Notes under the pieces: model-generated
Told to the model about the DNA's origin: nothing
Database searches by the model: none
The model's input: only the letters and a program-made list of their open reading frames with translations
IMG/VR virus record: IMGVR_UViG_3300038701_001628
Location: 1-45,088 of that record
From: a virus
DNA: 45,088 bases
Reading direction: 5' to 3' (one strand)
In this document: positions 1-45,088 of the stretch, one piece after another
Position numbering within the stretch: position 1 is the first letter of the stretch
Layout: each line of letters begins with the position of its first letter
Program-made: the position numbers and the translations under genes

Positions 1-235
1 CGTGTTGCTCGCCGCTGACCGGTACCCCGTGTTGCTCGCCGCTGACTGGTCACCCGTGTTGCTCGCCGCTGACTGGTCACCCGTGTTGCTCGCCGCTGAC
101 CGGTACCCCGTGTTGCTCGCCGCTGACCGGTCACCCGTGTTGCTCGCCGCTGACTGGTACCCCGTGTTGCTCGCCGCTGACCGGTACCCCGTGTTGCTCG
201 CCGCTGACTGGTCACCCGTGTTGCTCGCCGCTGAC
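1..235. repeat. 27-nt tandem repeat array, left portion (8 full units plus a terminal core)
   Basis: Unit is cgtgttgctcgccgctgac + 8 variable nt (cggtaccc/tggtcacc/cggtcacc/tggtaccc). The 19-nt core is identical in every unit. Confidence 0.95.
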
Positions 236-588
236 TGGTTCTCGGACTCAACAGACGCACCTTCTTTCGTGATTCTTGAATGGGTGTACTCAATCTGCGC
301 TTTAATTAGGTCGAACAGGGACAGTTCCGCTTTGATGCTGATTTTGGAAGATGACACTTTGTTTGATTCACTATCATCTAGGGTACCTGACTGCTCTACT
401 ACACAGAACCTTGATTCTGATGGTGAATAGTAACTGAATACATCGAACGGTGTAGGACATGCGTGAAACCCAGAACCACAGGCTTCAACTTTTCCTTTGT
501 GTTCATAAGTCTCACCGATCTCGTATTGGAAGTCTCGACAAGTGAGGTCTTTATTAAACCCTTTATAGGTGATGATTGATTTGGTCAT
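1..588 (-). CDS. N-terminal part of tandem-nonapeptide-repeat protein (gene leaves the left window edge and resumes at the right edge)
   Basis: ATG at 588..586 with AGGAG 8 nt upstream. My minus-strand translation is MTKSIITYKGFNKDLTCRDFQYEIGETYEHKGKVEACGSGFHACPTPFDVFSYYSP...AQIEYTHSRITKEGASVESENQ (116 unique aa), then SAASNTG[DY][QR] repeats. Open to nt 1, with a codon boundary exactly at nt 1. Not in the ORF track because it is partial. Confidence 0.75.
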   Translation of the reverse strand, partial: MTKSIITYKGFNKDLTCRDFQYEIGETYEHKGKVEACGSGFHACPTPFDVFSYYSPSESRFCVVEQSGTLDDSESNKVSSSKISIKAELSLFDLIKAQIEYTHSRITKEGASVESENQSAASNTGDQSAASNTGYRSAASNTGYQSAASNTGDRSAASNTGYRSAASNTGDQSAASNTGDQSAASNTGYRSAASNT

Positions 589-623
589 GACTGTAAGCTC
601 CTGAGCTTCATTGGTTTAGCGGG

Positions 624-652
624 ATCATATCAGAGTGTTGGACGATGTGCAA
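624..652 (-). promoter_or_regulatory. sigma70-like promoter for the repeat-protein / leftward operon
   Basis: Minus strand reads TTGCAC (652..647), 17 nt, TATGAT (629..624), about 30 nt upstream of the AGGAG-ATG at 588. Confidence 0.4.
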
Positions 653-943
653 CAATGTTTTGTTGGTTTCTTTGTGATTCTTACTCTAGGCCGATGACCG
701 CAGCAGTTGGTAATCTGTAACCACCTGATTCTATTGAGGAAATAGATTAAATATTTTTCCAGTTAGGTGCGTTAGTACTTCTATTCAAAAATTTAAATTG
801 TTTAGGGTTAAGTAATTGTCTTTTATTATATTAAATAAAAAATAAGACAGAGGGGGGGGTCCAACTATTTAAGTTCTTGATTCCGTATACTAACGCATCA
901 TAATTGGTGATTCGAATTACATATATACGGCACTGTAATTATT

Positions 944-952
944 TGGTATAAT
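944..952 (+). promoter_or_regulatory. extended -10 promoter (TGgTATAAT) for the rightward operon
   Basis: TGG TATAAT at 944-952 has a perfect -10 with a TGn extension. The -35 is poor (tatacg). It lies 37 nt upstream of the ATG at 989 (AGGAA at 977). Confidence 0.45.
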
Positions 953-988
953 CTTTTACACGATTAACATTTTACAGGAAATATAATC

Positions 989-1603
989 ATGCACGATTTG
1001 CTACAAGAGATCACAGGACAAAATGTCACGGATTTTGACACGAGTGGTGTAATTTTTAGTTACACTTATAACAAAGGTGGTGAGGAATACCAGGGTGAGG
1101 TGTCACTTGAAGAGATTTTACTGGAAATGTGGGATCGTAAAAAGAAGAAGAAAAAGGCAGGTGTAGAAGTGGCTGCTAGGTTCAAGAAGCTCAATGACAT
1201 CGATATGATGATAAAGAAGGTGCTGGAAACTGATAGTACTCTTCTTAAAGTTGACTTGATCCATAGTGACCAGATTGCTGAAGTGCTTGAGACTTACTAC
1301 CCAGATCAATTCTACTTTCAGTATTCCAGATTACCAAAGGTGGCATACGGTCTCACAAAGCAGCAGAAAGCACACTGTAGATCCATCGCCGGGCGCATGA
1401 CTAAACTCGGTTACAAGACCTTGAGGACTCGTTCTTACATTCCAGCACAGAACGGAGAACCAGGACATACCAGTACAAGGACTGTATGGGTGTTGAGGAA
1501 CAATGATCGCTATGAGGGGTTAAGTGAGTTAATGGTTCGCCAAGTGGTAGACCATCAGTGGTCGTCTTTACCCGAAGCAGCTAATGGGGTCAGTTTTTTA
1601 TGA
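989..1603 (+). CDS. hypothetical protein with K6 tract and C-terminal PEA..VSFL tail
   Basis: 204-aa ORF with an AGGAA RBS and a 4-nt ATGA overlap with the next gene. I recognise no family. Confidence 0.7.
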   Translation: MHDLLQEITGQNVTDFDTSGVIFSYTYNKGGEEYQGEVSLEEILLEMWDRKKKKKKAGVEVAARFKKLNDIDMMIKKVLETDSTLLKVDLIHSDQIAEVLETYYPDQFYFQYSRLPKVAYGLTKQQKAHCRSIAGRMTKLGYKTLRTRSYIPAQNGEPGHTSTRTVWVLRNNDRYEGLSELMVRQVVDHQWSSLPEAANGVSFL

Positions 1604-2064
1604 TCAATTTCCTAATAGACTACAGACATTTAATATCCAATAAGAAGTTGGGCTTCGTTGTGCAAGTGGTTAGTTCTCACCACGACAACGAGTTACTATC
1701 GTTATTGGTCAAACATGTCGACTCATTTGATTCAAAATCAAAAGAAGTAATACTATCAGAGTTGAAGCATGTTGACATGCCGCCTTTGGAGTACGCCAAC
1801 GATATTCTTTATTCTCTTGTCAGTTTGATTCAACACTTCCCCTTCGCCCAACGTAAACGCAACTTCGAAAGAGTACTGGAAGATGTGGTGGTAATGTATG
1901 AGCGTGCGTTGAACAAGCGAGAAATTGATGCTGATGAATTTCTTGGACTCACCCTCGCCCCCCTCGGTGAAAGGTGGTGGGTGAAGAGTCGTTCCAACCA
2001 CGAGGTATTCAATATGATAGTTAAATGGTTCAACAACAGACCCGAAGCCCCATCCTTCCTGTAA
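1600..2064 (+). CDS. hypothetical protein, C-terminal PEAPSFL tail
   Basis: 154-aa ORF translationally coupled to the upstream gene. No recognisable motif. Confidence 0.65.
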   Translation: MINFLIDYRHLISNKKLGFVVQVVSSHHDNELLSLLVKHVDSFDSKSKEVILSELKHVDMPPLEYANDILYSLVSLIQHFPFAQRKRNFERVLEDVVVMYERALNKREIDADEFLGLTLAPLGERWWVKSRSNHEVFNMIVKWFNNRPEAPSFL

Positions 2065-2096
2065 TCTGGCACACCTATTGCACAGTCTAAGCCCCG

Positions 2097-2570
2097 GTGA
2101 TAAACTGGGGCATGGCCAGAAAACGTATTTCCCTAGCTGACATCTATGGTGTCGGCATCTCCGACCCCAAGCGCGCTAACTTCGTCATTGAGTACTCGAA
2201 GGACTTCGACGCGCGTCGAGCTGCTGCCGTGTCCGGTTATGCCGCTGATTATGGTTACAAGCTTCGCGATGATCCTGAGATCCAGGCTGCACTTGAGCAC
2301 ATTCTCACCTACCGATTAGAGACCAGTCATGTCGATGCTGAGTGGTTGCTGTGGGAGCTTGTCGACAATCACCAGATTGCACGTGCTGCAGGTAACATCA
2401 GCGCCAGCAACACAGCACTTAATACTCTGGCAAAACATGCCATGATTGACGCATTCGCTGCTGAGAAGGTTGAGATAGCAGGTGATGAGGCTATTAAAGA
2501 ACGATTGTTACGAGCGCGCAAGCGTATGCAGAAAGACAATAAGGATGGAGATGACGTAAGTTTCATGTGA
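2097..2570 (+). CDS. terS: terminase small subunit (Terminase_2-like)
   Basis: KRANFVIEYSKDFDARRAAAVSGYAADYGYKLRDDPEIQAALE matches the TerS helix-turn-helix pattern (F..eY...n...AA..aGY). It sits upstream of TerL. GTG at 2097; alternative ATG at 2112. Confidence 0.75.
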   Translation: MINWGMARKRISLADIYGVGISDPKRANFVIEYSKDFDARRAAAVSGYAADYGYKLRDDPEIQAALEHILTYRLETSHVDAEWLLWELVDNHQIARAAGNISASNTALNTLAKHAMIDAFAAEKVEIAGDEAIKERLLRARKRMQKDNKDGDDVSFM

Positions 2571-2577
2571 GGTGTTT

Positions 2578-2799
2578 ATGAAGTGGATCATAGTTACATT
2601 GGTTTTAATGTTGGCAGGTTGCGCATCACCACAGCCTAAGTTATGCGATGGTGTGTTGGTCCAAGTGGGTGTTGCTAAGACATCCAAAGAGTATGATGAC
2701 AAGATCATCTTGAAACTGAAACCAGTGTTCGCGTGTGTGAATCCCAACGATTTAGTAAAACCTGCACCTAAACCCAAGAAGAAAGGTATCAGTGCATGA
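2578..2799 (+). CDS. small lipoprotein (moron between terS and terL)
   Basis: MKWIIVTLVLMLAGC has a canonical lipobox L-A-G-C after a hydrophobic signal. GAGG lies 5 nt upstream of the ATG at 2578 (the track started at GTG 2572). The C-terminus is Lys/Pro rich. Confidence 0.7.
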   Translation: MKWIIVTLVLMLAGCASPQPKLCDGVLVQVGVAKTSKEYDDKIILKLKPVFACVNPNDLVKPAPKPKKKGISA

Positions 2800-3005
2800 G
2801 AGTAACTATTGATTCTGCTGATAACTGTGAGATGTACTCAGTTAATGTATCATGGTGGACCGATGAAGAAGGTTACACTGAGACCACTGCGATTGTGAGT
2901 GCAGATGAGTTAGGCACATTCTTACTACAATACATGCCTTATCAACCCAACCAAAAGAAACCTGAGAATAAACACGCCAATGTTCGACCGTTCATCCGTC
3001 GCTAA
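2796..3005 (+). CDS. hypothetical protein
   Basis: 69-aa ORF with an ATGA overlap with the lipoprotein gene. No motif. Confidence 0.5.
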   Translation: MRVTIDSADNCEMYSVNVSWWTDEEGYTETTAIVSADELGTFLLQYMPYQPNQKKPENKHANVRPFIRR

Positions 3006-4551
3006 TGCAATGAGTCAAGGCATGTCTTCTGACGTGCATGAATTTGACCAAATGGATCTTGTGCTTGCTGATGAGTGCGCACAGTTTCATCACGATCCTT
3101 ATGGGTGGGTCATGTGGGCTTTCGACTGGGGGCATGATGATCTTGAAGGCTTTGACGGTCCTGATGAATGGCAGCGTGAGTGGCTTAATGAGGTTGGTCA
3201 AGCTGTTTCTGACAACGGTTTTAATGGGGTTGATCCTGTTGATCCTGTGCGTATGGCTACTGCTTCTGGTCACGGGATCGGAAAATCAGCACTAACGTCA
3301 TGGATCATCATGTGGATTATGTCGACCAGACCCCAAGCTAAGGGGGTGGTGACTGCTAACACGGGTGAACAGTTACGCACCAAAACGTGGTCGGAGTTGG
3401 CCAAGTGGAAGACTCGTTGCATCGTAGGTCACTGGTTTGTACTCAACAGTGGCAAGGGTTCAATGTCGCTGTATCATAAATCATGGCCGGAATCATGGCG
3501 AGTTGATGCCCAGACCTGTCGAGAAGAGAATAGTGAATCATTCGCAGGACTCCATGCGGCTAACTCCACCCCCTTCTATTTATTTGACGAAGCAAGTGCT
3601 GTGCCAGATAAAATATGGGAGGTGGCCGAGGGCGGGTTAACCGATGGTGAGCCTATGTTCTTCTGTTTCGGTAACCCAACCCGTAACACTGGTCGATTCA
3701 GACAATGCTTCAATCAGCGTCATTTGTGGCGATGCCGACAGATAGATAGTCGCACTGCGAAAATGACAAATAAAAATCTCATTAATCAATGGGTTGAGAC
3801 CTGGGGTGAGGATTCTGACTTCTTCAGAGTTCGTGTTAAGGGTGAGTTCCCACGTGCTGGCGATGATCAGTTTATCCCTGGTGACAGTGTTGAACGAGCG
3901 CGCAAGGCACCGACTCGATATTTAGGCGATGATCCATTAATCATGGGAATCGATGTGGCACGCGGTGGATCTGATAACTGTATGATCCAGTTTCGCCGCG
4001 GTAAGGATGCGAGATCTGAGACGGTATACAGGATACCAGGTGAAAAGGTTCGTAACTCAATGTTGCTTGTATCCAAGCTGACAATGATTCTTGATCGACA
4101 CAAACCCGACATATCATTTCTTGATGCCACAGGTATTGGTGGTCCTATTGGTGACAGACTACGACAACTAGGATACAAAGTTGTTGATATTCATTTCGGT
4201 GAGAATGCAGACGAAGATTCGAAGTTCAAGAGTCGCACTGCTGAGATGGGGTACCGATGTCGTCAATGGTTATTTGATGGGGGTGCAATTGTTGATGACC
4301 CGCTGCTCGAACAAGAGTTGACTGATCGGCTTTATGGACATAATGAGAAGGGTCAGTTGATCCTTGAACGTAAGGAAGATGTGAAAAGTAGGATTGGTCA
4401 TTCACCAGATTGGGCAGATGCTCTATACTTAACCTTTGCACAACCCGTGCCAAAACTTGAAGAAGGGCGTGGTTTGGGTGATTCAGCTCCGTGGGCGCGT
4501 GAATATCTTGACAATCAATCAGGAGACTATGACCCGTTGGAGAATATGTAG
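2980..4551 (+). CDS. terL: terminase large subunit
   Basis: Walker A ASGHGIGKS and Walker B YLFDEAS. RNaseH-like nuclease motifs GIDVARGGSDN and SPDWADALY. The start may be the in-frame ATG at 3010. Confidence 0.9.
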   Translation: MFDRSSVANAMSQGMSSDVHEFDQMDLVLADECAQFHHDPYGWVMWAFDWGHDDLEGFDGPDEWQREWLNEVGQAVSDNGFNGVDPVDPVRMATASGHGIGKSALTSWIIMWIMSTRPQAKGVVTANTGEQLRTKTWSELAKWKTRCIVGHWFVLNSGKGSMSLYHKSWPESWRVDAQTCREENSESFAGLHAANSTPFYLFDEASAVPDKIWEVAEGGLTDGEPMFFCFGNPTRNTGRFRQCFNQRHLWRCRQIDSRTAKMTNKNLINQWVETWGEDSDFFRVRVKGEFPRAGDDQFIPGDSVERARKAPTRYLGDDPLIMGIDVARGGSDNCMIQFRRGKDARSETVYRIPGEKVRNSMLLVSKLTMILDRHKPDISFLDATGIGGPIGDRLRQLGYKVVDIHFGENADEDSKFKSRTAEMGYRCRQWLFDGGAIVDDPLLEQELTDRLYGHNEKGQLILERKEDVKSRIGHSPDWADALYLTFAQPVPKLEEGRGLGDSAPWAREYLDNQSGDYDPLENM

Positions 4552-4593
4552 TAGAATAGATGGCATAATGTTTGCAAACATGAGGAATTCAAT

Positions 4594-4788
4594 ATGTGTA
4601 TGGGCGGCGGGTCTCCACGTAGACCACCTAAAGAACCAGAAGCACCAGTAGCACCAACTGCTGATCTTAGTGATCGTGAAACCAGTAGACAACGACAACG
4701 TCGTGCTGCAGGTGGAACTTTGTTGACCTCGGGTCAAGGCGTGCAGAATGGCGCACAGACTCAACAGAAGACATTACTCGGTGCTTAA
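4594..4788 (+). CDS. small Gly/Pro/Arg-rich protein (T7 gp7.3-like composition)
   Basis: MCMGGGSPRRPP...RQRQRRAAGGTLLTSGQG...KTLLGA. Low complexity, and directly abuts the next ORF. Confidence 0.5.
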   Translation: MCMGGGSPRRPPKEPEAPVAPTADLSDRETSRQRQRRAAGGTLLTSGQGVQNGAQTQQKTLLGA

Positions 4789-5790
4789 ATGTCAACATCC
4801 TTAGTGTCACTGGATACATCACAGTATGTGCGGATTAACACTGCTAAGAGTGCGGTGTTGATTCAGTCATTCCGTGATGTTGTGCGCATTGCTTTCAGCG
4901 CTTCACAGCCAGCTTTCAGTAATACTGCGTTTCATATGTTAACACCCGATCATCCACCTTTGAGATGGGATGCTACAGACACTAATATATGGGCGTTAGC
5001 AACAACTGATCGTTGTGGTTTGTCGATCACTGAGACAGGTAGACCACATGACGCACAAGATGACATAAGTGAAGGGTTGTATCCAGGGGTGTCACAGTTT
5101 AATAAATTCGCATTCCGAGAAGTAGTAACCGGGGGTGCATCGTTTCAAACTGTGTGGAATAGCTCAGCAACATTTATACCGTTGAAAACTGCCAGCACGT
5201 TTACTATTACATATGACAACACCACCGACGGGGTTGGTAATACTGGCGCGCTTTCTTTGTTGATCAGTTACATTGATGATAATGAAAAGCAGGCACAATT
5301 AAACCATGTGCTAGGAAGCAGTGGGTCAGATGTCACTACCGTCAGTGGTTTCGGTATAAATAGGGTTGTTGTTACATCGTCGGGATCTAGTGACATTAAT
5401 GAAAGTGACATAACAATCACGGCGACCACAGGTGGTACTACTCAAGCGATTGTCCCAGCCAACACTGGTGTCACACAACAGGCTATATTTTTCGCACCAG
5501 ATGATGCCGTACCTATTACAAAGTGGCTGTGGTTGAATGCAGCAAAGACTGGTGGAGGTAGTCATCCTGTTATTACCATCAAGGGGTGGGTGTATAATAG
5601 AACAGTTGATTCTAAGTTTTTAATATTCCAAGGGAAGATTGATTCTCAGGTGCAATCTTCTATGGATATAACTGACCCATGTAATTTCCCATTATCAAGA
5701 CGCGATGTGTTGTGGTTCGAAATGCAAAGTGCCACGAATAATACAGGGTTGGATATGCGGTTCTCAACGAATTTATATAGCGATGATTAA
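4789..5790 (+). CDS. hypothetical beta-rich protein (possible virion or accessory protein)
   Basis: 333-aa ORF, Ser/Thr/Gly rich, with alternating beta-like segments. Position between terL and portal. No family recognised. Confidence 0.6.
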   Translation: MSTSLVSLDTSQYVRINTAKSAVLIQSFRDVVRIAFSASQPAFSNTAFHMLTPDHPPLRWDATDTNIWALATTDRCGLSITETGRPHDAQDDISEGLYPGVSQFNKFAFREVVTGGASFQTVWNSSATFIPLKTASTFTITYDNTTDGVGNTGALSLLISYIDDNEKQAQLNHVLGSSGSDVTTVSGFGINRVVVTSSGSSDINESDITITATTGGTTQAIVPANTGVTQQAIFFAPDDAVPITKWLWLNAAKTGGGSHPVITIKGWVYNRTVDSKFLIFQGKIDSQVQSSMDITDPCNFPLSRRDVLWFEMQSATNNTGLDMRFSTNLYSDD

Positions 5791-5792
5791 TT

Positions 5793-7457
5793 ATGACTAC
5801 GATTGAAAGTTACAATAAAAGACTTGAGGCGTTGAAGTCAGAACGATCAACGTTCATTCCACTGTACCGCGAGTTGTCGGATTATCACTTGGCACATCGT
5901 GGGCGATTCCTCACGTCCGACAGAAACAAAGGTTACAAGCGTAACACTCGCCAATACAACAACACATCCCGAATGTCAGCGCGAACACTGGCTTCTGGGA
6001 TGATGGCTGGCATCACATCACCTGCGCGCCCTTGGTTCAAACTGCAAGCTGGCGATCCTGATCTCAATGATTATGTGGCAGTGAAGCGATGGTTACATGA
6101 AGTTCAGACCACAATGTATCGTGTGTTCAGTCAGTCAAATACTTACAATGCACTCCACACTGTATATGCGGAACTCGGTGTATTTGGTACTGCACCAATG
6201 GGAGTATTCCACCACTTTGATAATGTGATTCGATGTAAGCCTTATACTGTCGGGAGTTACATGGTTGCGTCGAACGGGTTTAATGAGATTGACACATTCT
6301 ATCGTGAGTATGAGCTGACTGTTGCTGAGTTGGTTAAGCAGTTTGGTATTGAAAACTGCAGCACTGCGACTCAGGATCTCTGGAAGAAAGGTAACACTGA
6401 AGCCTGGATTAAAGTGATCCATGTGGTCGAGCCGAATGATGATCGTGACATGAACTCACCATTGGCCAAGGATAAGGCGTTCAGATCTGTATATTACGAG
6501 TATGAAGCGGGTTGTAAAGGTGAGGGTAAGTTCCTCAAGCGATCGGGGTTCGATGAGTTTCCAATCATGTGTCCACGATGGGACATCACCGGTGAGGATA
6601 TCTACGCGACCGATTGCCCAGGTATGACAGCACTTGGTGACACTAAAGCATTACAACTTGGTGAAAAGCGCAAGTATCAAGCATTGGATCAGATATCCAA
6701 CCCCACATTACAGGGTCCAGCCAACTTGGTTAAACGACTCAAGTCTTCAGGGGTTGGTGGTCATGTTGCTACTGATTCACCGAACGAAGCATTGACCTCA
6801 GTCTATGGCAACTGGAAGCCGGACCTGAATGCAATCATGACAGTGAATCAAGAAGTAGAGATGCGTGTTAAACGTGCATTTTATGAAGACTTGTTCCTGA
6901 TGATCAGTCAGCAGAATCGAAGTAACGTGACCGCGCGTGAGATTGCCGAGAAGCAAGAAGAGAAGTTGTTGATGCTAGGACCGGTACTTGAACGACTACA
7001 TGCTGAACTGCTTGATCCACTCATTGATCGAACATTCAATATTCTCATGCAAGCAGGAGTGCTGCCGCCACCCCCACAAGAAATACAGGGAAGTGAGTTA
7101 CGAGTTGAATATGTGTCAATCCTTGCGCAAGCACAACGAATGGTTGCTGTGACTGGTATTGAAAGGCTTGCTGGATTCGCTGGAAACCTTGCTGCTGTGT
7201 GGCCTGAGTCGCGTCATAAGGTCAATTCATCCGAGATGATCGACGACTATGCTGAATCAATCGGTGTGAATCCTAGAATGATTCGAGCCGATGAGGAAGT
7301 TGCTGAAATTGAGGCAGCAGAACAAGCTGCGATTCAGCAACAACAGATGGCAGAGCAAGCAAACATGGCTGCTCAGACTGCCAAAACAGCATCGGAAGCT
7401 GACACATCTGATGAGAATGTTCTATCAACCATGTTGAATAATGCAGGACTTCAATAA
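5793..7457 (+). CDS. portal protein (T7-type head-to-tail connector)
   Basis: 554 aa, positioned after terL and before scaffold and capsid. The N-terminus YNKRLEALKSERSTFIPLYRELSDY and the acidic/Gln-rich C-terminus are typical of podovirus connectors. Confidence 0.75.
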   Translation: MTTIESYNKRLEALKSERSTFIPLYRELSDYHLAHRGRFLTSDRNKGYKRNTRQYNNTSRMSARTLASGMMAGITSPARPWFKLQAGDPDLNDYVAVKRWLHEVQTTMYRVFSQSNTYNALHTVYAELGVFGTAPMGVFHHFDNVIRCKPYTVGSYMVASNGFNEIDTFYREYELTVAELVKQFGIENCSTATQDLWKKGNTEAWIKVIHVVEPNDDRDMNSPLAKDKAFRSVYYEYEAGCKGEGKFLKRSGFDEFPIMCPRWDITGEDIYATDCPGMTALGDTKALQLGEKRKYQALDQISNPTLQGPANLVKRLKSSGVGGHVATDSPNEALTSVYGNWKPDLNAIMTVNQEVEMRVKRAFYEDLFLMISQQNRSNVTAREIAEKQEEKLLMLGPVLERLHAELLDPLIDRTFNILMQAGVLPPPPQEIQGSELRVEYVSILAQAQRMVAVTGIERLAGFAGNLAAVWPESRHKVNSSEMIDDYAESIGVNPRMIRADEEVAEIEAAEQAAIQQQQMAEQANMAAQTAKTASEADTSDENVLSTMLNNAGLQ

Positions 7458-7717
7458 TGAGTGACTGCAAAGATGATGCCAGAACTGTTGAGGTAGCTGA
7501 AATAGCTGCTATAATGAGGACTGAGGGTGGTCGTAATTTCGTCTTACGACTCTTAGAGAAGACAGGTTACTTCGGTGATACGTTCGACTCTGACCCCATC
7601 AAGCACGCATACAACGCAGGTCGACGAAGTATCGGCTTGAACCTTGTCAGAGAACTTAGTGACTCTGCGAATGGTGAATTTAAAACAATGCTAAAGGAGC
7701 ATTTTAAAGATGAGTGA
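7457..7717 (+). CDS. hypothetical protein
   Basis: 86-aa ORF overlapping the portal stop (ATGA-type overlap). Confidence 0.55.
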   Translation: MSDCKDDARTVEVAEIAAIMRTEGGRNFVLRLLEKTGYFGDTFDSDPIKHAYNAGRRSIGLNLVRELSDSANGEFKTMLKEHFKDE

Positions 7718-8372
7718 TGCACCCGCAACAACCCCTGTAGAAACAACAGAATCAGCGTCAGCCGATGAGTCATTATTGACTGGCGCAACAGAACCCGAAG
7801 CAACTGGGAAACCAGAAGCTGAAGGAGCCGCCGCTGGCAACGACGGTGGTGCTGCCGACACTGGTAACAGTGAAGGTGATGCTACTGCTGGCGAAGGTGA
7901 CACTGACCAATCTCTCGACGCTTATGCCGATTTAAAAGCACCGGAAGGTATGGAGTTAGATGGGGCGCTAATTGAGAAAGCCACACCTCTTTTTAAAGAG
8001 TTGGGTTTGAATCAAGAGCAGGCCCAGAAACTCACTGACTTCTACGCTTCAGAGATCCAGGCGAGTACACAGAGACAAGTGGAATCTTTCGATCAGCTTA
8101 AGCAGGACTGGCTTACTGAAGTCAAAAGTGACAAAGAAGTAGGGGGCGACAAACTTGATCAGTCTGTTCAACTCGGTAAAGTGGCACTTGATAAATTCGG
8201 TACGCCGGAATTGACGAAGCTGCTGAATGATTTTGGGCTTGGCAACAATCCTGAGATGATCCGCTTCATGGCTCGCGTTGGAAAACTCACCCAGGAGGAT
8301 GACCCCGGCAACGGTGGAAGTTCTGCAAGTGAGAAGAAAGACCGGGTCTCCATTCTCTATCCAAACTCGTAA
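7710..8372 (+). CDS. scaffolding protein
   Basis: Acidic, Ala/Glu-rich, helical 220-aa protein immediately upstream of the major capsid gene. Confidence 0.6.
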   Translation: MSDAPATTPVETTESASADESLLTGATEPEATGKPEAEGAAAGNDGGAADTGNSEGDATAGEGDTDQSLDAYADLKAPEGMELDGALIEKATPLFKELGLNQEQAQKLTDFYASEIQASTQRQVESFDQLKQDWLTEVKSDKEVGGDKLDQSVQLGKVALDKFGTPELTKLLNDFGLGNNPEMIRFMARVGKLTQEDDPGNGGSSASEKKDRVSILYPNS

Positions 8373-8384
8373 TAGGTGATCTAA

Positions 8385-9383
8385 ATGGCGACATTAGGCG
8401 CAACATACGTTGATCTGATCGACGTTTACAAGCAACAAGATGGTAACGGCCAGTTCGTTGAAGTCATCGAGATGCTTAAAGAAATGAACCCCGTTTTGGA
8501 CGACGCGATTGCAATTGAGTGTAACAAAGGTACATCTCATCTGCACACCGTTCGAACCGGACTCCCAGCGGTAACTTGGGGTAAATTGTACCAAGGCATC
8601 CCGCAAGGTAAATCTCGTACTGCACAGGTTGAAGACACCACTGGTTTTGTGGAAGGTCTGAGCACTGTAGACGATCGTTTGCTTTCAATCTCGGGCAACC
8701 CTGGCGCGGTTCGACTTTCAGAAGCTATGTCTTATCTGGAAGCGATGAATCAAGAAGTAGCTGGTAAGTTGTTCTATGGCAACACTGCTTCAGATCCTGA
8801 AGAGTTCATGGGCTTTGCTCCACGATTCAACGATCTGTCAGCATCCAACGGTAACCAAATCATCGACGCCGGTGGTACTGGTTCCGACAACACGTCAATC
8901 TGGTTTGTAACCTGGGGTGATAATCAGTGTTGCTTGCTGTATCCCAAAGGTACCAAAGCCGGTGTTGAGCGTGAAGACATGGGTAAGCAACGTGTTACTG
9001 ACGGAAGCGGTAATGCTTACTACGCGATGGAAGAAAAGTTCACTTGGCATGTTGGTCTTGCTGTTAAAGACTGGCGTTATGTGTCTCGTATTGCGAACAT
9101 TGACGTTTCCGATATGCAGGCTGGCTCAGTGGCTCTTTATAACTTCATGCGTAAAGCTTACTACCAACTTCAAAATCGTCGTGTAGCAGGTGGTCGTCTT
9201 GCGATCTACTGTAACCGTGACGTGCTTGAGTCGTTGGATGCGTTGGCTACTAACGCCGGTGCAAGTGACAACTTTGTTCGATTGAAGCCAATGGAGATTG
9301 AAGGTAAGGAAGTAATGACGTATCGCGGAATTCCAATCCGTGAGACTGATGCAATCCTTAACACTGAAGCTCGCGTAGTCTAA
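8385..9383 (+). CDS. major capsid protein (BPP-1 Bbp17-like)
   Basis: 332 aa. Strong TIR AGGTGATCTAAATG, followed by an intrinsic terminator, and neighboured by a Bbp16-like gene. Confidence 0.8.
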   Translation: MATLGATYVDLIDVYKQQDGNGQFVEVIEMLKEMNPVLDDAIAIECNKGTSHLHTVRTGLPAVTWGKLYQGIPQGKSRTAQVEDTTGFVEGLSTVDDRLLSISGNPGAVRLSEAMSYLEAMNQEVAGKLFYGNTASDPEEFMGFAPRFNDLSASNGNQIIDAGGTGSDNTSIWFVTWGDNQCCLLYPKGTKAGVEREDMGKQRVTDGSGNAYYAMEEKFTWHVGLAVKDWRYVSRIANIDVSDMQAGSVALYNFMRKAYYQLQNRRVAGGRLAIYCNRDVLESLDALATNAGASDNFVRLKPMEIEGKEVMTYRGIPIRETDAILNTEARVV

Positions 9384-9391
9384 GTGATGAT

Positions 9392-9420
9392 GCAGCCTTC
9401 GGGCTGCTCTTGATTTTAAT
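9392..9420 (+). terminator. intrinsic terminator after the capsid gene
   Basis: GCAGCC-TTCG-GGCTGC hairpin (9392-9407) followed by TCTTGATTTTAATTT. Confidence 0.7.
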
Positions 9421-9441
9421 TTAACGAAACAGGTGATCTAA

Positions 9442-9879
9442 ATGATACTTTCAGCACAACAACTGTTTTCGGATGATCAAGCGATCACTGCGACCGCGAT
9501 CTCAGAAAACGTAATCGACCTGGGTGCCGCTGGTACCCCTTATGACGCTGCTGCCGCGTTGAACCAAGACGTGGGTAAAGGTGCTCCGATTCCCATCTTG
9601 ATTCAAGTTACAGAAGACTTTGCAACACTGACAAGTTTGACTATCACAGTCGAAGTGAGTGCTGCTGCAGGCTTGACTTCTCCCGTTGTTTTAGCGGAAG
9701 AAACCATCGCTGTAGCTGACTTAGTCGCAGGTAAGCAGACATTCTGCCAAGTCCTACCAAATGGTGCGGATCTTCGTTACCTTGGTATTCGTTACACCGT
9801 TACTGGTTCGAATGCTACCGCTGGTGCAATTACTGCAGGTGTTTCTGCTGGTAACCAAACCAACGTTACAGGTGCTTAA
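9442..9879 (+). CDS. Bbp16-like capsid cement/decoration protein
   Basis: MILSAQQLFSDDQAITATAISENVIDLGAAG...GKGAPIPILIQV...LRYLGIRYTV matches my memory of the Bordetella phage BPP-1 Bbp16 family. Same 14-nt TIR as the capsid gene. Confidence 0.6.
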   Translation: MILSAQQLFSDDQAITATAISENVIDLGAAGTPYDAAAALNQDVGKGAPIPILIQVTEDFATLTSLTITVEVSAAAGLTSPVVLAEETIAVADLVAGKQTFCQVLPNGADLRYLGIRYTVTGSNATAGAITAGVSAGNQTNVTGA

Positions 9880-9882
9880 TTG

Positions 9883-9910
9883 AAGGGGTCTTCGGACCCT
9901 TTCTTCTAAT
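9883..9910 (+). terminator. intrinsic terminator-like hairpin
   Basis: AAGGGGTC-TTCG-GACCCTTT followed by CTTCT. Second UUCG-tetraloop hairpin. Confidence 0.5.
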
Positions 9911-9928
9911 CTCAAAACGGAGACAATC

Positions 9929-10282
9929 ATGCCAACGTATAAAGTAATTAAACCCGGCTTCCACGGTGGTTATTCTTACGCTCCAGAAGGTAAGCGTAAG
10001 ACACTCACAGTTGACGCCCCGTTTAAGAAATGCCCTTCTTGGTTGGAACCAATCAAAGAAGTGTCACCCGCTAAAACCGAAGACCTCAAAGCCGGTGAGA
10101 TCAAGAAACGACTTGAAGAACTTGGTGTTGAGTTCAAAGGTAACGCTAAGAAAGAAGATCTTCAGGCACTACTTGATGAAGCTGAAGTTGCTGAACAAGA
10201 CGCTCAGAATAAGCGTGACATTGATGCCGCTGTGAATTTCCAAGAGGCACCGAGTCTTTCTGGTCCTGTTCAAACAATATAA
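9929..10282 (+). CDS. HeH/SAP-motif protein
   Basis: KAGEIKKRLEELGVEFKGNAKKEDLQALLDEA is a helix-extension-helix (Rho-N/SAP-like) motif. Confidence 0.55.
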   Translation: MPTYKVIKPGFHGGYSYAPEGKRKTLTVDAPFKKCPSWLEPIKEVSPAKTEDLKAGEIKKRLEELGVEFKGNAKKEDLQALLDEAEVAEQDAQNKRDIDAAVNFQEAPSLSGPVQTI

Positions 10283-10291
10283 CGGTGAACC

Positions 10292-10948
10292 ATGACTTCT
10301 GAAGTTGAGATCTGCAATTTAGCATTGTCGCATATTCGAGCAGGGAGTATTAATTCTCTAACTGAATCAAGTGCCCAGGCACAACAATGCAAGCTTTTAT
10401 ACCCACTACTTCGAGACCAAGTTCTTGAGGATTCAACGTGGCAATTTGCGCACGGGTTAAAGGCTTTAGCAGTTCTCACTTCAGTTGATATCTTCAATTG
10501 GAACTATGCTTATCAGTATCCTTCTGATTGTTTAAAGGTAAATCGATTATTGTTGAATTGGGAAGAGATTCAGAATGATCAAGCCATTTATGCCGCAAGG
10601 CTTCGAGACTTAGGACTCACGTTCCCTGATCTCAAGCAACAAGTAGAATTCAAAGTATTTAATGTTGATGGTAATCGAGTAATCGCAGCGAATGAGTGTG
10701 AATTGCGTATTGATTATATTAAGAAGATTACAGATCCAAATTTATTCTCAACCAAGTTTGTAATGGCATTATCTCACTTACTATCAGCAGAATTGGCAAT
10801 ACCAATCGTCGGAGTCGACAAAGGTAGAGCACTTCGTTCTGATTCATTAAGCGTGTATACTAGCTACATAGAATCAGCAGCCGCTGAGGATCTGAATGAA
10901 CAGTACAGCCATCTACCCGATAGCGAGTACATTCGAATAAGGGGGTAA
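10292..10948 (+). CDS. head-tail adaptor (T7 gp11-position)
   Basis: The N-terminus EVEICNLALSHIRAGSINSLTESSAQAQQCKLLYP...STWQFA is typical of podovirus adaptor/tubular A proteins. Called on gene order. Confidence 0.5.
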   Translation: MTSEVEICNLALSHIRAGSINSLTESSAQAQQCKLLYPLLRDQVLEDSTWQFAHGLKALAVLTSVDIFNWNYAYQYPSDCLKVNRLLLNWEEIQNDQAIYAARLRDLGLTFPDLKQQVEFKVFNVDGNRVIAANECELRIDYIKKITDPNLFSTKFVMALSHLLSAELAIPIVGVDKGRALRSDSLSVYTSYIESAAAEDLNEQYSHLPDSEYIRIRG

Positions 10949-10949
10949 C

Positions 10950-13487
10950 GTGGCACAGACAATTCAACGCAGTTTCACCGGTGGTGAGATTGCACCAAGT
11001 CTAAGATCACGTGCCGACCTGGTGAAATATTCCAGCGGTCTAGCTTTGTGTGAGAACATGTTTGTTAGATCCCAGGGTGGTGTGTATAGTCGACCAGGGA
11101 CCAAGTTCATTGGTGAGATAGGTCAACCCAACAGGCGCGCTAGATTGATTCCCTTCAGTTTCAACACTGAACAAACTTACGTTTTAGTCTTTGAACACCT
11201 TACAATGAGAGTCATCAAAGATGGTGGCTTCGTTCTCAATGGTGCTGGTCCTTCACTTTATGAAATAGCAACCCCTTATACTGAGTCTGAATTATCACGG
11301 CTGAGCTTCACACAAGATGCCGACGTGATGACAATCGTTCATCCGAATTATGATCCACGCGATCTTAGTCGTACAGCCGATGATGAATGGTCGCTTGATG
11401 TTATTGATTTCGATCCACCCATATCACCCCCATCTTTCACTTCTGATAGTGTCGCAAACATAACCGCGATCACACAGGCATCCCAAGCTCAAGTGACTAC
11501 AAGTGGAGCACATGGTCTGAGTAATGATGACGTGGTATTCATCGAATCTGTAGGGGGTATGACGGAGCTTAACGATCGTGGATTCGAGATATTCGTTGAC
11601 TCAACTACTACGTTCATCTTGAAAGGGGAAGACTCGACAGGTCATACTGCGTATACATCCGGTGGTACTGCCACATCCGGTGGACTTGTTGCATACGGTA
11701 GTGGTGCGGGGGATTTTGATAAGACATATAGTTACGTGATAACAGCGGTTAGTGCAGACGGTGAGTCGATAGCGTCGTCTTCTAAGAGTATCACTACTCC
11801 TTCATTGTCAGTTACAGCCGGTGTTAGAATCTCATGGGACGCGGTGAACAACGCTTCTTATTATCGCGTCTACAAAGACCCATCGAATGGTACAGGTATT
11901 TACGGTTGGATTGGTGACTCTGAAACAACTCAGTTTGATGATTACAACATTGCACCAATAACATCAGACGCACCCCCTGAAGATCGCGCACCATTTGAAT
12001 CATCAACTGCATCAATAACAGCAGTGACTAAAGCCAACCCTGCTGTGGTTACTGCTACAACTCACGGGTTCAGTACTGGACAAAATGTCACAATGTCTAG
12101 CGTAGGTGGTATGACTGAGCTGAACGGTAACACTTATGTGATAACTGTCATTGATGCTGATAGCTTCAGTTTAAATAATACAGATTCATCAGCGTACACC
12201 ACGTACACTTCTGGCGGTACTGCCGCTCGCACTAATAATAAACCAGCGACAGTTGCTTACTACCAGCAACGACGTGTATTCGCGAATACAAACGAAGAAC
12301 CCCAAACAGTGTTTACAACCCAGACGGGTGTTTACGACTCGCTCAGATCATCCATACCAGCGCGCGCAGACGATGCCGTAACATTTACAATCAAAGGCCG
12401 ACAGGTCAACGAGATCCGTCACGCAGTCGACGTGGATGGTCTTGTTCTTCTAACTTCAGGTGCCGAATGGCGAGTGACCGAGGGGCAGGACCAAGTACTA
12501 ACCCCTTCAACAGTGGGTGCACGCATTCAGTCTTACTACGGTGCGTCTTGGGTGCCACCACAGATTATTGGTGACACTGTTATATTCGTACAGGAGAAAG
12601 GTTCACGAGTTCGTGATATCAAGTACGAATTTGTTGATGATAAGTATTCTGGTAATGACTTATCAATCATGTCTGAACACTTATTTGAAGGTTACGAAAT
12701 TGAAGAAGTAGCTTTCAGTCAAGAACCGTACAGCATTGTGTGGATGGTTCGTAATGATGGTAAAGTTCTTGCGATGACATATCAGCGTGAACACCAGGTT
12801 TGGGGGTGGCACCAACACGACTTCGGTGGTGTGGTTGAGTCAGTTACTTCAGTTAGCGAGGGTCAACGTGACGCGGTGTATATGGTCGTTAAAAGAACCA
12901 TAAACGGGTCTGATGTTCGATATGTGGAACGAATGGAACAACGATACACTTCGGCACCTGAAGATGTCTGGTGTGTTGACTCGGGTCTTCAATATGACGG
13001 GTCTGCTGCTACAGTTATTTCAGGATTGGATCATTTGGAGGGAGAAGCTGTATCAGTTGTTGCTGATGGTAATGAGGTTAAGAATCTTACTGTTAGCAGT
13101 GGTGCAATAACTCTACCAAGAGCCGCGAGTAAGGTGACAGTAGGGTTGGCATACACACCTGCTGTTGAATTGCTTGATATTGACTTGTCATCTGCTAATG
13201 AAACACTTAAAGGTAAAGAGGTATCAGTGTCTCGTGTTATACTGGAAGTTGAGAAGTCTCGTGGGGGTTGGGTTGGTCCTAAGAAAGACAATGGTAGCAC
13301 TGGTACAATGTTGGAAATTAAGCCAAGATTTGATACTGATAACTATGATTCAATCGCATTGAAGACATTCAAACAAGAACTTTATATTGATCCTCAGTGG
13401 AGTAAGGGTGGCGGTATCCGCATTGAGCAGCGTACACCCTTTCCACTGGCGATCTTATCAGTGATACCAGAAGTCGATGTCAGTTAA
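10950..13487 (+). CDS. tail nozzle / tubular protein B-like (phage stabilisation protein family)
   Basis: GTG start. QRSFTGGEIAPSLRSRADLVKYSSGLALCENMFVRSQGGVYSRPGT motif, 845 aa, gp12 position. Contains an internal duplicated about 70-aa module flanking an Fn3-like segment. Confidence 0.55.
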   Translation: MAQTIQRSFTGGEIAPSLRSRADLVKYSSGLALCENMFVRSQGGVYSRPGTKFIGEIGQPNRRARLIPFSFNTEQTYVLVFEHLTMRVIKDGGFVLNGAGPSLYEIATPYTESELSRLSFTQDADVMTIVHPNYDPRDLSRTADDEWSLDVIDFDPPISPPSFTSDSVANITAITQASQAQVTTSGAHGLSNDDVVFIESVGGMTELNDRGFEIFVDSTTTFILKGEDSTGHTAYTSGGTATSGGLVAYGSGAGDFDKTYSYVITAVSADGESIASSSKSITTPSLSVTAGVRISWDAVNNASYYRVYKDPSNGTGIYGWIGDSETTQFDDYNIAPITSDAPPEDRAPFESSTASITAVTKANPAVVTATTHGFSTGQNVTMSSVGGMTELNGNTYVITVIDADSFSLNNTDSSAYTTYTSGGTAARTNNKPATVAYYQQRRVFANTNEEPQTVFTTQTGVYDSLRSSIPARADDAVTFTIKGRQVNEIRHAVDVDGLVLLTSGAEWRVTEGQDQVLTPSTVGARIQSYYGASWVPPQIIGDTVIFVQEKGSRVRDIKYEFVDDKYSGNDLSIMSEHLFEGYEIEEVAFSQEPYSIVWMVRNDGKVLAMTYQREHQVWGWHQHDFGGVVESVTSVSEGQRDAVYMVVKRTINGSDVRYVERMEQRYTSAPEDVWCVDSGLQYDGSAATVISGLDHLEGEAVSVVADGNEVKNLTVSSGAITLPRAASKVTVGLAYTPAVELLDIDLSSANETLKGKEVSVSRVILEVEKSRGGWVGPKKDNGSTGTMLEIKPRFDTDNYDSIALKTFKQELYIDPQWSKGGGIRIEQRTPFPLAILSVIPEVDVS

Positions 13488-13944
13488 ATTCGAGAAGCCA
13501 ACAGAAGACTCATTGATACACATCGGTGAGTACATGCGAGAAGCTGATCGTATTGAAGTCATGGCTTCTCATGGGATGGTGCCATTAGAAGCTGTGTTCA
13601 ACTCTGTTGACATATCAGATTTATCATCTGTTGCACTGTATAATGGAGTACCTTGTGCTGTGTTTGGCCTGGTGAAACGAGACTTACTGACAGGAACCGG
13701 GGTGCCCTGGTTACTTGGTACCGATGACATAGATTTATGTAAGAAAGATTTTATTATTCACACTCGCGAAGGTGTGAGAGAAATGTTGAATGTGTGTCCA
13801 CGATTAGAGAATCATGTTCACATTGAAAACAGGAAAAGTATACGATGGTTGAAAACAATGGGATTTAAATTTGATGAACCCGAACCTGTAGGAATACATG
13901 GTGAATTGTTTTCACGATTTTATTTGGAGTTGAACAATGTGTAA
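13477..13944 (+). CDS. GNAT-fold / T7 gp13-position virion assembly protein
   Basis: ENHVHIENRKSIRWLKTMGFKF resembles the GNAT N..si.wl...GF motif. Called on gene order. Confidence 0.4.
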   Translation: MSVKFEKPTEDSLIHIGEYMREADRIEVMASHGMVPLEAVFNSVDISDLSSVALYNGVPCAVFGLVKRDLLTGTGVPWLLGTDDIDLCKKDFIIHTREGVREMLNVCPRLENHVHIENRKSIRWLKTMGFKFDEPEPVGIHGELFSRFYLELNNV

Positions 13945-14461
13945 TCCTGCTGTAATTCCTTATGTAATGGCCGCAGTTGCTGCTTATGGTTCATATGAGC
14001 AAGGTAGACAGGCTAAGAAGACTTCTCGCTATAATGCTCGCGTCATGGAGAATGAAGCCATTCGTACTCGCAACAAGGGTACCGACGAAGAAAATCGACA
14101 TCGTGAGAAGGTTCAACAATTAATATCCCAGCAACGGGCAACCCTTGGTGCGAGCGGTGTTGATATTGCGAGTGGTTCACCATTACAGGCACAAACTGAT
14201 GCCGAGTTGCTGGGTGAGGTTGATTCATTGCGCATCCGTCAGAATTATTCAGACTCTGCACGAGCAATTGATGAGAAAGCAAAACTCACCATCGCCGAGG
14301 GTAACAGTGCGTATCGCAAAGGGGTTATCGGCGCAGTGACTGCAATTGGTGGAGCTGTCGCGGGTAATGTATCGAATAGCTGGTACACACCACAAAGCTC
14401 CGCTGTAACAACTACAACAACTGGGGCGCAAGCAAATGCTGCCTTTGGTAATATTGCTTAA
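13937..14461 (+). CDS. internal virion protein (gp14-position)
   Basis: N-terminal hydrophobic segment AVIPYVMAAVAAYG, followed by coiled-coil. Called on gene order. Confidence 0.5.
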   Translation: MCNPAVIPYVMAAVAAYGSYEQGRQAKKTSRYNARVMENEAIRTRNKGTDEENRHREKVQQLISQQRATLGASGVDIASGSPLQAQTDAELLGEVDSLRIRQNYSDSARAIDEKAKLTIAEGNSAYRKGVIGAVTAIGGAVAGNVSNSWYTPQSSAVTTTTTGAQANAAFGNIA

Positions 14462-14469
14462 GGTGATTT

Positions 14470-16062
14470 ATGCCCAAGATACCAACATACGACGGATTAC
14501 AAGTTGATCAGCAAATAGCATCACAACCGTTGGCTCGTGTCGACCCTGATCCAATAAACAGTCGGGCGATCAATCAGCTTGGTAACGAAGTTCTCAAGAT
14601 GCAACAGCGCATTGCTGAGACTGAAGCTGAAGAAGCAATTACCTCGTTTGAGCGAGAGAAGAATAAAATCTTCTTCGATCCAGACAGTGGTTATTTTAAC
14701 GCTCAAGGTCGCGATGCTTACGACCGTGCCCCCGAGGTCAACAAGAACCTTGACGCACTGAAACGCCAGTACTCTGAAAACCTCAAATCAGACACAGCTC
14801 GTCGAGCGTTCGACAGGGTTGCCACTCAACACCTCACCCGTGCAAATCAAGATGTAATGCGTCACGCTAGTAAGAACCTTAAGGCTTGGGAAGCGAGCAC
14901 AATCAATGCTCAAGTTGAGAACACCATTGAGAATGCATCACTGTATTGGAATGATGAAAAGCGACTCGGCGTACAGCGTGAGCTTGGCAGACAGTCTGTT
15001 ATGGAGAGTGCCAATATTGAAGGGTTAAGTCCTGAAGCAACTGCCGAACGCCTACAAACCTATGAGTCTTCATTTGCTGCTGCTGCTGTCACTGCTGCTG
15101 TACAGCAGGGTTCACAGCAAGGTCAGGAGACTTTCGATCGTTACAAGGATCGTCTCGAAGGTCCAGATGTGATCAAGATGCAGTCAGCGATCGAGCGTAA
15201 AGCTAAAGCTGAGAAGACCCAACTTGACTCGAATACTGCAGTTCTCGCAGCCGGTAAGCTGGTGGAACAATATGGTGATGCTGACAATGCGCGGTCATCC
15301 ATCATTGAAGAAGTGAACAAGATCGAAGATCCTGAACTGCGACAAAAAGCAATGAAGGAATCCATGTACCAATTTGAAGCCAAAATGAAGGCTGACTCTG
15401 AAGAACGTGCTGCAACGTTTGAGGCCGGGGAGAACTTCATCGTAGAGGGTGGTTCAGTAGAGCAATTCATTGCTCAGAACCCAGAACAATGGGAGAAGTT
15501 GACTCCGAAACAGAAGCGAGTATTGAACTCAGGTGCTTCTGTAAGTACTGATTATATAAAATTATCAGACTTATTAACCCTGCCGAAAGACAAGTTGGCA
15601 CAGGTTAATCCCACGGATCACTTCGATCACTTGAACAAAGCTGATCGAAGTAAGCTGATCAATGCAGTTAAGTCTGCTCGCCAAGGTGGTGTCGATCACC
15701 AAGTTGGTAGAACTCGAACTGCCGAGACATCTTCAGCGGTTGAACAGTTATTTGGTAAAAAGACCAAATGGGACAAGAAGGAGAAGGCGCAAGTCAATGA
15801 GTTCTATGCTATAGTAGACGATGAGGTACAGTTCCGCGAGAAGCAGAAGGGGTCACCCTTGACTTCCCAGGAATATACTGAAATGTTAAACAGCATGACT
15901 CGCAAGGTTGTCAAAGACCGGACATTCTGGTTTGACAAAGAGCAAGACATCACTGATATCCCCGCCGAAGATCTGGGTGTGATCAGTGATTACCTGCATC
16001 AAAATAGCATACCTGCGACTGCTGAGAATATCCTAAAAGCATACGAACAGGCTTCTCAATGA
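14470..16062 (+). CDS. internal virion/core protein (gp15-position)
   Basis: 530-aa helical protein with a 4-nt overlap with the giant downstream gene. Confidence 0.5.
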   Translation: MPKIPTYDGLQVDQQIASQPLARVDPDPINSRAINQLGNEVLKMQQRIAETEAEEAITSFEREKNKIFFDPDSGYFNAQGRDAYDRAPEVNKNLDALKRQYSENLKSDTARRAFDRVATQHLTRANQDVMRHASKNLKAWEASTINAQVENTIENASLYWNDEKRLGVQRELGRQSVMESANIEGLSPEATAERLQTYESSFAAAAVTAAVQQGSQQGQETFDRYKDRLEGPDVIKMQSAIERKAKAEKTQLDSNTAVLAAGKLVEQYGDADNARSSIIEEVNKIEDPELRQKAMKESMYQFEAKMKADSEERAATFEAGENFIVEGGSVEQFIAQNPEQWEKLTPKQKRVLNSGASVSTDYIKLSDLLTLPKDKLAQVNPTDHFDHLNKADRSKLINAVKSARQGGVDHQVGRTRTAETSSAVEQLFGKKTKWDKKEKAQVNEFYAIVDDEVQFREKQKGSPLTSQEYTEMLNSMTRKVVKDRTFWFDKEQDITDIPAEDLGVISDYLHQNSIPATAENILKAYEQASQ

Positions 16063-19000
16063 CCACACTGAATTTAGATAATATTGATCTTGGTGCATTC
16101 GGACCAACTGATGAGAATGAAAAAACTGTAGACCAAGTTGTTGATCAACAACGACAGCAACAACTTGGTGCCACATTGGGTGAAGCTATCAAGGTTAACC
16201 CAGATCAACAAGCCAAGATCAACAAGTTATCTAAAGAATCAGGTGTACCACCTGCTGCTGTAGAGTCTGACCCCACGTCCATTGAGACAAATCTTAAGTT
16301 AAAGAAGATCGACCTCAAGTCAATGACTCGCACCAACCCTGCTGTCAGTAAATTCTTGAACGACTTTGATCGTGCATCTGTGTCTCATGATGATATTGAT
16401 TCATTGAAGGCTTTAGAAGACGCGGTTGCCACTCTGCATCTACCCTCAAAACAGCAAGTTGCTGATAATTCTGAAGACAAGAATGGTTATCTGTCCAATG
16501 TAGGCCGAGGTGTCGGCGAGCGTGTGACCGAGCTGCTTGGGTCATTATATGGGTTTGCTGCCCAGGGTGGTGAGTACCTTGACGAAAAGTTCCCCGTAGG
16601 TGGGTTTGTATTTGAAGACTCACTACTTCCGAGATATGCCGGACCTGAAGAATGGAAGCAGTTGCAAGAAAAAGGAATGGACGACCTTGTTGCTCGGACT
16701 GGTAAGATCCTCAAAGACACCAACTTTGGTTATATACCTCAAGCCACATGGGAGACTACCAAGGAAGCCTACGCATCTGGCGACGTACTTGATGCTGCAG
16801 GTGAGACTTTAGCATTCGGGTTCGAACAAGGCACTCACTCACTTGCTGATATGGCTGCTACCATTTATGCACTTCCAACTTACATTTTGGCCAGGTCACA
16901 AGAGATAGGCGAAAATCGTGCCAAGAATAAAGGTTTAGAAAAAGCAACAATCGAAGAGACGATCGAAGCCGCACCGTTCGCTGTGGGTTCCGCGATATTG
17001 GAACGCATATTGCCTGCTAAAGTTTTTGGTGGTATGAGTAAGAAAGAAGTCAGTCAGGTTGGTAAGGAAGTCCTTAGCCAGTCTGCTAATAAATTGAAAG
17101 AGGTCATGAAGGCCGCTGGTAGTGGTCTGATCATTGAATCCACCACCGAGGCGATCCAAGAGGGTCTGATTGAGTACATCGGTGAGCGTTATGGTACTGA
17201 TGCGCCAATCTTTCTAAGAGAAGCGTTGGATCGTGCTGCAGGGGGTGCTGTCGGTGGCGGTGTAGCTGGTGGTATGTTGAGTGGTACTTCAGCAACAATC
17301 AATGTTGTAGTTAACACACAGACCTCTCAGAAGATGGATGCTGCTGCGCAGGAAGCCCAGCGTCAGGCGATTCAGGCTGACCAAGAGCAACGCACCATCG
17401 ATAACCTTAACGACCTGGCACAAGGCTCAAAGCTGCGTGAGCGTGACCCCGAGTCATTCAAGCAGTTTGTAGAACAGAGCGACGGTGAGAATAACACTCA
17501 CGTATTTATCGACGGTGTGCAAGCTAAACTTTATCTAGCCGACAAAGATGTACAGTCGGACCCAGTGCTACAGATGATCGCTGAGAAAGTAAACGAAGCC
17601 GCCAGTCTGGGCAACGAGGTCGCCATACCTGTTGCAGATTTTGCGACAACTGTAGCAGGTACTCCGCACTTTGAAGCACTTCGTGAGTTCATGACATTAA
17701 GCGGTAAAACCACTGCTCCATTTAGACAAGAACAAGCACAACAAGAAACCCGCGAGTACGTTTCGAAACTGATGGATGACGCCAAAGAGAATGTGTCTCA
17801 GTACGTTGAGTCACAGGAGATCTTTGAATCTGTTCGTCAACAGCTCGTTGATACCGGGATGGTCAATGCTCAAAATGCAGGAGTGATGGCTCAAGTCGTA
17901 CCCGCATGGGCAACAGTGTACGCACAGAAGAATGGTATCTCTGTGCAAGAAGCGTACCAGAAATCAGGTTTAGTTATTGAAGGACCACAAACTGGTCGAG
18001 CTGCAGCACTGCAGGCTGAAGAAGTTACACCCCCAGTAATTCCAGAAGAACAGATTCAAGAGCGTATCGTCACACGTGAGCCTGTCACAGATCGTCGGCA
18101 ATCAGACACAAGTAACGACGTTTCGGAACAGCGCCAGGGTGATCGTCGTTCGGATGACGCGCGTCGTGAGCGCATTGCGAACATGACTCCTGAAGAACAA
18201 TACAAGGCGATCTACACCAATGAATTGACTGGTTTAAACAATCGCCGCGCATTCGAGGAAGATTTACCAAACTCACCCGTTGTAGTTAGCATCGACGTTG
18301 ACTCACTCAAAACAGTGAACGACAACTTAGGTCATGATTCAGGCGATCAGTTACTCAAGGTCGCTGGTAAAGCGATCTACGAAGCCACAGGCGGTAAGGC
18401 TTATCACATCAGTGGCGATGAATTCTATGTACTTGGTGACAATCAAGCTGAGATAGAAAGCAACTTAGAAGCTGCTCGACAAGCATTAAGCAACTCTGTT
18501 GTTGCTTCTGAACGCGGTGCACTAACTGGTGTTGATTTCACTTACGGTGCTGCAGATAACAAAGCCGATGCAGACCATGCGATGGAGCAGGCTAAGGGTG
18601 ATCGTGAGGCGCGTGGTGAGCGAGTACCACGTGGTGAGTTGCCGCGAGGTATGGTGTTGAATGAGAAATTGAATCAAGTTGCTAACGAGAGTGTTGAAGA
18701 ATTCAGTAACAGAATTGCAAAAGAACAAGGTCTTGAGGATTTTTTCTTAATAGAGAAACGCAACGGTGACATTGAGCTTGCTAATTTTGTAGTACCAAAA
18801 ACCGATCAAAAGTCAGGTAAAGGTACTGCTACAATGCAGGCTCTGATTCAATTCGCCGACCTTAACAATAAGCGAATTGTTCTTGATCCTGCATTGAAAG
18901 ATGACAGAAAAGGAACAACAAGTAGAGGTCGTTTAGTTAAATTCTATAAACGATTTGGATTTGTCGAGAATAAGGGTCGCAATAAAGACTTTGAAATCAG

Positions 19001-22000
19001 TGGGTCAATGTATCGTGAAGCGTCAGAGACTTTTGCTCAATCGGTTGATCAGACTCAGACTGAAGCATTTAGGAAGTGGTCTGAAGGTGGTGAAGTTGTT
19101 GAAGATTATGATGTTAACGATTATGAGTTCAAACAAGACACACCGGTTGTGTTGAAAGTCTACCACGGGACTACTCACAAGTTCAGCGTATTTGAAGCAC
19201 TTCGTGGAAATCTTGAAGGCCAGTTTGGAGCTGTAAATTACTTCACAAGTAGCGAGTATGATGCTGAACAAAACCACGCTGGTGAAGGTCCAGATCTAAC
19301 TAATCGGATTGACCGTCGTGCAGAACAGTTGACAGATGATATTCAAGAGATTATTGATGAATCAGGATTAGACGCGGCAATTGAACAATTTATACCAGGT
19401 GTAGATCAATTCATAGAAGATGCTTCTGACATTGCGCAAGTTCTTGCAAAGAAAGAATTGTCAGGTGGTGAAGAACTCACGATGGAGTTGTTCGTCAAAG
19501 TTAAAAACCCGTTTGTAATCGGTGAGAATGCTGAGTGGTTAGAATTTGTCGACAATGACTCAATTCGATCACAAGCTGAAGAGAAAGTTGCTGAAGATAA
19601 TGATGTGGACGTTGATGAGGTTGTCAATAACTTTGAAGAATATGAAGACCAAATCTATGATGCGATTTATGAAATTGAAGCCGAAACCCCAAATCAACTG
19701 ATTGAAGCAATTCAGGAAATATCTGATCGTCACGGAATTGATCCTAGTAATCTGCTCGCTCAAGTTTATGAATTAGGTTCAGAAGCAAAACCTGAAGTCA
19801 TTGAAGACCTGCTACGAACAAGTGAAGATTACCAATATGTAGAAGGTGATCAAGGTGAGTTAATTGGTTCACAGTTGATAGCTGAAGTAATTGAAGAGAT
19901 GGGGTTTGATTCAATCATTCTTCGAAATGCTGAAGACCGATTCAGTGCAATGGACATCCCTCAATCAACTGCACATGTTCATATTTTTGACAGCGGTAAA
20001 ACTAATATCAAAGCTGTTAATAATCAGGGTACTTTTGATCCTGAGAATCCAGACATCTATAAACAAAAAGAACGCGGATACTACGAACCAAGCCGCTCGT
20101 TAATCCGTCTTACTGAGTCTGCGGATCTTAGTACATTCCTTCATGAGTTTGCTCACTTCATGTATGAAATGGAGTTGAACTCTACTGACTCCCTTGATGG
20201 TAAGAACACTGTTGCAAGTATTCACAAGTGGTTTAAGCGTAACTCTAAAGATGTTGCGAAAGAAGCTAATTCTTACTTGGGTAGATCGGGTGCATTAGAG
20301 CAACCTGCTTTCCACGGCACTGCGCATCAGTTTGACAAGTTCAGTCTCGAAGCTATCAACACTGGTGAAGGTAACCAAACTTACGGGTGGGGGTTGTACT
20401 TCGCAAGTAAAAAATCAATTGCTGATTTTTACAAAGACAAGTTCCAAGGTCGCACTGTAGAAGTTGAAGTTCCTGAAAATAGTGAACTCTTAGACTATAA
20501 CGCACCGTTGTCATCTCAACCTGGGATGATGGAAAAACTCAACATCAAAGAAAAGTCTGTTTACCTTGACACCGAGCTGACTCCATCAATGTCAGGTCAG
20601 GAAGTTTATGACCGTCTTGCACGCGGTAGAACGAATCGCGGTGTTAACACCAAACAAGAAGCTTCGGAATATTTGTCATCACTCGGTATACCCGGTCTAA
20701 AATATCGTGACGCAAGTTCTGAAGGTGACAACTTTGTCATCTGGGATGAAGATCGTGTAAGTATCACTGACATTAATGAACAAGAACATCAAGCAGAAAG
20801 ACTCAATCAAGAAGGCGATCCAGACTTCCGTGAACCTCCGAAAGAAATAACTGAAGAAGATATTCTCGTATACCTCGATGTTGGTACCACAAACTTCGCT
20901 GACAAAGATGCTGCTATTCGTCGTGCTACTCATGAGCAGTTTGCTCGCGGATTTGAAACGTACTTAATGGAAGGTAAAGCACCTTCTGCTGAACTGCGTA
21001 ATATTTTCCGCACGTTCGCACGATGGTTAACTCAGATCTACAAATCAGTACGCGGTAATTTACGGGTGAACCTCGACGAAGAAATGCGTGAAGTTTTCAA
21101 TCGTCTACTTGCAACTGAAGAACAGATTGCAGCCGCTGAAGCTCGTGCCAAGTATGCACCAATGTTTAGTAATGCTGCGATGGCGGGAATGACTGAGGAA
21201 GAGTTCAGCAAATACACCGAGCAGCAAGAAAAAACCAAAGACAAAGAAACCGAAACACTACGTGACAAGTTGATTGGTGAAATCACTCGTCAAACTAAAT
21301 CATGGTGGAAGGAAGAGAAACAAGATCTTATTGATGAACAGCTTGACGTTCTCAGTGTTGAGCCTGTTTACCGTGCGACTGAGGGTCTGCGCAACGGTGA
21401 GTTCAAACTTGATCACGCCACTGTGAAAGAGATGGTCGGATTCGAGCGAACTGATAAGCGCGGTATGACTTCAACTCGTGTTCCAGATCAACTACGCGGT
21501 ATGACTGTCAAAGGTGCTAAGGGTGTTCACCCTGATGAAGCCGCTGCATTCTTTGGTTTCAATTCAGGTAGCGAGATGTTGTCTGAAATTATTGATGCTG
21601 TACCCGTCGGTGACAAAGCTGCTGCACAAGCTGAAGAGATTATGCTTGAGCGTCATGGTGACATCATGCACGATGGTACTATTGAGCAGCAAGCCGACGA
21701 AGCATTGCAGAATGAAGAACGCGGTAAGTTGATCCTTCAGGAACTTAAATCACTTCGCAAGGGTACCAATGCGCCAGCGTTAGATCGTGCCACCATCAAA
21801 GCAATGACTGAAGAGAACATTGCTAAACTGAATTACCGTTCCATATTCCCTCAGAAGTACCGTAAAGCTGAGATTCGTGCAGCCCAAGAAGCCGCTGCTG
21901 CATTAGCGAAAGGTGACAAAGAAGCTGCAGCAATGGCGAAGGCTCGTCAAGTTCTAAACTACTATTTGGGAATGGCTGCTACTGATGCACGCAATGACAC

Positions 22001-24443
22001 CTTGAAGATTGTTGATCGTATGTCTCGATACAACAAGAAGAAGGTGCGCGAAGAAATTCAAAAAGCTGAGAATGGTTACTGGGAGCAACTTGTAAAAATT
22101 CTCAACCGGTTCGAATTCCGCAAGTCTGCCACACTGAAACAAGTCGACGAGGTTAACGAAGATATCAACTCGTGGATGAAGGCTCGCATGGATGATGATG
22201 GTGACGCATTGGTGCTATCTCCTGCAGTTCTCAATGAGACATTTGTCACCCATTGGAAAAATGTTCCATACTCTGATCTTCAGGGTATCAATGACTCTGT
22301 GAAGAACATCGAACACGTTGCGCGGTACTCTAACAAACTAACCCGCATGGGTGAAGAGATTGAATTTCGCAAGTTGGTTGACCGGTGGGTTAACCACATG
22401 GAAGAAGCTCAGCCTTCACGTTTCCAGCCACAACGCACCAGTGTAGTCGAGGGTCGCAACTGGGGTCGTTGGGCAATGGCTCAGATGACCAAGATTCCAT
22501 ACATGGCATCGTGGCTTGACGGGGGTGAGCGTGTCGGATTGAGTCATGACATCCTCATCCAACCTATGACCGACGCTGCTGACGCTGAGATCCAGCTATG
22601 GAAGTCAGTAGGCAGTAAGGTCATGGAAGCCATAGAAGGGCGTGACAAGGCTGACATTAAGCGTCACAACCGTAAGATCTTCATCCCTGAGCTAAAGGAC
22701 GCCACTAATGACGGTAACCTCATGGGTCACCAGGTTCTTGCTGTTGCATTGAACACTGGTAACCAGGGCAACTTGCGCAAGATGTTGCTCGGTGAAGGTT
22801 GGGCTAACCCCGAGAACGATGCCGAGATCACTCTGCAAAATCCCAAACTGCAAGCTGTGCTGAAGAACATGACCAAATCTGACTGGGAACTGGTGCAGTT
22901 AATCTGGGATCAGATGGAAGAGTTATACCCGCAGTTAGCAGAAGTACATCGTCGCACTACTGGTTTAGTGCCACCGAAGGTTGACGCAACCCCCGTGCAG
23001 ACTGAGTTCGGCACATTCAAGGGTGGTTACTACCCGGTGAAATATGACTCTAACCGCAGCCATCAGGCTGAGATGAATGAGGATAAGTTGAATGCGCAGA
23101 CTGAGTCGATGTTCAGTACGATCGGGAGTATCCAGGCGTCGGTTAATGCATCAGCTACGAACGAAAGAACCAAGTACTATGCACCGATCAGACTCAGTCT
23201 GGACGTGGTGCCAGGACACTTCCAAGAAACCATTCATTACATCACACACCATGACGCAGTGCGAGAAGTCAACAAGCTGATTCGTAACAAGTCTGTGGCT
23301 GAGACAATTAAAGCAAAACTCGGACCAGAAGAGTACGCTCAACTTAAACCTTGGTTGAACGATCTAGCCAAAGATGGTAAAGAAGCACCTACCAAGATGT
23401 TCTGGGATGACATGCTGGGTCGTCTACGTTTTGGTCTGACACTTGGTACTATGGGTTTCCGTGTCACCACGGGTCTTATCCAGATATCTGGTCTATCGAA
23501 CACTGTGGCTGAAGTCGGCGCTAAGCCTGTGTTACAGGCTGCTCGCAGCATCCTCGGTAGTACAACCAACATGAGGGAAGCTTGGGACTTTGCTAACTCT
23601 AATTCCAAGGTGTTGAACCACAGAACGCAGACTATGGACCGTGAGATCAAGAACGCCATGAATCGCATTGCTGGGAAGCGTGGTATGTTGGCAGCAGTCC
23701 AAGAGGCGTCAATGAAGCACATTGCATATATCCAGACCTACATGGTGGATCTGCCAAGCTGGTACGCTGCGTACATCAAGAAGCTTGATGAAACGGGAGA
23801 TGAGCAAAAAGCGTACCAATATGCTGATTGGGTCGTGGAAAATGTTCAGGGTTCAGGGATGACGAAAGACATGGCACGGATAATGCGTGGTCAGTCAGAA
23901 AGTGGTAGAATGTTCACTATGTTCATGACTTTCTTCAGTTCGTTGTGGAATATGGAACGAGATCTTGTGAAAGGTGCCAGATCCAAGCGTTATTCTATTA
24001 CAACCACTGCAGCTAAGTTGGCATTCTTATTCAGTATCCCAGTTCTATTTGAGATGTTGATGAGAGGTGAGGTTGACGACGATGAGCCAGAAGAGACAAT
24101 GCAGAAGATACTGACCAAGACAGCGACATTCCCTGTACAGTCGGTACCATTCATAAGAGACATTGTCAATGGTGCTACGGGAGAATTCGGTTATAATATA
24201 TCACCGATCGCATCATTGCTTGAAACCGGTACCAGGTCAATACCTGCTCTAGTTGCCGCCCCGTTGACTGACGATGAGATAACTAAGTCTCAAGTCAAAG
24301 GTGCGACCAAGGTTGGTGGGGCTGCACTCGGCATCCCTGGTATCAATCAAGCCTGGGCCACTGGTGAGCATTTGTACGAAGTAATTGAAGATGGTGAAGA
24401 TTTCACTACACAAGAATTCTTGTTTGGTCCAAAGAGAGATTAA
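16059..24443 (+). CDS. giant internal virion / ejection protein (gp16-position), polyvalent multi-enzyme protein
   Basis: Uninterrupted 2794-aa ORF between a gp15-like gene and the tailspike. The C-terminal region has hydrophobic segments (LAFLFSIPVLFEMLM). The central region holds GGDEF, GNAT, ART-like and HExxH motifs (listed separately). Confidence 0.85.
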   Translation: MTTLNLDNIDLGAFGPTDENEKTVDQVVDQQRQQQLGATLGEAIKVNPDQQAKINKLSKESGVPPAAVESDPTSIETNLKLKKIDLKSMTRTNPAVSKFLNDFDRASVSHDDIDSLKALEDAVATLHLPSKQQVADNSEDKNGYLSNVGRGVGERVTELLGSLYGFAAQGGEYLDEKFPVGGFVFEDSLLPRYAGPEEWKQLQEKGMDDLVARTGKILKDTNFGYIPQATWETTKEAYASGDVLDAAGETLAFGFEQGTHSLADMAATIYALPTYILARSQEIGENRAKNKGLEKATIEETIEAAPFAVGSAILERILPAKVFGGMSKKEVSQVGKEVLSQSANKLKEVMKAAGSGLIIESTTEAIQEGLIEYIGERYGTDAPIFLREALDRAAGGAVGGGVAGGMLSGTSATINVVVNTQTSQKMDAAAQEAQRQAIQADQEQRTIDNLNDLAQGSKLRERDPESFKQFVEQSDGENNTHVFIDGVQAKLYLADKDVQSDPVLQMIAEKVNEAASLGNEVAIPVADFATTVAGTPHFEALREFMTLSGKTTAPFRQEQAQQETREYVSKLMDDAKENVSQYVESQEIFESVRQQLVDTGMVNAQNAGVMAQVVPAWATVYAQKNGISVQEAYQKSGLVIEGPQTGRAAALQAEEVTPPVIPEEQIQERIVTREPVTDRRQSDTSNDVSEQRQGDRRSDDARRERIANMTPEEQYKAIYTNELTGLNNRRAFEEDLPNSPVVVSIDVDSLKTVNDNLGHDSGDQLLKVAGKAIYEATGGKAYHISGDEFYVLGDNQAEIESNLEAARQALSNSVVASERGALTGVDFTYGAADNKADADHAMEQAKGDREARGERVPRGELPRGMVLNEKLNQVANESVEEFSNRIAKEQGLEDFFLIEKRNGDIELANFVVPKTDQKSGKGTATMQALIQFADLNNKRIVLDPALKDDRKGTTSRGRLVKFYKRFGFVENKGRNKDFEISGSMYREASETFAQSVDQTQTEAFRKWSEGGEVVEDYDVNDYEFKQDTPVVLKVYHGTTHKFSVFEALRGNLEGQFGAVNYFTSSEYDAEQNHAGEGPDLTNRIDRRAEQLTDDIQEIIDESGLDAAIEQFIPGVDQFIEDASDIAQVLAKKELSGGEELTMELFVKVKNPFVIGENAEWLEFVDNDSIRSQAEEKVAEDNDVDVDEVVNNFEEYEDQIYDAIYEIEAETPNQLIEAIQEISDRHGIDPSNLLAQVYELGSEAKPEVIEDLLRTSEDYQYVEGDQGELIGSQLIAEVIEEMGFDSIILRNAEDRFSAMDIPQSTAHVHIFDSGKTNIKAVNNQGTFDPENPDIYKQKERGYYEPSRSLIRLTESADLSTFLHEFAHFMYEMELNSTDSLDGKNTVASIHKWFKRNSKDVAKEANSYLGRSGALEQPAFHGTAHQFDKFSLEAINTGEGNQTYGWGLYFASKKSIADFYKDKFQGRTVEVEVPENSELLDYNAPLSSQPGMMEKLNIKEKSVYLDTELTPSMSGQEVYDRLARGRTNRGVNTKQEASEYLSSLGIPGLKYRDASSEGDNFVIWDEDRVSITDINEQEHQAERLNQEGDPDFREPPKEITEEDILVYLDVGTTNFADKDAAIRRATHEQFARGFETYLMEGKAPSAELRNIFRTFARWLTQIYKSVRGNLRVNLDEEMREVFNRLLATEEQIAAAEARAKYAPMFSNAAMAGMTEEEFSKYTEQQEKTKDKETETLRDKLIGEITRQTKSWWKEEKQDLIDEQLDVLSVEPVYRATEGLRNGEFKLDHATVKEMVGFERTDKRGMTSTRVPDQLRGMTVKGAKGVHPDEAAAFFGFNSGSEMLSEIIDAVPVGDKAAAQAEEIMLERHGDIMHDGTIEQQADEALQNEERGKLILQELKSLRKGTNAPALDRATIKAMTEENIAKLNYRSIFPQKYRKAEIRAAQEAAAALAKGDKEAAAMAKARQVLNYYLGMAATDARNDTLKIVDRMSRYNKKKVREEIQKAENGYWEQLVKILNRFEFRKSATLKQVDEVNEDINSWMKARMDDDGDALVLSPAVLNETFVTHWKNVPYSDLQGINDSVKNIEHVARYSNKLTRMGEEIEFRKLVDRWVNHMEEAQPSRFQPQRTSVVEGRNWGRWAMAQMTKIPYMASWLDGGERVGLSHDILIQPMTDAADAEIQLWKSVGSKVMEAIEGRDKADIKRHNRKIFIPELKDATNDGNLMGHQVLAVALNTGNQGNLRKMLLGEGWANPENDAEITLQNPKLQAVLKNMTKSDWELVQLIWDQMEELYPQLAEVHRRTTGLVPPKVDATPVQTEFGTFKGGYYPVKYDSNRSHQAEMNEDKLNAQTESMFSTIGSIQASVNASATNERTKYYAPIRLSLDVVPGHFQETIHYITHHDAVREVNKLIRNKSVAETIKAKLGPEEYAQLKPWLNDLAKDGKEAPTKMFWDDMLGRLRFGLTLGTMGFRVTTGLIQISGLSNTVAEVGAKPVLQAARSILGSTTNMREAWDFANSNSKVLNHRTQTMDREIKNAMNRIAGKRGMLAAVQEASMKHIAYIQTYMVDLPSWYAAYIKKLDETGDEQKAYQYADWVVENVQGSGMTKDMARIMRGQSESGRMFTMFMTFFSSLWNMERDLVKGARSKRYSITTTAAKLAFLFSIPVLFEMLMRGEVDDDEPEETMQKILTKTATFPVQSVPFIRDIVNGATGEFGYNISPIASLLETGTRSIPALVAAPLTDDEITKSQVKGATKVGGAALGIPGINQAWATGEHLYEVIEDGEDFTTQEFLFGPKRD
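18201..18608 (+). other. GGDEF (diguanylate-cyclase fold) domain, aa 715-850 of the giant protein
   Basis: ELTGLNNRRAFEEDL...VVVSIDVDSLKTVNDNLGHDSGDQLLK...YHISGDEFYVLG...ADHAMEQAKGDRE. Signature SGDEF at 18411-18425. Confidence 0.75.
18741..18977 (+). other. GNAT N-acetyltransferase-like domain, aa about 895-973
   Basis: Motif A Q-x-x-G-x-G in DQKSGKGTATMQALIQFA, followed by RLVKFYKRFGFVENKG. Confidence 0.55.
19146..20026 (+). other. ART-PolyVal-like module 1
   Basis: VYHGTTHKFSVFE...GAVNYFTSSEYDA...VKVKNPFVIGE...MGFDSIILRN...AHVHIFDSGKTNIKAV fits the remembered HGT / YFT / NP / G.D.I / vF...IK pattern of polyvalent-protein ADP-ribosyltransferase domains. Confidence 0.45.
20142..20156 (+). 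other. HExxH zincin metallopeptidase motif (HEFAH)
   Basis: STFLHEFAHFMYEMEL, aa 1362-1366. Confidence 0.5.
20310..20783 (+). other. ART-PolyVal-like module 2
   Basis: FHGTAHQFDKFS...YGWGLYFASKKSIADFY...LGIPGLKYRD...GDNFVIWDEDRVSITDI. Paralogous to module 1. Confidence 0.45.
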
Positions 24444-24462
24444 ATAATTCGGAGTTAAACCA

Positions 24463-26781
24463 ATGACAGTTAATACAACAAACATCACTTCCGGGCCTTA
24501 TTCCGGTAATGGTATAACTACTGGGTTCTCTTACACTTTTCGTGCAGAGTTGAAGACTCAACTTCTTGTTTATGTCAAAGATGCTAGTAATGTAATAACC
24601 ACAAAAACAGTGGACACTGATTATACAGTTTCAGGTTTGGGGGATGACGATGGTGGTGTGGTTACATTCTTAACCGCACCCGTCACTGGAGAGACGGTTT
24701 ATATTCGTTCCAATTACCAGGCCACACAAGACACAGATTTTGATAGTCAAGGTGGTTTTTTTCCAGATGTACACGAAGCAGCAATTGATAAGTTAACATT
24801 TCAGATACAACAATTACAAGACCAAGTGAACAGATCGTTAAGAATAAATATCAACGATGACACAGGTAGTCTGGATCCATTAGCAGAGATAACTGCTAAT
24901 TCATTTTTAAGAGCCAATGCAACAGCAGATGGTTATGATCATTTCACATTACCCTCAGTCGGTGTTACTGCCGAAGTACCTCTCGCCTCATATGATGATT
25001 TTAGAAATGGTACTGCTAGTTTTGATATCGATGATTATTCTGATGGTCAGATAATTTGGTTTACAAATAATTTAATTTTCGGAGCCTTTGTTTTAAGAAC
25101 AGGGGCGTCTCCGGCTGACAATGGTGGAACAGTAATCCGATCTACAGTAGACACCAATAGATACGTGGAACGAGTATTTAGTGGTGCGGCATCGGTAAAA
25201 TGGTTTGGTGCTACAGGGGATGGTGTTACTGATGACAGTGCTGCTTGTCAGGCAGCTTTGGATAATCATCAAGCTGTGTTGTTTGATGAGCCAGATACTG
25301 CATACTTGATTGAGAATGAACTCATCCCCCCTACCAATCGATTGATCATTGGTCGTCGTGGGAAAATAGAAGCAGGCGCTGGGTTACAAATAGCTGCAGC
25401 TCAAGCTTTTGTGTTCAGACTTAATAATAACGGAATCACATTTAAAGACATGATCATTAATGTCGATTATTCTGTGTTTCCCAGAAACGCCAGTGACGAA
25501 GCAAAGGTTGGAGCCATATACGGCACAGGGCGAAATAATATAACATTGGAGAATTGTACAATCACCGGTGGTGCCAACTTCTTCCAAGCGTCCGGCTTCA
25601 TTGCTACTGGCTTAATTGAGATTAGAAACTCGGCGTTCATTAGACTTGAGAACTGTTTTGTCCGTGGAGATTATAGCGCAGCTTGGAGCGGATCAGCAGC
25701 AGGTTCAGAAATCTGCAAAATATTAACATGCACAGATGTTTCAATTATCGGTGGTGTTTATCGTCAGAGCTTTTATTCATGTATTGCAGTTGGTGTAGGG
25801 GGTGAGCGTGTAATTATTGATGGGGTTCAAGCTGATACATGTATTGGTTCTGTTATTAGTTTTAACGCTCAGGATGCTACGCTTGCGAACTCTGTTATAG
25901 GTGGGTCACGTGATGAAGGTGGTGTTGCGATGGGTCACCCATCTTCAGCAAGTGCGAGATGTAAGGTTCTTGGTAATACCATTTACGACTGCGGTCGAAG
26001 CGGTGTATCAGTAGCCTATCCTGACGCAATCATTGCTAACAATAACATAAGAGACTGTGAAACAGCTTCTCCTTCTGATACATTTGCTGCGGCCATCGCT
26101 ATCGGTGATTCCGCTAATCCTACCACATATAGAAATCGAGCAAGTGTCAGTGGTAATGTAATCCGTGGTTGTTATAACGGTATTGTAGTCAGTGATTCTT
26201 CTTTAGCTGGTGAAGATGGTTCTGATTATGCAATCAATGGTAATGTTGTAAGTAATTGTACGAATGCGGGTATTTATTCATCCGCGCCAAATGTTTCTAT
26301 AGTTGGTAATGTGACTCGATCGAATGATAGAAATATCCAAATTGAAACTACTAGATCAACTAACAACATAGTAACAGCGAACACTGTGGTTTCCGGTGTG
26401 ACTTATGGAATATTGGCTAGTTCACCAGGGTCTGGTACGAGAATATGGGGCAACACTGACGTTAATAATACGGCGAACAGTATTGCACATGAAGAATTAA
26501 CAATTGCCACAGGGGAGATTACAATAACTTCTGATCATCACTTCACTGTAGATACAGAGTCAGATGCTGCAACTGACGATCTGGTTACGATTAACGGCGG
26601 AATAGATGGGCAAGTTGTTACACTATCACCCGATAACGATACAAGAACAGTGGTTGTCAAAGATGGTTCTAACCTTCAACTGAACGGTGATTTTACAATG
26701 GATTCTAATGTGGACATGATTACTCTTAAGAAGATTGGCAGTAATTGGCGAGAAGTTTCCCGATCTGATGTATCTTCATAG
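24463..26781 (+). CDS. tailspike / tail fibre with pectate-lyase-type right-handed beta-helix (probable polysaccharide depolymerase)
   Basis: N-terminal fibre anchor YSGNGITTGFSYTF..DYTV. VKWFGATGDGVTDDSAACQAALD (Pectate_lyase_3 signature). Repeated NxxIxxC/G beta-helix rungs (NCTITGG, NNNIRDC, SGNVIRGC, NGNVVSNC). Confidence 0.8.
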   Translation: MTVNTTNITSGPYSGNGITTGFSYTFRAELKTQLLVYVKDASNVITTKTVDTDYTVSGLGDDDGGVVTFLTAPVTGETVYIRSNYQATQDTDFDSQGGFFPDVHEAAIDKLTFQIQQLQDQVNRSLRININDDTGSLDPLAEITANSFLRANATADGYDHFTLPSVGVTAEVPLASYDDFRNGTASFDIDDYSDGQIIWFTNNLIFGAFVLRTGASPADNGGTVIRSTVDTNRYVERVFSGAASVKWFGATGDGVTDDSAACQAALDNHQAVLFDEPDTAYLIENELIPPTNRLIIGRRGKIEAGAGLQIAAAQAFVFRLNNNGITFKDMIINVDYSVFPRNASDEAKVGAIYGTGRNNITLENCTITGGANFFQASGFIATGLIEIRNSAFIRLENCFVRGDYSAAWSGSAAGSEICKILTCTDVSIIGGVYRQSFYSCIAVGVGGERVIIDGVQADTCIGSVISFNAQDATLANSVIGGSRDEGGVAMGHPSSASARCKVLGNTIYDCGRSGVSVAYPDAIIANNNIRDCETASPSDTFAAAIAIGDSANPTTYRNRASVSGNVIRGCYNGIVVSDSSLAGEDGSDYAINGNVVSNCTNAGIYSSAPNVSIVGNVTRSNDRNIQIETTRSTNNIVTANTVVSGVTYGILASSPGSGTRIWGNTDVNNTANSIAHEELTIATGEITITSDHHFTVDTESDAATDDLVTINGGIDGQVVTLSPDNDTRTVVVKDGSNLQLNGDFTMDSNVDMITLKKIGSNWREVSRSDVSS

Positions 26782-26791
26782 AGTGAAAACC

Positions 26792-27013
26792 ATGAATATA
26801 ATTAAGCTGTTTTTTGAAGAATACAAGGGTGCGCGAAGATTTTCACTTTTTTGGGCGATAACCCTGATTACTTATGTTGTAGTTAACGTCATTCAACCTG
26901 AAAACTTAAGTAACATCAATGCGGCAAGTGCCACAGTTGTTACTTCTATACTTGGAATACTTGCCACAGTTATAGGTTTTTACCAATGGCACAGGTCACA
27001 AGATGATTCGTAA
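26792..27013 (+). CDS. holin (two TM segments)
   Basis: The internal ATG at 26792 follows the tailspike stop. MNIIKLFF... has hydrophobic FSLFWAITLITYVVVNVI and ATVVTSILGILATVIGFY and a charged C-terminus. Immediately upstream of the spanins. Confidence 0.6.
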   Translation: MNIIKLFFEEYKGARRFSLFWAITLITYVVVNVIQPENLSNINAASATVVTSILGILATVIGFYQWHRSQDDS

Positions 27014-27500
27014 ATATTTAATTATAAGTGTGGCAGTCATCTCTGCTATTTCTGGGGCTTATTTTACCAAATTATATTGGTCTAATAAGTATAATTCTCT
27101 AATTGTGAAATTAGAGAAAGCAGAAAAAGAAAACATGCAACACATTCTAAGTGTTGAAAGATTACAACGTGATAAAGCAGACGCAATTGCTTCTAAATTG
27201 GCAGCGGAAGAGTCAGCTCGCCAAGCTAAATCAAAAGTAATTACAAAAGAAGTGGTGAAATATGTTGAAAGTAATTCTAATTCTAAGTGTGAACTTGATG
27301 ATGATTGGGTGCACATCAGTGACTCCGCAACTCCAGTGCCCCGAGTTACCGAAACCTCCAGCGAAACTGATGGAACCTCCAATAAAATTCGAGACCTTGG
27401 GGACGCACTCGAAGTAGTGACTAACAATTATTCTGCATGCCAGGACGCGGTGGATCGTTTACAAGCATGGCAGCAATGGTATAAATCTATATCGGAGTAG
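27003..27500 (+). CDS. Rz: i-spanin (Rz-like)
   Basis: N-terminal TM KYLIISVAVISAISGAYF, then a coiled-coil periplasmic domain. Contains an embedded lipoprotein ORF in another frame. Confidence 0.75.
   Translation: MIRKYLIISVAVISAISGAYFTKLYWSNKYNSLIVKLEKAEKENMQHILSVERLQRDKADAIASKLAAEESARQAKSKVITKEVVKYVESNSNSKCELDDDWVHISDSATPVPRVTETSSETDGTSNKIRDLGDALEVVTNNYSACQDAVDRLQAWQQWYKSISE
27262..27417 (+). CDS. Rz1: o-spanin (Rz1-like), embedded out of frame within Rz
   Basis: My translation is MLKVILILSVNLMMIGCTSVTPQLQCPELPKPPAKLMEPPIKFETLGTHSK, with lipobox MIGC and a proline-rich 51 aa. Below the ORF-track size cut-off. Confidence 0.75.
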   Translation: MLKVILILSVNLMMIGCTSVTPQLQCPELPKPPAKLMEPPIKFETLGTHSK

Positions 27501-27505
27501 AAGTG

Positions 27506-27814
27506 ATGTCCGAGGATCGACTTAATCAACTAGAAGTCAAGCTGGATACCCACATGAGAGACTGTGATAAACGTCTCAACAGGATAGATGATAGGGCTGA
27601 AAAACTCATCCAATCCCAAGAGAGATGTACAGAAGCTTTGGAAAAATTAACAAATGACACCAGTGGTGTTGTTGAATTATACAATAATGCACAAGGTGCT
27701 GTTACAATCGGCATCGGTGTGCAAAAGTTTGGATTGTGGGTTCTCAAATGGCCACTGATTGGTGCCGGGTTATATGCGGCATTTGACTGGATTATTAAAC
27801 ATTTACCTAACTAA
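27506..27814 (+). CDS. coiled-coil protein with C-terminal membrane segments (possible second holin/lysis regulator)
   Basis: MSEDRLNQLEVKLD... then GAVTIGIGVQKFGLWVLKWPLIGAGLYAAFDWII. Confidence 0.5.
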   Translation: MSEDRLNQLEVKLDTHMRDCDKRLNRIDDRAEKLIQSQERCTEALEKLTNDTSGVVELYNNAQGAVTIGIGVQKFGLWVLKWPLIGAGLYAAFDWIIKHLPN

Positions 27815-27826
27815 GAGGATACGAAA

Positions 27827-28141
27827 ATGGGCACAAGATCTGCATTAGCCCCAATTAAAGATGGGAATATTCATACACTTGTGGACCTGGCTAACCACCC
27901 CACGACGGTTTACACGGGTCAGGGTGTGCTTATTGGTGTTATATGTCACACAACCACCAGTGCTCATCTCATTGAAGTTAAGGATGGGAGTGACGTTATA
28001 GCGAGATTGGCTGTGTCACTGAACATTGGCGACACTATTGACCTGTTTGAAATGGAATTCACTGAGAGCATTGTAATTGACGGGAACGCCGCAGCCACAG
28101 GAACCATTACTTTAATATATCAACCCTATCCTAATTCTTAA
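27827..28141 (+). CDS. hypothetical protein
   Basis: 104-aa ORF with GAGGA upstream. Last gene of the rightward operon. Confidence 0.55.
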   Translation: MGTRSALAPIKDGNIHTLVDLANHPTTVYTGQGVLIGVICHTTTSAHLIEVKDGSDVIARLAVSLNIGDTIDLFEMEFTESIVIDGNAAATGTITLIYQPYPNS

Positions 28142-29637
28142 AAGAAATTGACTTCAAGTTCATTTGTCGTAATTCCGTCCCTGTATCTTTGCAGGGCGGA
28201 TTTCAAACCGTCCTGATCATCTGTCTTGCGTTCAATTGCATCAGCAACAGCAAGGTCCACAGTGTCTCGGCACAGAATCCTAATGATTGAAACGGGGTTC
28301 TTTTGACCTTGTCGATTCAATCTGCCATTCATTTGTTCGTAAAGTTCAAGGCTCCAATTCATACCGAACCAAACCAATATGCTACCATTATCTTGGAGAC
28401 CATCGATACCGTGACCCATACTGGCAGGGTGACCAATGAGTAATTTAATTCTTCCAGCATTCCAGTCATCAATCACCTTCCCGGTTTGACTCGATGGGGT
28501 CTTGGTGAGATTGACTGGTTTAAGTGATTTAAACTTTTTCATTATTCGTTCAGCATCACTTTTGAAAGTGTAGCTACACAGCACAGGTTGACCACCAGCC
28601 TCTTCGAGTACATCATCAAGCGCTTCCAGTTTAGCATCGTGTAGTGACTCCCAGTCACTTGTGTCACCGACGTAAGGGGTACCATTACAGAACTGTAGAC
28701 ATTTATTAGAGACACTTGAGCGACTGAATAGCTCGATCTCACGACCATTCTCTAACATGGTGAACATGTTCTTCTCGACTTCCTGATATGCTTTACGAGC
28801 CTTCTCAGGAAGATCCACCATTACATTCGTAACTTTGCACTCAGGCATATCAAGATAATCTTTGGCATCCATCTTTTTAGTGATATCACTTATGTGATGT
28901 TCGATCCATTGCTTACCTTCTTCAGTGGGAGTGAAATTCCATCCGTTATAATCACTCGCAAAGTAGCTGTCTTTGTAATGGGTGATGTATTCACCGAGGC
29001 GTTTACCACCATCGACTGCGAGGTACTGACCGTGTAGGTCGAGATAACCGTTAGACGCAGGTGTGCCAGTCAGACCCACTCGATACTTGAACTCTTTAAT
29101 TAACTTGCGCCAACCGGTTATTTTAATTTTGTGAGTGGTGCCCCACTTATCTTGCCGGTCCCTGGTGCCGCCAGCCATGCGTCGAGTTGTGCTGTTTTTT
29201 AATTTTGAAACTTCATCATACACCACCATTTCAAATGGTAACTTCTTACCTTGACTCAAGTAATAATGATCCAGGGTCTCAGCTAACCAGTTCATATTTT
29301 CATAATTGCAGAGAAATAAATCAGCATCGGCAAACAGTGCGCGGGTTCGTTTCTCTTTGGTGCCGTGCATCACACTACATCGTAGGTGTTTGGTGTGTGT
29401 CCAGTTAGCACATTCCCTATCCCATACGGACTGGATTACTCTAAGCGGTCCAAAGATTAATACTTTGTTAACTTGACCTGCTCGCATTCTGTCGATGATT
29501 ACAGTCAATGTCGTTATGGTTTTGCCAAGGCCCATACCCAACCACAGCATTGCATCATCGTTATAGAGCATATGAAGACAGCACTCTTTCTGGTATTCGT
29601 GGAGATCTTCAGGGGTTAATAGTTGCGAAGGCACCAA
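28138..29637 (-). CDS. SNF2-family helicase
   Basis: Motif I LGMGLGKT, motif II VVYDEVSKL, GHPASMGHGIDGLQ, motif VI QMNGRLNRQGQ. Confidence 0.85.
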   Translation of the reverse strand: MVPSQLLTPEDLHEYQKECCLHMLYNDDAMLWLGMGLGKTITTLTVIIDRMRAGQVNKVLIFGPLRVIQSVWDRECANWTHTKHLRCSVMHGTKEKRTRALFADADLFLCNYENMNWLAETLDHYYLSQGKKLPFEMVVYDEVSKLKNSTTRRMAGGTRDRQDKWGTTHKIKITGWRKLIKEFKYRVGLTGTPASNGYLDLHGQYLAVDGGKRLGEYITHYKDSYFASDYNGWNFTPTEEGKQWIEHHISDITKKMDAKDYLDMPECKVTNVMVDLPEKARKAYQEVEKNMFTMLENGREIELFSRSSVSNKCLQFCNGTPYVGDTSDWESLHDAKLEALDDVLEEAGGQPVLCSYTFKSDAERIMKKFKSLKPVNLTKTPSSQTGKVIDDWNAGRIKLLIGHPASMGHGIDGLQDNGSILVWFGMNWSLELYEQMNGRLNRQGQKNPVSIIRILCRDTVDLAVADAIERKTDDQDGLKSALQRYRDGITTNELEVNFF

Positions 29638-30100
29638 AATGCTCCTTTGCTGCTTTATTATAAGTTAAAGAAGCTTCTTCAGGTGTGTCAAAGCGACCGA
29701 GATATGTTTGCTTTCCGTTTATCTTTATTTGAGCGTGCCATTTTCCTGATTTTTTATTTAAAGAAACGCCACGATAACCTGACGTGTTGTGTTTATGGAT
29801 GCCCGAGTTACCCGCATTCTGGGTACAGTTAGCGCCTCTTAAATTCAACCACCGGTTGTCTGTTCTATCCCTGTTTATATGATCCACATATTTAGGAATG
29901 TAACCTTCGACATATAACCAAGCAAGCCGATGTAGTCTGTAAATTTTCTGATTTATGATTGTATGCAAATAACCTTTACCGTCAACAGTACCGATAATTT
30001 GCCCCGGTAAAGACCGTGAACTTCTCCAAACTTTATTTTTAAAAAGCCCAGAATCAGGGTCATAATGTAGAATAGATTTTAAGTATATCTGAGTAATCAT
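29609..30100 (-). CDS. HNH-AP2 homing endonuclease
   Basis: HRLAWLYVEGYIPKYVDHINRDRTDNRWLNLR (HNH_3) plus GYRGVSLNKKSGKWHAQIKINGKQTYLGRFDTPEEA (AP2 DNA-binding domain). Confidence 0.85.
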   Translation of the reverse strand: MITQIYLKSILHYDPDSGLFKNKVWRSSRSLPGQIIGTVDGKGYLHTIINQKIYRLHRLAWLYVEGYIPKYVDHINRDRTDNRWLNLRGANCTQNAGNSGIHKHNTSGYRGVSLNKKSGKWHAQIKINGKQTYLGRFDTPEEASLTYNKAAKEHFGAFATINP

Positions 30101-30136
30101 TTGATTATTCTACATGTACTGAAGGAAATACACAAT

Positions 30137-30409
30137 CTATTTATGCACCTTCTTATGCAACCAAATCGCAAACCAGCAACCAATCCAACCACCTGTACTA
30201 TATGACAATGCGATCCATAATGCTTGACTCCAACCTTCTTCAATAATCTCAATGGCACTGACACCAACCATTGCGACTTCTAAAGCACCCATCACATAAC
30301 TGGTGGGAATGATTGAAAACCAGCGATCAAGCATTACGTTTTTTTGTTGAAATGCTCTCGCTGCTACTTTGAAAAAACCTATAAGGAATATGACTGCGAT
30401 GGGTTCCAT
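30137..30409 (-). CDS. small integral membrane protein
   Basis: 90 aa with three hydrophobic segments (IAVIFLIGFF, VMGALEVAMVGV, WIALSYSTGGWIGCWFAIW). Confidence 0.55.
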   Translation of the reverse strand: MEPIAVIFLIGFFKVAARAFQQKNVMLDRWFSIIPTSYVMGALEVAMVGVSAIEIIEEGWSQALWIALSYSTGGWIGCWFAIWLHKKVHK

Positions 30410-30954
30410 ACTTTAAATAAACCTTTGAGTTGTTCTACTTCGAGTTTCAGATCATCAAGTGATCCATTGTTGTCAACCCATACCATACTCTGTGGGTCGC
30501 ACTTTATTTTCATCGACGGTTCTTCAGGGTGACGCTGACTAGCATCGACCCATAACACGTAGTCAAAGAGTTCTTGTGAAGCTTCGAACTCTTTATCACA
30601 ACGCATCCCGACATACATGTCATTTTTACTGATAATTAATTTACACAATGCTGACTTGTCCGGGGTATTGTACAACGTTATGAGTTCTTTCCACAAGTCT
30701 CGACAAGAAGCACGATCATCAAAGGCAGCTTCTTTATCTTCATACGTGTACTCAGTAGCCACATCTAGTGCAGGCCAGATTGCATCAAGAGCTGCACGAC
30801 TTGAGCTGATGAAACTCAAACCATATTCTTCAGAGATCATTTCAGCAACGGTATCTTTACCGTGACGACCGTGGCCAATTATTAACAGTTTCTTTTGAGT
30901 GTCGAAAGTCTCGACTAAATGTGGATCTTCACATTGGGTTTGATTTTCTAACAT
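30379..30954 (-). CDS. P-loop dNMP-kinase-like protein
   Basis: LLIIGHGRHGKDTVAEMI P-loop, with DMYVGMRCDKEFEA resembling the DvRf.nE motif of phage deoxynucleotide monophosphate kinases. Confidence 0.5.
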   Translation of the reverse strand: MLENQTQCEDPHLVETFDTQKKLLIIGHGRHGKDTVAEMISEEYGLSFISSSRAALDAIWPALDVATEYTYEDKEAAFDDRASCRDLWKELITLYNTPDKSALCKLIISKNDMYVGMRCDKEFEASQELFDYVLWVDASQRHPEEPSMKIKCDPQSMVWVDNNGSLDDLKLEVEQLKGLFKVWNPSQSYSL

Positions 30955-30955
30955 G

Positions 30956-32494
30956 TTACAACTTCCTCATAAGTGGCGACAGTTTGTCTTTAACTAAACT
31001 AAACAATGCACGTTTTCCATTTGGGTATATTATGCAATGGGTGTTCATCCATGACGAGTAACCAACTGCGTAATCTAAATCAAGAGTAGATGTTCCAACT
31101 TGATAACAACCTTTCTCAATCGCAGGAGTGTGACTGTGACCAATGATTGTTTTGTTACCAGTTTTACTGAATGACTTCGCACTACCGCGAGAACCATTAG
31201 GACCAACGTCACCGTGCTGACTACAGTCAATTCCTTCAATTTCGAATGATTCATTCCCATCAACGAATCGGACATCAGTGCTGCAATACTTTTCAATAAA
31301 TAAACGATACAAGTTACCATCGCCACCCTTGTCCAAGTCATCCCTAGCAAGAGAAGCTAACTCGTAATAGAGTTCAAGATTAACAGGATCACTGTTTGGC
31401 TTGAACCTGTTGAACCACTGATCAAGATGACGGTGATGATTCGAATCAATGAGGACTGCTTTGTTGCGACCTTCAAGAAACTTGATTGACAACATTAATT
31501 CATCACGAACACTGAACTCTTTGGTCAAACTTTTCTTCAAGTGGAAAAGAGTGTTCTTGTCATTGTGGTGTGATCCAATATGGTGATCGTGTAGGTCGTG
31601 GTAAACTTCATGATCAGGTTTAAGAGCCGTGCATACTTGGTCTAATTGGTCAATTGTTTTTTTGCTCAACGATCGAACATGAGTGTCACCGAAAACTATA
31701 CCGGGTATTTTATTAACTTTGCGACTTGATCTTGGTGTGTAATAACGATCAAACAAATGAACACCGGTACCATCGAATCTCAATTGAGTGGGCCAGAATT
31801 TGTCGCCTTCAATTTCAACAAACAATGCACCAATGGAATGATGGAACTCTGCCTTCTTGCCCATCTTCGACGAGCTGTAATTCTTAACAGAGATGCTGCC
31901 TGTTGTGTGAAGCATCTTTGGTATTTGATCCTTCGCAGTTGCGACAAGCTGCATTGCTATTTGCGGATGACCAAATATTTCAGATCGTGCATCACCGGCG
32001 TGATTCATTCCACCAAGTGGATTAATGGCTGTATATTGAATAGGGAACAGCGATCGTATCACTAGATGATTATTCAATTCAATGTCGGCATTGCAAAGAT
32101 ATGGAAGAATTTCTTCAGGCCAAGTGTAGTTTTGCTGGATGCCTTGGTTCACCATGTTTGGGTTTTTATATCGACCGGGGATTATCAAGTAACAAGCATC
32201 AAGATCTCTTGCCATCTTCTCGAAAGTATTATGTGCTTCACTTACTAACCCGGTGTCATTGACTGCACTAGTAATTATGAAACGTCGGTGGCGTTTCACC
32301 TCAGTGACTTTTGTTTTAGGTAACAGTTGCGGCGCGGTGTAGATTGTATTGGTTGTTCTATGACCACAGCTAATACACTTATATCGAGTTCTGCCAGATT
32401 CGGCTTTGTAAGTTAATGGTCTCATCCCTGGTTGAGCACACTCGGGACAGTATAAATCATCTCTTGTTTCAAACTTAACCTTTGGACCTGGCAT
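30956..32494 (-). CDS. zinc-ribbon + unknown domain + calcineurin-like metallophosphoesterase
   Basis: CPEC...CISCGH at the N-terminus. The C-terminal half has the ordered motifs GDTHV, HDLHDHH, DSNHH, QHGD, GHSHTP. Confidence 0.65.
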   Translation of the reverse strand: MPGPKVKFETRDDLYCPECAQPGMRPLTYKAESGRTRYKCISCGHRTTNTIYTAPQLLPKTKVTEVKRHRRFIITSAVNDTGLVSEAHNTFEKMARDLDACYLIIPGRYKNPNMVNQGIQQNYTWPEEILPYLCNADIELNNHLVIRSLFPIQYTAINPLGGMNHAGDARSEIFGHPQIAMQLVATAKDQIPKMLHTTGSISVKNYSSSKMGKKAEFHHSIGALFVEIEGDKFWPTQLRFDGTGVHLFDRYYTPRSSRKVNKIPGIVFGDTHVRSLSKKTIDQLDQVCTALKPDHEVYHDLHDHHIGSHHNDKNTLFHLKKSLTKEFSVRDELMLSIKFLEGRNKAVLIDSNHHRHLDQWFNRFKPNSDPVNLELYYELASLARDDLDKGGDGNLYRLFIEKYCSTDVRFVDGNESFEIEGIDCSQHGDVGPNGSRGSAKSFSKTGNKTIIGHSHTPAIEKGCYQVGTSTLDLDYAVGYSSWMNTHCIIYPNGKRALFSLVKDKLSPLMRKL

Positions 32495-32499
32495 AATTT

Positions 32500-32847
32500 T
32501 TACCTCAATGTTTCTCGAACTTCTTTAATAAACTCATCGACACCTTCGACACCATAAACAACAAGCGCGCTGACACCATGATCTCTGAGTCTGTCGATCT
32601 CACGTTTTTGCCAAGGACTAAGTCGACCATCAATTGTTTTAACTTCAACAAACCATACAAGACCGTTGACAATTACAATCCTGTCAGGAACACCATTTAC
32701 CCCTGGTGAAACCCACTTGCGAGTAATGCCACCAAGCTTCATGATTTCTGAATCTAAGTATCGTTCAACTTTGTTTTCACGTGCTGCCATACTGTTCCCC
32801 GTGATTAAATAGATCAGACAATTATAAAAATAAATTAAATACTTCAT
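32500..32847 (-). CDS. VRR-NUC nuclease
   Basis: GVPDRIVI...VWFVEVKT...LSPWQKREIDRL (PD-(D/E)xK core). ATGA coupling to the polymerase stop. Alternative start ATG at 32790 (MAARENK). Confidence 0.75.
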   Translation of the reverse strand: MKYLIYFYNCLIYLITGNSMAARENKVERYLDSEIMKLGGITRKWVSPGVNGVPDRIVIVNGLVWFVEVKTIDGRLSPWQKREIDRLRDHGVSALVVYGVEGVDEFIKEVRETLR

Positions 32848-34829
32848 TCTTCCTCCGTCAATAATGTTACAAGCTTCTCAGCTTGCTTGATGTACCACTC
32901 ATGATTTAGTGTATCGAATGTAACACCTTCGAGATTATTACACAACTCAACAGACCAACCAGTATTGATGCCTGTGCGACGTTCTTCATAAACGCTTTTA
33001 TTCTTAGTGTGTATACGCTCATCCCACACGTCTCCTACTTCTTCTAAGACAGTCTGGTACTGGAAGTCCGATATGCCATTCTTGCGTTTAAACGCACCCT
33101 CTGGTCCCGCAGGAGGCATGACCTTCTCAAGCGGTCTTCCTTCTGTTGATATGAAATATCGAACGATGTTGCTGACTTGTTCTCCACCCCATTCAAGTCG
33201 AGTAGACCTGGGTACTTTTGCTCGTAGAAAGAAATCAAAGATGTCATCGTGCCCAGCGATAAAGGACCGAATGTCAGCACCGTGTACAAGCGCAGCTTCA
33301 GCAGCCTTTGGTACAATGATTGCTGAGTGGTTTTGGTGCCAACCGAGTTCGTATTCATATGCGCCTTTCCGTTTCAGATCGCCACTGGTGTATTCTGCAA
33401 TATAATTATTCACATCTCGAATAAACATACGCGAGTATTCAGCAGCTTCAAGTTCAAGATTGGTTAAGTTTTCCCACCATGATTGGACTTGCTCAATCCA
33501 GGGTTTCAATGAGCGTGGGCATCGAATGGTCAGACCATCAGTGTTAATCTGAATCATTTGAACATCTGGTGAATTCATCAGTGCTTCAGCTAACATACAC
33601 AGAAGAAGCTGTCCATTAATCGTAATCGACATTGTGTACTGGGGGTCATAGAATGGTGAGTATTTGTTATTCGAATCCCCGTAAACCCCGTTGAGTGCCA
33701 GCTTTAGCATCGCATTGATCGCCGGGAATTCTTTCTTCGGGTGTGCTTTACGCATTTCGTAAACGTCACTGTACACTTTGTAAAAAGTTGAACCCAAATG
33801 GGCAGGATAAAACTTATTTGCAATTGCAAGGTTCGGGTAGTAGCTGGCAACATCCAGATCAATGATAATAAATTCTTCATCTGAACTCACAATCGATGAT
33901 TCAATTGACCCGTGAATACCACCTGTACCGAAGTCGAAATTAAATCCATTCACATTACAACTAATGTCTTTAAACACACCTTTGGTTTCAGTGATTACTT
34001 GAGACTTGAACCAATCAAGAATGCGGTTAAACTCAGGATCAGAAAAGCTAACGCAAGGGAGAATAACATCAGACAAATCAATTTTATCACGGATCGTTTG
34101 CACCATCTGGCGGCGACCATTGGAGTAATTATAGCAACACCCTGGCGCGACTTTCTCCAACTCCATGATGAAGTAGTCTTTACCAATCTTTGTATCATTG
34201 TGATTGATGAAGTTCTTGTCGTATTTATTAGTGAGTTCTTCGCGGAATTGAATTTGCTCTTTAGTTTCATGATAAAAATCCACAGTAGCATCAACGTCGT
34301 GATCGTTGTATTTACACAGTACATCTATCTGATCACTGGTCAACTCGGTACCAACGTCGAAAGGAAGATCTTCAATGTTATTCATTCGCATGTTGAACTC
34401 AAGCACTTTTAAGCTGGTAGCTCGTGCAACATTATCGAAGTGATGAATTTTAAAAAGATCTATTTGAGGAACTAACCAATCACTTTCCCACACCATGTGT
34501 GTGAACCTGGCGTTATGTTGTGCGTTGATGATTGACATTGCCTTGTCATAAATATCTTTGTAAGTAATCAGTGCATTCTGATTCTGTGCAATAAAGTGAA
34601 CCACCGGGTAATCGAATCCGATGTTGTTGAACCCCACCCATCGGTTACCGTTAATGCGACAGTAGTTGATGAACTGAACCATGAGAACAATGTCATTGCG
34701 GCGCGGTGAGATCTCAAACGCCCAGCGACGATCGAGATCCACATGACGACATCGAAACGTAAAGACATTTGGGTATGTTTCGATGTCGTAGGCGATGTCG
34801 CCAGTTGGCAGGTTAAATAGAAATTCCAT
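32844..34829 (-). CDS. DNA polymerase with 3'-5' exonuclease domain (family-B-like motifs)
   Basis: Exo I YDIETY, Exo II GFNNIGFDYP, Exo III YNDHDVD. Pol motif A DLDVASYYPNL, motif B KLALNGVYGDS, motif C QINTDGL. Confidence 0.8.
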   Translation of the reverse strand: MEFLFNLPTGDIAYDIETYPNVFTFRCRHVDLDRRWAFEISPRRNDIVLMVQFINYCRINGNRWVGFNNIGFDYPVVHFIAQNQNALITYKDIYDKAMSIINAQHNARFTHMVWESDWLVPQIDLFKIHHFDNVARATSLKVLEFNMRMNNIEDLPFDVGTELTSDQIDVLCKYNDHDVDATVDFYHETKEQIQFREELTNKYDKNFINHNDTKIGKDYFIMELEKVAPGCCYNYSNGRRQMVQTIRDKIDLSDVILPCVSFSDPEFNRILDWFKSQVITETKGVFKDISCNVNGFNFDFGTGGIHGSIESSIVSSDEEFIIIDLDVASYYPNLAIANKFYPAHLGSTFYKVYSDVYEMRKAHPKKEFPAINAMLKLALNGVYGDSNNKYSPFYDPQYTMSITINGQLLLCMLAEALMNSPDVQMIQINTDGLTIRCPRSLKPWIEQVQSWWENLTNLELEAAEYSRMFIRDVNNYIAEYTSGDLKRKGAYEYELGWHQNHSAIIVPKAAEAALVHGADIRSFIAGHDDIFDFFLRAKVPRSTRLEWGGEQVSNIVRYFISTEGRPLEKVMPPAGPEGAFKRKNGISDFQYQTVLEEVGDVWDERIHTKNKSVYEERRTGINTGWSVELCNNLEGVTFDTLNHEWYIKQAEKLVTLLTEEE

Positions 34830-35014
34830 TAATCACACACCACTAATTCGCCATCTTCATTTTTGCTAAGGTATATTGAATTACTTGAACCCTTCAGTCT
34901 AACACTATCAACAAGAGCATCATCATCAATGTTCAAACTATCGAGCAACCCTTTCAACTTACCAACTGTAAGTTTTTCAGAAGGGTACTCTGTTACTATT
35001 TCATCATACTTCAA
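34829..35014 (-). CDS. hypothetical protein
   Basis: 61-aa ORF coupled at both ends (4-nt overlap with mazG, 1-nt overlap with pol). Confidence 0.55.
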   Translation of the reverse strand: MKYDEIVTEYPSEKLTVGKLKGLLDSLNIDDDALVDSVRLKGSSNSIYLSKNEDGELVVCD

Positions 35015-35616
35015 AATTTCTTACCTCCAACTTCAGCACGGTTCTCGCGCTTATGATCAGAACGACTCGCATTGTAAGAAAGCTTCTCTTCAACAGCACC
35101 ATGAAGATCATACTTCTGCAACCTGGCCACAATGATGATGGTGTCGATGAGTGCCGAGTACATAACTGAGTCTGGACCAAAATCGCTGGTCTTAAGAAAC
35201 CCGCAACCAAATGCAACAGCACCGCATGATATCAAGAAGTGTAGTCCAGCAGGTTCATCCAGGTTAGCAGTGAACTCGTCTTCCATCTGATCAACTGCGT
35301 CAGTCTCTTCATACACCAAACCACAATGAGCACCGAGATCTACAGTGCGTATGAGCGCGTCAGCAAGCTCCACTTCTTCCATCTTGCGATGGGGTAGGTG
35401 ATCATCCATCAGGTCTTTACGAGCACCCTCGGTGGCTTCAGCGACCTCAGTAAGAATGAGTTGAGCTGTCGTCATTAAACAACGATTAGGATTATCCCAC
35501 CAGCCGACTTCTTTATTCTGAGTGTAGACTCGGGTTGCTAGTTCGTTAATGTAATCTTGGTCTAGTTCTTGCATTGGGTTCTCCTGATTTTTAATTAATG
35601 GGTTTGGTCGAATCAC
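35011..35616 (-). CDS. mazG: MazG-like nucleotide pyrophosphohydrolase
   Basis: LTEVAEATEGARKD and MEEVELADALIRTVDL (the ExxE...ExxD metal-binding helices of MazG). Confidence 0.7.
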   Translation of the reverse strand: MIRPNPLIKNQENPMQELDQDYINELATRVYTQNKEVGWWDNPNRCLMTTAQLILTEVAEATEGARKDLMDDHLPHRKMEEVELADALIRTVDLGAHCGLVYEETDAVDQMEDEFTANLDEPAGLHFLISCGAVAFGCGFLKTSDFGPDSVMYSALIDTIIIVARLQKYDLHGAVEEKLSYNASRSDHKRENRAEVGGKKF

Positions 35617-35768
35617 ACAGTGTTAACCGTTATGACCGTCCGACTATCGTCTCGTCCTCAACCCGGTGGACCTCATTACAGGGATAGTTCCCGTCGCGCC
35701 GTTAGACTCTCATGCGCAATAAGCTAGTTTTACGACAGTAGGGATGTCAGCCAGCCTGCTTAAACTTT

Positions 35769-36503
35769 TTAAGCGAACGATGTCGCTATGATTCCAAACT
35801 TAGCTCGTAAGTCTGCTTCACTCAGCACCTCTTGACCACAGTAGAAATAACCCGGTGCCGATGGGTGAGCAGTCCAACCTTCAGGTGGGAACTGTGGGGC
35901 AGAGACAGGTGGCGCAACTGGGGGTGGTGTAGGAGCCACTGGTGCACCTGCTGCAGGTGTCGCAGGTGCGACCTCACAGTCAGCAAACATCTGCTCAGGT
36001 GTTGCTTTATTATCAAAGCGACCAAGAGGACATTCACCACCAGTCAACATGACACCATTAAGCCACCCGCCGATGCCACCCTTACCGTCAGAGTAACCAG
36101 TGATACCACAGGCAACCCAACATTCAGCACCAGGGTAGGCTGCAGCGGGGTCCATAACAGGTTGCATATTAGCGTCAACGACACTGGGTCGATCGTTCTC
36201 TTTAGCTGACAAAGTCAAACAGTAGTAGCCTGAAAACTTCGCGTCATAGTAAGCCTTACCTGCACACTTGGTGTCGTATGGTATGAAAGCTTTACGCAAG
36301 TCAGCAGGTGCACCTGATGGGTACTTGTTGGCAATCTCGGCGTTTTGAATACCTTCGATTGTTGCAATCTGTGGGTCACCCGGTGGAAACATAAGATCCA
36401 TTGTGAACCGCTTCTTATCACCCATTGGATTACCTTGCGCATTACGCGCATAGTCAGCGGTGAAGATCTGTGGAAAAGAAATAAAGCCTTTAAACTTGTA
36501 CAT
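35769..36503 (-). CDS. ssDNA-binding protein, gp2.5/DUF2815-like
   Basis: The N-terminus MYKFKGFISFPQIFTA... and its position next to a DUF2800-type nuclease fit this family. Pro-rich linker and C-terminal ...ATSFA tail. Confidence 0.5.
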   Translation of the reverse strand: MYKFKGFISFPQIFTADYARNAQGNPMGDKKRFTMDLMFPPGDPQIATIEGIQNAEIANKYPSGAPADLRKAFIPYDTKCAGKAYYDAKFSGYYCLTLSAKENDRPSVVDANMQPVMDPAAAYPGAECWVACGITGYSDGKGGIGGWLNGVMLTGGECPLGRFDNKATPEQMFADCEVAPATPAAGAPVAPTPPPVAPPVSAPQFPPEGWTAHPSAPGYFYCGQEVLSEADLRAKFGIIATSFA

Positions 36504-36512
36504 TGAGTTCTC

Positions 36513-37949
36513 CTAAAAGAATGATATTGGTTGTTCAGGTTCTGATTGTACATCCTTCGTTGTACTTTGTGCAACATCTTCATCAATAATTTTTTGTATT
36601 GATGCAGTATCGTCAGTGGTCCCATTTCCTGCGGGTTCTTCAAACAAAGAAGGTGAAGGTACATCTTTGAACATGTCTTCAGCGCTGACCTTCTGCTTCT
36701 CACGAGAAACTTTTGTAAGTCTTAGTTTACCGGCTTTGTGAGTGATATAGTCTTTCTCGATGCGTTTTTTCTGAGCATCATCGAGACAATCCAACTTCAA
36801 CACTTGCGCAGGACTGATCAGTTTCGGTGGAAAGATCTGGTCTTTCTTCAAGCGTCGAGCCTTCAACATTTTAGCAATGTTCTCTTCACTGTCATTCCAG
36901 ACATTAGAACCGCGTCCAGGTTGCAATGCGTAACCCGGTACCGTCTCGCCACTTTCAAGTCGTGTGTTAATCTCAGCTTCAACTTTTTCAAATATCGCTT
37001 CGATCCCAGCACGAGCGTCAGCAAGTTCCGACAACTGGTCAACTGTCAACTCTTTTACTTTATCTAATGACTGACCAACCAATTCAAATAAACTGGTTCC
37101 ATCAGTCGCAATCACATCTGTGGTCATAGTTTTCACCGTTTCTAAACTGCGCCCTGATTCAGCAGTGCAGTTTGATTTATGTTTACACCATCGACAGTAC
37201 CCCTTACCACCTTTACTGTCAGGTATCAATGGTGCTTCGGGGTCATCGGTGGCACGAGCAGCATGAGCCAGTTTCTCAGCTTCAGCAATGATGTATGTTG
37301 CTGTTGTGTCCTCATACCTAACAACTGGGTCAGTCTTGGGTTGCACGATTGTCATCCGACAAGGTCCAACTTGTTCAGGTCTGAATGGTCGACAAAGGTC
37401 AGGACCACTGGCGACAAATGGTCGAAGCTTCCCAGCAAGGTAGCTGATTAACTGAGTGTTACCTGGCACATGAACCCATCCGCGACCATCTTTATAGTCA
37501 CAGACTTCAAGGAATAAACACTTACCGTGATTATTTACAGCACTGATTGTAATATCCACCGTGCCCCACCAGTCGCCACGACCAAACATGCCACCAACAT
37601 CGGCTTTACTTTCAGTTTCGACTTTGACAGTGCTGCCAGGGTAGGCATCACGCAACTCACGCACACGACGCGACACATAGTCCAAGCACATCTGCACTCG
37701 TTCAATACGGTCCTCACTGACCAACCACCCCATTGGATTATCTGGGTGGTTACAGCCGATAACTTGACCATCATAAGTGTCAGCACGTACACCATTCTGC
37801 AAGCATAACTCTAACAGCAAGTGACTACCGGTTCCGTCGATGGCAGCTTCGCCAGGGATATCCTCGTAAGCTGCTTCTTCACGAACGGAGCCGGGGCAGT
37901 TCGGCCAGCGATGATTGCTTGGTCCTAATCTTGCATGTCCCTCACTCAC
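36513..37949 (-). CDS. PD-(D/E)XK (Cas4/DUF2800-like) exonuclease
   Basis: GPSNHRWPNCPGSVRE, LEVCDYKDGRG (D..D/ExK) and the Cys cluster CRWCKHKSNC. Confidence 0.7.
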   Translation of the reverse strand: MSEGHARLGPSNHRWPNCPGSVREEAAYEDIPGEAAIDGTGSHLLLELCLQNGVRADTYDGQVIGCNHPDNPMGWLVSEDRIERVQMCLDYVSRRVRELRDAYPGSTVKVETESKADVGGMFGRGDWWGTVDITISAVNNHGKCLFLEVCDYKDGRGWVHVPGNTQLISYLAGKLRPFVASGPDLCRPFRPEQVGPCRMTIVQPKTDPVVRYEDTTATYIIAEAEKLAHAARATDDPEAPLIPDSKGGKGYCRWCKHKSNCTAESGRSLETVKTMTTDVIATDGTSLFELVGQSLDKVKELTVDQLSELADARAGIEAIFEKVEAEINTRLESGETVPGYALQPGRGSNVWNDSEENIAKMLKARRLKKDQIFPPKLISPAQVLKLDCLDDAQKKRIEKDYITHKAGKLRLTKVSREKQKVSAEDMFKDVPSPSLFEEPAGNGTTDDTASIQKIIDEDVAQSTTKDVQSEPEQPISFF

Positions 37950-38413
37950 GCCGTTACCGCCTTCACTTTATCAATGACTGCCTGATACTGGTCAGCTTTT
38001 AACTCGGTGATTGATTGAACACCAAACTCACGCAACACAGCGTCAATGGGGTCACGTTTACCAAGTCGCTTAAACTCGGTGACCAGCGCCGCATTTAACT
38101 CATCGGCTGTCATTGTCGCTGCAGGCGCAGGGGGTGTACTGGGCGCGGAAACCGGAGCAGCAGATGGTACCGTCTCCGTCACAGGTGGTGCAGGCGTAAC
38201 CGGTGCCGCTGGGGTGGTGGTATTCTGGGTAGGGTTCCCAGGAGGTGGCGTAACCGTCTCCGCTGCAGATGGGGCAGATGGTGGTACCGGAGGCTTTGGG
38301 GCGACAATTTCATCAACCTCACTCTGTGACACTGCGCCACCGATGTGGTCAAGCTTGGCCAAAATACCTTCAAGTGAATCAGCGATTCGTTTTAGGTTGT
38401 TCTCGATGCTCAT
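37946..38413 (-). CDS. hypothetical protein with long Pro/Ala/Thr-rich linker
   Basis: 155-aa ORF with ATGA coupling on both sides. Confidence 0.55.
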   Translation of the reverse strand: MSIENNLKRIADSLEGILAKLDHIGGAVSQSEVDEIVAPKPPVPPSAPSAAETVTPPPGNPTQNTTTPAAPVTPAPPVTETVPSAAPVSAPSTPPAPAATMTADELNAALVTEFKRLGKRDPIDAVLREFGVQSITELKADQYQAVIDKVKAVTA

Positions 38414-38586
38414 GATTTTTCCTTCTTGGGTTTAATTGTTAATCGTTCCTCATTGTGAGCAACAATCATGTTGCGTAGCACAACTTGGTGTGGGATCTCT
38501 TTGGCTCTACACTTCTCAATGAACGTGGATTTATCACCCTCATTGATACGCATGTCCAGCCGATCGTCTAGTGGTTTATCGGACAA
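38410..38586 (-). CDS. ribbon-helix-helix (CopG/MobC-like) regulator, TTG start
   Basis: My translation is (M)SDKPLDDRLDMRINEGDKSTFIEKCRAKEIPHQVVLRNMIVAHNEERLTIKPKKEKS. GGAGG lies 9 nt upstream of the TTG, and the stop overlaps the next ATG (ATGA). Not in the ORF track (58 aa). Confidence 0.5.
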   Translation of the reverse strand: MSDKPLDDRLDMRINEGDKSTFIEKCRAKEIPHQVVLRNMIVAHNEERLTIKPKKEKS

Positions 38587-38627
38587 GGGAAGATGCCTCC
38601 GTTGAAATTATTGAAACGTGCCAGCAC

Positions 38628-38656
38628 AGTGTACGACTAAATACAACAAAGTACAA
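38628..38656 (-). promoter_or_regulatory. weak sigma70-like promoter for the replication operon
   Basis: Minus strand reads TTGTAC, 17 nt, TACACT. It overlaps the inverted repeat ACAAC-g-GTTGT (38653-38663) and TACAAC direct repeats 10 nt apart. Confidence 0.25.
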
Positions 38657-38768
38657 CGGTTGTTAAAAAGTTTTTATTCAGGCATAATTGACAAGCTATC
38701 TGTATAAATAACCTTATAATTTAGACGTGAGGAATTCGTCATGTAAACTTTCCGCCAAATTTTAGACA

Positions 38769-38794
38769 TAAAAAAGCCGCCCTTGTGAGGCGGC
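38769..38794 (-). terminator. intrinsic terminator oriented on the minus strand
   Basis: GCCGCC-7 nt-GGCGGC, followed on the minus strand by TTTTTTAT. No U-tract on the plus side. Confidence 0.6.
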
Positions 38795-38850
38795 GAAAGA
38801 TGAGAACAACCCAATGAAACTCAACTATAGTATAAGGTAGTGCAAACAAT

Positions 38851-41460
38851 ATGCCAAGTAATTTAGAATTTCTAACTGCACTATTCGGAGACAACGCACC
38901 CTGGGTTCATGTTACTGATTTTCCTTACGATCCTGCCAACATTCCAAGCGAACGACACTTAGCGGCATGGAAGGGTGACTACTTTAGTCGCTATCAGTTC
39001 CAGAATGGAACCAATCAATACTTCACAATAAGCAACTTTTATGCCGATGAAAAAGGTGTTGCTCGTAGACGTAAAGCGTTATTCCGACACACACCGGTGA
39101 TAGTCCTTGATGACGTGAAAGAAAAGTTATCAATGGATGAAGTGCAGAAATTACCCAAACCATCATGGATTCTCGAAACCTCGCCGGGTTCTGAGCAGTG
39201 GGGGTACATCTTATCTGAACCATGCACGAGTCGTGCCAGGGTGGAGAACTTACTTGACGGACTGGTCGCTAATGGTCTAGCTCCCGCTGGTAAAGATCCA
39301 GGTATGAAAGGCGTCACTCGTTACGTGCGCTTGCCTGAAGGTTACAATACTAAGTCAGCCAAGATGATTAATGGTCAACCATTTAAGTGTCAAATAACTG
39401 AATGGAACCCCTTTCACACGGTCACTCTTGAACAACTTGCAGCGCCCTTTCACGTAGACCTCGACGCTATTAGGCGTGATCAACGTGTCGATGGTGCTGC
39501 TCAGGTTGATGATCACCCATTACTGCAAATCCCAGACCTGATACGAATCAAGGAAGTGCGTAGTGAAGGTCGATTCGATTGTACATGTCCCTGGGTGGAC
39601 GAGCACACAGGTTGTGAGGATTCAGGTTCGGCGATTTTCACCAATGGTGATGGGTCGATAGGATTCAAATGTCATCATGGTGCTTGTCAAGACAGGACTG
39701 GGCGACATTTGCTTAACTTCATTGAAGAACAAGCACCGGGGTTTAGTCAAAAATTCAACAACTGGCAGATGGTCAATGCTTTTGCTGATGTTTCTAGCGT
39801 CTCATTTATGGGAGATTCTGAGAAACAAAGTGTAGAAAAGTGCACTTTAGGGTCCAAAAACGCGAATAATGAGCAGTTTAATGTACCTTATGAATCGGTA
39901 CCCCCGGTACCAGCACAACCCCAAGAACAAACCGAAGACATTATAAAGCAAGTATTGCGCCAACTCAGAGCTGAGATACCAGGGTCTCAACAGTCGATCG
40001 ATTTGGCATCCAAAATTCTGAAACAGATCGACTCGATGCCTGAGATACAGAAGATCACTTGGCACAATGATGTATGTGATGTTATGAAATGGTCTAAGCG
40101 CGACTTCGAGCGGATCATGAAGGATCTGCGCAGCACGTGGTATGAGGAATCACAGTCAAGCGTCAACTTCTTCGATGAAGTCATCTATGTAGCAGAGCAG
40201 AATCAATTCTTCGATCGCCGTAAGCGTATATGGTACACACCAGAGGCATACCAAAACACATACTCACATCTGGACCCTGAAGCCCGTAAGGAAGCGTTAC
40301 AGGGTGGTCGTGTCACCAAAGTGGACAAGGTGGACTACGCCCCTAAAAAACCTGCCGTGTTCGATGAGCGAGGTACCATTTACGGTAACGCTTGGCATGG
40401 CGACAGTGAGATGATGGGAGTGGAGGGTGATGTGTCCACATGGCTCGATCACTTCGACATTCTCGGGTGGGGTCAGTACCGTGACCACGTACTCAAGTGG
40501 ATGGCATGGACCATTGTCAACCCTGATATCAAGATCAACCATATGGTGTTACTTGGCAGCGGTGAGGGTTGCGGTAAAGACTGGCTGATGTATCCTTTAG
40601 TTAAGGCAATGGGTGATAACCATATGACAATCAGCGGGGAAGAACTGCTTGAAGGCTTTAACGACTACGTATTATCCACGAAACACCTACACATCAACGA
40701 AGCCGAGTTGGGCGACAGGAATGAAGCTGTTGCGGTATCGAGTAAACTTAAACCGTTGGCAGCAGCACCCCCAGAAAAATTACGAGTCAATCAAAAATCG
40801 GTCAAGAAGATCGAAGTACGGAACCTTCTAAGTGTCAGCATGACCACCAACTCCCAAACACCGGTGCGGTTAAGCGGTCACTCCCGTCGTATATTCGCAC
40901 TTTGGTCTGACTTAACCGTCAGAAATGACTGGGGTGAGATGAAGCAAGAGTGGAAAGACTTCTGGGGTGCTGCGTGGCCCTGGATGACCGATGGTGGATG
41001 GCAGCATTGTATCTGGTACTTACGCAATTGTGTTGACTTGTCGAACTTCAACCCTGGTGAGTCACCCCCTGTTACCGCATTCCTGCGTGACATTGTTGAC
41101 GCCAGCCGATCACCCCTACAGCAGACATTACAGCGGTTGATTATGACAGGTTTCGGTGTCTTCAAATCTGACTTGGTCACCAGTGAGGATATTGTCAACA
41201 CGATCAATGCTGGTATGAACTTCCATCCTGATATGATCTTTGTCAAGTCAGTACCTCAACCAAATCGCATCGGTCCCGCTTTGAAAGAGATGGGTGCACA
41301 TTATCGACTAGATGCCAAGACTGAGAATGACACTGCTTCATTGTGGGTGATACGCAACCATGATAAGTGGAGAAACTTCACTCCGTCCGAATTGATGCAC
41401 GAGTATCGTCGGATGGTTGGTGACTATAAATCAAATACACCTGTGAGTGTTGTGAAATGA
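38851..41460 (+). CDS. primase-helicase (prim-pol N-terminus, Zn-binding segment, P4/D5-type ATPase)
   Basis: VIVLDDV and ETSPGSEQWGYIL (primase core). CTCPWVDEHTGC...FKCHHGAC (zinc-binding). Walker A LLGSGEGCGKDW and Walker B LHINEAE. Confidence 0.8.
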   Translation: MPSNLEFLTALFGDNAPWVHVTDFPYDPANIPSERHLAAWKGDYFSRYQFQNGTNQYFTISNFYADEKGVARRRKALFRHTPVIVLDDVKEKLSMDEVQKLPKPSWILETSPGSEQWGYILSEPCTSRARVENLLDGLVANGLAPAGKDPGMKGVTRYVRLPEGYNTKSAKMINGQPFKCQITEWNPFHTVTLEQLAAPFHVDLDAIRRDQRVDGAAQVDDHPLLQIPDLIRIKEVRSEGRFDCTCPWVDEHTGCEDSGSAIFTNGDGSIGFKCHHGACQDRTGRHLLNFIEEQAPGFSQKFNNWQMVNAFADVSSVSFMGDSEKQSVEKCTLGSKNANNEQFNVPYESVPPVPAQPQEQTEDIIKQVLRQLRAEIPGSQQSIDLASKILKQIDSMPEIQKITWHNDVCDVMKWSKRDFERIMKDLRSTWYEESQSSVNFFDEVIYVAEQNQFFDRRKRIWYTPEAYQNTYSHLDPEARKEALQGGRVTKVDKVDYAPKKPAVFDERGTIYGNAWHGDSEMMGVEGDVSTWLDHFDILGWGQYRDHVLKWMAWTIVNPDIKINHMVLLGSGEGCGKDWLMYPLVKAMGDNHMTISGEELLEGFNDYVLSTKHLHINEAELGDRNEAVAVSSKLKPLAAAPPEKLRVNQKSVKKIEVRNLLSVSMTTNSQTPVRLSGHSRRIFALWSDLTVRNDWGEMKQEWKDFWGAAWPWMTDGGWQHCIWYLRNCVDLSNFNPGESPPVTAFLRDIVDASRSPLQQTLQRLIMTGFGVFKSDLVTSEDIVNTINAGMNFHPDMIFVKSVPQPNRIGPALKEMGAHYRLDAKTENDTASLWVIRNHDKWRNFTPSELMHEYRRMVGDYKSNTPVSVVK

Positions 41461-41669
41461 ACGCCCTATTAATTAACTGGCGAACCCCGGAAGGTGACCT
41501 TGTGGTCACCATAGGTTTATTGTTTGAGCAGGATGTTGAGTCCATTACGCTGTGTTCTGATCTAAGTGAAGACAAAGCTTATCGTGGAATAACTATTCAG
41601 AGAAGTATGATCTTAGATGTTACAGAAGTTGCGCCCCTGATGGAGCGCAGAGATGTTGTGTTAAATTAG
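41457..41669 (+). CDS. hypothetical protein
   Basis: 70-aa ORF with an ATGA overlap with the primase-helicase. Confidence 0.5.
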   Translation: MNALLINWRTPEGDLVVTIGLLFEQDVESITLCSDLSEDKAYRGITIQRSMILDVTEVAPLMERRDVVLN

Positions 41670-41860
41670 AATTTTCTTTTCTGTTTGACTGTGGTCATGT
41701 GCCACTTATTGCAGTGTGGACATTCGTAAGCACGTAACTTTTTATTGCTTTTATGGTTTATTCGATACTGACGCGGTGAATGTCCTTGATACGCTTTGAT
41801 TATTTTTATCTCCTTCTGCGCATCTGACTTTGTTTCGAAGGGTATCTTTTGGCATTTCAT
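41666..41860 (-). CDS. small basic zinc-ribbon protein
   Basis: KKLRAYECPHCNKWHMTT, 64 aa, Lys-rich. Confidence 0.5.
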   Translation of the reverse strand: MKCQKIPFETKSDAQKEIKIIKAYQGHSPRQYRINHKSNKKLRAYECPHCNKWHMTTVKQKRKF

Positions 41861-42005
41861 ATCCTAACCTTTTGTAAGTGTTAAACTTTTCATCATCTGA
41901 CAAAAAGCCCCATTGATATCGTTCCTTAATTGAAAGACCGCAGCTTTGACAAAAGTCTCCGCCGCGTTCCAAGGTGCATCTGTTTAAACAGAGCGGGTGA
42001 CTCAA
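41751..42005 (-). CDS. DUF1289-like Cys-rich protein
   Basis: CLNRCTLERGGDFCQSCGLSIKERYQWGFLSDDEKFNTYKRL fits the pattern C..C......C.GC.R...E...W..ms.eek. The 3' 110 nt overlap the next gene out of frame. Confidence 0.45.
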   Translation of the reverse strand: MSHPLCLNRCTLERGGDFCQSCGLSIKERYQWGFLSDDEKFNTYKRLGYEMPKDTLRNKVRCAEGDKNNQSVSRTFTASVSNKP

Positions 42006-42187
42006 AGTTTAACCCGTGTTACGCCGCCTTTTATGTGTATGTATTCAGGTTTTCCATTTTTATCCAAGTTACCAGTGGGATAGCTTCGAATCTTACTCCC
42101 TATTCTTTTGGTTGCATAACCAACCCTGCGAGAGTCTGTAATGATCTCGTCAGCTTTTTCTATAATATTTCTTTTAAATGCGTTCAT
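42002..42187 (-). CDS. hypothetical protein
   Basis: Start moved to the ATG at 42187 (MNAFKRN...), with GAGGA 9 nt upstream. Confidence 0.45.
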   Translation of the reverse strand: MNAFKRNIIEKADEIITDSRRVGYATKRIGSKIRSYPTGNLDKNGKPEYIHIKGGVTRVKL

Positions 42188-42270
42188 TAGGTATTTCCTC
42201 TTATGGTGACAGTTGAACAAAAACAATTAAGACCACTATTGATCCCGTGATCCAAAGGAATGACTTAAAA

Positions 42271-42471
42271 TTAGGAGACATGGGTTTGATTACCTCGCTT
42301 GTGATTATATTCAGCAGTGTAAAGCTCGCAGTTTGTGTGCTCTACTGCTGATGTTTCTGAGTTACTGAAGTAACCACTTGAGTTTGTCCAGTAACGATGA
42401 CCTTTAGGAATTACTCCATTACAGCAATTACAGATTCGGTCTTCAGTTGCGACTTCTAATTTAATGCTCAT
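42271..42471 (-). CDS. hypothetical Cys-rich protein
   Basis: 66 aa, ICNCCNGVIPKGHRYW...HTNC. ATGA overlap with the upstream lysozyme gene. Confidence 0.5.
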   Translation of the reverse strand: MSIKLEVATEDRICNCCNGVIPKGHRYWTNSSGYFSNSETSAVEHTNCELYTAEYNHKRGNQTHVS

Positions 42472-42908
42472 GAGTTACTCCAAGCAGATAGTGCGTTATG
42501 GTAGTCATCTGGTTTAGCCTTACCACCTTCTGTGTTATAGAATTCCTTGAGATACTTGGACAACTCGGGTCTCGTGGTGGGTATTGGGTTGGGGTCTGTT
42601 AGAAGCATTGAGCGTGCCATGAATATGTTATACTTCAGATCCCACTCCAACGCTTTCACATTCTTAACAATACCACAGCGTGCAGCATTGTACCTAATCC
42701 TGTCTGCGTGCATCCACAGGCTCTCGTGAGTCGCTGGTTCCATTTGAATCACACCGAGTGCTGGCCCCTTAACTTGCTTGATGTAGGTGCCGCAGGATGA
42801 CTCATGAGCAACGATCATCATAATGGCTTCATGCGCTGGGAGTGACCAAGCTGACATTTCATCAAGGACTCGTCCTGTGAGATCTTTAAACTGTTCGTAA
42901 TTTAACAT
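42468..42908 (-). CDS. lytic transglycosylase (SLT-type), probable endolysin
   Basis: VAHESSCGTYIKQVKGPALGVIQMEP carries the catalytic ES and G.A.G.MQ-type motifs of family-1 transglycosylases. No signal or SAR sequence. Confidence 0.7.
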   Translation of the reverse strand: MLNYEQFKDLTGRVLDEMSAWSLPAHEAIMMIVAHESSCGTYIKQVKGPALGVIQMEPATHESLWMHADRIRYNAARCGIVKNVKALEWDLKYNIFMARSMLLTDPNPIPTTRPELSKYLKEFYNTEGGKAKPDDYHNALSAWSNS

Positions 42909-43315
42909 GACGAAGCCTCTTTATTGTAAATACACTCATCTGAATGATTGAAATCAATGGTACCACACTCGGGACATTTGAAACGAAAAACTGGGGCCGT
43001 ATTTTCTTTAGTTTCGTTAGACTTTTTCCAATTATCCTTCTTATGTTCTGGGTCAGGTTTATATTGAATACGTATCCCCATGAATGTAAATGGATGATCT
43101 TTAAACAACTTTTCATTTTCTTCTTCTGTGTTAGTTCCAATTAATATTACATAGTTAATGTAATTTCGACATGACTCTGAAGGATTTCTATACGAACCCA
43201 TTAGTTCATGGAACATTTGTATAATTTCCGATTTCTCCAACGTCATTGTGCTAACAACTTTTGTGTTGTTCATTTTAGCAATCATGTGCTGGTTTTTGAT
43301 TTTATCGAGTATCAT
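42902..43315 (-). CDS. hypothetical protein with C-terminal zinc ribbon
   Basis: Start set at the ATG at 43315, which forms an ATGA overlap with the upstream stop. FRFKCPECGTIDFNHSDEC. Confidence 0.5.
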   Translation of the reverse strand: MILDKIKNQHMIAKMNNTKVVSTMTLEKSEIIQMFHELMGSYRNPSESCRNYINYVILIGTNTEEENEKLFKDHPFTFMGIRIQYKPDPEHKKDNWKKSNETKENTAPVFRFKCPECGTIDFNHSDECIYNKEASSC

Positions 43316-43542
43316 TTTAGTACCTTCTTTTTGAACCATTCGTTGAAGGTGGGAGTACAGGGTTGGTGGATTGATGTGTTCGTTTTAGTCACGGGTGTGG
43401 CTCCTAAGTATATCGGTGGACCTGCAATCAAAGGGTAACACTTGATCAATGTGAAATCATCACTAATCTTCTTACCTTCGCGAGTCAGTATGTATCGACT
43501 GCCTAACGACTTAACTATATCACCAGGTTTTGCTGATCTCAT
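43312..43542 (-). CDS. hypothetical protein
   Basis: 76-aa ORF, ATGA-coupled on both sides. Confidence 0.45.
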   Translation of the reverse strand: MRSAKPGDIVKSLGSRYILTREGKKISDDFTLIKCYPLIAGPPIYLGATPVTKTNTSIHQPCTPTFNEWFKKKVLK

Positions 43543-43820
43543 GGTATCACCACTGTCGTTTCTTCATCGATCAGCACAAACTTGCGACCCATAAACTGCA
43601 TCTCATCAGCGATACGTTTGATCTTGTGGAAGTCACGGGTGACGAGAGCTTGTGTTATCCGTTCAGCCAGACCATCTGTAGAATGTAAGCCGATTACTTC
43701 ACGTTGTTTGCGAACATCATCAATCAAGTAAACAAATGAGTTGACTGATATGGCAATCTTATCAACCTTTTTGTTGATCTTCTCTTTCTCATGTATCGCT
43801 TGTCTGATTTTATTTATCAT
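43539..43820 (-). CDS. hypothetical protein
   Basis: 93-aa ORF, ATGA-coupled. Confidence 0.5.
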   Translation of the reverse strand: MINKIRQAIHEKEKINKKVDKIAISVNSFVYLIDDVRKQREVIGLHSTDGLAERITQALVTRDFHKIKRIADEMQFMGRKFVLIDEETTVVIP

Positions 43821-43945
43821 CTTAAGTTCTCCGGGCAGTAAACATAAATTGCAACATCAGGACATGATGTGGTCAGCCCATAAACAACGAACGCTGTAAA
43901 CACTAAAGCAATTGCTATGGTTGTTTTATAGATTTTATTTTTCAT
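43817..43945 (-). CDS. small membrane/secreted peptide
   Basis: MKNKIYKTTIAIALVFTAFVVYGLTTSCPDVAIYVYCPENLR, with AGGAG 9 nt upstream of the ATG at 43945. The longer track ORF start is unlikely. Confidence 0.4.
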   Translation of the reverse strand: MKNKIYKTTIAIALVFTAFVVYGLTTSCPDVAIYVYCPENLR

Positions 43946-43964
43946 TGGATTTATTCTCCTGTTC

Positions 43965-44066
43965 TCAAAGGTATTTAAGGTAGTCTTCATATTCTTGTCG
44001 AGTTGGCTCACGTCTCTCAAAGTAGAAGTGGAACTCACGAAATGCTTCAAAGCTTATTTCTTTCAT
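43965..44066 (-). CDS. small hypothetical protein
   Basis: My translation is MKEISFEAFREFHFYFERREPTRQEYEDYLKYL (33 aa). Confidence 0.25.
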   Translation of the reverse strand: MKEISFEAFREFHFYFERREPTRQEYEDYLKYL

Positions 44067-44153
44067 GTCTCTATCCAATATTTATCAATGTGGTGATGAC
44101 GCATGGTCCAACCGTGGTGGCGGCACATGTGCTTGTAAAACAGTAACTGTACA

Positions 44154-44327
44154 TCATTGAGTCTTATCGCTATGTGTAACTTCATCATCAGAAACAGGTG
44201 CCATCTCATATTGAGACCTCCACGGTAGCTGTGAGTCATTGAAGTTGTCAGCACAGCGTATTTCTTCTAGGGTTAGATCACACTCCACCATAAGGTCGAA
44301 CATGATCGACTTCGCTTCAGGTGTCAT
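44154..44327 (-). CDS. small acidic hypothetical protein
   Basis: MTPEAKSIMFDLMVECDLTLEEIRCADNFNDSQLPWRSQYEMAPVSDDEVTHSDKTQ. ATGA-coupled to the upstream membrane peptide. Conflicts with track ORF 44063..44254. Confidence 0.3.
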   Translation of the reverse strand: MTPEAKSIMFDLMVECDLTLEEIRCADNFNDSQLPWRSQYEMAPVSDDEVTHSDKTQ

Positions 44328-44464
44328 AGTATCAGGTCGTCACCCAGGGTCACAAGGTAGATGGTGATACCGATTAGTAGTAAACCAAAGGCTGCAGTTG
44401 CAGCCAGTTTATAAGGGATCATGTAGAGGCACAGTGGTCCCAACACAAAGACCCAAAGTAACAT
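44324..44464 (-). CDS. small two-TM membrane peptide
   Basis: MLLWVFVLGPLCLYMIPYKLAATAAFGLLLIGITIYLVTLGDDLIL (46 aa). Starts 8 nt after the repeat-protein stop. Confidence 0.35.
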   Translation of the reverse strand: MLLWVFVLGPLCLYMIPYKLAATAAFGLLLIGITIYLVTLGDDLIL

Positions 44465-44472
44465 TGTTATAA

Positions 44473-45088
44473 TTACTCGCATTCTACAAATTCACCATTG
44501 ACTAATTTGTACCATGTGTCAGCTTTCACATCTTGACCTGCTTTGGCTGTTTTGATATCAAGAATCTCATAGTCATCATTACGTTCAGTGATAACAATCC
44601 ATGATCCTTCTGACGCTTTAGCTTTAGAGTTATAACCAGTCACTATTGCTACAGATTCATTTCCTGAAACATCAGCCGCTGACTGGTACCCCGTGTTGCT
44701 CGCCGCTGAGTAGCGCCCCGTGTTGCTCGCCGCTGACTGGTACCCCGTGTTGCTCGCCGCTGACCGGTACCCCGTGTTGCTCGCCGCTGAGTAGCGCCCC
44801 GTGTTGCTCGCCGCTGAGTAGCTCCCCGTGTTGCTCGCCGCTGACTGGTCACCCGTGTTGCTCGCCGCTGACTGGTCACCCGTGTTGCTCGCCGCTGAGT
44901 AGCTCCCCGTGTTGCTCGCCGCTGACTGGTCACCCGTGTTGCTCGCCGCTGACTGGTCACCCGTGTTGCTCGCCGCTGACCGGTACCCCGTGTTGCTCGC
45001 CGCTGACTGGTCACCCGTGTTGCTCGCCGCTGACTGGTCACCCGTGTTGCTCGCCGCTGACCGGTACCCCGTGTTGCTCGCCGCTGAC
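44473..45088 (-). CDS. C-terminal part of tandem-nonapeptide-repeat protein (continuation of the gene at 1..588)
   Basis: In the SAASNTGxx frame the repeats run into ...GYQSAADVSGNESVAIVTGYNSKAKASEGSWIVITERNDDYEILDIKTAKAGQDVKADTWYKLVNGEFVECE, with stop TAA at 44475..44473. The frame is compatible with the left fragment if the 19 nt or 46 nt ends overlap. Confidence 0.7.
   Translation of the reverse strand, partial: SAASNTGYRSAASNTGDQSAASNTGDQSAASNTGYRSAASNTGDQSAASNTGDQSAASNTGSYSAASNTGDQSAASNTGDQSAASNTGSYSAASNTGRYSAASNTGYRSAASNTGYQSAASNTGRYSAASNTGYQSAADVSGNESVAIVTGYNSKAKASEGSWIVITERNDDYEILDIKTAKAGQDVKADTWYKLVNGEFVECE
44674..45088. repeat. 27-nt tandem repeat array, right portion (14 full units plus partial units at both ends)
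   Basis: Same invariant 19-nt core. Variable octamers are tggtaccc, cggtaccc and tggtcacc, with the last core base c->g in the tagcgccc and tagctccc units. Confidence 0.95.

Follow-up and report, generated by a model that had tools for sequence, protein, structure and literature searches.

Six of the 49 proteins encoded in the window, i.e., the whole 45,088-nucleotide stretch of phage DNA analysed here, end in the same short C-terminal tail, [SN]F[LMFA], and these six are otherwise unrelated, DNA-handling proteins of a marine phage. Comparison of homologous sequences indicates that the tail is under purifying selection at the protein level, independently of the protein bodies that carry it; the tail sits on flexible ends, has been acquired convergently and is specific to lineages yet shared within genomes. 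We judge it to be about evenly balanced whether the tail is a short linear docking motif for one common receptor, probably the polymerase or replisome, that couples packaging to replication.

Identification of the tail in the window

The genes that carry the tail, and two replication genes that do not, are located as follows.

989 to 1603, plus strand: ORF1, 204 amino acids; C-terminus ...LPEAANGVSFL, tail V-S-F-L (codons 1589-1600).
1600 to 2064, plus strand: ORF2, 154 amino acids; C-terminus ...NNRPEAPSFL, tail P-S-F-L (codons 2050-2061).
2112 to 2570, plus strand: TerS, the small terminase (Terminase_2), 152 amino acids; C-terminus ...DGDDVSFM with an acidic linker, tail V-S-F-M (codons 2556-2567).
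28138 to 29637, minus strand: SNF2-family helicase (PF00176, phrog_62), 499 amino acids; tail V-N-F-F (codons 28141-28152).
32844 to 34829, minus strand: phage DNA polymerase (phrog_1252), 661 amino acids; never carries the tail.
35769 to 36503, minus strand: SSB, a T7 gp2.5-like/Enc34-type (DUF2815) ssDNA-binding and annealing protein (PF10991, phrog_112), 244 amino acids; tail T-S-F-A (codons 35772-35783).
36513 to 37949, minus strand: DUF2800 PD-(D/E)XK (Cas4/RecB-like) exonuclease (PF10926, phrog_69), 478 amino acids; tail I-S-F-F (codons 36516-36527).
38851 to 41460, plus strand: primase/helicase (DUF5906, VirE-like), 869 amino acids; without the tail in this phage.

A first-pass annotation of this DNA had pointed out the -SF[LM] ends of ORF1, ORF2 and TerS, had seen the same tail on three replication proteins and on no other protein, and had guessed that its chance occurrence would be well under one. 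The translations bear out each of these points, the three replication proteins being the SNF2 helicase (..VNFF), the SSB (..TSFA) and the exonuclease (..ISFF), and none of the other proteins among the 49 checked was found to carry the tail. Based on the internal frequency of the tripeptide pattern across the window proteome, 0.056 [SN]F[LMFA] C-termini would be expected, as compared to the six observed (binomial P=2.9e-11, for a pattern defined post hoc, once the data had been seen); the looser C-terminal pattern.F[LMFAIV] gave P=2e-5. Phenylalanine is the penultimate residue in all six tails. The tail follows acidic residues in TerS (..DGDD) and in the exonuclease (..SEPEQ), which is not the case for ORF1 (..EAANG) or the SSB (..KFGIIA). 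The enrichment was replicated independently in four related Vibrio phages, with 5 to 8 carriers each (P from 6e-8 to 5e-14), and was absent from the control genomes Cobetia Carin1, T7, phiEap-2, VSiP and 1.072.O; chance is thus ruled out as the origin of the tails by the enrichment tests and their replication in relatives.

An origin at the DNA level, such as a gene-end signal, translational coupling or a repeat, was also ruled out, as the tail codons are mixed (TCN and AGY for Ser, TTT and TTC for Phe) and the DNA 3' of the tails differs. The 8-mer cccgaagc, which had been noted as common to the ends of ORF1 and ORF2, is indeed present (1571-1578 and 2041-2048); since the 89%-identical relative L092 has tccgaaac in its place, the 8-mer can be regarded as incidental.

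ORF1, ORF2 and TerS

ORF1 and ORF2 had no match in Pfam, PHROGs, NCBIfam or phage databases. The AlphaFold2 model of ORF1 (mean pLDDT 81.7) consists of an N-terminal small sheet and coiled coil, a C-terminal helix/hairpin domain and a disordered, tail-bearing end (pLDDT below 50 for residues 198-204). A Foldseek search with this model returned nothing at E<=0.001, the best hints being Sac7d-like and winged-HTH/origin-binding proteins with E of about 0.01-0.1; judging from the model, the C-terminal domain may be winged-helix-like. TerS matched PF03592 (28.1 bits; cut-off 26.1), phrog_51 and, in the PDB, the Pam5 small terminase (E=1e-8), and, by comparison with the close relative L092, it likely starts at the ATG at 2112 rather than at the GTG at 2097. 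In the AlphaFold2 model of TerS, helices at residues 8-92 are followed by a long helix (96-143), and the last 9 residues are coil with a pLDDT of about 50.

Conservation of the tail in related phages and in other lineages

The tails were found to be conserved in related phages. Among 82 TerS homologues (42-100% identity), F is found at position -2 in 79 and S at position -3 in 73, and the linker ahead of the tail is hypervariable, ranging from 3 to 59 residues and rich in D/E/K/R/P. The ten sequences of the ORF1 family, with identities from 89% down to 23%, have an invariant F at -2 behind a variable linker of 6-40 amino acids, and the single homologue found for ORF2 (89% identity) carries a 5-amino-acid insertion in its linker with an unchanged ..PEAPSFL end. 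The tail is present on all 26 class A exonucleases, class A being the tails of the [S/N]-F-hydrophobic type. The SNF2 helicase has kept ..VNFF in all Vibrio relatives and in Yersinia phage fEV-1, with ..PSFL, ..VSFL or ..LSFL in other class A loci. The SSB orthologues align over the N-terminal ~177 amino acids only and still end in ..PSFA, ..PSFG or ..PSFT. Moreover, relatives carry the tail on non-homologous proteins, including three unrelated families of DNA methyltransferases (Dam-type, N6-type and C5-type), an HNH-like protein and non-homologous proteins encoded upstream of TerS.

Two phages separate the tail from the terminase. In fEV-1, whose TerL and portal have no detectable similarity to those of the window, class A tails are found on the exonuclease, SSB and helicase and TerS is without a tail. 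In DSL-LC05, TerS also lacks a tail, even though its TerL is 35% identical to that of the window; in this clade, the exonuclease and SSB end in ..LP[SA]WL and ..LP[SP]F[FLM], with the motif 1-3 residues from the end. Other lineages share other tails: ..DDDLxx is common to exonuclease and primase in Guernseyvirinae, ..GTFGK.. is common to the same two proteins in phage 1.072.O, and 6 of the 49 BPP-1 proteins, including the exonuclease, SSB, TerS and Bpm methylase, end in [DG]L[VI] (P=2.4e-10).

Within the BPP-1 clade (80 loci), the tails co-vary within genomes. One locus (L130) carries -LA on four proteins, L120 and L122 carry -EGLV, -EGLV and -DGLV, L174 carries -EFV, -EFA and -EFC, and L108 and L109 carry -KEAA and -KAAA. 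The similarity between exonuclease and SSB tails in this clade exceeded that in 4999 of 5000 shuffles, a comparison that ignores shared ancestry and may represent perhaps five independent changes, and in BPP-1 relatives the changes extend to the TerS tail, in step with the other two.

Candidate receptors and proposed role of the tail

Taking into consideration the tail patterns in fEV-1, DSL-LC05 and BPP-1 together with the set of carriers, the receptor should travel with the replication module or be a host factor, rather than belong to the terminase. As it co-evolves with the tails, it is probably encoded by the phage; fEV-1 and Guernseyvirinae both infect Enterobacterales and have different tails, which argues against a conserved host pocket. 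By elimination and by analogy with T7, the phage DNA polymerase is probably the leading candidate. Its family tracks the tail class: the window polymerase is 67% identical to that of fEV-1, 54% to that of 1.021.A and 52% to that of DSL-LC05, and had no match to the polymerases of BPP-1 and phiEap-2 (nor did it match any PDB sequence, Pfam or NCBIfam family). The polymerase is just one among several proteins that never carry the tail. To our knowledge, there is no precedent for TerS or methyltransferases docking on a polymerase. The primase, which carries the lineage tail in Guernseyvirinae, phage 1.072.O and some BPP-1 relatives, was rejected as receptor in the BPP-1 clade, in which the DLV tail is retained even where a primase of another type has taken over. 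Other possible receptors are small unannotated proteins, such as that encoded at 37946-38413, and host factors, among them the host clamp, since the tails of all three main classes loosely match the last three positions in clamp-binding motifs.

The motif -[V/I/P]-[S/N]-F-[F/L/M/A] sits at the distal end of a linker that is disordered and evolves fast, and under the proposed mechanism its acquisition by many unrelated DNA-acting proteins would allow these to bind one common receptor. The tail could thereby bring recombination enzymes, DNA methylation and TerS, along with ORF1 and ORF2, to phage DNA that is being replicated, and the presence of TerS there would couple packaging to replication; in this scheme we infer docking as the mode of action, the polymerase or replisome as receptor and recruitment as the outcome. 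A broader reading, which we put forward tentatively as somewhat less probable than not, is a clamp-less "toolbelt" in which one phage-encoded hub, either the polymerase or a small unannotated protein, would read a lineage-specific C-terminal address code that joins replication, recombination, methylation and the start of packaging. At least ten unrelated protein families would then have acquired this code independently, and relatives that infect the same cell would have their machineries kept apart by a change of code (SFL to DLV to KEAA).

Shared C-terminal docking tails were previously known from two or three replisome or transcription proteins, as in T7 and T4. The data reported here extend such sharing to 6-8 proteins per genome, reaching TerS and DNA methyltransferases of three kinds, in hundreds of environmental phages as well as in the well-studied Bordetella phage BPP-1. 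Should the replisome be their docking site, the tails would provide a simple physical link between replication on the one hand and the initiation of packaging and protective DNA methylation on the other, would give ORF1 and ORF2 a testable role, and could serve as a sequence handle by which other members of the network could be detected in phage genomes that lack annotation. The lineage codes that co-vary within genomes represent a natural system for studying the co-evolution of a hub and its ligands.

Alternative explanations for the tail

The first-pass annotation had taken the tail to be the element by which TerS docks on TerL, mimicked by ORF1 and ORF2 as regulators of packaging. Its idea of a shared functional docking peptide is strongly upheld by the conservation of the tail, the variability of the linkers and the convergent acquisition; its assignment of the partner is not. 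TerS C-terminal segments commonly contact TerL, and the arrangement of ORF1, ORF2 and TerS, which are adjacent and co-oriented upstream of TerL, as well as the observation that TerS is always preceded by a tail-bearing protein in relatives, would agree with this proposal. However, methyltransferases and proteins of replication and recombination carry the tail as well, the TerS tail of BPP-1 relatives co-varies with tails of the exonuclease and SSB, and the tail does not track TerL, persisting alongside a dissimilar TerL and portal in fEV-1 and missing from TerS in DSL-LC05. The fEV-1 and DSL-LC05 patterns rule out TerL as the common receptor, and it is very improbable that the tail is a TerL-docking element imitated by its two upstream neighbors, although TerL could possibly be one additional partner. 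More credible, while still unlikely, is that the tails bind DnaN, the beta sliding clamp of the host, as non-canonical motifs by which the carriers would be hung on clamps left on replicated DNA. The set of carriers (nuclease, SNF2 translocase, DNA methyltransferases) resembles the toolbelt of PCNA and other clamps, both class A and the BPP-1 tail [D/G]-L-[V/I] fit a resemblance to T4 LDFL and to the last three positions of QL[S/D]LF (PMC9690074), the internal position of the motif in the DSL-LC05 clade makes a free carboxylate unnecessary, and there are phages that exploit the clamp of their host (PMC12867686). A host clamp would be required here, as Pfam, PHROG and NCBIfam scans of window proteins from the replication module and the flanking early genes yielded neither a phage-encoded sliding clamp nor a clamp loader; a weak precomputed DNA_pol3_beta_2 flag, borne by a homologue of 42468-42908, could not be reproduced with E<=10 as the threshold. 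Against this explanation, motif patterns scored on 85 class A, 82 TerS and 115 DSL-clade tails showed that the clamp-binding consensus Q[LIVA].[LM][FL] or Q[LIVA].[LM].[FL] fits none of the 282 tails, and that its Q-less form [LIVA].[LM][FL] fits five, all in the DSL clade (0/85 class A, 0/82 TerS, 5/115 DSL-clade). Moreover, the radically different tails among lineages (-KEAA, -DDDLSN, -GTFGK), even within one host order, are hard to square with a single highly conserved host pocket.

Mimicry of the C-terminal peptide of FtsZ was considered as well. In E. coli, the conserved peptide is DYLDIPAFLRKQAD, with a core as in DIPAFL (PMC4117426), and a mimic could dock on FtsA, ZipA, MinC, SlmA, ZapD or ClpX and either place the replication and packaging machinery or interfere with division. 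The core [ILV]-P-x-[FWY]-[LIM] matches 79% of the exonuclease and SSB tails in the DSL-LC05 clade (e.g., ..EIPAWLK as compared to DIPAFLR) and some class A exonucleases, such as those ending in ..DIPSFL. On the other hand, the fit drops to 8% among class A tails and 2% among TerS tails, and no tail of the window matches strictly, ORF2 (..APSFL) alone coming near; the tails of BPP-1, Guernseyvirinae and 1.072.O are unrelated to it, even though the FtsZ tail is widely conserved in bacteria (PMC4117426). There is also no obvious reason for nucleases or methyltransferases to bind division proteins, and FtsZ mimicry appears very improbable. Slightly less probable still is a degradation or chaperone tag, with the tail as a C-terminal degron through which a host or phage protease adaptor would time protein turnover. 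Degrons classically take the form of hydrophobic tags at a flexible C-terminus, and the S-x-hydrophobic-COOH pattern would also suit class I PDZ ligands; yet the carriers include SSB and TerS, which are needed in bulk throughout infection, carriers are restricted to DNA-acting proteins, and lineage-specific co-variation would not be expected for conserved host proteases. The PDZ ligand reading was rejected, as the motif in the DSL-LC05 sister clade lies 1-3 residues inward, a position that likewise speaks against a degron, and scans of proteins from the replication module and the flanking early genes matched no PDZ or protease family.

Comparison with known systems

The docking motif proposed here has its closest parallel in T7, where the gp2.5 tail docks on a basic patch of the polymerase and the gp4 DTDF peptide is seen in PDB 6P7E (PMC12339929); the T7 control sequences of gp2.5 and gp4 end in ..EDGDF and ..NDTDF, respectively. 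As in T7, the gp2.5-type SSB of the window and further replication proteins (the exonuclease and SNF2 helicase) have in common a tail that is disordered, often acidic and contains a key phenylalanine, the polymerase itself is without the tail, and the primase is tailed in Guernseyvirinae and 1.072.O, as is gp4 in T7. Unlike T7, where F is terminal in D-x-D-F, the tails here have a penultimate F followed by a hydrophobic residue, with a core [V/I/P]-[S/N]-F-hydrophobic, and the T7-type acidic run ending in a terminal aromatic residue was not found in the window tails. T7 has two carriers, compared to 6-8 here, including TerS, the exonuclease, the SNF2 helicase and DNA methyltransferases, and its receptor, the gp5 DNA polymerase, is known, suppressors of gp2.5 delta-F mapping to gene 5, whereas the polymerase here is a putative one. 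The window SSB tail, ..GIIATSFA, is without the acidic run typical of T7-type tails.

T4 uses its gp45 clamp for gp43, gp33 and gp55, and the MuC protein of phage Mu uses the host clamp. In T4, gp33 and gp55 carry a C-terminal LDFL motif that binds the sliding clamp (PMC9690074), and packaging is tied to the clamp network via gp17-gp55 (PMC9026906). As in the window, a four-residue C-terminal tail (hydrophobic, small polar, F, hydrophobic) is found on functionally different proteins and, through LDFL, couples another late process to replication. The pattern [LIVP][DSN]F[LFMI] matches 48 of 85 class A and 68 of 82 TerS tails, which represents resemblance rather than homology, as the pattern was written around LDFL. 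T4 differs in encoding its receptor, the gp45 clamp, while no clamp-like protein was found among the scanned window proteins, and in that its carriers are transcription factors, rather than TerS, methyltransferases and recombination proteins.

The tip of the E. coli SSB C-terminus, ..DDDIPF, is an interaction hub. It resembles the tails in having an acidic linker and a hydrophobic tip with P and F; there, the tip is the ligand and its partners hold the pocket, whereas here the presumed partners bear the same tip themselves. None of the 85 class A tails matched [DE]-x-[ILV]-P-F, the pattern derived from E. coli SSB. The beta-clamp-binding motif QL[S/D]LF, which has been revised to Q-aliphatic-x-[L/M]-[F/L] with Q not absolutely required (bioRxiv 10.1101/2025.08.20.671105), is likewise short, often C-terminal and located at disordered termini of numerous DNA enzymes binding to one and the same hub, and the tails agree with it in having S, D, N or G at position 3 followed by two hydrophobic residues. 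They differ from it in lacking Q, in being lineage-specific rather than universal, and in having F (79 of 82 TerS tails) or W, instead of L/M, at position 4, with a compatible last position (L/F/M/I).

A common C-terminal tail on packaging-region and replication proteins

The window is a complete podovirus-like genome (~45 kb, G+C 44.8%) with a T7/BPP-1-type structural module on the + strand, at the beginning of which lie the genes for ORF1, ORF2 and the small terminase TerS, and a replication module chiefly on the - strand, with the primase gene on the + strand. The first-pass annotation had described the same C-terminal tail on these three proteins and on three replication proteins; both observations are confirmed and extended here. 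The six carriers are:

989-1603, +, ORF1, ending ..GVSFL
1600-2064, +, ORF2, ending ..APSFL
probable start 2112, +, TerS (Terminase_2 protein), ending ..DVSFM
SNF2 helicase (replication/recombination), ending ..VNFF
gp2.5-like/DUF2815 single-stranded DNA-binding protein, SSB (replication/recombination), ending ..TSFA
DUF2800 PD-(D/E)XK exonuclease (replication/recombination), ending ..ISFF

When the null is set by how often this tripeptide pattern occurs internally, 0.056 of 49 proteins would be expected to end in it, against six observed (P=2.9e-11); a far looser C-terminal pattern still gave P=2e-5. The pattern was set post hoc, after the window data had been seen, and replication in relatives therefore counts. 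The four nearest cultured relatives, Vibrio phages 1.021.A, MZH0603, 1.185.O and PS25B.1 (~68% nucleotide identity to the window in the packaging region), each encode 5-8 tail carriers (P from 6e-8 to 5e-14), and no carriers were found in Cobetia phage Carin1, T7, phiEap-2, VSiP or Vibrio phage 1.072.O. Both TCN and AGY codons encode the tail serines, TTT as well as TTC the phenylalanines, and the surrounding DNA is dissimilar, so the signal resides in the protein and not in the DNA. The nucleotide string cccgaagc, previously noted before the ORF1 and ORF2 tails, does occur in the window but is not preserved in a relative of 89% identity.

Conservation and anatomy of the tail

The tail was kept in homologues of TerS, ORF1, ORF2 and SSB. 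Of 82 TerS homologues (42-100% identity), 79 have F at -2 and 73 have S at -3; V, P or I occupies -4 in 77, and the last residue (-1) is one of L, F, M and I in 74. Between the conserved RLLRARKR helix end and this tail lies a linker of 3-59 residues, enriched in D, E, K, R and P; in the TerS AF2 model the final nine residues form a coil (pLDDT about 50) beyond a long helix. In the ORF1 family (at least 10 sequences, 23-89% identity) position -2 is always F, the linker spans about 6 to 40 residues and the modeled tail is disordered. The single ORF2 homologue found has a five-residue linker insertion and an identical ..PEAPSFL end, and the SSB orthologues, alignable only over the N-terminal ~177 residues, all end in ..PSF[A/G/T]. 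Taken together, these patterns are what characterises a short linear motif carried by a flexible linker.

SSBs with the window-type tail (class A; window 35772-35783, the four Vibrio relatives, L006 and others) always end in ..PSF[A/G/T/N/V], not in F, L or M, a variant that looks weaker. Since SSB presumably outnumbers the other carriers, a weaker tail would be consistent with carriers competing for a single site with graded affinities.

An A-rich run in ORF1 (window 1139-1157, codons ~51-56) encodes KKKKKK and is retained in the 89% relative; more distant family members are K/R-rich at this site, not homopolymeric. Runs of this kind can cause polymerase or ribosome slippage. In one ORF1-family protein (L094 1117-1719), a 35-residue stretch (residues 150-184) within the conserved RTVWVLRN region is 43-49% identical (E 1e-4 to 7e-3) to the primase C-terminal ends of the four Vibrio relatives (L001 38191-38295, L002 5343-5447, L003 38615-38719, L004 41216-41320), which hints at a common small domain, possibly DNA-binding.

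Distribution across proteins and lineages

Homologues of ORF1 and ORF2 were not found in the four Vibrio relatives. Upstream of TerS, 1.021.A, 1.185.O and PS25B.1 encode a different protein likewise ending in ..VSFL (HNH-like in 1.021.A); MZH0603 has no such protein. Further class A carriers are:

Dam-type methyltransferase, ..ISFM
N6_Mtase-type enzyme, ..PSWL
two C5 cytosine methylases, ..VSFI and ..LSFL
152-158-aa unknown protein, ..TPSFF
293-aa unknown protein, ..QPSFF

Every identifiable carrier acts on DNA, and the sequences indicate that the tail was acquired convergently by different proteins. An 88-aa protein (L012 12159-12425, +) of the Acb2/Tad1-hairpin family (PF24729, E=1.4e-16), a type of anti-defence sponge, ends in ..QPTFF, a near match to the class A tail that may be a coincidence or mark an additional carrier.

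The DUF2800-homologue loci compared, 80 of them from IMG/VR, form two groups, class A (including Yersinia phage fEV-1) and a large DSL-LC05 clade, in which the exonuclease ends in ..LP[S/A]WL and SSB in ..LP[S/P]F[F/L/M], each followed by at most 3 residues. Bordetella phage BPP-1 carries -[D/G]-L-[V/I] on 6 of 49 proteins (P=2.4e-10), including exonuclease, SSB, TerS and the Bpm methylase, while exonuclease and primase have ..DDDLxx in common in Guernseyvirinae and ..GTFGK.. in Vibrio phage 1.072.O. Among BPP-1-clade loci (n=80) tails co-vary within genomes, e.g., -LA on TerS, SSB, methylase and primase (L130), -EGLV, -EGLV and -DGLV (L120, L122), -EFV, -EFA and -EFC (L174) and -KEAA and -KAAA (L108, L109); within-locus similarity of exonuclease and SSB tails exceeded 4999 of 5000 shuffles, which ignore shared ancestry.

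Three small replication-module proteins of BPP-1, a VRR-NUC endonuclease among them, end in ..QEVLA (bbp37, 33702-34133), ..DEVLA (bbp43, 38568-38831) and ..FEVVA (bbp44, 38828-39046), and similar ends (..DEVLA, ..EGVLA) recur on VRR-NUC proteins of its relatives. BPP-1 may thus have a second common ending.

Candidate receptor

The first-pass annotation had suggested that the tail could be a TerL-docking element of TerS, mimicked by ORF1 and ORF2; the evidence does not support this reading. TerL is ruled out as the common receptor because tails do not follow it: fEV-1, whose TerL and portal have no detectable similarity to those of the window, has class A tails on exonuclease, SSB and helicase and a tail-less TerS, and DSL-LC05 has a TerL related to that of the window, again with a tail-less TerS. 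The primase is likewise ruled out in the BPP-1 clade, as the DLV tail persists after primase replacement. The published beta-clamp consensus had 0 matches among class A, TerS and DSL-clade tails; without its glutamine it matched 5 of 115 DSL-clade tails and no others, and a search for a phage clamp among the scanned window proteins found none. An FtsZ-tail-like core matches 79% of DSL-clade tails versus 8% of the window's class. Within one host order, fEV-1 and Guernseyvirinae have unrelated tails. The polymerase never bears the tail and its family follows the tail class; the T7 polymerase is the docking partner of the gp2.5 and gp4 tails (PMC12339929). The receptor is therefore more likely to be encoded by the phage and to co-evolve with the tails, with the polymerase or replisome as the leading candidate.

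The polymerase C-terminus itself (window 32844-32880; polymerase genes of L030-L088) has a conserved ..EKL[V/C/T]x[L/G]L.., which may be a mere terminal helix of the fold; the DSL-LC05-clade end, ..EKLCLGLA, resembles the hexapeptide clamp-binding Q-aliphatic-x-L-x-L with K for Q.

With such a receptor, one handle would bring ORF1, ORF2 and TerS to replicating DNA together with the recombination enzymes, and in relatives the methyltransferases as well. In T4, gp17, gp55 and gp45 link packaging, late transcription and replication (PMC9026906), a conceptual precedent for the packaging-replication link proposed here, and the clamp-binding tails of gp33 and gp55 read LDFL (PMC9690074). The tail feature is a new, much broader version of the known principle of shared replisome tails.

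Repeats and small genes

The same 27-bp tandem unit occurs at both window ends (1-239, 8.9 copies; 44675-45088, 15.3 copies), presumably as a single array of ~24 copies that is split by the junction of a contig which is circular or has terminal redundancy; it lies directly before ORF1, ORF2 and TerS. The array could be an iteron-type origin or pac region, and the two ORFs predicted within it (2-430, +; 44649-45041, -) are probably not real genes. Vibrio phage 1.185.O has a related 27-bp array (28057-28357), annotated in its record as CRISPR spacers, and each end of fEV-1 carries a 15-bp array. Between TerS and TerL, a 75-aa ORF (2572-2799, +) begins MFMKWIIVTLVLMLAGCASPQ, resembling a lipoprotein signal peptide that includes a lipobox (LAGC); a lipoprotein-like gene is unusual in a terminase operon.

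Follow-up and report, generated by a model that had tools for sequence, protein, structure and literature searches.

What kind of protein does a podophage make when the gene at the position of T7 internal virion protein gp16 runs to 2794 codons? The window analysed here, a stretch of 45,088 nucleotides that comprises positions 1 to 45,088 of IMG/VR virus record IMGVR_UViG_3300038701_001628, contains such an open reading frame. The frame is uninterrupted, its start ATG shares the sequence ATGA with the stop codon of the preceding 530-aa gene, and it is a genuine gene. An initial annotation made from the sequence had read the product as an ejection protein that carries several enzyme-like modules in the manner of polyvalent proteins. 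The gp16 position and the polyvalent nature are upheld by the present analysis. The protein is a true polyvalent internal-virion protein, and such proteins, cyclase included, have already been described and are common in metagenomes.

The gp16 position is confirmed by the neighboring genes, since gp13-like, gp14-like and gp15-position genes lie upstream and a tailspike gene lies downstream (Table 1). The same order is found in relatives, one of which (P0091) resides on a 47-kb contig with a gene order identical to that of this phage. The match of the 530-aa protein in the gp15 position is confined to profile positions 1-276 of PHROGs named ‘endolysin’. Replication genes for a DNA polymerase, a primase and an SNF2 helicase are also present, and a PADLOC scan gave no match. 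The phage is a BPP-1/epsilon15-type podophage of marine gammaproteobacteria whose closest relatives are Vibrio phages; 1.185.O and 1.021.A are cultured examples. A megablast search of the 2794-aa gene against 50,697 phage records gave no match, and relatives are detectable at the protein level only.

Table 1. Positions in the window of the 2794-aa gene, its parts and the surrounding genes
Feature	Position	Strand	Basis
Portal gene	5793		Gene order
Capsid gene	8385		Gene order
Tubular tail B gene	10950		Gene order
gp13-like gene	13477-13944	+	Pfam Phage_T7_Gp13; phrog_308 ‘internal virion protein’, E 5e-36
gp14-like gene	13937-14461	+	Pfam T7_gp14, 36 bits; phrog_418 ‘internal virion protein’, E 2e-28
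530-aa gene in gp15 position	14470-16062	+	Position between gp14-like gene and 2794-aa ORF
Polyvalent internal-virion protein, whole gene, IVP-D position, 2794 aa	16059..24443	+	ORF, ATGA overlap, synteny
Chassis: N-terminal region including LPD22, aa 1-656	16059..18026	+	Pfam LPD22, phrog_15406, alignment of relatives
Cassette 1: GGDEF module, aa 704-865	18168..18653	+	Pfam, PDB diguanylate cyclases, clade alignment
Cassette 2: compact RimI-like GNAT module, aa 866-1000	18654..19058	+	Homolog and profile matches
Cassette 3: ART-PolyVal module 1 (ART1), aa 1001-1338	19059..20072	+	Pfam ART-PolyVal, homolog alignment
Chassis: HExxH module, first half, aa 1339-1407	20073..20279	+	Invariant H1362, E1363, H1366 (alignments A1, A4)
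Cassette 4: ART-PolyVal-like module 2 (ART2), aa 1408-1594	20280..20840	+	Sub-threshold Pfam match, alignment A5
Chassis: HExxH module, second half, aa 1595-1680	20841..21098	+	‘HEQFARGFE’ helix; invariant H1625, E1626, E1633
Chassis: alpha-helical C-terminal core, ~1100 aa, aa 1681-2794	21099..24440	+	phrog_9880, E 4e-293
Beta-helix tailspike gene	24463		Next after 2794-aa ORF

Comparison with more than 120 relatives separates a chassis, found in all of them, from a set of cassettes. The chassis consists of the N-terminal region with its LPD22 domain, an HExxH...E module and the helical core. LPD22 (aa 44-124, positions 16188-16430) reaches 54.5 bits, where the Pfam gathering threshold (GA), the curated cut-off adopted for module calls, is 28.6. 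Residues 143-584 match phrog_15406, the PHROG of the H66-like methylase-bearing giants, and the N-terminal region as a whole can be aligned to most relatives, among them the MZH0603 homolog (its aa 1-615). The counterparts of aa 1-656, 1339-1407 and 1595-2794 adjoin one another without interruption in MZH0603 (1902 aa), in 1.021.A (2057 aa) and in dozens of relatives from metagenomes.

The cassettes occupy two hotspots. The first, which follows the N-terminal region and precedes the HExxH module, holds GGDEF, GNAT and ART1 in that order, and the second, inside the HExxH module, holds ART2. In three relatives (P0091, P0133 and P0001) GGDEF is the sole cassette of the first hotspot, while P0217 carries GGDEF with an ART and P0216 carries GGDEF with a GNAT. 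ART2 is missing from most relatives; two of them (P0099 and P0104) have other ART-PolyVal modules (E 3e-20) at the second hotspot, and P0105, P0122, P0129 and P0147 have unrelated inserts there. The architecture, its homologies and the mobility of the cassettes are directly observed in these alignments, and the cassettes are always enclosed by chassis parts conserved with IVP-D-type proteins. The full set of GGDEF, GNAT, ART and an HExxH module with embedded ART was not recovered in the other proteins searched. The order GGDEF, GNAT, ART, HExxH, ART is as first read, with unequal profile support for these central domains: GGDEF and ART1 exceed their GA, GNAT and ART2 fall below it, and HExxH has no match.

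The core ties this gene to a known family of ejection proteins. Its homologs comprise 320 proteins at E<=1e-10 and occur in 141 phage records, including BPP-1, whose Bbp10 (E 4e-97) is listed as an IVP-D (gp16) homolog by Hardies et al. 2016 (PMC4819975). Hydropathy reveals a single stretch of strongly hydrophobic residues (aa 2650-2668). Comparison of the core alignment (A3) with T7 gp16 by hhalign gave no detectable similarity (probability 0.07%), and the core profile matched no chain among PDB sequences. Because of this lack of similarity to T7 gp16 and to PDB chains, the gp16 link is positional and transitive, by way of published HMM-HMM work. The description of the phage as T7-like holds for its structural module only, and none of the phage ORFs scanned matched an RNA polymerase. 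Another homolog of the core, gp35 of the CP2-like phage PhiXacm4-11, has been proposed to be a core protein, and the authors of that work report that its AF3 model has no similarity to PDB entries.

As the initial annotation had stated, Pfam and PHROGs detect no lytic transglycosylase or lysozyme (SLT, muralytic) domain in the 2794-aa ORF. Its assignment of a separate SLT enzyme to the 146-aa gene at 42468 is unconfirmed: the gene has no Pfam match, belongs to a PHROG without an assigned function and offers only an ‘HESS...GVIQM’ motif.

The HExxH module had been taken for a zincin and for one of the cargo enzymes. Its residues bear out the first of these claims in part. The motif is HEFAH (residues 1362-1366), and H1362, E1363 and H1366, together with H1625, E1626 and E1633 farther downstream, are invariant in alignments of 25 and 20 sequences. 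In AF2 models the first half has pLDDT values of 75-97 and the second half forms a long predicted helix (pLDDT ~90), so that the HExxH and the downstream Glu are each confidently predicted to lie within a helix. The fold was not confirmed. Pfam gave no peptidase match better than E ~0.01 in any of the 25 members of the module and no match to MPTase-PolyVal, and the module profile had no match among PDB sequences. Structural comparison, which had been suggested as a check, likewise returned no PDB match below E = 2 for two models of the HExxH region: Foldseek with the AF2 model of aa 1320-1720 produced noise (E >= 2), and matches were again at E >= 2 for the insert-less module of relative P0091, of which AF2 gives a good model over residues 40-150. 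A BFVD search with the P0091 model recovered its own family only. One of the two models has two short beta strands and the other is all-helical. Since even the good P0091 model found nothing below E = 2, we do not claim a zincin fold; the label would derive solely from the invariant HExxH and the downstream Glu.

The assignment to cargo had to be given up. The first half of the module is found in every relative compared, directly adjoining the equivalent of aa 1595 onward, and within the module ART2 separates the HExxH helix from the Glu-bearing one. On this distribution the HExxH element is conserved chassis with an ART inserted inside it.

An autoprotease would be the most serious competitor to a single working chain, and we hold it to be possible but doubtful. 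By this account the HExxH module would split a polyprotein, in the capsid or once entry has occurred, into effectors that work separately, and the chain would never act as one protein. All 25 aligned relatives share the six residues H1362, E1363, H1366, H1625, E1626 and E1633 without exception, the module is located at the junction of cargo and core, and Iyer 2017 (PMC5512222) proposes this very role for the MPTases of polyvalent proteins. However, neither fold nor profile evidence points to a zincin, relatives that carry no cargo nevertheless retain the module, and the N4 virion RNA polymerase, which has an equivalent HExxH subdomain, is packaged unprocessed (Iyer 2017, PMC5512222).

Among the cassettes, the GGDEF module is the best defined. 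Residues 722-846 match PF00990 at 54.8 bits against a GA of 23.8, and the module matches about 40 solved diguanylate cyclases, including DosC, WspR and PleD. The residues D746/D748, K751, N754, D763, H783-I-S785-G-D787-E788-F789 and K846 are all present. The signature H-I-S-G-D-E-F is typical of a clade with HxSGDEF in place of the canonical R-x-GGDEF, and an RxxD I-site is absent in the sequence and clade alignment. At E<=1e-10 there are ~1230 GGDEF hits. At least 145 cluster representatives belong to the HxSGDEF clade; most of them are giant proteins, and the metal, guanine and phosphate residues are conserved throughout. Tandem GGDEF pairs occur in 8 of the top 150 representatives (P0214 is a homolog with such a pair), and such copies would provide in cis the dimer that a cyclase needs. 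We had considered that GGDEF might be rare in giant proteins, a view that the composition of the clade rejects. Also rejected was the idea that this protein is the largest or the unique GGDEF-bearing member of its family, since close relatives of 3105 aa (P0212) and 3367 aa (P0216) carry a module of the same clade.

Constraint on the sequence can be gauged against P0091. The core has a dN/dS of ~0.06, though synonymous sites are saturated, and for this reason only dN was compared between segments. The values are 0.20 for GGDEF and 0.21 for the core, so the GGDEF module is under the same degree of constraint as the essential core.

Whether such a module makes c-di-GMP is a separate matter. It might yield another nucleotide, for example one that interferes with immunity or acts as a decoy, or it might only bind nucleotides, and we judge this rather unlikely. 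The R-x-G to H-x-S co-substitution beside the catalytic DE(F/Y) occurs clade-wide, in about 115 of 145 representatives, and the I-site is lost, both of which favor a different product. Against this, neither the metal-binding residues nor the equivalents of the guanine-specifying Asn and Asp (N754 and D763) depart from the canonical ones, and SGDEF and AGDEF variants are reported to be active as diguanylate cyclases. The decoy variant is also favored by the existence of host systems, such as Panoptes (PMC12657218), whose decoy cyclic nucleotides are products of GGDEF-like polymerases.

The GNAT module is identified through its family. Its own sequence (aa ~880-990) scores 18.2 bits, below the Pfam GA of 27, whereas 26 of 30 homologous segments match Pfam GNAT families (best E 6.5e-9, Acetyltransf_7) and the family profile matches RimI 9mto (E 2.9e-4). 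The acetyl-CoA pyrophosphate motif Q/R-x-x-G-x-G/A is present as Q917-K-S-G920-K-G922, with G920 and G922 invariant in alignment A2, and the module also carries a ‘FYKRFGFVENKG’ motif. We call it a putative GNAT, at the level of profiles only.

ART1 (aa ~1030-1335) matches ART-PolyVal at 36.7 bits against a GA of 31.2 and contains an acidic insert of ~190 aa. Its candidate triad, H1036, Y1061 and D1284 (in a conserved GFD), aligns with homologs, and these residues would be expected to fall on specific strands. In relative P0136 the GNAT and ART1 block is 60% identical to that of this protein. The GC content of GNAT (0.38) and ART1 (0.39, GC3 0.275) is low relative to that of the chassis (0.47), which suggests that the two were recently acquired. 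ART2 is less distinct. Residues 1418-1469 match ART-PolyVal at 28 bits (E 4e-6), below the GA of 31.2, over profile positions 10-58 of 140, the N-terminal third only. H1419 and Y1447 are present and the acidic residue is uncertain (GIPGLKYRD): the column of the ART1-type Asp holds Pro in ART2, and a conserved Y-x-D (D1551) lies downstream. The ART2 insert has low confidence (pLDDT 25-50) in the AF2 model of aa 1320-1720, and its subfamily profile found nothing useful among PDB sequences.

Taken together, we think it probable that this gene encodes a large internal-virion (ejection) protein built from chassis and cargo, for which we infer packaging, translocation, enzyme activity and targets. 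A few copies would sit above the portal in the company of the gp14-like and gp15-position proteins and would leave through the tail at infection, with the core helping to form the inner-membrane end of the conduit. The cargo would then refold inside the cytoplasm, because this is the sole compartment that supplies GTP, acetyl-CoA and NAD+. There, GGDEF may pair with a second copy to produce c-di-GMP or a close relative, GNAT may acetylate host proteins and the ART or ARTs may ADP-ribosylate them, while the HExxH module either would cut the cargo loose or would have no role beyond that of a joint, structural or regulatory. A narrower proposal, that the HxSGDEF module is an active cyclase which is packaged, injected with the DNA and raises c-di-GMP or a related cyclic nucleotide where the DNA enters, before phage expression, is tentative. 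Possible purposes of an injected cyclase include reprogramming of host surface or motility, exclusion of competitors, and blunting or decoying of nucleotide-based immunity.

It is improbable, in our estimation, that the enzyme modules instead act in the producer cell, late or during assembly, with packaging incidental to their enzymology; they might, for example, modify components of the phage or the host ahead of lysis, or exclude superinfecting phages. The gene is part of the late structural operon, where its translation is coupled to that of the gp15-position gene, and the protein should therefore be abundant in the cytoplasm late in infection. Moreover, Iyer 2017 (PMC5512222) suggests that GGDEF modules might work during the residence of an element in its host, and notes that P1 DdrB is processed before packaging. 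However, the cassettes are always embedded in an IVP-D-type chassis, when late action could be had more simply from a free-standing late gene, and the precedents with experimental support, N4 virion RNA polymerase (PMC13434306) and T4 Alt (as related by Iyer 2017), work after injection. Less probable still is that the central modules are decayed relics or filler, such as a molecular ruler or ballast for capsid pressure, without catalysis: the family can dispense with cargo (MZH0603 and many relatives carry none), GNAT and ART2 fall below curated thresholds and ART2 is not confidently folded by AF2, but the catalytic motifs are intact and conserved across deep divergence, GGDEF is constrained like the essential core, and many giant proteins unrelated to one another contain the same modules.

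If the ejection mechanism holds, this protein would be a clear natural case of a phage ejection protein made as ‘chassis plus plug-in cargo’, and its family would be a comparative system for what phages must do in the first seconds of infection. It would also be useful for learning how large folded enzymes traverse a podophage tail and whether injected nucleotide cyclases alter host signalling or immunity. An injected HxSGDEF cyclase, if real, would be the first virion-delivered second-messenger synthase, and would give a function to a large GGDEF clade in giant mobile-element proteins.

Several known systems resemble this protein in part. Like the polyvalent proteins of Iyer 2017 (PMC5512222), it is a giant single chain with several unrelated enzymatic domains. 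GGDEF and ART-PolyVal are above GA and GNAT is detected at profile level, giving at least two unrelated catalytic domains, and LPD22 and ART-PolyVal, both above GA, supply the accessory or hub domains. The LPD22 and ART-PolyVal Pfam families themselves stem from that study, the only paper found by a literature search for ‘LPD22’, and these matches substantiate the polyvalent reading. The accompanying suggestion that a combination with a nucleotide cyclase had not been described is contradicted by the very source on which it drew, where GGDEF is found with MPTase and ART; in Acetonema prophage protein WP_004096050.1, GGDEF is combined with SNF2, MTase, MPTase and ART (Iyer 2017, PMC5512222). 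A literature search that paired ‘internal virion protein’ with ‘GGDEF’ found no paper. A RimI-like GNAT beside an ART is another shared feature, as the GNAT family typically adjoins ART in polyvalent proteins of gammaproteobacterial phages, whereas the HExxH module here lacks an MPTase-PolyVal match. Also, the chassis here can be assigned to a defined class, the IVP-D-type ejection proteins, and is not just a generic ‘large protein’.

A chassis-plus-cargo ejection protein is not a new concept. The extended IVP-D family of Hardies 2016 (PMC4819975) includes BPP-1 Bbp10, to which the core is homologous, epsilon15 gp17 and H66 gp60, and its homologs were said to host ‘domains destined for the cytoplasm’. 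The cargo of that family is a methylase or an RNA polymerase, whereas here it consists of signalling and protein-modifying enzymes. In contrast to T7-type gp16, the protein lacks both an N-terminal lytic transglycosylase domain and detectable sequence similarity.

T4 Alt, as described by way of Iyer 2017 (PMC5512222), is an ART that resides in the capsid, is injected with the DNA and modifies host proteins before phage expression. The present proposal is likewise of a head-packaged, injected ART, with packaging in this case being what we infer. Alt is a stand-alone R-S-E ART of a myovirus head, whereas the ARTs here are of the H-Y-D ART-PolyVal type, belong to the Tox-ART-HYD2 clade and are fused into an ejection protein.

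The closest parallel in layout is N4 gp50, the virion RNA polymerase, ~4 copies of which are present per virion and are delivered to the cytoplasm (PMC13434306). Its C-terminal domain comprises an HExxH subdomain (C1) and a ~110 kDa helical C2 without structural homologs (PMC13434306). By hhalign, this domain gives a weak in-register match over the HExxH strand-helix region (E 0.002, probability 14%); no alignment of C2 with the core could be obtained. In both proteins, enzymatic cargo lies N-terminal to an HExxH subdomain that is followed by a large all-helical domain. If the ejection mechanism is right, the HExxH-plus-helical-core unit that bears an RNA polymerase in N4 would here bear a second-messenger synthase and protein-modifying enzymes. 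The RNA polymerase cargo of N4 is essential, whereas the cargo of this family is accessory and varies between close relatives, which carry other sets or none.

The giant ORF runs for 2,794 codons without interruption. Its ATG and the TGA stop of the preceding 530-aa gene, which occupies the gp15 position, overlap as ATGA (16059-16062), an arrangement that suggests translational coupling. In related Vibrio phages the corresponding junction is equally tight, with the two coding sequences overlapping by one base. The gene order claimed in the initial annotation is borne out, from portal through tailspike, by the Pfam and PHROG identities of the neighbours. The remainder of the window carries, on the opposite strand, genes for an SNF2 helicase, a DNA polymerase, a primase and a PD-(D/E)XK-type protein, and no RNA polymerase was matched among the window ORFs scanned. 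On this gene content the phage is T7-like in its structural module only. The ubiquitin-activating enzyme E1 FCCH domain (Pfam PF16190) is matched twice in tubular tail B (87 bits), and GenBank annotates it likewise in the tail protein of related Vibrio phages.

Genes around the giant ORF and modules within it (aa, residue numbers of the giant ORF; GA, Pfam gathering threshold)
Feature	Position	Strand	Evidence or remark
T7-type portal	5793		Pfam Head-tail_con, 503 bits
Capsid protein	8385		
Tubular tail B (nozzle) protein, 845 aa	10950-13487		
gp13-like gene	13477		phrog_308 'internal virion protein', E 5e-36
gp14-like gene	13937		Pfam T7_gp14, 36 bits; phrog_418, E 2e-28
530-aa gene, gp15 position	14470-16062		
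Giant ORF	16059..24443	+	between 530-aa gene and tailspike
LPD22	aa 44-124		54.5 bits (GA 28.6)
GGDEF	aa 722-846		54.8 bits (GA 23.8); ~40 solved diguanylate cyclases matched
GNAT	aa ~880-990		own sequence 18 bits, under GA 27
ART-PolyVal #1 (ART1)	aa ~1030-1335		36.7 bits (GA 31.2)
HEFAH motif	aa 1362-1366		significant match by no method
ART-PolyVal #2 (ART2)	aa 1418-1469		28 bits, under GA 31.2; E 4e-6; covers only positions 10-58 of the 140-position profile
Beta-helix tailspike	24463		
146-aa ORF	42468-42908	-	'HESS...GPALGVIQM' motif, reminiscent of lytic transglycosylases; PHROG 3108

The C-terminal ~1200 residues were matched by tblastn in 141 phage records, spanning Vibrio, Pseudomonas AF, Xanthomonas CP2, Bordetella BPP-1 (Bbp10), Caulobacter and cyanophage entries. 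The closest relatives, Vibrio phages MZH0603, 1.021.A/B/C, PS25B.1 and 1.185.O, have the same gene order and encode proteins of 1902, 2057 and 2514 aa. Pairwise mapping defines a chassis, kept in all relatives, that comprises aa 1-656, 1339-1407 and 1595-2794, and these three pieces are contiguous in MZH0603 and in dozens of metagenomic relatives. The remainder of the protein is, as judged by sequence comparison, cargo at two hotspots.

Hotspot 1 separates chassis residues 656 and 1339 and is loaded here with GGDEF, GNAT and ART1. Relatives carry at this site GGDEF alone (P0091, P0133, P0001), GNAT (P0092-94), GNAT with ART1 (P0136, 60% identity), GGDEF with an ART (P0217), or GGDEF and GNAT with ~1000 unassigned residues (P0216), and in other relatives the site is empty. 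Hotspot 2 lies inside the HExxH module, between the HExxH helix and a helix with the invariant 'HEQFARGFE'. It holds ART2 in the giant protein, different ART-PolyVal modules in P0099 and P0104 (Pfam E 3e-20), and unrelated inserts in P0105, P0122, P0129 and P0147. The GNAT and ART1 segments (18654-20072) have a GC of 0.38-0.39 and a GC3 of 0.28-0.30, compared with 0.47 and 0.41-0.47 for the chassis, suggesting recent horizontal acquisition of a GNAT-ART1 block; the composition of the GGDEF segment is that of the chassis.

Several other features of the family were observed. About 165 extra residues in each of 1.185.O (L003), P0136 and P0148 mark a third hotspot inside the helical core (aa 1681-2794), flanked by residues that correspond to aa 1779/1824 on one side and 1782/1825 on the other (window ~21400-21530, aa ~1780-1825), where the giant protein has none. 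In the homolog P0037 (aa ~1000-1200), an HExxH (HETGH) module follows immediately on the H-G-T motif from the N-terminus of an ART2-type module, as if an insertion or deletion at hotspot 2 had left a remnant. Chassis residues 143-584 (16485-17810) match the start of phrog_15406 (2789 positions, 'DNA methyltransferase', E 1.5e-32), a tie to the methylase-bearing giant virion proteins of the H66/F116 type (Hardies et al. 2016, PMC4819975).

The proposed module order GGDEF-GNAT-ART-HExxH-ART is borne out, but the modules differ in support: GGDEF and ART1 exceed their gathering thresholds, GNAT is supported by family profile, ART2 falls below threshold and a zincin fold was not found. For GNAT, 26 of 30 homologous segments match Pfam GNAT families, and the profile of its homologs finds RimI (9mto) at E 3e-4. 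The acetyl-CoA motif is retained as Q917-x-x-G920-x-G922, with both glycines invariant in the alignment, and the module fits the RimI-like GNAT clade of Iyer et al. 2017 (PMC5512222). Alignment with homologs reveals that ART1 retains H1036, Y1061 and the conserved GFD (D1284); it also contains a ~190-aa insert of 27% Asp+Glu. ART2 falls in a separate ART-PolyVal subfamily whose conserved motifs GEG..YG.G.Y.A, LD..PLS.Q and GIPG..Y.D are all present in the giant protein, with the assignment of its acidic residue uncertain.

Residues H1362, E1363, H1366, H1625, E1626 and E1633 of the HExxH module are invariant in 25 relatives, and both motifs lie in confident helices of AlphaFold models (pLDDT 75-97). 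Foldseek searches of the PDB returned nothing for the insert-containing model or for the insert-less P0091 model, a search of BFVD returned only the module's own family, and Pfam gave only hints of M3, M32 and DUF6782 (E~0.01). Because these searches failed to support the fold, we regard the module as a probable metal site and a candidate zincin at most. Its earlier classification as cargo does not hold, as it is a member of the chassis present in relatives. Obligatory autoprocessing by this module, favoured by the invariant residues and disfavoured by the failed fold searches, is a less likely alternative.

The GGDEF module retains D746 (metal binding), N754 and D763 (guanine contacts), K751, D787-E788 and, further downstream, K846, lacks the RxxD inhibitory site, and has the signature H-I-S-G-D-E-F instead of R-x-G-G-D-E-F. 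A product other than c-di-GMP, suggested by the altered signature but countered by the kept guanine contacts, is unlikely. In an exhaustive search of 1.84 billion representatives, 61 proteins matched at E<=1e-30, and the number rose to 1231 with the cut-off at E<=1e-10. Among the 145 best-scoring newly returned representatives, 112 exceed 1400 aa (median 2239, maximum 5484). The HxSGDE[FY] signature occurs in ~115 of the 145 best-scoring representatives, and eight of the best-scoring ones have a tandem GGDEF pair, the arrangement that a cyclase obliged to dimerise would need in cis. The H-x-S-G-D-E-[FY] clade of the module (aa 704-865, window 18168-18653), to which P0211-P0355 pertain, is almost confined to giant proteins, most of which have no other module in common with the giant ORF. 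Relative to P0091, encoded on a 47-kb contig, dN is 0.20 for GGDEF, 0.21 for the core, 0.19-0.22 for the HExxH module and 0.55 for the N-terminal region; dN/dS of the core is ~0.06, with synonymous sites saturated. The retained residues, clade signature, tandem copies and a dN equal to that of the core argue that GGDEF is under constraint, probably catalytic, and part of a clade of its own.

What the sequences show for the giant protein is its architecture, its homologies, the mobility of its cassettes and the constraint on its sequence; beyond this, we propose a route by which its cargo may act. A small number of copies would sit above the portal alongside the gp14-like protein and the one from the gp15 position and be expelled via the tail, and the core would help to form the conduit where it meets the inner membrane. 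The cargo would then refold in the cytoplasm, which alone among the compartments supplies GTP, acetyl-CoA and NAD+, and act ahead of phage transcription. The HExxH module could serve either to release cargo or as a joint. Action of the enzyme modules in the producer cell is quite improbable compared with such delivery. That the central modules are inert filler, set beside the constraint on GGDEF, is very improbable indeed.

Pfam and PHROG searches reveal no muralytic domain in the giant ORF, in agreement with the reported absence of a transglycosylase. The SLT identity proposed for the separate 146-aa ORF fared less well, as it has no Pfam match, its PHROG has no assigned function, and the motif alone is suggestive. 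The 530-aa protein was aligned with PHROGs named 'endolysin' (700-900 positions) with positions 1-276 only matched, so the muralytic part of these homologs is apparently absent. Neither large internal protein (530 or 2794 aa) carries a cell-wall hydrolase recognisable in these scans. The lysis cassette 3′ of the tailspike (27003-28141) includes a spanin-like and a holin/hemolysin-like gene, with no lysozyme recognised.

Equivalence to gp16 is favoured by gene position and by homology of the core to the 2052-aa Bbp10 of BPP-1 (E 4e-97), which is listed as a homolog of IVP-D, the T7 gp16-type internal virion protein, via HMM-HMM chains in podophage-only libraries (Hardies et al. 2016, PMC4819975). 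However, hhalign of the core profile with T7 gp16 gave a probability of 0.07%, and the profile matched no PDB sequence. As direct comparisons with T7 gp16 are negative, the link is positional and transitive. The core has a single strongly hydrophobic segment (aa 2650-2668).

The initial observation is confirmed and its interpretation partly supported. The argument for novelty of the cyclase combination fails. GGDEF has its own section in the description of polyvalent proteins by Iyer et al. 2017 (PMC5512222), which includes an Acetonema prophage protein with GGDEF, SNF2, methylase, MPTase and ART, and GNAT adjoining ART in gammaproteobacterial phages. Such cargo was already tied to IVP-D homologs (Hardies et al. 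2016, PMC4819975), and within the same IVP-D family proteins 3105 and 3367 aa long also carry GGDEF. In the literature searched we found neither the two-hotspot map of chassis and cassettes, with whole ARTs inside the HExxH module, nor an account of how large the HxSGDEF clade is and what signature it has, nor a test of a virion-borne GGDEF. The exact set of GGDEF, GNAT, ART and embedded ART occurs in no other protein among those compared; in a family built by combinatorial shuffling, this makes the giant protein a further member rather than a separate kind of protein. At the same genomic position, CP2-like PhiXacm4-11 encodes the 2300-aa gp35, a proposed core protein whose AF3 model has no PDB match. 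The C-terminal domain of N4 vRNAP consists of an HExxH subdomain, C1, and a helical ~110-kDa C2 with no structural homolog (2026 N4 structure paper, PMC13434306). This layout is the same as that of the HExxH module and core of the giant protein, and 'RGYY..IRLTE..LSTFLHEFAHF' aligns weakly but in register with the N4 'GNIYGW..KTIYLVSPS.METLIHELVHA' (hhalign E 0.002, probability 14%).

Follow-up and report, generated by a model that had tools for sequence, protein, structure and literature searches.

In Vibrio, Pseudomonas and other hosts, motility, pili, matrix production and many phage receptors are under the control of the second messenger c-di-GMP. Its synthases, the diguanylate cyclases, act only as dimers and carry the GGDEF fold. 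This fold has a core sheet of five strands flanked by helices and is related to the nucleotide-cyclase palm. Several phages pack enzymes in the capsid that act before phage gene expression, among them T4 Alt (an ADP-ribosyltransferase), P1 DarB (a methylase-helicase) and the N4 virion RNA polymerase, for all of which packaging and injection have been demonstrated experimentally. A GGDEF fusion of this type was predicted computationally in 2017 by Iyer, Burroughs, Anand, de Souza and Aravind (J Bacteriol 199:e00245-17; PMC5512222), who listed GGDEF among the cargo domains of polyvalent proteins, predicted the injection of such proteins and gave as an example WP_004096050.1 from an Acetonema longum prophage.

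Stand-alone GGDEF proteins are encoded by YuA-like Pseudomonas phages (YuA gp44) and by Bordetella Vojvodinavirus (CN1, CN2, LK3, FP1 and MW2) and already carry a diguanylate cyclase annotation. These are single-domain products of about 150 aa from the early/replication region of siphophages, not parts of a virion protein; lysogens of LK3 form more biofilm, an association that is correlative only (PMC8471281). Among bacterial, sensor-linked enzymes, Pectobacterium ECA3270 and V. cholerae MbaA and VCA0965 have the first Gly of the GGDEF signature replaced (SGDEF or AGDEF), and c-di-GMP synthesis has been documented for all three.

Here we describe a GGDEF domain with an SGDEF signature within a giant phage protein, encoded in a window of 45,088 nucleotides (the whole stretch analysed, positions 1 to 45,088 of IMG/VR virus record IMGVR_UViG_3300038701_001628). 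We lean, on balance, towards reading it as a genuine and probably catalytically competent diguanylate cyclase, carried as swappable cargo in a polyvalent protein at the internal-core/ejection slot of the virion module; what it provides is most likely an active cyclase that enters with the phage DNA or is made alongside it. As in the polyvalent proteins of Iyer et al. (PMC5512222), GGDEF is fused with ART, zincin-like peptidase and LPD domains, the gene is surrounded by virion genes and the invader is proposed to use or disturb cyclic-nucleotide signalling. A cyclase within a polyvalent protein is not a new idea in kind, having been proposed in that paper. The present carrier is not of the methylase-helicase type described there but the core protein, at the gp16 position, of a BPP-1-like podophage, and a fusion judged ‘not very widespread’ in 2017 now belongs to a clade of some 1,250 representatives. 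New here are the distinct clade, its H/S versus R/G covariation, its N- and C-terminal extensions, purifying selection and nearest cultured relatives free of the module; the portion of the 2017 paper used here makes no mention of the HxSGDEF covariation, the two extensions or the loss of the I-site. The logic would be that of Alt, DarB and the N4 RNA polymerase, enzymes whose activities differ from that of this domain. The features of the locus are as follows.

13477..16062, + strand: three upstream internal virion protein genes of 155, 174 and 530 aa (PHROG, Pfam)
16059..24443, + strand: giant ORF of 2,794 aa (ORF list, translation)
16188..16433, + strand: LPD22 domain, aa 44–125 (PF18834, 54.5–56.9 bits, cutoff 28.6)
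18141..18653, + strand: full clade-conserved unit, aa 695–865 (Arg-rich N-terminal helices, GGDEF core and C-terminal tail)
18141..18197, + strand: conserved N-terminal extension, aa 695–713, DRRSDDARRERIANMTPEE (column conservation)
18222..18596, + strand: GGDEF core, aa 722–846 (Pfam match)
18294..18349, + strand: metal-/guanine-binding segment, D746 to D763 (conservation over 159 copies)
18405..18425, + strand: active-site motif HxSGDEF, H783-I-S785-G-D787-E788-F789 (conservation in the clade)
18594..18653, + strand: C-terminal segment with the clade-specific RGExPxG tail, K846 to G864 (conservation, model)
18762..18968, + strand: weak GNAT-like acetyltransferase module, aa ~902–970 (sub-cutoff Pfam, PHROG)
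19152..19271, + strand: ART-PolyVal no. 1, N-terminal part of the match, aa 1032–1071 (PF18760)
20073..20279, + strand: zincin-like module with HEFAH, aa 1339–1407 (motif, relatives)
20310..20465, + strand: ART-PolyVal no. 2, aa 1418–1469 (PF18760)
20841..24440, + strand: conserved C-terminal core, aa 1595–2794 (phrog_9880, relatives)
24463..26781, + strand: tail fibre/tail spike gene, closing the virion module (tail-fibre/-spike PHROGs; Beta_helix and NosD on record)

The genes run in the order portal, protease, capsid, tail tube A and B, internal virion proteins, giant ORF and tail spike. The two small upstream proteins are matched by phrog_308 and phrog_418 (‘internal virion protein’), the 174-aa product having PF24072 T7_gp14 on record, and the 530-aa protein has a muralytic-like N-terminal domain, with phrog_10475 and phrog_1044 covering its N-terminus. 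The giant ORF thus occupies the position of T7 gp16, after the gp14- and gp15-like genes and ahead of the tail fibre gene. The placing, in the initial annotation, of the domain within a virion protein is supported by this synteny and the profile matches, which put the giant protein at the internal-core/ejection position of a T7-like module, and on the same grounds the giant protein is probably packed in the virion. Its relation to T7 gp16 is positional only: neither Pfam nor PDB sequences revealed gp16 similarity in the N-region or C-terminal core, so we call it a gp16-position protein rather than a member of the gp16 family. Searches of these two conserved regions against PDB sequences returned nothing usable and no relative with a solved structure.

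By tblastn the giant protein matches BPP-1 Bbp10 and its relatives, so that it appears to be the Bbp10 homologue of a marine BPP-1-like podophage of T7 architecture, whose nearest cultured relatives infect Vibrio. The kinship is visible at the protein level only, megablast of the gene against 50,697 phage records giving zero matches, and the literature searched held no virion proteomics for Bbp10. The C-terminal core, common to all BPP-1-like podophages, is 26–72% identical in relatives, and phrog_9880 covers aa 1614–2777 (E = 4e-293). A hydropathy scan found a single strongly hydrophobic segment in this core (aa 2646–2672), all that supports membrane insertion of the giant protein, which counts against the delivery model set out below.

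The Pfam scan of the giant protein returned LPD22, GGDEF and ART-PolyVal. LPD22, a marker domain of polyvalent proteins, is present in all four cultured relatives. PF18760 scored 36.7 bits (cutoff 31.2) for ART-PolyVal no. 1 and 28 bits for no. 2 alone, against 40.5 bits over the whole protein in three stretches. The zincin-like module drew nothing significant from Pfam; HEFAHF can be read in its translation, and it is 62–70% identical across all four cultured relatives. In the GNAT-like region, phrog_10691 covers aa 870–1003 (E = 1.8e-35) and Acetyltransf_7 reached 17.9 bits, under its cutoff; the homologous segment of phage 1.185.O likewise gives sub-cutoff matches to Pfam GNAT families. One polypeptide, whose gene is flanked by those for the internal virion proteins and the tail spike, therefore combines LPD22, GGDEF and a pair of ART-PolyVal domains, all scoring above or close to their cutoffs, with GNAT-like and zincin-like modules, and is what Iyer et al. 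(2017; PMC5512222) call a polyvalent protein. GGDEF lies in its variable middle (aa ~657–1594) as what looks like an interchangeable cargo module: it is absent from all four of the closest cultured relatives and is therefore dispensable. Two antisense ORFs of 63–68 aa (18085..18276 and 18522..18728) were rejected as genes, lying as they do inside a strongly constrained coding region.

The interval originally annotated as a near-complete GGDEF cyclase domain, 18201..18608, corresponds to aa 715–850 of the giant protein, in frame and free of stops, while its reverse strand is full of them. PF00990 scored 54.7 bits (gathering score 23.8; E = 1.4e-14), and TIGR00254 44.7 bits (cutoff 37.4). The description ‘near-complete’ is fair, since the match spans profile positions 5–155 of 161 within 125 residues, with helix alpha1 shortened, and every canonical GGDEF secondary-structure element is present in the AlphaFold model of the conserved unit (pLDDT 92.3, pTM 0.84). 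Among PDB sequences, phmmer matched 41 chains, all with GGDEF domains and almost all annotated as diguanylate cyclases; other folds were absent. Foldseek gave 79 PDB structures at E ≤ 0.001; the best 50 were all GGDEF domains (lowest E 1.6e-9), headed by SiaD, DgcB and GCN4-WspR, cyclases whose solved structures include a coiled-coil stalk. A viral structure library offered reverse transcriptases and polymerases only at E > 0.07, and Cas10, mCpol and CD-NTase structures were missing from the Foldseek matches listed. The domain was unmatched in the PADLOC anti-phage defence library, and kinship with the defence cyclases of that library was accordingly rejected. On the Pfam, TIGR00254, PDB-sequence, AlphaFold and Foldseek evidence, aa 715–850 are a genuine GGDEF domain, as the initial annotation proposed; that the resemblance is due to chance or composition, or that the region belongs to another palm fold such as a reverse transcriptase, Cas10/mCpol or adenylyl cyclase, is refuted by the same searches, has nothing in its favour and is vanishingly improbable. 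A Pfam scan of ten other ORFs in the window found no EAL, HD-GYP, PilZ or other c-di-GMP-related partner.

All motifs read by eye in the initial annotation were recovered in the translation: LTGLNNRR (aa 723–730, the LTGLxNRR entry motif), D746-V-D748, V753-N754-D755, G758-H-D-S-G-D763, H783-I-S785-G-D-E-F789 and A838-D...A-K846. The metal-/guanine-binding segment reads D746-V-D748-S-L-K751-T-V-N754-D755-N-L-G-H-D-S-G-D763 and aligns to DosC as IDVDKFKEINDTWGHNTGD. We take D746, D748, K751, N754 and D763 to be the counterparts of PleD D327, D329, K332, N335 and D344, D787/E788 to correspond to the acidic pair E370 and E371, and the phosphate-binding Lys and Arg at the PleD C-terminal helix to be K442 and R446; the R446 counterpart could be R849 or R855. 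The C-terminal segment runs K846-G-D-R849-E...G853-E-R855-V-P-R858-G-E-L-P862-R-G864. The domain shares with PleD, WspR, DgcZ, DosC, SiaD and DgcB the fold, the metal Asp, the guanine Asn and Asp, the D-E of the motif and the phosphate-binding Lys/Arg, but unlike these canonical cyclases it has no sensory or receiver domain, no RxxD I-site, SGDEF with His at −2, a short helix alpha1 (about 26 residues below the Pfam model) and an extra conserved C-terminal tail.

Over 159 clade copies, sampled from clusters at ≤50% identity, catalytic and substrate-binding positions are all 91–100% conserved: D746 100%, D748 98%, K751 92%, N754 100%, D763 92%, G786 100%, D787 99%, E788 99%, F789 93%, K846 99% and R849 91%. 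Further along the C-terminal segment and its tail, conservation is G853 97%, R855 95%, R858 92%, G859 94% and P862 92%. The Arg of ‘NRR’, R730, is also kept (91% in the clade). These figures bear on whether the domain might be catalytically silent, a structural, dimerising or nucleotide-sensing module that could aid assembly of the giant protein in the capsid core or sense the host nucleotide state. It is true that the first signature Gly is replaced and that the preceding Arg is His, that core assembly does without the module, absent as it is from the closest cultured relatives, and that GGDEF domains can be degenerate and serve non-catalytic roles, some of them binding GTP or c-di-GMP (PMC3974145). 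However, a structural or sensing role needs no such conservation of metal, general-base and phosphate residues (91–100%), and YuA-like phages encode members of the same clade as free-standing proteins of 150 aa, for which a scaffold role does not exist. The effect of the signature Ser is context dependent: the SGDEF enzymes ECA3270 and, in vivo, MbaA are active (PMC3974145, PMC8079147), which agrees with what the initial annotation says of S/AGDEF variants, whereas an A-to-S mutant of VCA0965, with Ser at motif position 1, lost its activity (PMC3974145).

The residue two before SGDEF is, as annotated, His783 in place of the usual Arg. Among the 159 copies, the pair at these two positions is H/S in 123, R/G in 22 and mixed in about two, a mutual exclusivity that suggests a co-adapted active site rather than decay. 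Compared with the closest relative (L008), the domain shows dN 0.11 and dS ~1.2, hence dN/dS ~0.1; it is as constrained as the essential C-terminal core and more so than the adjoining modules, which points to strong purifying selection. This ratio and the covariation argue for selection on the active site itself and against a silent domain, a reading we regard as unlikely. We therefore retain the view that the domain is probably catalytically competent, while noting that the literature searched contained no enzymology of a clade member, a phage GGDEF or a polyvalent GGDEF.

Of the earlier statement on the inhibitory I-site, the lack of RxxD holds, but the residues at that site, 9 to 6 positions ahead of where the motif starts, read A776-T-G-G779 rather than ‘GKAY’. 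This is the rule in the clade, where RxxD occurs within 14 residues upstream in 3 of the 159 copies compared with 32 of 72 ordinary cyclases; VCA0965, unlike this domain, retains it. To call the cyclase ‘unregulated’ is nevertheless too strong, because dimerisation is required, an Arg-rich N-terminal helix bears RRxD and the domain is embedded in a 2,794-aa protein.

A further possibility is an active nucleotidyl cyclase with a product other than c-di-GMP—cGAMP, c-di-AMP, a linear pppGpG-type dinucleotide or another signal—that could serve as a decoy or competitor against CBASS or other cyclic-nucleotide immunity of the host or as activator of an effector beneficial to the phage. Two coupled positions in the active site set the clade apart from ordinary cyclases (HxS versus RxG), and it owns private N- and C-terminal extensions; N, T or S replaces D763 in 13 of the 159 copies; altered-product enzymes such as Hypr GGDEF exist (PMC6456294); and interference with host nucleotide signalling was proposed by Iyer et al. 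(PMC5512222). Against this, mutagenesis has linked Asp at the Watson-Crick-face position to GTP-only specificity and Ser/Thr there to promiscuous enzymes (PMC6456294), and the residue at this position is D763 here, with Asp in 92% of the clade, in place of the Ser/Thr of Hypr GGDEF (S348 in GacA). N754 (100%) and R730 (91%) are canonical and guanine-favouring, R730 being probably equivalent to the cross-dimer Arg of PMC6456294, and the domain lacks similarity to CD-NTase or Cas10-type cyclases among the Foldseek matches listed and in PADLOC. We consider another product quite unlikely and c-di-GMP the expected one.

The domain belongs to a distinct clade of GGDEF domains. An exhaustive HMMER search of 1.84 billion cluster representatives, which was needed to bring the giant-protein homologues to light, found about 1,250 representatives at E ≤ 1e-10, mostly within proteins of 1,000–5,000 aa; matches span query residues 3–184 at 40–64% identity, and a clade profile separates members (at least 109 bits) from ordinary cyclases (at most 81 bits). 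A word-indexed protein search with the single domain gave five weak bacterial matches only, and with the profile only short proteins. All relatives that could be placed lie in phage genomes or viral contigs, and 99 IMG/VR contigs carry the clade. As tblastn against 72,556 plasmids met ordinary GGDEF proteins only (73–77 bits), the clade is, on present evidence, phage-borne and not plasmid-borne. Homologous modules sit with LPD1, LPD5, LPD38, LPD39, a methylase and SNF2 helicase, or InPase. Eight of 150 homologues have tandem copies of the domain, which would fit an enzyme that needs to dimerise.

The N-terminal extension has the clade consensus (D/E)RRxDxxRRKR(V/I)xxM(T/S)PEE (R696 84%, R697 88%, D699 66%, R703 92%, M709 86%, E713 81%) and is modelled by AlphaFold as helices at residues 9–20 and 24–32, which may form a stalk or dimerisation element. 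The C-terminal tail is modelled at pLDDT ~92. The stand-alone YuA-like and Bordetella proteins belong to the same clade, with 36–39% identity over aa ~704–863, tail included, but the RRxD portion of the N-terminal extension is missing from them; for the CN1 protein, the predicted structure superposes on the present domain with a TM-score of 0.86. The idea that the RGExPxG tail is a linker or protease site was dropped, since it recurs in the stand-alone 150-aa proteins and is confidently modelled as part of the domain. A broader reading, in which the HxSGDEF clade is a mobile-element cyclase lineage with unusual behaviour and is also injected with the genome, strikes us as possible but doubtful; such behaviour could include dimerising by way of its own Arg-rich stalk, regulation at an RRxD site that has moved or a change in the range of products.

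Under the preferred reading, a virion-packed diguanylate cyclase, the giant protein would be made late and, judging by synteny, packed in the capsid core together with its gp14- and gp15-like neighbours. At infection it would leave through the tail, its C-terminal core building or anchoring a trans-envelope conduit by analogy with T7, and its N-terminal cargo would reach the cytoplasm, as for T7, P1 Dar and T4 Alt. GGDEF modules of neighbouring copies would pair, possibly via the conserved N-terminal helices, each binding one GTP, with N754 and D763 holding the base, D746 and D787 holding Mg2+, and K846 with R849 or R855 holding the phosphates; E788 would act as general base across the dimer to yield c-di-GMP. 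Lacking an RxxD I-site, the enzyme would escape the usual product inhibition and local c-di-GMP would climb fast, pushing the host to a low-motility, high-matrix state. A plausible, if speculative, benefit is that superinfection via pili or flagella is blocked or nucleotide-based immunity perturbed.

Equally, the enzyme might be at work late in infection, inside the cell and ahead of packaging. In its strict form, this alternative has an active enzyme that is not delivered at all: the giant protein or a processed fragment raises c-di-GMP in the producing cell before lysis, and the GGDEF part may be absent from the mature virion. The gene lies in a late structural operon, so that the protein accumulates in the cytoplasm before packaging; the zincin-like module could process it; stand-alone YuA-like homologues in the early/replication region suggest that the activity is useful when expressed from the genome; and Iyer et al. 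discuss processing both before and after packaging (PMC5512222). Yet no cleavage site was identified in the giant protein, and in 123 of 150 representatives the module is part of a protein 1,000 aa or more in length, which is hard to explain unless co-delivery matters. The sampled carrier proteins bear known polyvalent domains, and IMG/VR loci show the same ORF sizes (an ORF of at least 1,000 aa at 63 of 70). We think it improbable that the enzyme acts solely in the producing cell, and prefer delivery with the DNA.

If delivery is borne out, this would be the first second-messenger synthase seen to be delivered by a virion: a feedback-insensitive cyclase entering with the DNA could alter the host before phage gene expression, rewriting its second-messenger state within seconds of adsorption and ahead of transcription, and could shut out competing phages or disturb nucleotide-based immunity. 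The clade is compact (~170 aa), abundant and conserved, and its stand-alone forms in cultivable Pseudomonas and Bordetella phages make it directly testable, so that the domain is a clean candidate for studying, for the first time, a virion-borne second-messenger synthase both biochemically and by stage of infection, with related phages that have or lack the module as a natural comparison series. A protein identical to the 2,794-aa giant protein is encoded by Logan contig SRR15330770_246.

The interval 18201–18608 lies in frame within a plus-strand open reading frame (16059–24443) encoding a giant protein of 2,794 aa, and its translation forms aa 715–850; the opposite strand across the interval is closed by stops. 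The initial annotation had read a near-complete GGDEF cyclase domain here, and every motif it listed—from the LTGLxNRR entry, DVD, VND and GHDSGD to the SGDEF signature and the C-terminal AD.A...AK—was found in the translation. The domain matched the Pfam GGDEF family PF00990 (54.7 bits, E = 1.4e-14; gathering score 23.8) and TIGR00254 (44.7 bits against a cutoff of 37.4), while the 41 chains returned by a PDB sequence search all contained GGDEF domains, with no second fold among them and the name diguanylate cyclase on nearly every one; these results exclude a chance match. An AlphaFold model, with an input alignment of 34 members of the clade (the HMMER-defined relatives of the window domain), contains every canonical GGDEF secondary-structure element (mean pLDDT 92.3, pTM 0.84), and the domain falls ~26 residues short of the Pfam model, chiefly through a short helix alpha1. 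Foldseek comparison with the PDB gave 79 matches at E ≤ 0.001, the best 50 of which were GGDEF domains throughout, so a non-cyclase palm family, the alternative raised in the initial annotation, is excluded as the identity of the domain. The window encodes a real GGDEF cyclase domain.

PHROG and Pfam assignments place small and large terminase, portal, protease/scaffold, major capsid protein and tail tube A and B genes in order, followed by a pair of small ‘internal virion proteins’, of which one belongs to the T7_gp14 family, and then by a 530-aa protein, the giant open reading frame and the tail spike; helicase, DNA polymerase, exonuclease and primase genes occupy the other strand. This block is the virion module of a podophage of T7 architecture, and the giant open reading frame stands at the position of the largest internal core/ejection protein. 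The C-terminal 1,200 aa of the giant protein match phrog_9880 (E = 4e-293). This C-core (aa 1595–2794) is 60–72% identical to that of four cultured Vibrio phages (MZH0603, 1.021.A, PS25B.1 and 1.185.O). At 26–32% identity it also matches Bbp10 of Bordetella phage BPP-1 and the counterparts in podophages of Pseudomonas, Xanthomonas and Caulobacter, as well as in cyanobacterial and marine ones. PDB sequence searches with the N-region (aa 1–656) and C-core found no similarity to T7 gp16 or to solved structures, so the giant protein is a putative virion protein by gene position. One strongly hydrophobic segment (aa 2646–2672) lies close to its C-terminus. Besides the GGDEF domain, the following modules were recognised on the plus strand:

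aa 44–125: LPD22
aa ~902–970: GNAT-like module (weak)
aa ~1032 (19152–19271): ART-PolyVal number 1, predicted ADP-ribosyltransferase
aa 1339–1407: zincin-like HEFAH module
aa 1418–1469 (20310–20465): ART-PolyVal number 2, predicted ADP-ribosyltransferase

Because LPD22, GGDEF, two ART-PolyVal, GNAT-like and zincin-like modules are predicted in one chain, the giant protein can be classed among the polyvalent proteins of Iyer et al. (2017).

Immediately upstream, the 530-aa protein (14470–16062, plus strand) matches ‘endolysin’ PHROGs over its first ~260 aa only, a muralytic-like N-terminal region, and has no Pfam match; it is probably the muralytic protein of the internal core. At 16059–16062 (ATGA), the end of its gene and the start codon of the giant open reading frame overlap.

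The N-region, zincin-like module and C-core are common to the four cultured Vibrio phage relatives, whose giant proteins (1,902–2,514 aa) are without GGDEF, and no cultured phage of the collection searched carried a GGDEF module in the protein at the gp16 position. Metagenomic relatives carry GGDEF at the same site, straight after the conserved N-region. The closest of these, IMGVR_UViG_3300038315_001272 (L008), is 84% identical to the window in both GGDEF domain and C-core; its giant protein includes the zincin-like module and ART number 1 but neither ART number 2 nor the GNAT-like module. Complete sequences are available from L008 and from the SRR15330770 contig. Several homologues from the clade search (P0006, P0008, P0009, P0011, P0014 and P0021) have GGDEF at aa ~590–850 and then differing cargo. 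Compared with the close relatives L003–L006 and L008, aa ~657–1594 (18027–20840) form a varying cargo cassette: GGDEF, the GNAT-like module and both ART-PolyVal modules are variable, the N-region, HEFAH module and C-core constant, and the giant proteins span 1,902–2,794 aa. The GGDEF module is mobile cargo.

An exhaustive HMMER search with a 187-aa query defined a clade of 1,249 representatives at E ≤ 1e-10 (83 at E ≤ 1e-30). The best 150 of the 1,249 match the query over nearly its full length at 33–64% identity, and 123 of these 150 reach 1,000 aa or more. Against the clade profile, scores are 109 bits or higher for members and 81 bits or lower for ordinary bacterial cyclases. A BPP-1-type C-core occurs in 14 representatives; others carry LPD1, LPD5, LPD38 or LPD39, InPase, or an SNF2 helicase together with an Eco57I-type methylase, and represent further polyvalent-protein classes. 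A relative is present on 99 viral contigs of IMG/VR, within an open reading frame of at least 1,000 aa at 63 of 70 parsed loci (median 2,348 aa), and tblastn of the domain against 72,556 plasmids found no clade member. Stand-alone versions (150–300 aa) also exist, for instance in Bordetella Vojvodinavirus (CN2 APL99257) and in YuA-like Pseudomonas phages (YuA gp44); there the gene lies in the early/replication region.

A zincin/SprT-like module often follows the GGDEF module (for example in P0006, P0007 and P0008), and 21/150 giant proteins have an HExxH-type motif no more than 250 aa downstream of GGDEF. In Bordetella phage CN2 (5995–7334), a SprT-like gene lies two genes downstream of the stand-alone GGDEF gene. 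A functional pairing is possible.

Active-site residues were related to those of PleD via the DosC alignment from the PDB sequence search, and conservation was counted by column over 159 aligned clade copies. H783 corresponds to PleD R366 and S785-G-D-E-F789 to G368-G-E-E-F372.

Conservation of residues in clade copies, with PleD counterparts
D746: 100%; D327
D748: 98%; D329
K751: 92%; K332
N754: 100%; N335
D755: 97%
G762: 100%
D763: 92%; D344
G786: 100%
D787: 99%
E788: 99%
F789: 93%
K846: 99%; K442
R849: 91%; R446 (or R855)
R855: 95%; R446 (or R849)

The initial annotation rightly saw no RxxD inhibitory site, but its ‘GKAY’ was three residues out of register, the equivalents being A776-T-G-G779. 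This I-site is missing from 156/159 clade copies and present in 32/72 ordinary cyclases. Covariation between H783 (two before the motif) and S785 (first motif residue; 18405–18413) is near-perfect: 123 of the 159 copies have H/S, 22 have R/G and about two are mixed, and R/G occurs in 70 of 72 sampled ordinary cyclases. The coupling follows the pattern of a co-adapted variant, not that of decay. Between the window and L008, dN in the GGDEF domain is 0.11 (dS ~1.2), against 0.105 in the C-core, 0.23 in the N-region and 0.38 in ART plus zincin; constraint on the domain equals that on the C-core and exceeds that on the other two. We think it unlikely that the domain is a silent structural or sensor module. 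Among published cyclases, the SGDEF protein ECA3270 is active, whereas VCA0965 is inactivated by Ser at the first motif position (PMC3974145), and in MbaA SGDEF is required for raising c-di-GMP in vivo (PMC8079147).

GTP specificity is conferred by Asp at the Watson–Crick-face position, and Glu, fourth in the motif, serves as general base across the dimer (PMC6456294). From conservation, covariation, selection and the published SGDEF and Asp data, GTP is most likely the substrate of the window domain and c-di-GMP its product. A different nucleotide product seems likewise unlikely; the domain retains the guanine-specifying Asp (D763), which is replaced by N, T or S in 13/159 copies (for example GHDQGT in P0015, aa ~327–522). 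Since Ser/Thr there marks the promiscuous cGAMP-forming Hypr GGDEFs (PMC6456294), dinucleotides other than c-di-GMP may be made by some members of the clade.

Tandem GGDEF copies occur in eight of the 150 proteins (P0012, P0015, P0016, P0018, P0019, P0020, P0042 and P0081), which fits an enzyme needing two half-sites. Three of these (P0016, P0018 and P0019) are short (478–544 aa), have two GGDEF copies as sole matched domains and may be built-in pseudo-dimers.

Two extensions flank the core, both conserved in the clade and modelled with fair to high confidence. In giant-protein versions the core is preceded by an Arg-rich, helical, conserved segment (18141–18197, aa 695–713; consensus (D/E)RRxDxxRRKR(V/I)xxM(T/S)PEE). 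As the top Foldseek matches are cyclases solved with an N-terminal coiled-coil stalk (SiaD 7e6g, DgcB 6ttr and GCN4-WspR 3i5c), it may be a dimerising stalk; it could alternatively be a relocated regulatory site or DNA-contacting linker. It holds an RxxD-type motif distant from the canonical I-site position, so calling the enzyme ‘unregulated’, as first proposed, goes too far. The C-terminal tail (18594–18653, aa 846–865; K..RE..G.R..RGE.P.G; pLDDT ~92) is conserved and particular to the clade; canonical GGDEF domains lack it.

The reading we favour is that the domain is catalytically competent, as conservation and selection suggest, that its carrier would be packed in the capsid core, as synteny and the polyvalent-protein model suggest, and that, free of classical product inhibition, it would make c-di-GMP in the host. 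That the enzyme acts at a late stage in the cell that produces it, instead of after ejection, seems improbable to us. Effects on motility, receptors, superinfection or immunity would be speculative.

Iyer et al. (2017; PMC5512222) explicitly describe GGDEF domains in polyvalent proteins and propose a function of the same type; the concept is thus already known as a published computational prediction. Stand-alone phage homologues are already annotated as diguanylate cyclases, and lysogens of LK3, one of the phages with such a homologue, over-produce biofilm, a correlative observation only (PMC8471281). The literature searched yielded no biochemical or infection-stage study of such a GGDEF protein. 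New here are the clade definition, abundance, H/S covariation, extensions and selection measurements. The finding is solid and testable, and a second-messenger synthase delivered by injection would, if proven, be the first of its kind.

Elsewhere in the window, a minus-strand gene adjoining the helicase gene in the replication module (29609–30100) encodes a probable homing endonuclease that combines HNH endonuclease and AP2 DNA-binding domains (HNH_3 48 bits, AP2 39.7 bits).

Follow-up and report, generated by a model that had tools for sequence, protein, structure and literature searches.

In bacteriophage T7, the tails of gp2.5 and gp4 dock on the gp5 polymerase and on the DNA cleft of gp2.5. 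Hubs that receive client motifs also exist in eukaryotic replisomes, where Ctf4 is bound by CIP-box clients and RPA70N and RPA32C by motifs of their own clients. The same logic of one hub and many motif-bearing clients, among them a nuclease, an SNF2-type helicase and a primase, may apply to the virus described here, although the proteins and motifs are unrelated and the comparison is one of analogy only. Tail logic as such is already known from T7 and T4; what we report is of this kind, but with a motif of its own and a wider client set. In the literature we searched, no description of such a shared, lineage-specific tail was found.

The window, the whole stretch of viral DNA that was analyzed (45,088 nt), comprises positions 1-45,088 of the IMG/VR record IMGVR_UViG_3300038701_001628. 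It has no close DNA relatives among phage records, as megablast of the region returned only two matches of 64-99 bases. An original prediction had proposed that its SSB, a PD-(D/E)XK nuclease and an SNF2 helicase share one C-terminal SF-hydrophobic tail. All the termini it quoted are present where it had placed them, including the PSFL-type end of ORF 1600-2064(+) (..RPEAPSFL). The shared tail is real, and the evidence for it goes beyond what had been proposed, with the qualification that SSB ends in a variant that is not identical to the tails of the nuclease and SNF2. We found two further carriers, ORF 989-1603(+) (..NGVSFL) and TerS 2097-2570(+) (..DDVSFM). In all, 6/54 window proteins have [STN]F[FLMIVA] as their last three residues, whereas 0.14 would be expected if the pattern were as frequent at the ends as it is internally (P = 6.5e-9), and an enrichment of this size rules out chance as the source of the shared tails. 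The stricter pattern [VIPL][STN]F[FLMI] is found at the end of 5/54 proteins (P = 1.6e-10), and in a motif-blind test only 5 of 5000 random draws contained five proteins with one common dipeptide at -3/-2. The six tails are written in different Ser, Phe and stop codons and are followed by different DNA, indicating that selection acts on the peptide; we therefore rejected a signal at the DNA or RNA level.

The carriers have little in common apart from this ending. The DUF2800/PD-(D/E)XK nuclease (36513-37949, minus strand; Pfam PF10926, E 6.5e-40) has the C-terminus ..EPEQPISFF, with ISFF encoded at 36516-36527, and a second motif, MFKDV, lies upstream of the tail at 36660-36674 on the same strand. 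Database homologs retain the tail in 118/120 cases and loci in 81/82; because the metagenomic loci are relatives of each other, retention counts here and below do not represent independent events. The SNF2-family helicase (28138-29637, minus strand; Pfam SNF2-rel_dom and Helicase_C) ends in VNFF (..NELEVNFF, 28141-28152), and 47 of its 51 orthologs end in [STN]F[FLMIY]. TerS, the small terminase subunit (2097-2570, plus strand; Pfam Terminase_2, phrog_51), carries VSFM (2556-2567) behind a long, hypervariable, low-complexity linker; among its homologs, 72/82 have a terminal [STND]F[FLMIY], and SF stands at -3/-2 in 78/82. Directly preceding TerS on the plus strand are a 204-aa protein (989-1603) with the tail VSFL (1589-1600) and a 154-aa protein (1600-2064) with the tail PSFL (2050-2061), both of which lack any family match. 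Between the latter and a tail-bearing 293-aa protein of Vibrio phage MZH0603, the likeness is confined to the tail.

The remaining two carriers deviate from this scheme. The gp2.5/Enc34-type SSB (35769-36503, minus strand; Pfam PF10991 (DUF2815), 34.3 bits against a cut-off of 26) weakly matches PDB 4jg2, a DUF2815 protein, and ends in TSFA (..GIIATSFA, 35772-35783). The consensus of its lineage is ..AI[RK]PSF followed by 0-2 small residues: the form P-S-F-(A/V/G) is kept in 54-60 of 67 orthologs, P[ST]F lies within the last 5 residues in 54/67, and only a few end exactly in PSF or TSF. The primase-helicase (38851-41460, plus strand; Pfam DUF5906 and RepB_primase) ends in VVK, as had been noted before, but the linker that joins its primase and helicase halves contains the motif once, as SSVSFMGD (VSFM at 39799-39810). 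Such linker copies, 1-4 per protein, are present in 43/57 orthologs, or in 48/57 when D/T variants are counted.

Across families the motif reads [E/D/P]-[V/I/P]-[S>N,T,D]-F-[F/L/M/I]. Among 182 distinct nuclease tails, F occupies -2 in 100%, S occupies -3 in 94% and V/I/P occupies -4 in 92%, while positions -6 to -10 are random, so that a hypervariable linker is followed by an invariant motif. The 15 residues before the nuclease motif have a mean net charge of -2.7 (range +3 to -6), and 18 of the 182 tails contain second motif copies. The same five-residue logo is seen in the 81 internal primase-linker copies. In C-terminal and internal copies alike, position 4 is always F, and position 5 is F, L, M or I. 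At least eight unrelated families carry the motif convergently and sometimes in several copies per protein. Convergent carriers include a family of 171-aa proteins (6/8) and two families of DNA methyltransferases (2/6 and 2/4), as well as small proteins encoded near TerS that are unrelated. Few fixed positions, variable surrounding segments, convergence and, often, several copies are the general hallmarks of short linear motifs, and the motif here shows all of them, with 1-4 copies per protein.

How does this motif compare to the known ones? As in T7, several replisome proteins, the SSB among them, have one short C-terminal peptide in common, and it comes after a flexible stretch. The SSB is of the same structural family as that of T7 (gp2.5/Enc34, PF10991). 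Both SSB and primase-helicase bear the motif, and in Nazgul and Enc34 both carry the tail of their own lineage at the C-terminus. In T7, however, the aromatic residue comes last after a strongly acidic run, whereas here the invariant F is penultimate, the end is hydrophobic and the linker only weakly acidic. In addition, the motif also occurs internally here, and it is found on a much broader range of clients (exonuclease, SNF2, TerS, methyltransferases). Bacterial SSB likewise has an acidic run with Phe as the last residue (..DDDIPF), while the clients here end in SF plus a hydrophobic residue. The S-F-[F/L/M/I] ends do match the class I PDZ ligand pattern [S/T]-x-hydrophobic-COOH, but that interaction needs a free carboxylate, whereas the internal primase-linker copies have the same logo. 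Neither a PDZ nor another known peptide-binding Pfam domain was detected in the 30 window proteins scanned, which covered the structural proteins in part.

The internal copies also bear on the idea that a protease reads the ending as a tag for degradation or regulation, or that the ending is simply a structural end-cap. Hydrophobic C-termini can generally serve as degrons, and the last 10 residues of SNF2 are conserved as a block (TTN[DE]LEVNFF). Yet repeated copies of the same logo inside the primase linker do not fit a terminal degron, and the long hypervariable low-complexity linkers before the motif in nuclease and TerS do not fit a fold element. Even SNF2 orthologs with a different preceding sequence still end in ISFI, PSFL or LSFL. 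We regard both variants of this explanation as very unlikely.

We then compared sister lineages and found that they swap the SF motif in concert for other shared tails. BPP-1 has EDLV on the nuclease, ADLV on SSB, AGLV on TerS, ADLI on a methylase and related ends on two more proteins. The D-L-V/I tail of this lineage is kept by 53/80 nucleases and ~60/78 SSBs in 80 BPP-1-like loci. In BcepNazgul, GL ends primase, nuclease, SSB, helicase and TerS alike, and in Enc34 the same is true of DEV for primase, nuclease, SSB and TerS. L007 has LGL on the nuclease, LGI on SSB and ..ALGLE on a 703-aa protein. Having its own LG[LI] tail, L007 was rejected as a tail-less relative, as were PEi21 and Sasha, which have only the polymerase in common with the window; none of the three is therefore a test of tail loss. 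The Yersinia phage fEV-1 keeps SFL/SFA/NFF tails together with a different packaging module, the TerS of which is tail-less. The tails thus follow the replication module even into genomes with another packaging module, and TerL, named in the original prediction as a possible partner, was rejected as the receptor on these grounds.

The host beta sliding clamp (DnaN) had been suggested as well, in which case the tails would be clamp-binding motifs that recruit phage proteins to it. Many features of clamp clients (QL[SD]LF; T4 gp45 with gp43, gp33 and gp55; Mu MuC) are indeed found here: many unrelated DNA enzymes, methyltransferases included, share one chemically similar motif (hydrophobic, S/D, two hydrophobics), which is terminal or internal, sometimes in two or tandem copies, and which couples replication to later functions. 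Use of the host clamp by a phage also has a precedent in MuC (QPDLF) of Mu (PMC12867686). However, Q stands at -5 in only 1/182 nuclease tails, where the consensus is E/P/D, and position 4 is never L or M. The window encodes no clamp of its own, and the polymerase, normally the main clamp client, is never tailed. Moreover, the tails are lineage-specific: within one host order, fEV-1 (Yersinia) has SFL and Enc34 (Enterobacter/Hafnia) has DEV, and all clients change together from one lineage to the next. Neither observation would follow from a conserved host pocket, which makes recruitment to the host clamp improbable.

A phage-encoded receptor could be the DNA polymerase, as T7 gp5 is for the tails of gp2.5 and gp4, and this too had been put forward. 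The polymerase (32844-34829, minus strand; phrog_1252, E 2.5e-202) has no Pfam or PDB sequence match, and its relatives are annotated as family B. It ends in EEE, as reported earlier, and a tail is carried by 0/55 of these polymerases. It is the sole large replisome protein that is tail-less in all four lineages compared. The T7 precedent is established (cited in PMC5686142), and the tails of Enc34 share the acidic character of the T7 tails. On the other hand, 9 sister loci with SF tails have a PolA-like enzyme in its place that has no detectable homology to it (hhalign probability 1.6%), and all of them keep the tails. These loci interleave with the others by nuclease identity (45-60%), and the same PolA-like family accompanies DL[VI], GL and DEV tails elsewhere. 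Conversely, polymerases of the window type are found at 53-56% identity in Sasha and PEi21, both without SF tails, and a search for an insertion specific to the SF lineage relative to these two phages found none. While the polymerase is the receptor in T7, it probably is not here, and we consider this role unlikely. A further tail-less member of the module is the VRR-NUC nuclease (32500-32847, minus strand; Pfam PF08774; tail in 0/44).

The docking idea at the core of the original prediction is strongly supported by the comparative evidence, because the motif is invariant behind hypervariable linkers, is convergent and is replaced in concert, whereas the proposed receptors were not supported. 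This includes the primase-helicase, as its internal copies, and a C-terminal tail in Nazgul and Enc34, make it a carrier and not a tail-free receptor. From sequence comparison we infer, with a probability of roughly 70%, that the SF ending is a peptide by which proteins dock on a single partner, encoded by the phage within its replication module. Placed at the end of flexible linkers, or within them in the primase-helicase, the motif would tether DNA enzymes to this common partner, which would co-evolve with the tails. The putative clients are the DUF2800 exonuclease, SNF2, the primase-helicase, TerS and the two proteins next to TerS, with DNA methyltransferases as likely further clients in some relatives. 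The SSB appears to bear a weaker version, P-S-F with a small residue or none. There could also be several receptors instead of one.

Our best guess for the receptor, a tentative one, is the gp2.5/Enc34-type SSB itself, since its body accepts the C-terminal tails of neighboring molecules. Crystal structures of Enc34 ORF6, of two further DUF2815 proteins and of T7 gp2.5 show the C-termini resting on the concave beta-sheet of the adjacent molecule, and in T7 the tail competes with ssDNA for the same surface (PMC5686142). Clients might accordingly be recruited to SSB-coated DNA or might compete there with the tail of SSB. Against this guess, the SSB ending of the lineage differs from the client tails, and the SSBs of Jersey-like phages have no shared motif altogether.

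A second and rather doubtful candidate is p155, a conserved 155-aa protein encoded directly upstream of the nuclease (37946-38413, minus strand). An AF2 model, good only for its N-terminal helix and its C-terminal three-helix domain, places a Pro/Ala-rich tether between the two. An HMM match to p155 is found upstream of the nuclease in every motif-bearing locus, an SF tail is present on 0/56 of these proteins and on 0/160 family representatives, and p155 is fused to SNF2 in L007. A precedent is provided by lambda Red-beta, the C-terminal domain of which binds its exonuclease and the SSB tail: this domain and lambda Orf both fold as bundles of three helices, and they bind lambda Exo and the C-terminal peptide of E. 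coli SSB (PMC6393309). As in this phage exonuclease/annealase system, the helical domain of p155 is small and flexibly tethered, and an exonuclease gene lies next to its own. However, p155 is a separate protein with a coiled-coil-like N-terminal helix, and neither sequence nor Foldseek similarity to the lambda proteins was found. It has no Pfam match, PDB sequence matches are limited to GCN4-like coiled-coil fragments (E > 0.2), and Foldseek of the model against PDB gave nothing with E < 2 and hence no significant neighbor, which counts against p155, as does the lineage tail on its Enc34 homolog. A profile search of 1.8 billion representatives yielded 1526 relatives, almost all of them stand-alone and 90-200 aa long, so that recurrent fusions reveal no partner. 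In a single-sequence model of a 203-residue chimera, p155 followed by the last 48 nuclease residues, the tail was not confidently placed (pLDDT ~50-58). The p155 HMM had no match in Sasha or PEi21; proteins resembling p155, judged only by reading the proteins there, may sit upstream of their nucleases. No shared tail was seen in these modules.

It is possible, though we would not expect it, that the whole replication-recombination module (primase-helicase, p155, DUF2800 nuclease, gp2.5-type SSB, VRR-NUC, SNF2 and TerS) is wired by a lineage-specific tail code (SF-hydrophobic, DL[VI], GL, DEV, LG[LI]) into a hub centered on SSB or p155. The clients of this hub would span replication, recombination, DNA methylation and packaging initiation. 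Being private to a lineage, the code would act as a compatibility barrier. If true, this barrier would explain why the genes of the module move as a set while the polymerase, which has no tail, is readily swapped, and also which genes mosaic phage genomes can and cannot exchange. A tail alone would then suffice to assign unknown proteins to the hub, an annotation rule by which 989-1603 and 1600-2064 would become members of the replication/recombination machinery. The DUF2800/DUF2815/SNF2/VRR-NUC module is very common, occurring in Chi-like, Nazgul-like, BPP-1-like, Jersey-like and many marine phages, and the shared tail would provide an experimental handle in the cultivable fEV-1, Enc34, BPP-1 and Vibrio phages MZH0603, 1.021.A and 1.185.O. 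It would also be evidence of a physical link between the machinery of replication and recombination on the one side and packaging initiation by TerS and DNA methylation on the other.

The window is a 45-kb podophage-like genome whose + strand holds the structural and packaging genes as one block and whose - strand holds a replication block (28138-38586). The original prediction had noted that several of its DNA enzymes share a C-terminal S-F-hydrophobic tail and proposed that this tail is a docking peptide for one hub; all the termini it quoted were correct on checking. Family searches identified among the carriers an SNF2 helicase (28138-29637) and a DUF2800/PD-(D/E)XK nuclease (36513-37949), alongside an Enc34/gp2.5-type SSB (35769-36503; PF10991, 34.3 bits). 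We found two further carriers, the ORF at 989-1603 (VSFL) and the small terminase TerS (2097-2570, by family searches; VSFM). Altogether, [S/T/N]-F-[F/L/M/I/V/A] ends 6 of the 54 window proteins versus 0.14 expected, given how often the pattern occurs internally (P = 6.5e-9), and a motif-blind test for any dipeptide common to five proteins at positions -3/-2 gave about 0.001. Serine codons, phenylalanine codons, stop codons and downstream DNA all differ among the six tails, so the constraint acts on the peptide.

No close relatives of the window were found at the DNA level among the isolated phages searched. Protein searches returned relatives in Yersinia phage fEV-1, Vibrio phage MZH0603 and further Vibrio phages. 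The fEV-1 proteins end in ..LEVNFF (SNF2), ..APSFA (SSB) and ..DIPSFL (nuclease), those of MZH0603 in ..DEISFF (nuclease), ..LEVNFF (SNF2) and ..GDISFM (TerS), and an unrelated 293-aa protein of MZH0603 also ends in ..EQPSFF. Terminal [S/T/N]-F-[F/L/M/I] was present in 118 of the 120 best nuclease homologs (52-73% identity), among which the 10-40 residues preceding the tail are unalignable. We then called and clustered the ORFs of 80 metagenomic viral loci around nuclease homologs, using a simple longest-ORF rule under which C-termini depend on stop codons alone; antisense ORFs masked some genes in GC-rich loci. In these loci, which are phylogenetically related to one another, the tail ended 81/82 nucleases, 47/51 SNF2 helicases, 10/12 TerS (72/82 homologs in a separate search), 6/8 members of a 171-aa family and some members of two DNA methyltransferase families, and the SSB ended in P-S-F plus 0-2 small residues in 54-60 of 67 cases. 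It was absent from all polymerases (0/55) and VRR-NUC proteins (0/44) of the set and from p155, the 155-aa product of 37946-38413 (-) (0/56, plus 0/160 family representatives). The 58-aa protein encoded upstream of p155 (38410-38586) is kept in 30 loci, always without the tail (0/30), and by eye only looks like a small ribbon-helix-helix-type regulator.

The logo of 182 distinct nuclease tails has E/P/D at -5, V/I/P at -4 (92%), S at -3 (94%, otherwise T or N), F at -2 (100%) and F/L/M/I at -1, and next to no preference at -6 to -10; the tails of TerS and SNF2 yield the same logo. The primase-helicase (38851-41460, divergently transcribed; family searches) ends in VVK and had been considered a receptor. 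It carries the motif internally instead, as 1-4 copies of [E/P]-[V/P/I]-S-F-[M/L] in the variable Pro/Ala-rich linker that joins its primase half to its helicase half. The copy in the window reads SSVSFMGD (39799-39810), and 43/57 orthologs have the motif, rising to 48/57 with PDFM-type variants. A free carboxylate is therefore not needed and the primase-helicase is itself a carrier, which makes it an improbable receptor. The motif is convergent in at least eight unrelated families. Few fixed positions, a variable context, multiple copies and convergence are all typical of short linear interaction motifs.

Sister lineages carry other endings on the same proteins. In Bordetella phage BPP-1, whose nuclease is 31% identical, 6/49 proteins share an ending: nuclease EDLV, SSB ADLV, TerS AGLV, Bpm methylase ADLI and small proteins GDLV and GGLV. 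Across 80 BPP-1-like loci, [D/G/A]-L-[I/V/L] is kept in 53/80 nucleases and about 60/78 SSBs. BcepNazgul, Enc34, L007 and the Jersey-like phages are represented by one or two genomes each. BcepNazgul uses G-L throughout (primase GCGL, nuclease DDGL, SSB GGL, helicase AAGL, TerS AAGL), and in Enc34 D-E-V ends primase, nuclease, SSB and TerS, the p155 homolog ends in EEEEV and the helicase in WDDEED. Locus L007 has ..ELGL (nuclease), ..ILGI (SSB) and ..ALGLE (a 703-aa protein). Jersey-like phages have D-[D/E]-D-L near the C-terminus of both primase and nuclease, as in Escherichia phage Bas83 (L171) and phiEap-2 (L088) with primases ending ..ATDDDLKD and ..DDDLAD and nucleases ..ATDEDLSNE and ..DDDLSN, respectively; their SSB has instead a C-terminal acidic run with basic residues after it. 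Bas83, which grows on E. coli, is a possible test system. DSL-LC05 is intermediate (nuclease ..SLPSWLS, SSB ..SLPSFFGQ). Since the sister lineages have their own tails on the same proteins, a shared tail is a general property of the module family, and all carriers switch tail together. Such joint change is what would be expected if one partner co-evolved with them. A second conserved linear motif, [M/L]-M-F-x-D-V, occurs in 59/84 nucleases and 16/68 SSBs, at a distance of 20-80 residues before the tail (in the window, nuclease MFKDV 36660-36674, SSB MFADC 35976-35990 and primase AFADV 39778-39792). BPP-1 and Nazgul carry similar motifs (D-F-A-D-V, E-F-D-D-I, C-F-D-D-L, S-F-D-D-V); unlike the tail, this second motif seems to be kept across lineages.

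We wondered which protein might receive the tail. A scan of 30 window proteins revealed no clamp, PDZ or other known peptide-binding domain, and the receptors originally proposed are mostly unsupported. A host clamp would fit in that the motif chemistry resembles QL[SD]LF and phages such as Mu can exploit the host clamp (PMC12867686). However, Q occurs in only 1/182 tails, F occupies position 4 throughout, the motif is never on the polymerase, and fEV-1 and Enc34, both on Enterobacterales, have unrelated tails, leaving a host receptor very unlikely. The phage DNA polymerase (32844-34829; family searches) is also an unlikely receptor: nine loci of the SF-tailed lineage, interleaved among the others by nuclease identity, encode a PolA-like enzyme for which no homology to the window type could be detected (hhalign probability 1.6%) yet have the same tails, and the PolA-like family is also found with DLV, GL and DEV tails. 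Conversely, Sasha and PEi21 have a 53-56% identical window-type polymerase and no SF tails were seen there; beyond the polymerase, BLAST matched only, in PEi21, a ~21%-identical nuclease and part of the primase-helicase. No lineage-specific insertion was found in the window-type polymerase. In fEV-1 (L001, 28828-31480) the polymerase gene is interrupted: ORF g47c separates its two parts, g48c and g46c, which hints at an inserted element. TerL was rejected: fEV-1 has a different packaging module and a tail-free TerS and keeps the tails.

The replication block further encodes a VRR-NUC nuclease (32500-32847) and, just upstream of the SNF2 gene, an inserted HNH-AP2 homing-type endonuclease (29609-30100) that overlaps the predicted TTG start of that gene (both by family searches). 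A P-loop kinase-like protein (phrog_38514/85/139) and a 512-aa phrog_1745 protein (E 1e-117, labelled 'DNA transfer protein'), both within 30379-32494, may form a DNA- or nucleotide-modification set with a pyrophosphatase (35011-35616; phrog_5658). The structural block holds a single 2794-aa ORF (16059-24443) with a counterpart in MZH0603 (19763-25471). Arrays of one 27-nt tandem repeat unit, rotated, occupy both window ends (1-239, 8.9 copies; 44675-45088, 15.3 copies), probably as a single array spanning the contig junction or as terminal repeats; ORFs 2-430 and 44649-45041 merely translate them.

The receptor would be expected among the products of the co-inherited replication module. p155 is a tentative candidate, second to the SSB. 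Its gene lies directly upstream of the nuclease gene in all motif-bearing loci, and it belongs to a large family of stand-alone proteins (1526 representatives). Its N-terminal helix (MSIENNLKRIADALE) is invariant and is joined by a long Pro/Ala-rich tether to a C-terminal domain of three helices. L007 (8193-9980) encodes an in-frame fusion of the SNF2 helicase with an entire p155-like protein, N-terminal helix, linker and C-terminal domain included. The architecture of p155 recalls the C-terminal three-helix bundle of Red-beta, which binds lambda Exo as well as the tail peptide of SSB (PMC6393309); structural similarity between the two was not detected. Against p155, its Enc34 homolog bears the tail itself, and modules that lack an obvious common tail may also encode p155-like proteins. 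When a chimera of p155 and the nuclease tail was modelled with AF2 from its single sequence, the tail was left unplaced.

We favor the SSB, at a probability of roughly one in three. It is the only classical hub protein of the module and always carries the lineage tail, except in Jersey-like phages. In its structural family, C-termini dock onto the concave beta-sheet of neighbours (Enc34 ORF6, two DUF2815 proteins, T7 gp2.5), and in T7 the tail and ssDNA compete for a single surface (PMC5686142). The last residue of the SSB ending is small or missing in the SF-tailed lineage, which might reflect a weaker self-contact, open to displacement by full client tails. The remaining probability falls to several receptors or another one.

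The shared tail was thus confirmed and extended to six window carriers, to relatives and to internal primase-helicase copies, and its evolution supports well the proposed role as docking peptide. The same logic, shared tails converging on one partner, is found in T7 and T4. Judging by the literature searched, three points are new: the motif itself, the wide range of its clients (exonuclease, SNF2, TerS, methyltransferases) and a tail code that differs from lineage to lineage across the module. The tail-bearing module is very common, yet unstudied.

Follow-up and report, generated by a model that had tools for sequence, protein, structure and literature searches.

The IMG/VR record analyzed here, a 45,088-nt stretch of viral DNA to which we refer as the window, begins and ends within tandem copies of a 27-nt unit. 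This arrangement raises the question whether the repeats represent a functional DNA element, a product of the assembly or a part of a protein-coding gene and, in the latter case, what the encoded protein might do. We demonstrate that the window is a circular phage assembly whose artificial ends fall within one minus-strand gene, and that the array is the central region of this gene (Table 1). Its product has 358 amino acids: a compact domain at the N-terminus is followed by a series of SAASNTG-x1-x2 nonapeptides, and a small, β-rich cap forms the C-terminus. Taken together, the observations make it likely that the locus encodes a three-part DUF7666 protein whose array undergoes concerted evolution and forms a repetitive β scaffold, and that this protein has an early cytoplasmic role in conflict. 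Within this reading, gene identity, architecture and the mode of evolution of the array are well supported; target binding in phage–host conflict is a guess.

Table 1. Features of the repeat gene and its surroundings (positions in the window)
Feature	Position	Strand	Basis or remark
5' part of the CDS: start codon (586–588), N-terminal domain, linker helix, first units	1–588	minus	translation of the trimmed join
DUF7666 N-terminal domain, aa 5–96	301–576	minus	Pfam PF24703
N-terminal side of the array; first unit starts at 234, read leftwards	1–234	minus	Tandem Repeats Finder, core positions
C-terminal side of the array, non-redundant part	44683–44961	minus	Tandem Repeats Finder, core positions
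C-terminal capping domain, aa 290–358 (SAADVSGNE...TWYKLVNGEFVECE), and stop codon (44473–44475)	44473–44682	minus	phrog_27197
AGGAG ribosome-binding site, 9 nt 5' of the ATG	598–602	minus	read from the sequence
Sigma-70-like match TGCACA-16-TATGAT, extended −10 TG	624–651	minus	consensus match only
52-aa hydrophobic ORF, two predicted membrane helices	44324–44482	minus	3' of the repeat gene
Exact duplicate of positions 1–127 (127 nt)	44962–45088		assembly overlap at the circular closure, no extra units

Tandem Repeats Finder located arrays with a period of 27 nt at positions 1–239 and 44675–45088 of the window. They contain 24 copies of an 18-nt core, CGTGTTGCTCGCCGCTGA, nine at the left end and 15 at the right, at an exact spacing of 27 nt and without a single substitution. 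Base 19 of the unit is either C or G and the remaining variation is confined to the following 8 nt, giving six unit types (G-DQ, YR, YQ, DR, SY and RY). The initial annotation had described this combination of an invariant core with variation limited to a few codons, and all 24 cores are indeed identical. Its count of at least 23 units, however, is too high. Positions 44962–45088 are an exact copy of positions 1–127 and account for five of the 24 cores; once this terminal duplicate is removed, 19 perfect SAASNTG-x1-x2 units remain, followed by one degenerate unit, SAADVSGNE. Such terminal identity looks like the k-mer overlap that de Bruijn assemblers leave at the ends of circular contigs. If the ends are joined untrimmed, the two flanks fall into different reading frames, whereas trimming of 127 nt produces a single continuous minus-strand ORF of 358 aa on a circle of 44,961 nt. 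The array had also been described as open in all six frames. This applies to three of the six, namely minus frames 0 and 1 and plus frame 2; the closed frames contain 4, 8 and 20 stop codons.

Given that the contig is broken inside the array, the printed array could in principle be largely an artefact of the assembly, i.e. a repeat tangle that was closed arbitrarily, with unreliable unit number and order and a possibly spurious closure. A break within the 531-nt array of a 45-kb circle would have a chance of about 1.2% if its position were arbitrary, which suggests that the assembly graph branched there. The array is also where 40–46% of related contigs break: of 80 contigs identified through their N-terminal domain 32 end inside it, and of 41 identified through their C-terminal domain about 19 start inside it, in line with the earlier expectation that the array is hard on assemblers. 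Block duplications of more than 127 nt, as they occur in relatives, would moreover collapse in a graph with k=127. Nevertheless, we regard such an artefact as highly improbable, since the trimmed closure is in frame and matches the family architecture exactly and since phage records deposited as complete genomes have about 10–28 units. The longest exact internal repeat of the closed array is 103 nt and thus shorter than 127 nt, so that the printed path is self-consistent at k=127. The objection bears on the count alone and the array itself is secure. As the contig breaks inside the array and relatives carry block duplications longer than 127 nt, we take 19 units as a lower bound, and the true number is probably 19 or higher.

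The AGGAG-ATG start and the flanking peptides quoted in the initial annotation are all present on the minus strand. The promoter proposed there (TTGCAC-17-TATGAT) can be retained in part: a sigma-70-like match with a spacing of 16 nt and an extended TG exists in the minus orientation (Table 1), but matches of this kind are not enriched over shuffled sequence, with two observed and 2.6 expected. The hydrophobic 52-aa ORF overlaps the stop codon of the repeat gene, with its ATG falling within the last codons of the latter, and it may therefore be translationally coupled to this gene. A second copy of DUF7666 was not found in the window.

To which family does this protein belong? Profile searches with the two flanks, which had been proposed in the initial annotation, assigned the N-terminal domain to Pfam DUF7666 (PF24703; 119.9 bits compared to a cutoff of 27, E = 6.9e-35, model positions 1-94/95) and the C-terminus to phrog_27197 (E = 3e-68). 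Over its full length the product matches the profile of PHROG 4433 (E = 1.9e-136). It also displays the architecture of this family, in which two flanks enclose an SAA[S/T]NTGxx array and the C-terminal one forms a conserved cap. The initial annotation was right in describing a recurrent and uncharacterized phage or prophage family; the family is catalogued with its function unassigned. By tblastn, relatives were detected in 208 phage records, among them those of the Pseudomonas phages BR228a, phi2, YA3 and Flu_PA14, the Salmonella phages SEN22 and ES18 (gp53), the Vibrio phages IKEMa6-1 and 1.185.O, Acinetobacter phage fLi-Aba02 and Blautia phage Montmirail. A word-indexed protein search returned at least 7,914 full-length relatives (7,914 of 8,000 candidates); among the 120 matches listed, all carry PF24703 and the named ones are hypothetical or 'DUF7666 domain-containing' proteins. 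In an exhaustive HMMER scan the N-terminal domain was present in 4,496 clusters at 50% identity. These clusters include ES18 gp53 and many proteins from phages and prophages of Pseudomonas, Vibrio, Haemophilus and Bacteroidota, and a Foldseek comparison with viral models recovered the N-terminal domain in giant viruses as well, where the proteins carry ankyrin-repeat or DUF4116-domain names. Overall, the family reaches from phages of Proteobacteria, Bacteroidota and Firmicutes to giant viruses.

Members of DUF7666/PHROG 4433 such as ES18 gp53, NVP1185O_27 of Vibrio phage 1.185.O and QDB70960 of YA3 share the N-terminal domain, the array and a cap ending in ...TWYxLxxGEFVE with the protein of the window at identities of 50–70%. 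The latter differs in having 19 units compared to 13–16 in most of its closest database relatives, in the presence of SY and RY units, which are rare in other members, and in a codon set that is unusually GC-rich for its own genome. No match to ES18 gp53 was obtained at the DNA level in complete E. coli genomes, and a search of the literature library used here on DUF7666, the repeat motif and nonapeptide repeats in phages returned nothing relevant to the family or the motif.

The same nonapeptide occurs in relatives from Salmonella, Serratia, Pseudomonas, Haemophilus, Yersinia, Vibrio and Parabacteroides. Among about 1,700 units parsed from 121 proteins, 1,664 read SAA[S/T]NTG (921 SAATNTG and 743 SAASNTG). 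In 99% of the units x1 is one of D, N and Y, and 98% have R, Q, Y, W or C at x2. The residues of a pair depend on each other: DY, DW, DC, NR and YQ are about twofold over-represented, whereas YY was seen not once and YW only five times. With respect to a structural periodicity of two or three units per turn, the autocorrelation of the variable pairs along the arrays revealed only a slight avoidance between neighbors (lag 1) and a slight enrichment at lag 2. The variable pair is hence constrained to a small polar and aromatic alphabet. More distant members contain units of the types GAASATGxx, SVASNSGxx, STAATSGxx and SASQASGxx.

At the DNA level the picture is different. The codons of the heptapeptide are TCA GCG GCG AGC AAC ACG GGK in the window, TCA GCR GCA ACC AAC ACT GGC in ES18, TCT GCA GCA TCA AAC ACC GGT in Vibrio phage 1.185.O and TCG GCA GCC AGC AAC ACC GGC in YA3; these four phages thus use four codon sets, each uniform within its array (in ES18 nearly so). 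A single distinct 21-nt core was found in 20 of 45 related arrays, which comprise up to 28 units. In the closest relative (L004, 75% identity in the N-terminal domain), one synonymous base distinguishes the core from that of the window: TCC is used in 10 of 10 units there and TCA in 19 of 19 units here. The initial annotation had read the absence of synonymous drift as recent expansion or ongoing concerted evolution. Uniform, lineage-specific codon sets and a synonymous difference that is fixed across entire arrays bear this out and show that the DNA identity of the units reflects concerted evolution, i.e. homogenization by replication slippage or unequal recombination. Because the lineages encode the same heptapeptide with different codons, the comparison also shows that the peptide itself is maintained by selection on the protein.

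Unit number and order change as well. The lengths of family proteins rise in steps of nine residues (309, 318, 327 and 336 or 323, 332 and 341 aa). Proteins with 100% identical N-terminal flanks of 121 aa and C-terminal flanks of 71 aa nevertheless contain 13–16 units in unrelated orders, and IMG/VR alleles with identical flanks range from 4 to 21 units, although many of the compared assemblies are based on short reads and some of the low counts or of the variation may stem from collapsed or misassembled arrays. YA3 and Flu_PA14_4 are 98% identical over 4.1 kb and have 27 and 26 units, respectively, in differing orders. The arrays of relatives contain block duplications and often just two to four unit types, as would be expected from slippage or unequal crossing-over. 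These comparisons confirm the suspicion that copy number varies between isolates, and they show that unit turnover alters the number of units and the order of the x1x2 types at a much higher rate than that at which the flanks diverge. Searches for the exact core of the window in IMG/VR and for an exact pattern of two cores in JGI metagenomes and GTDB genomes returned no arrays.

The conservation of the peptide also bears on the possibility that the DNA repeat itself is functional, for example as iteron-like sites for replication or packaging or as a recombination hotspot, and that the ORF is secondary. In favor of this possibility, the origin iterons of phage lambda lie inside gene O. The 18-nt core is identical in all units of the window and the array is located at the junction of divergent operons, adjoining replication genes. 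Its composition is anomalous, too: GC content and GC3 are 0.68 and 0.84 in the array, compared to a GC content of 44.7% for the genome and a GC3 of 0.25–0.44 elsewhere in the genome, and the codons used in the array are those that are rare in the rest of the genome. Protein-level selection alone fails to explain this GC3, for which GC-biased gene conversion, import from another genome or a constraint at the nucleic acid level are possible causes. However, relatives conserve the peptide and not the DNA, as the four codon sets of four lineages illustrate, and a DNA-level role such as that of iterons is therefore very unlikely. In addition, the gene contexts vary among genomes, the origin of ES18 is annotated separately in gp59, and at least 19 sites at a spacing of 27 bp do not resemble known iteron arrays. 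Variation is always in register with the codons, draws on a restricted amino acid alphabet and avoids stop codons.

If the array acts as a protein, its conformation becomes important. AlphaFold2 predicted the N-terminal domain with pLDDT values of 85–97 in the full-length model (93.6 when modeled alone) and the C-terminal cap with values of 86–96. In the array a strand was predicted every nine residues, with a pLDDT of just 33–49 in the central part and of 59–74 in the last three units. The confident part of the model assigns A-A-S-N to the strand and T-G-x1-x2-S to the turn, and the unit is devoid of large hydrophobic residues, which together with the low central values counts against an ordered solenoid. 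According to the alignment, the cap keeps the period of nine residues (SAAxVxGxx, SVAxAxGxx and SKAKAxxGx), and unit positions 2, 3 and 5 are occupied there by V, I or A. The confident part and the cap favor, without proving it, an ordered repetitive β structure. Each unit would contribute one short β-strand and one turn, and the units together would form an elongated structure that presents the variable pair in exposed turns and is closed by the C-terminal domain as a cap.

The main rival explanation is that the array is a disordered low-complexity 'sticker-and-spacer' polymer for multivalent binding or for condensates in the infected cell, with Y/W and Arg as stickers at an exact spacing of nine residues and S, A, N, T and G as spacers. 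The low pLDDT of the central units would agree with disorder, and so would a polar composition that is rich in N, Q, S, G and Y and free of large aliphatic residues. Almost all aromatic residues and arginines of the array reside in the variable pair, and two aromatics in one unit are avoided, as the counts for YY and YW indicate. The sole PDB match by sequence is to the C-terminal nonapeptide repeats of Spt5 (TPAWNSGSK). Yet the heptapeptide is nearly invariant across bacterial phyla and the unit has exactly nine residues without indels, which would be unusual for a spacer. The array also grades into degenerate 9-aa units that are confidently modeled as β-strands packed in the C-terminal domain, and strands with a periodicity of nine residues run along the whole array in the model. 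On balance, we consider a disordered polymer rather unlikely. The Spt5 match itself (PDB 8qsz_Y, E = 1.3e-8) has the 9-aa period and the pattern xxAxN[ST]Gxx in common with the array. This region of Spt5 comprises the disordered and phosphorylated C-terminal repeats of a eukaryotic transcription elongation factor. Its compositional bias is high, and a low-complexity coincidence is the most likely explanation.

In the N-terminal domain, K9, C17, C37, G40, F41, H42, P47, Y54 and G68 are invariant and C44 is conserved to at least 90%. A Cys3-His metal site composed of C17, C37, H42 and C44 is plausible from this conservation. Foldseek comparison of the domain with solved structures gave no match (best E = 1.9). 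Profile searches against the PDB likewise yielded nothing for the N-terminal domain, only the Spt5 repeat for the full-length protein and a chance-level hit to polyubiquitin for the C-terminal domain, and none of the families in PADLOC-DB matched the protein at E values up to 1. The homolog of phage fLi-Aba02 has been annotated as ADP-ribosyltransferase. We rejected this assignment because the Arr-like hit of the full-length model reached only E = 0.44 with a TM score of 0.39 and was absent with the model of the N-terminal domain. Matches to NCBIfam YdhT and to a collagen-like adhesin were far below the cutoffs and compositional, and PHROG 'tail fiber' matches (E ~1e-6) cover the repeats only and are compositional as well.

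Other known types of repeat can be set apart from the array in a similar way. With 18–19 invariant and 8–9 variable nucleotides, six types only and a location within the ORF of a protein family, it is not a CRISPR array. Variation by a diversity-generating retroelement was dismissed since the repeat core is found only in the array, Tandem Repeats Finder located no second copy of the repeat outside it, and no reverse transcriptase domain was detected when ten ORFs of the window, most of the largest ones among them, were scanned. RTX calcium-binding β-rolls (GGxGxDxUx) share the period of nine residues with the array, and a short strand followed by a turn of 5–6 residues in the model would resemble a β-roll. 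However, the array has a single Gly per unit, no GGxGxD and no secretion signal, and HemolysinCabind was not matched in Pfam at E values up to 1, so that membership in this group was rejected. The central repeats of ice-nucleation proteins and other polar β-solenoids are enriched in A, S, T, G, N and Y and consist of very uniform units in concerted evolution, to which the array may be similar, with a possible Asn/Tyr ladder. Ice-nucleation proteins differ from it by a 16-residue unit and their membrane anchorage at the cell surface, and no homology between them and the repeat protein was detected.

The gene context allows some statements on when and where the protein might act. The genome in the window is podovirus-like and encodes a portal of the T7 type (PF12236, E = 1e-150). 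Structural genes form the plus-strand block, and the minus-strand block encodes a DUF2800/PD-(D/E)XK nuclease, an Enc34-type SSB and an SNF2 helicase. The repeat gene opens this minus-strand block with its replication functions, in agreement with the initial annotation, which had placed it first in the leftward operon; it adjoins a divergent intergenic region of 400 nt (589–988) that contains the promoter-like match. ES18 gp53 is located directly after the N-like antiterminator (gene 24) in the PL operon and precedes cIII and kil, and the homologs of YA3 and Flu_PA14 lie downstream of cI in the leftward arm or operon. These positions agree with an early or accessory placement; the initial annotation had proposed probable early expression for the gene of the window. 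In Vibrio phage 1.185.O the homolog is found inside the replication module. Judged by gene position, the protein fits an early, accessory function. A hydrophobic segment is not present in the repeat protein (maximum KD19 0.59) and we infer from the sequence that it is cytoplasmic.

For a presumably early and cytoplasmic protein with a repetitive β scaffold, the function that we favor, as a guess, is the binding of a target from the host or from a rival phage by the exposed variable residues, as a means of anti-defense, exclusion or takeover. The length and surface of the array might then vary under selection, or simply through the instability of the array. More specifically, the array might serve as a recognition module that can be reprogrammed rapidly. 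Each unit would contribute two residues from a D/N/Y × R/Q/Y/W/C alphabet, slippage or recombination would reshuffle the units to create new specificities for a host defense protein, a nucleic acid or a rival phage, and the Cys/His N-terminal domain would act as effector. We consider this quite unlikely as it stands. If true, the family would give phages an equivalent of the TALE or VLR-style diversification of repeats. By analogy only, TAL-effector repeats likewise consist of nearly identical units with two adjacent variable residues, are reshuffled by recombination and are hard to assemble. However, their units are helical hairpins of 33–35 aa with a demonstrated DNA code, whereas the units of the array have nine residues and probably adopt β or turn structure. 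There is no relationship in sequence or fold between the two and no sign of nucleic acid binding by the array.

The findings also have practical implications. The array is a systematic breakpoint in short-read assemblies, and several GenBank phage records begin or end in the gene. Repeat counts are inflated if circular overlaps remain untrimmed. Further effects are false CRISPR calls, such as the 'CRISPR spacer' features that fall inside the homologous CDS in the record of Vibrio phage 1.185.O (MG592551), and frame-shifted protein predictions, since some database proteins change their reading frame within the array. As a single locus, the gene of the window is ordinary for its family, and what is notable is the combination of a scaffold conserved throughout the family with a fast-changing variable pair. 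With this conserved scaffold, the restricted variable pair, homogenized arrays and a fast turnover between nearly identical phages, the family is a clear candidate for involvement in an arms race.

The array that forms the central part of the repeat gene (window 1-234 and 44683-44961) is a compositional outlier, with a GC content of 0.68 and a GC3 of 0.84, compared with GC3 values of 0.44 and 0.25 in the gene's own flanks and of 0.29-0.44 in nine other ORFs of the window. The array draws on codons that are rare in this genome, namely GCG, ACG, AGC and GGG. This deviation could stem from a constraint acting on the DNA or RNA, from horizontal import or from GC-biased gene conversion.

Homologous arrays are prone to misannotation. 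In the related Vibrio phage 1.185.O (MG592551), GenBank labels pieces of the array at 4369-4586 as 'CRISPR spacer 1-4'. These features fall within the CDS of the DUF7666 homologue; the CRISPR reading is a false call. As the array can be read through in three frames, long chimeric ORFs result from indel errors or from genuine frameshifts. In the predicted database proteins P0125, P0128, P0129 and P0185 the reading frame switches within the array, yielding peptides such as ...QRATSQQVLQRATS... or ...VQLRLLA....

The small ORF downstream of the repeat gene had no PHROG match. The ATG of this ORF overlaps the final codons of the repeat gene, and its product may therefore be a small membrane protein whose translation is coupled to that of the repeat gene. 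Elsewhere in the window, the 869-aa ORF is a plus-strand gene within a replication block that is otherwise encoded on the minus strand, and an eight-G run is sited between the leftward and rightward operons.

Features of the window outside the array
Feature	Position	Strand	Remarks
Eight-G run	852-859		AT-rich divergent intergenic region
2,794-aa single ORF	16059-24443	+	structural module
772-aa tailspike candidate	24463-26781		right-handed β-helix (pectate-lyase-like); after 2,794-aa ORF
869-aa ORF	38851-41460	+	DUF5906 (primase/helicase-type) domain
52-aa ORF	44324-44482	-	very hydrophobic (MRVIITMLLWVFVLGPLCLYMIPYKLAATAAFGLLLIGITIYLVTLGDDLIL); overlaps end of repeat gene

Phage RIIB proteins gave weak BFVD matches (E about 0.015) to the structure model mee49622e751b. 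According to further BFVD matches to this model, a DUF7666-like fold also occurs in giant-virus proteins that carry the names ankyrin-repeat or DUF4116-domain, a hint that differing repeat scaffolds can be combined with the DUF7666 N-domain.
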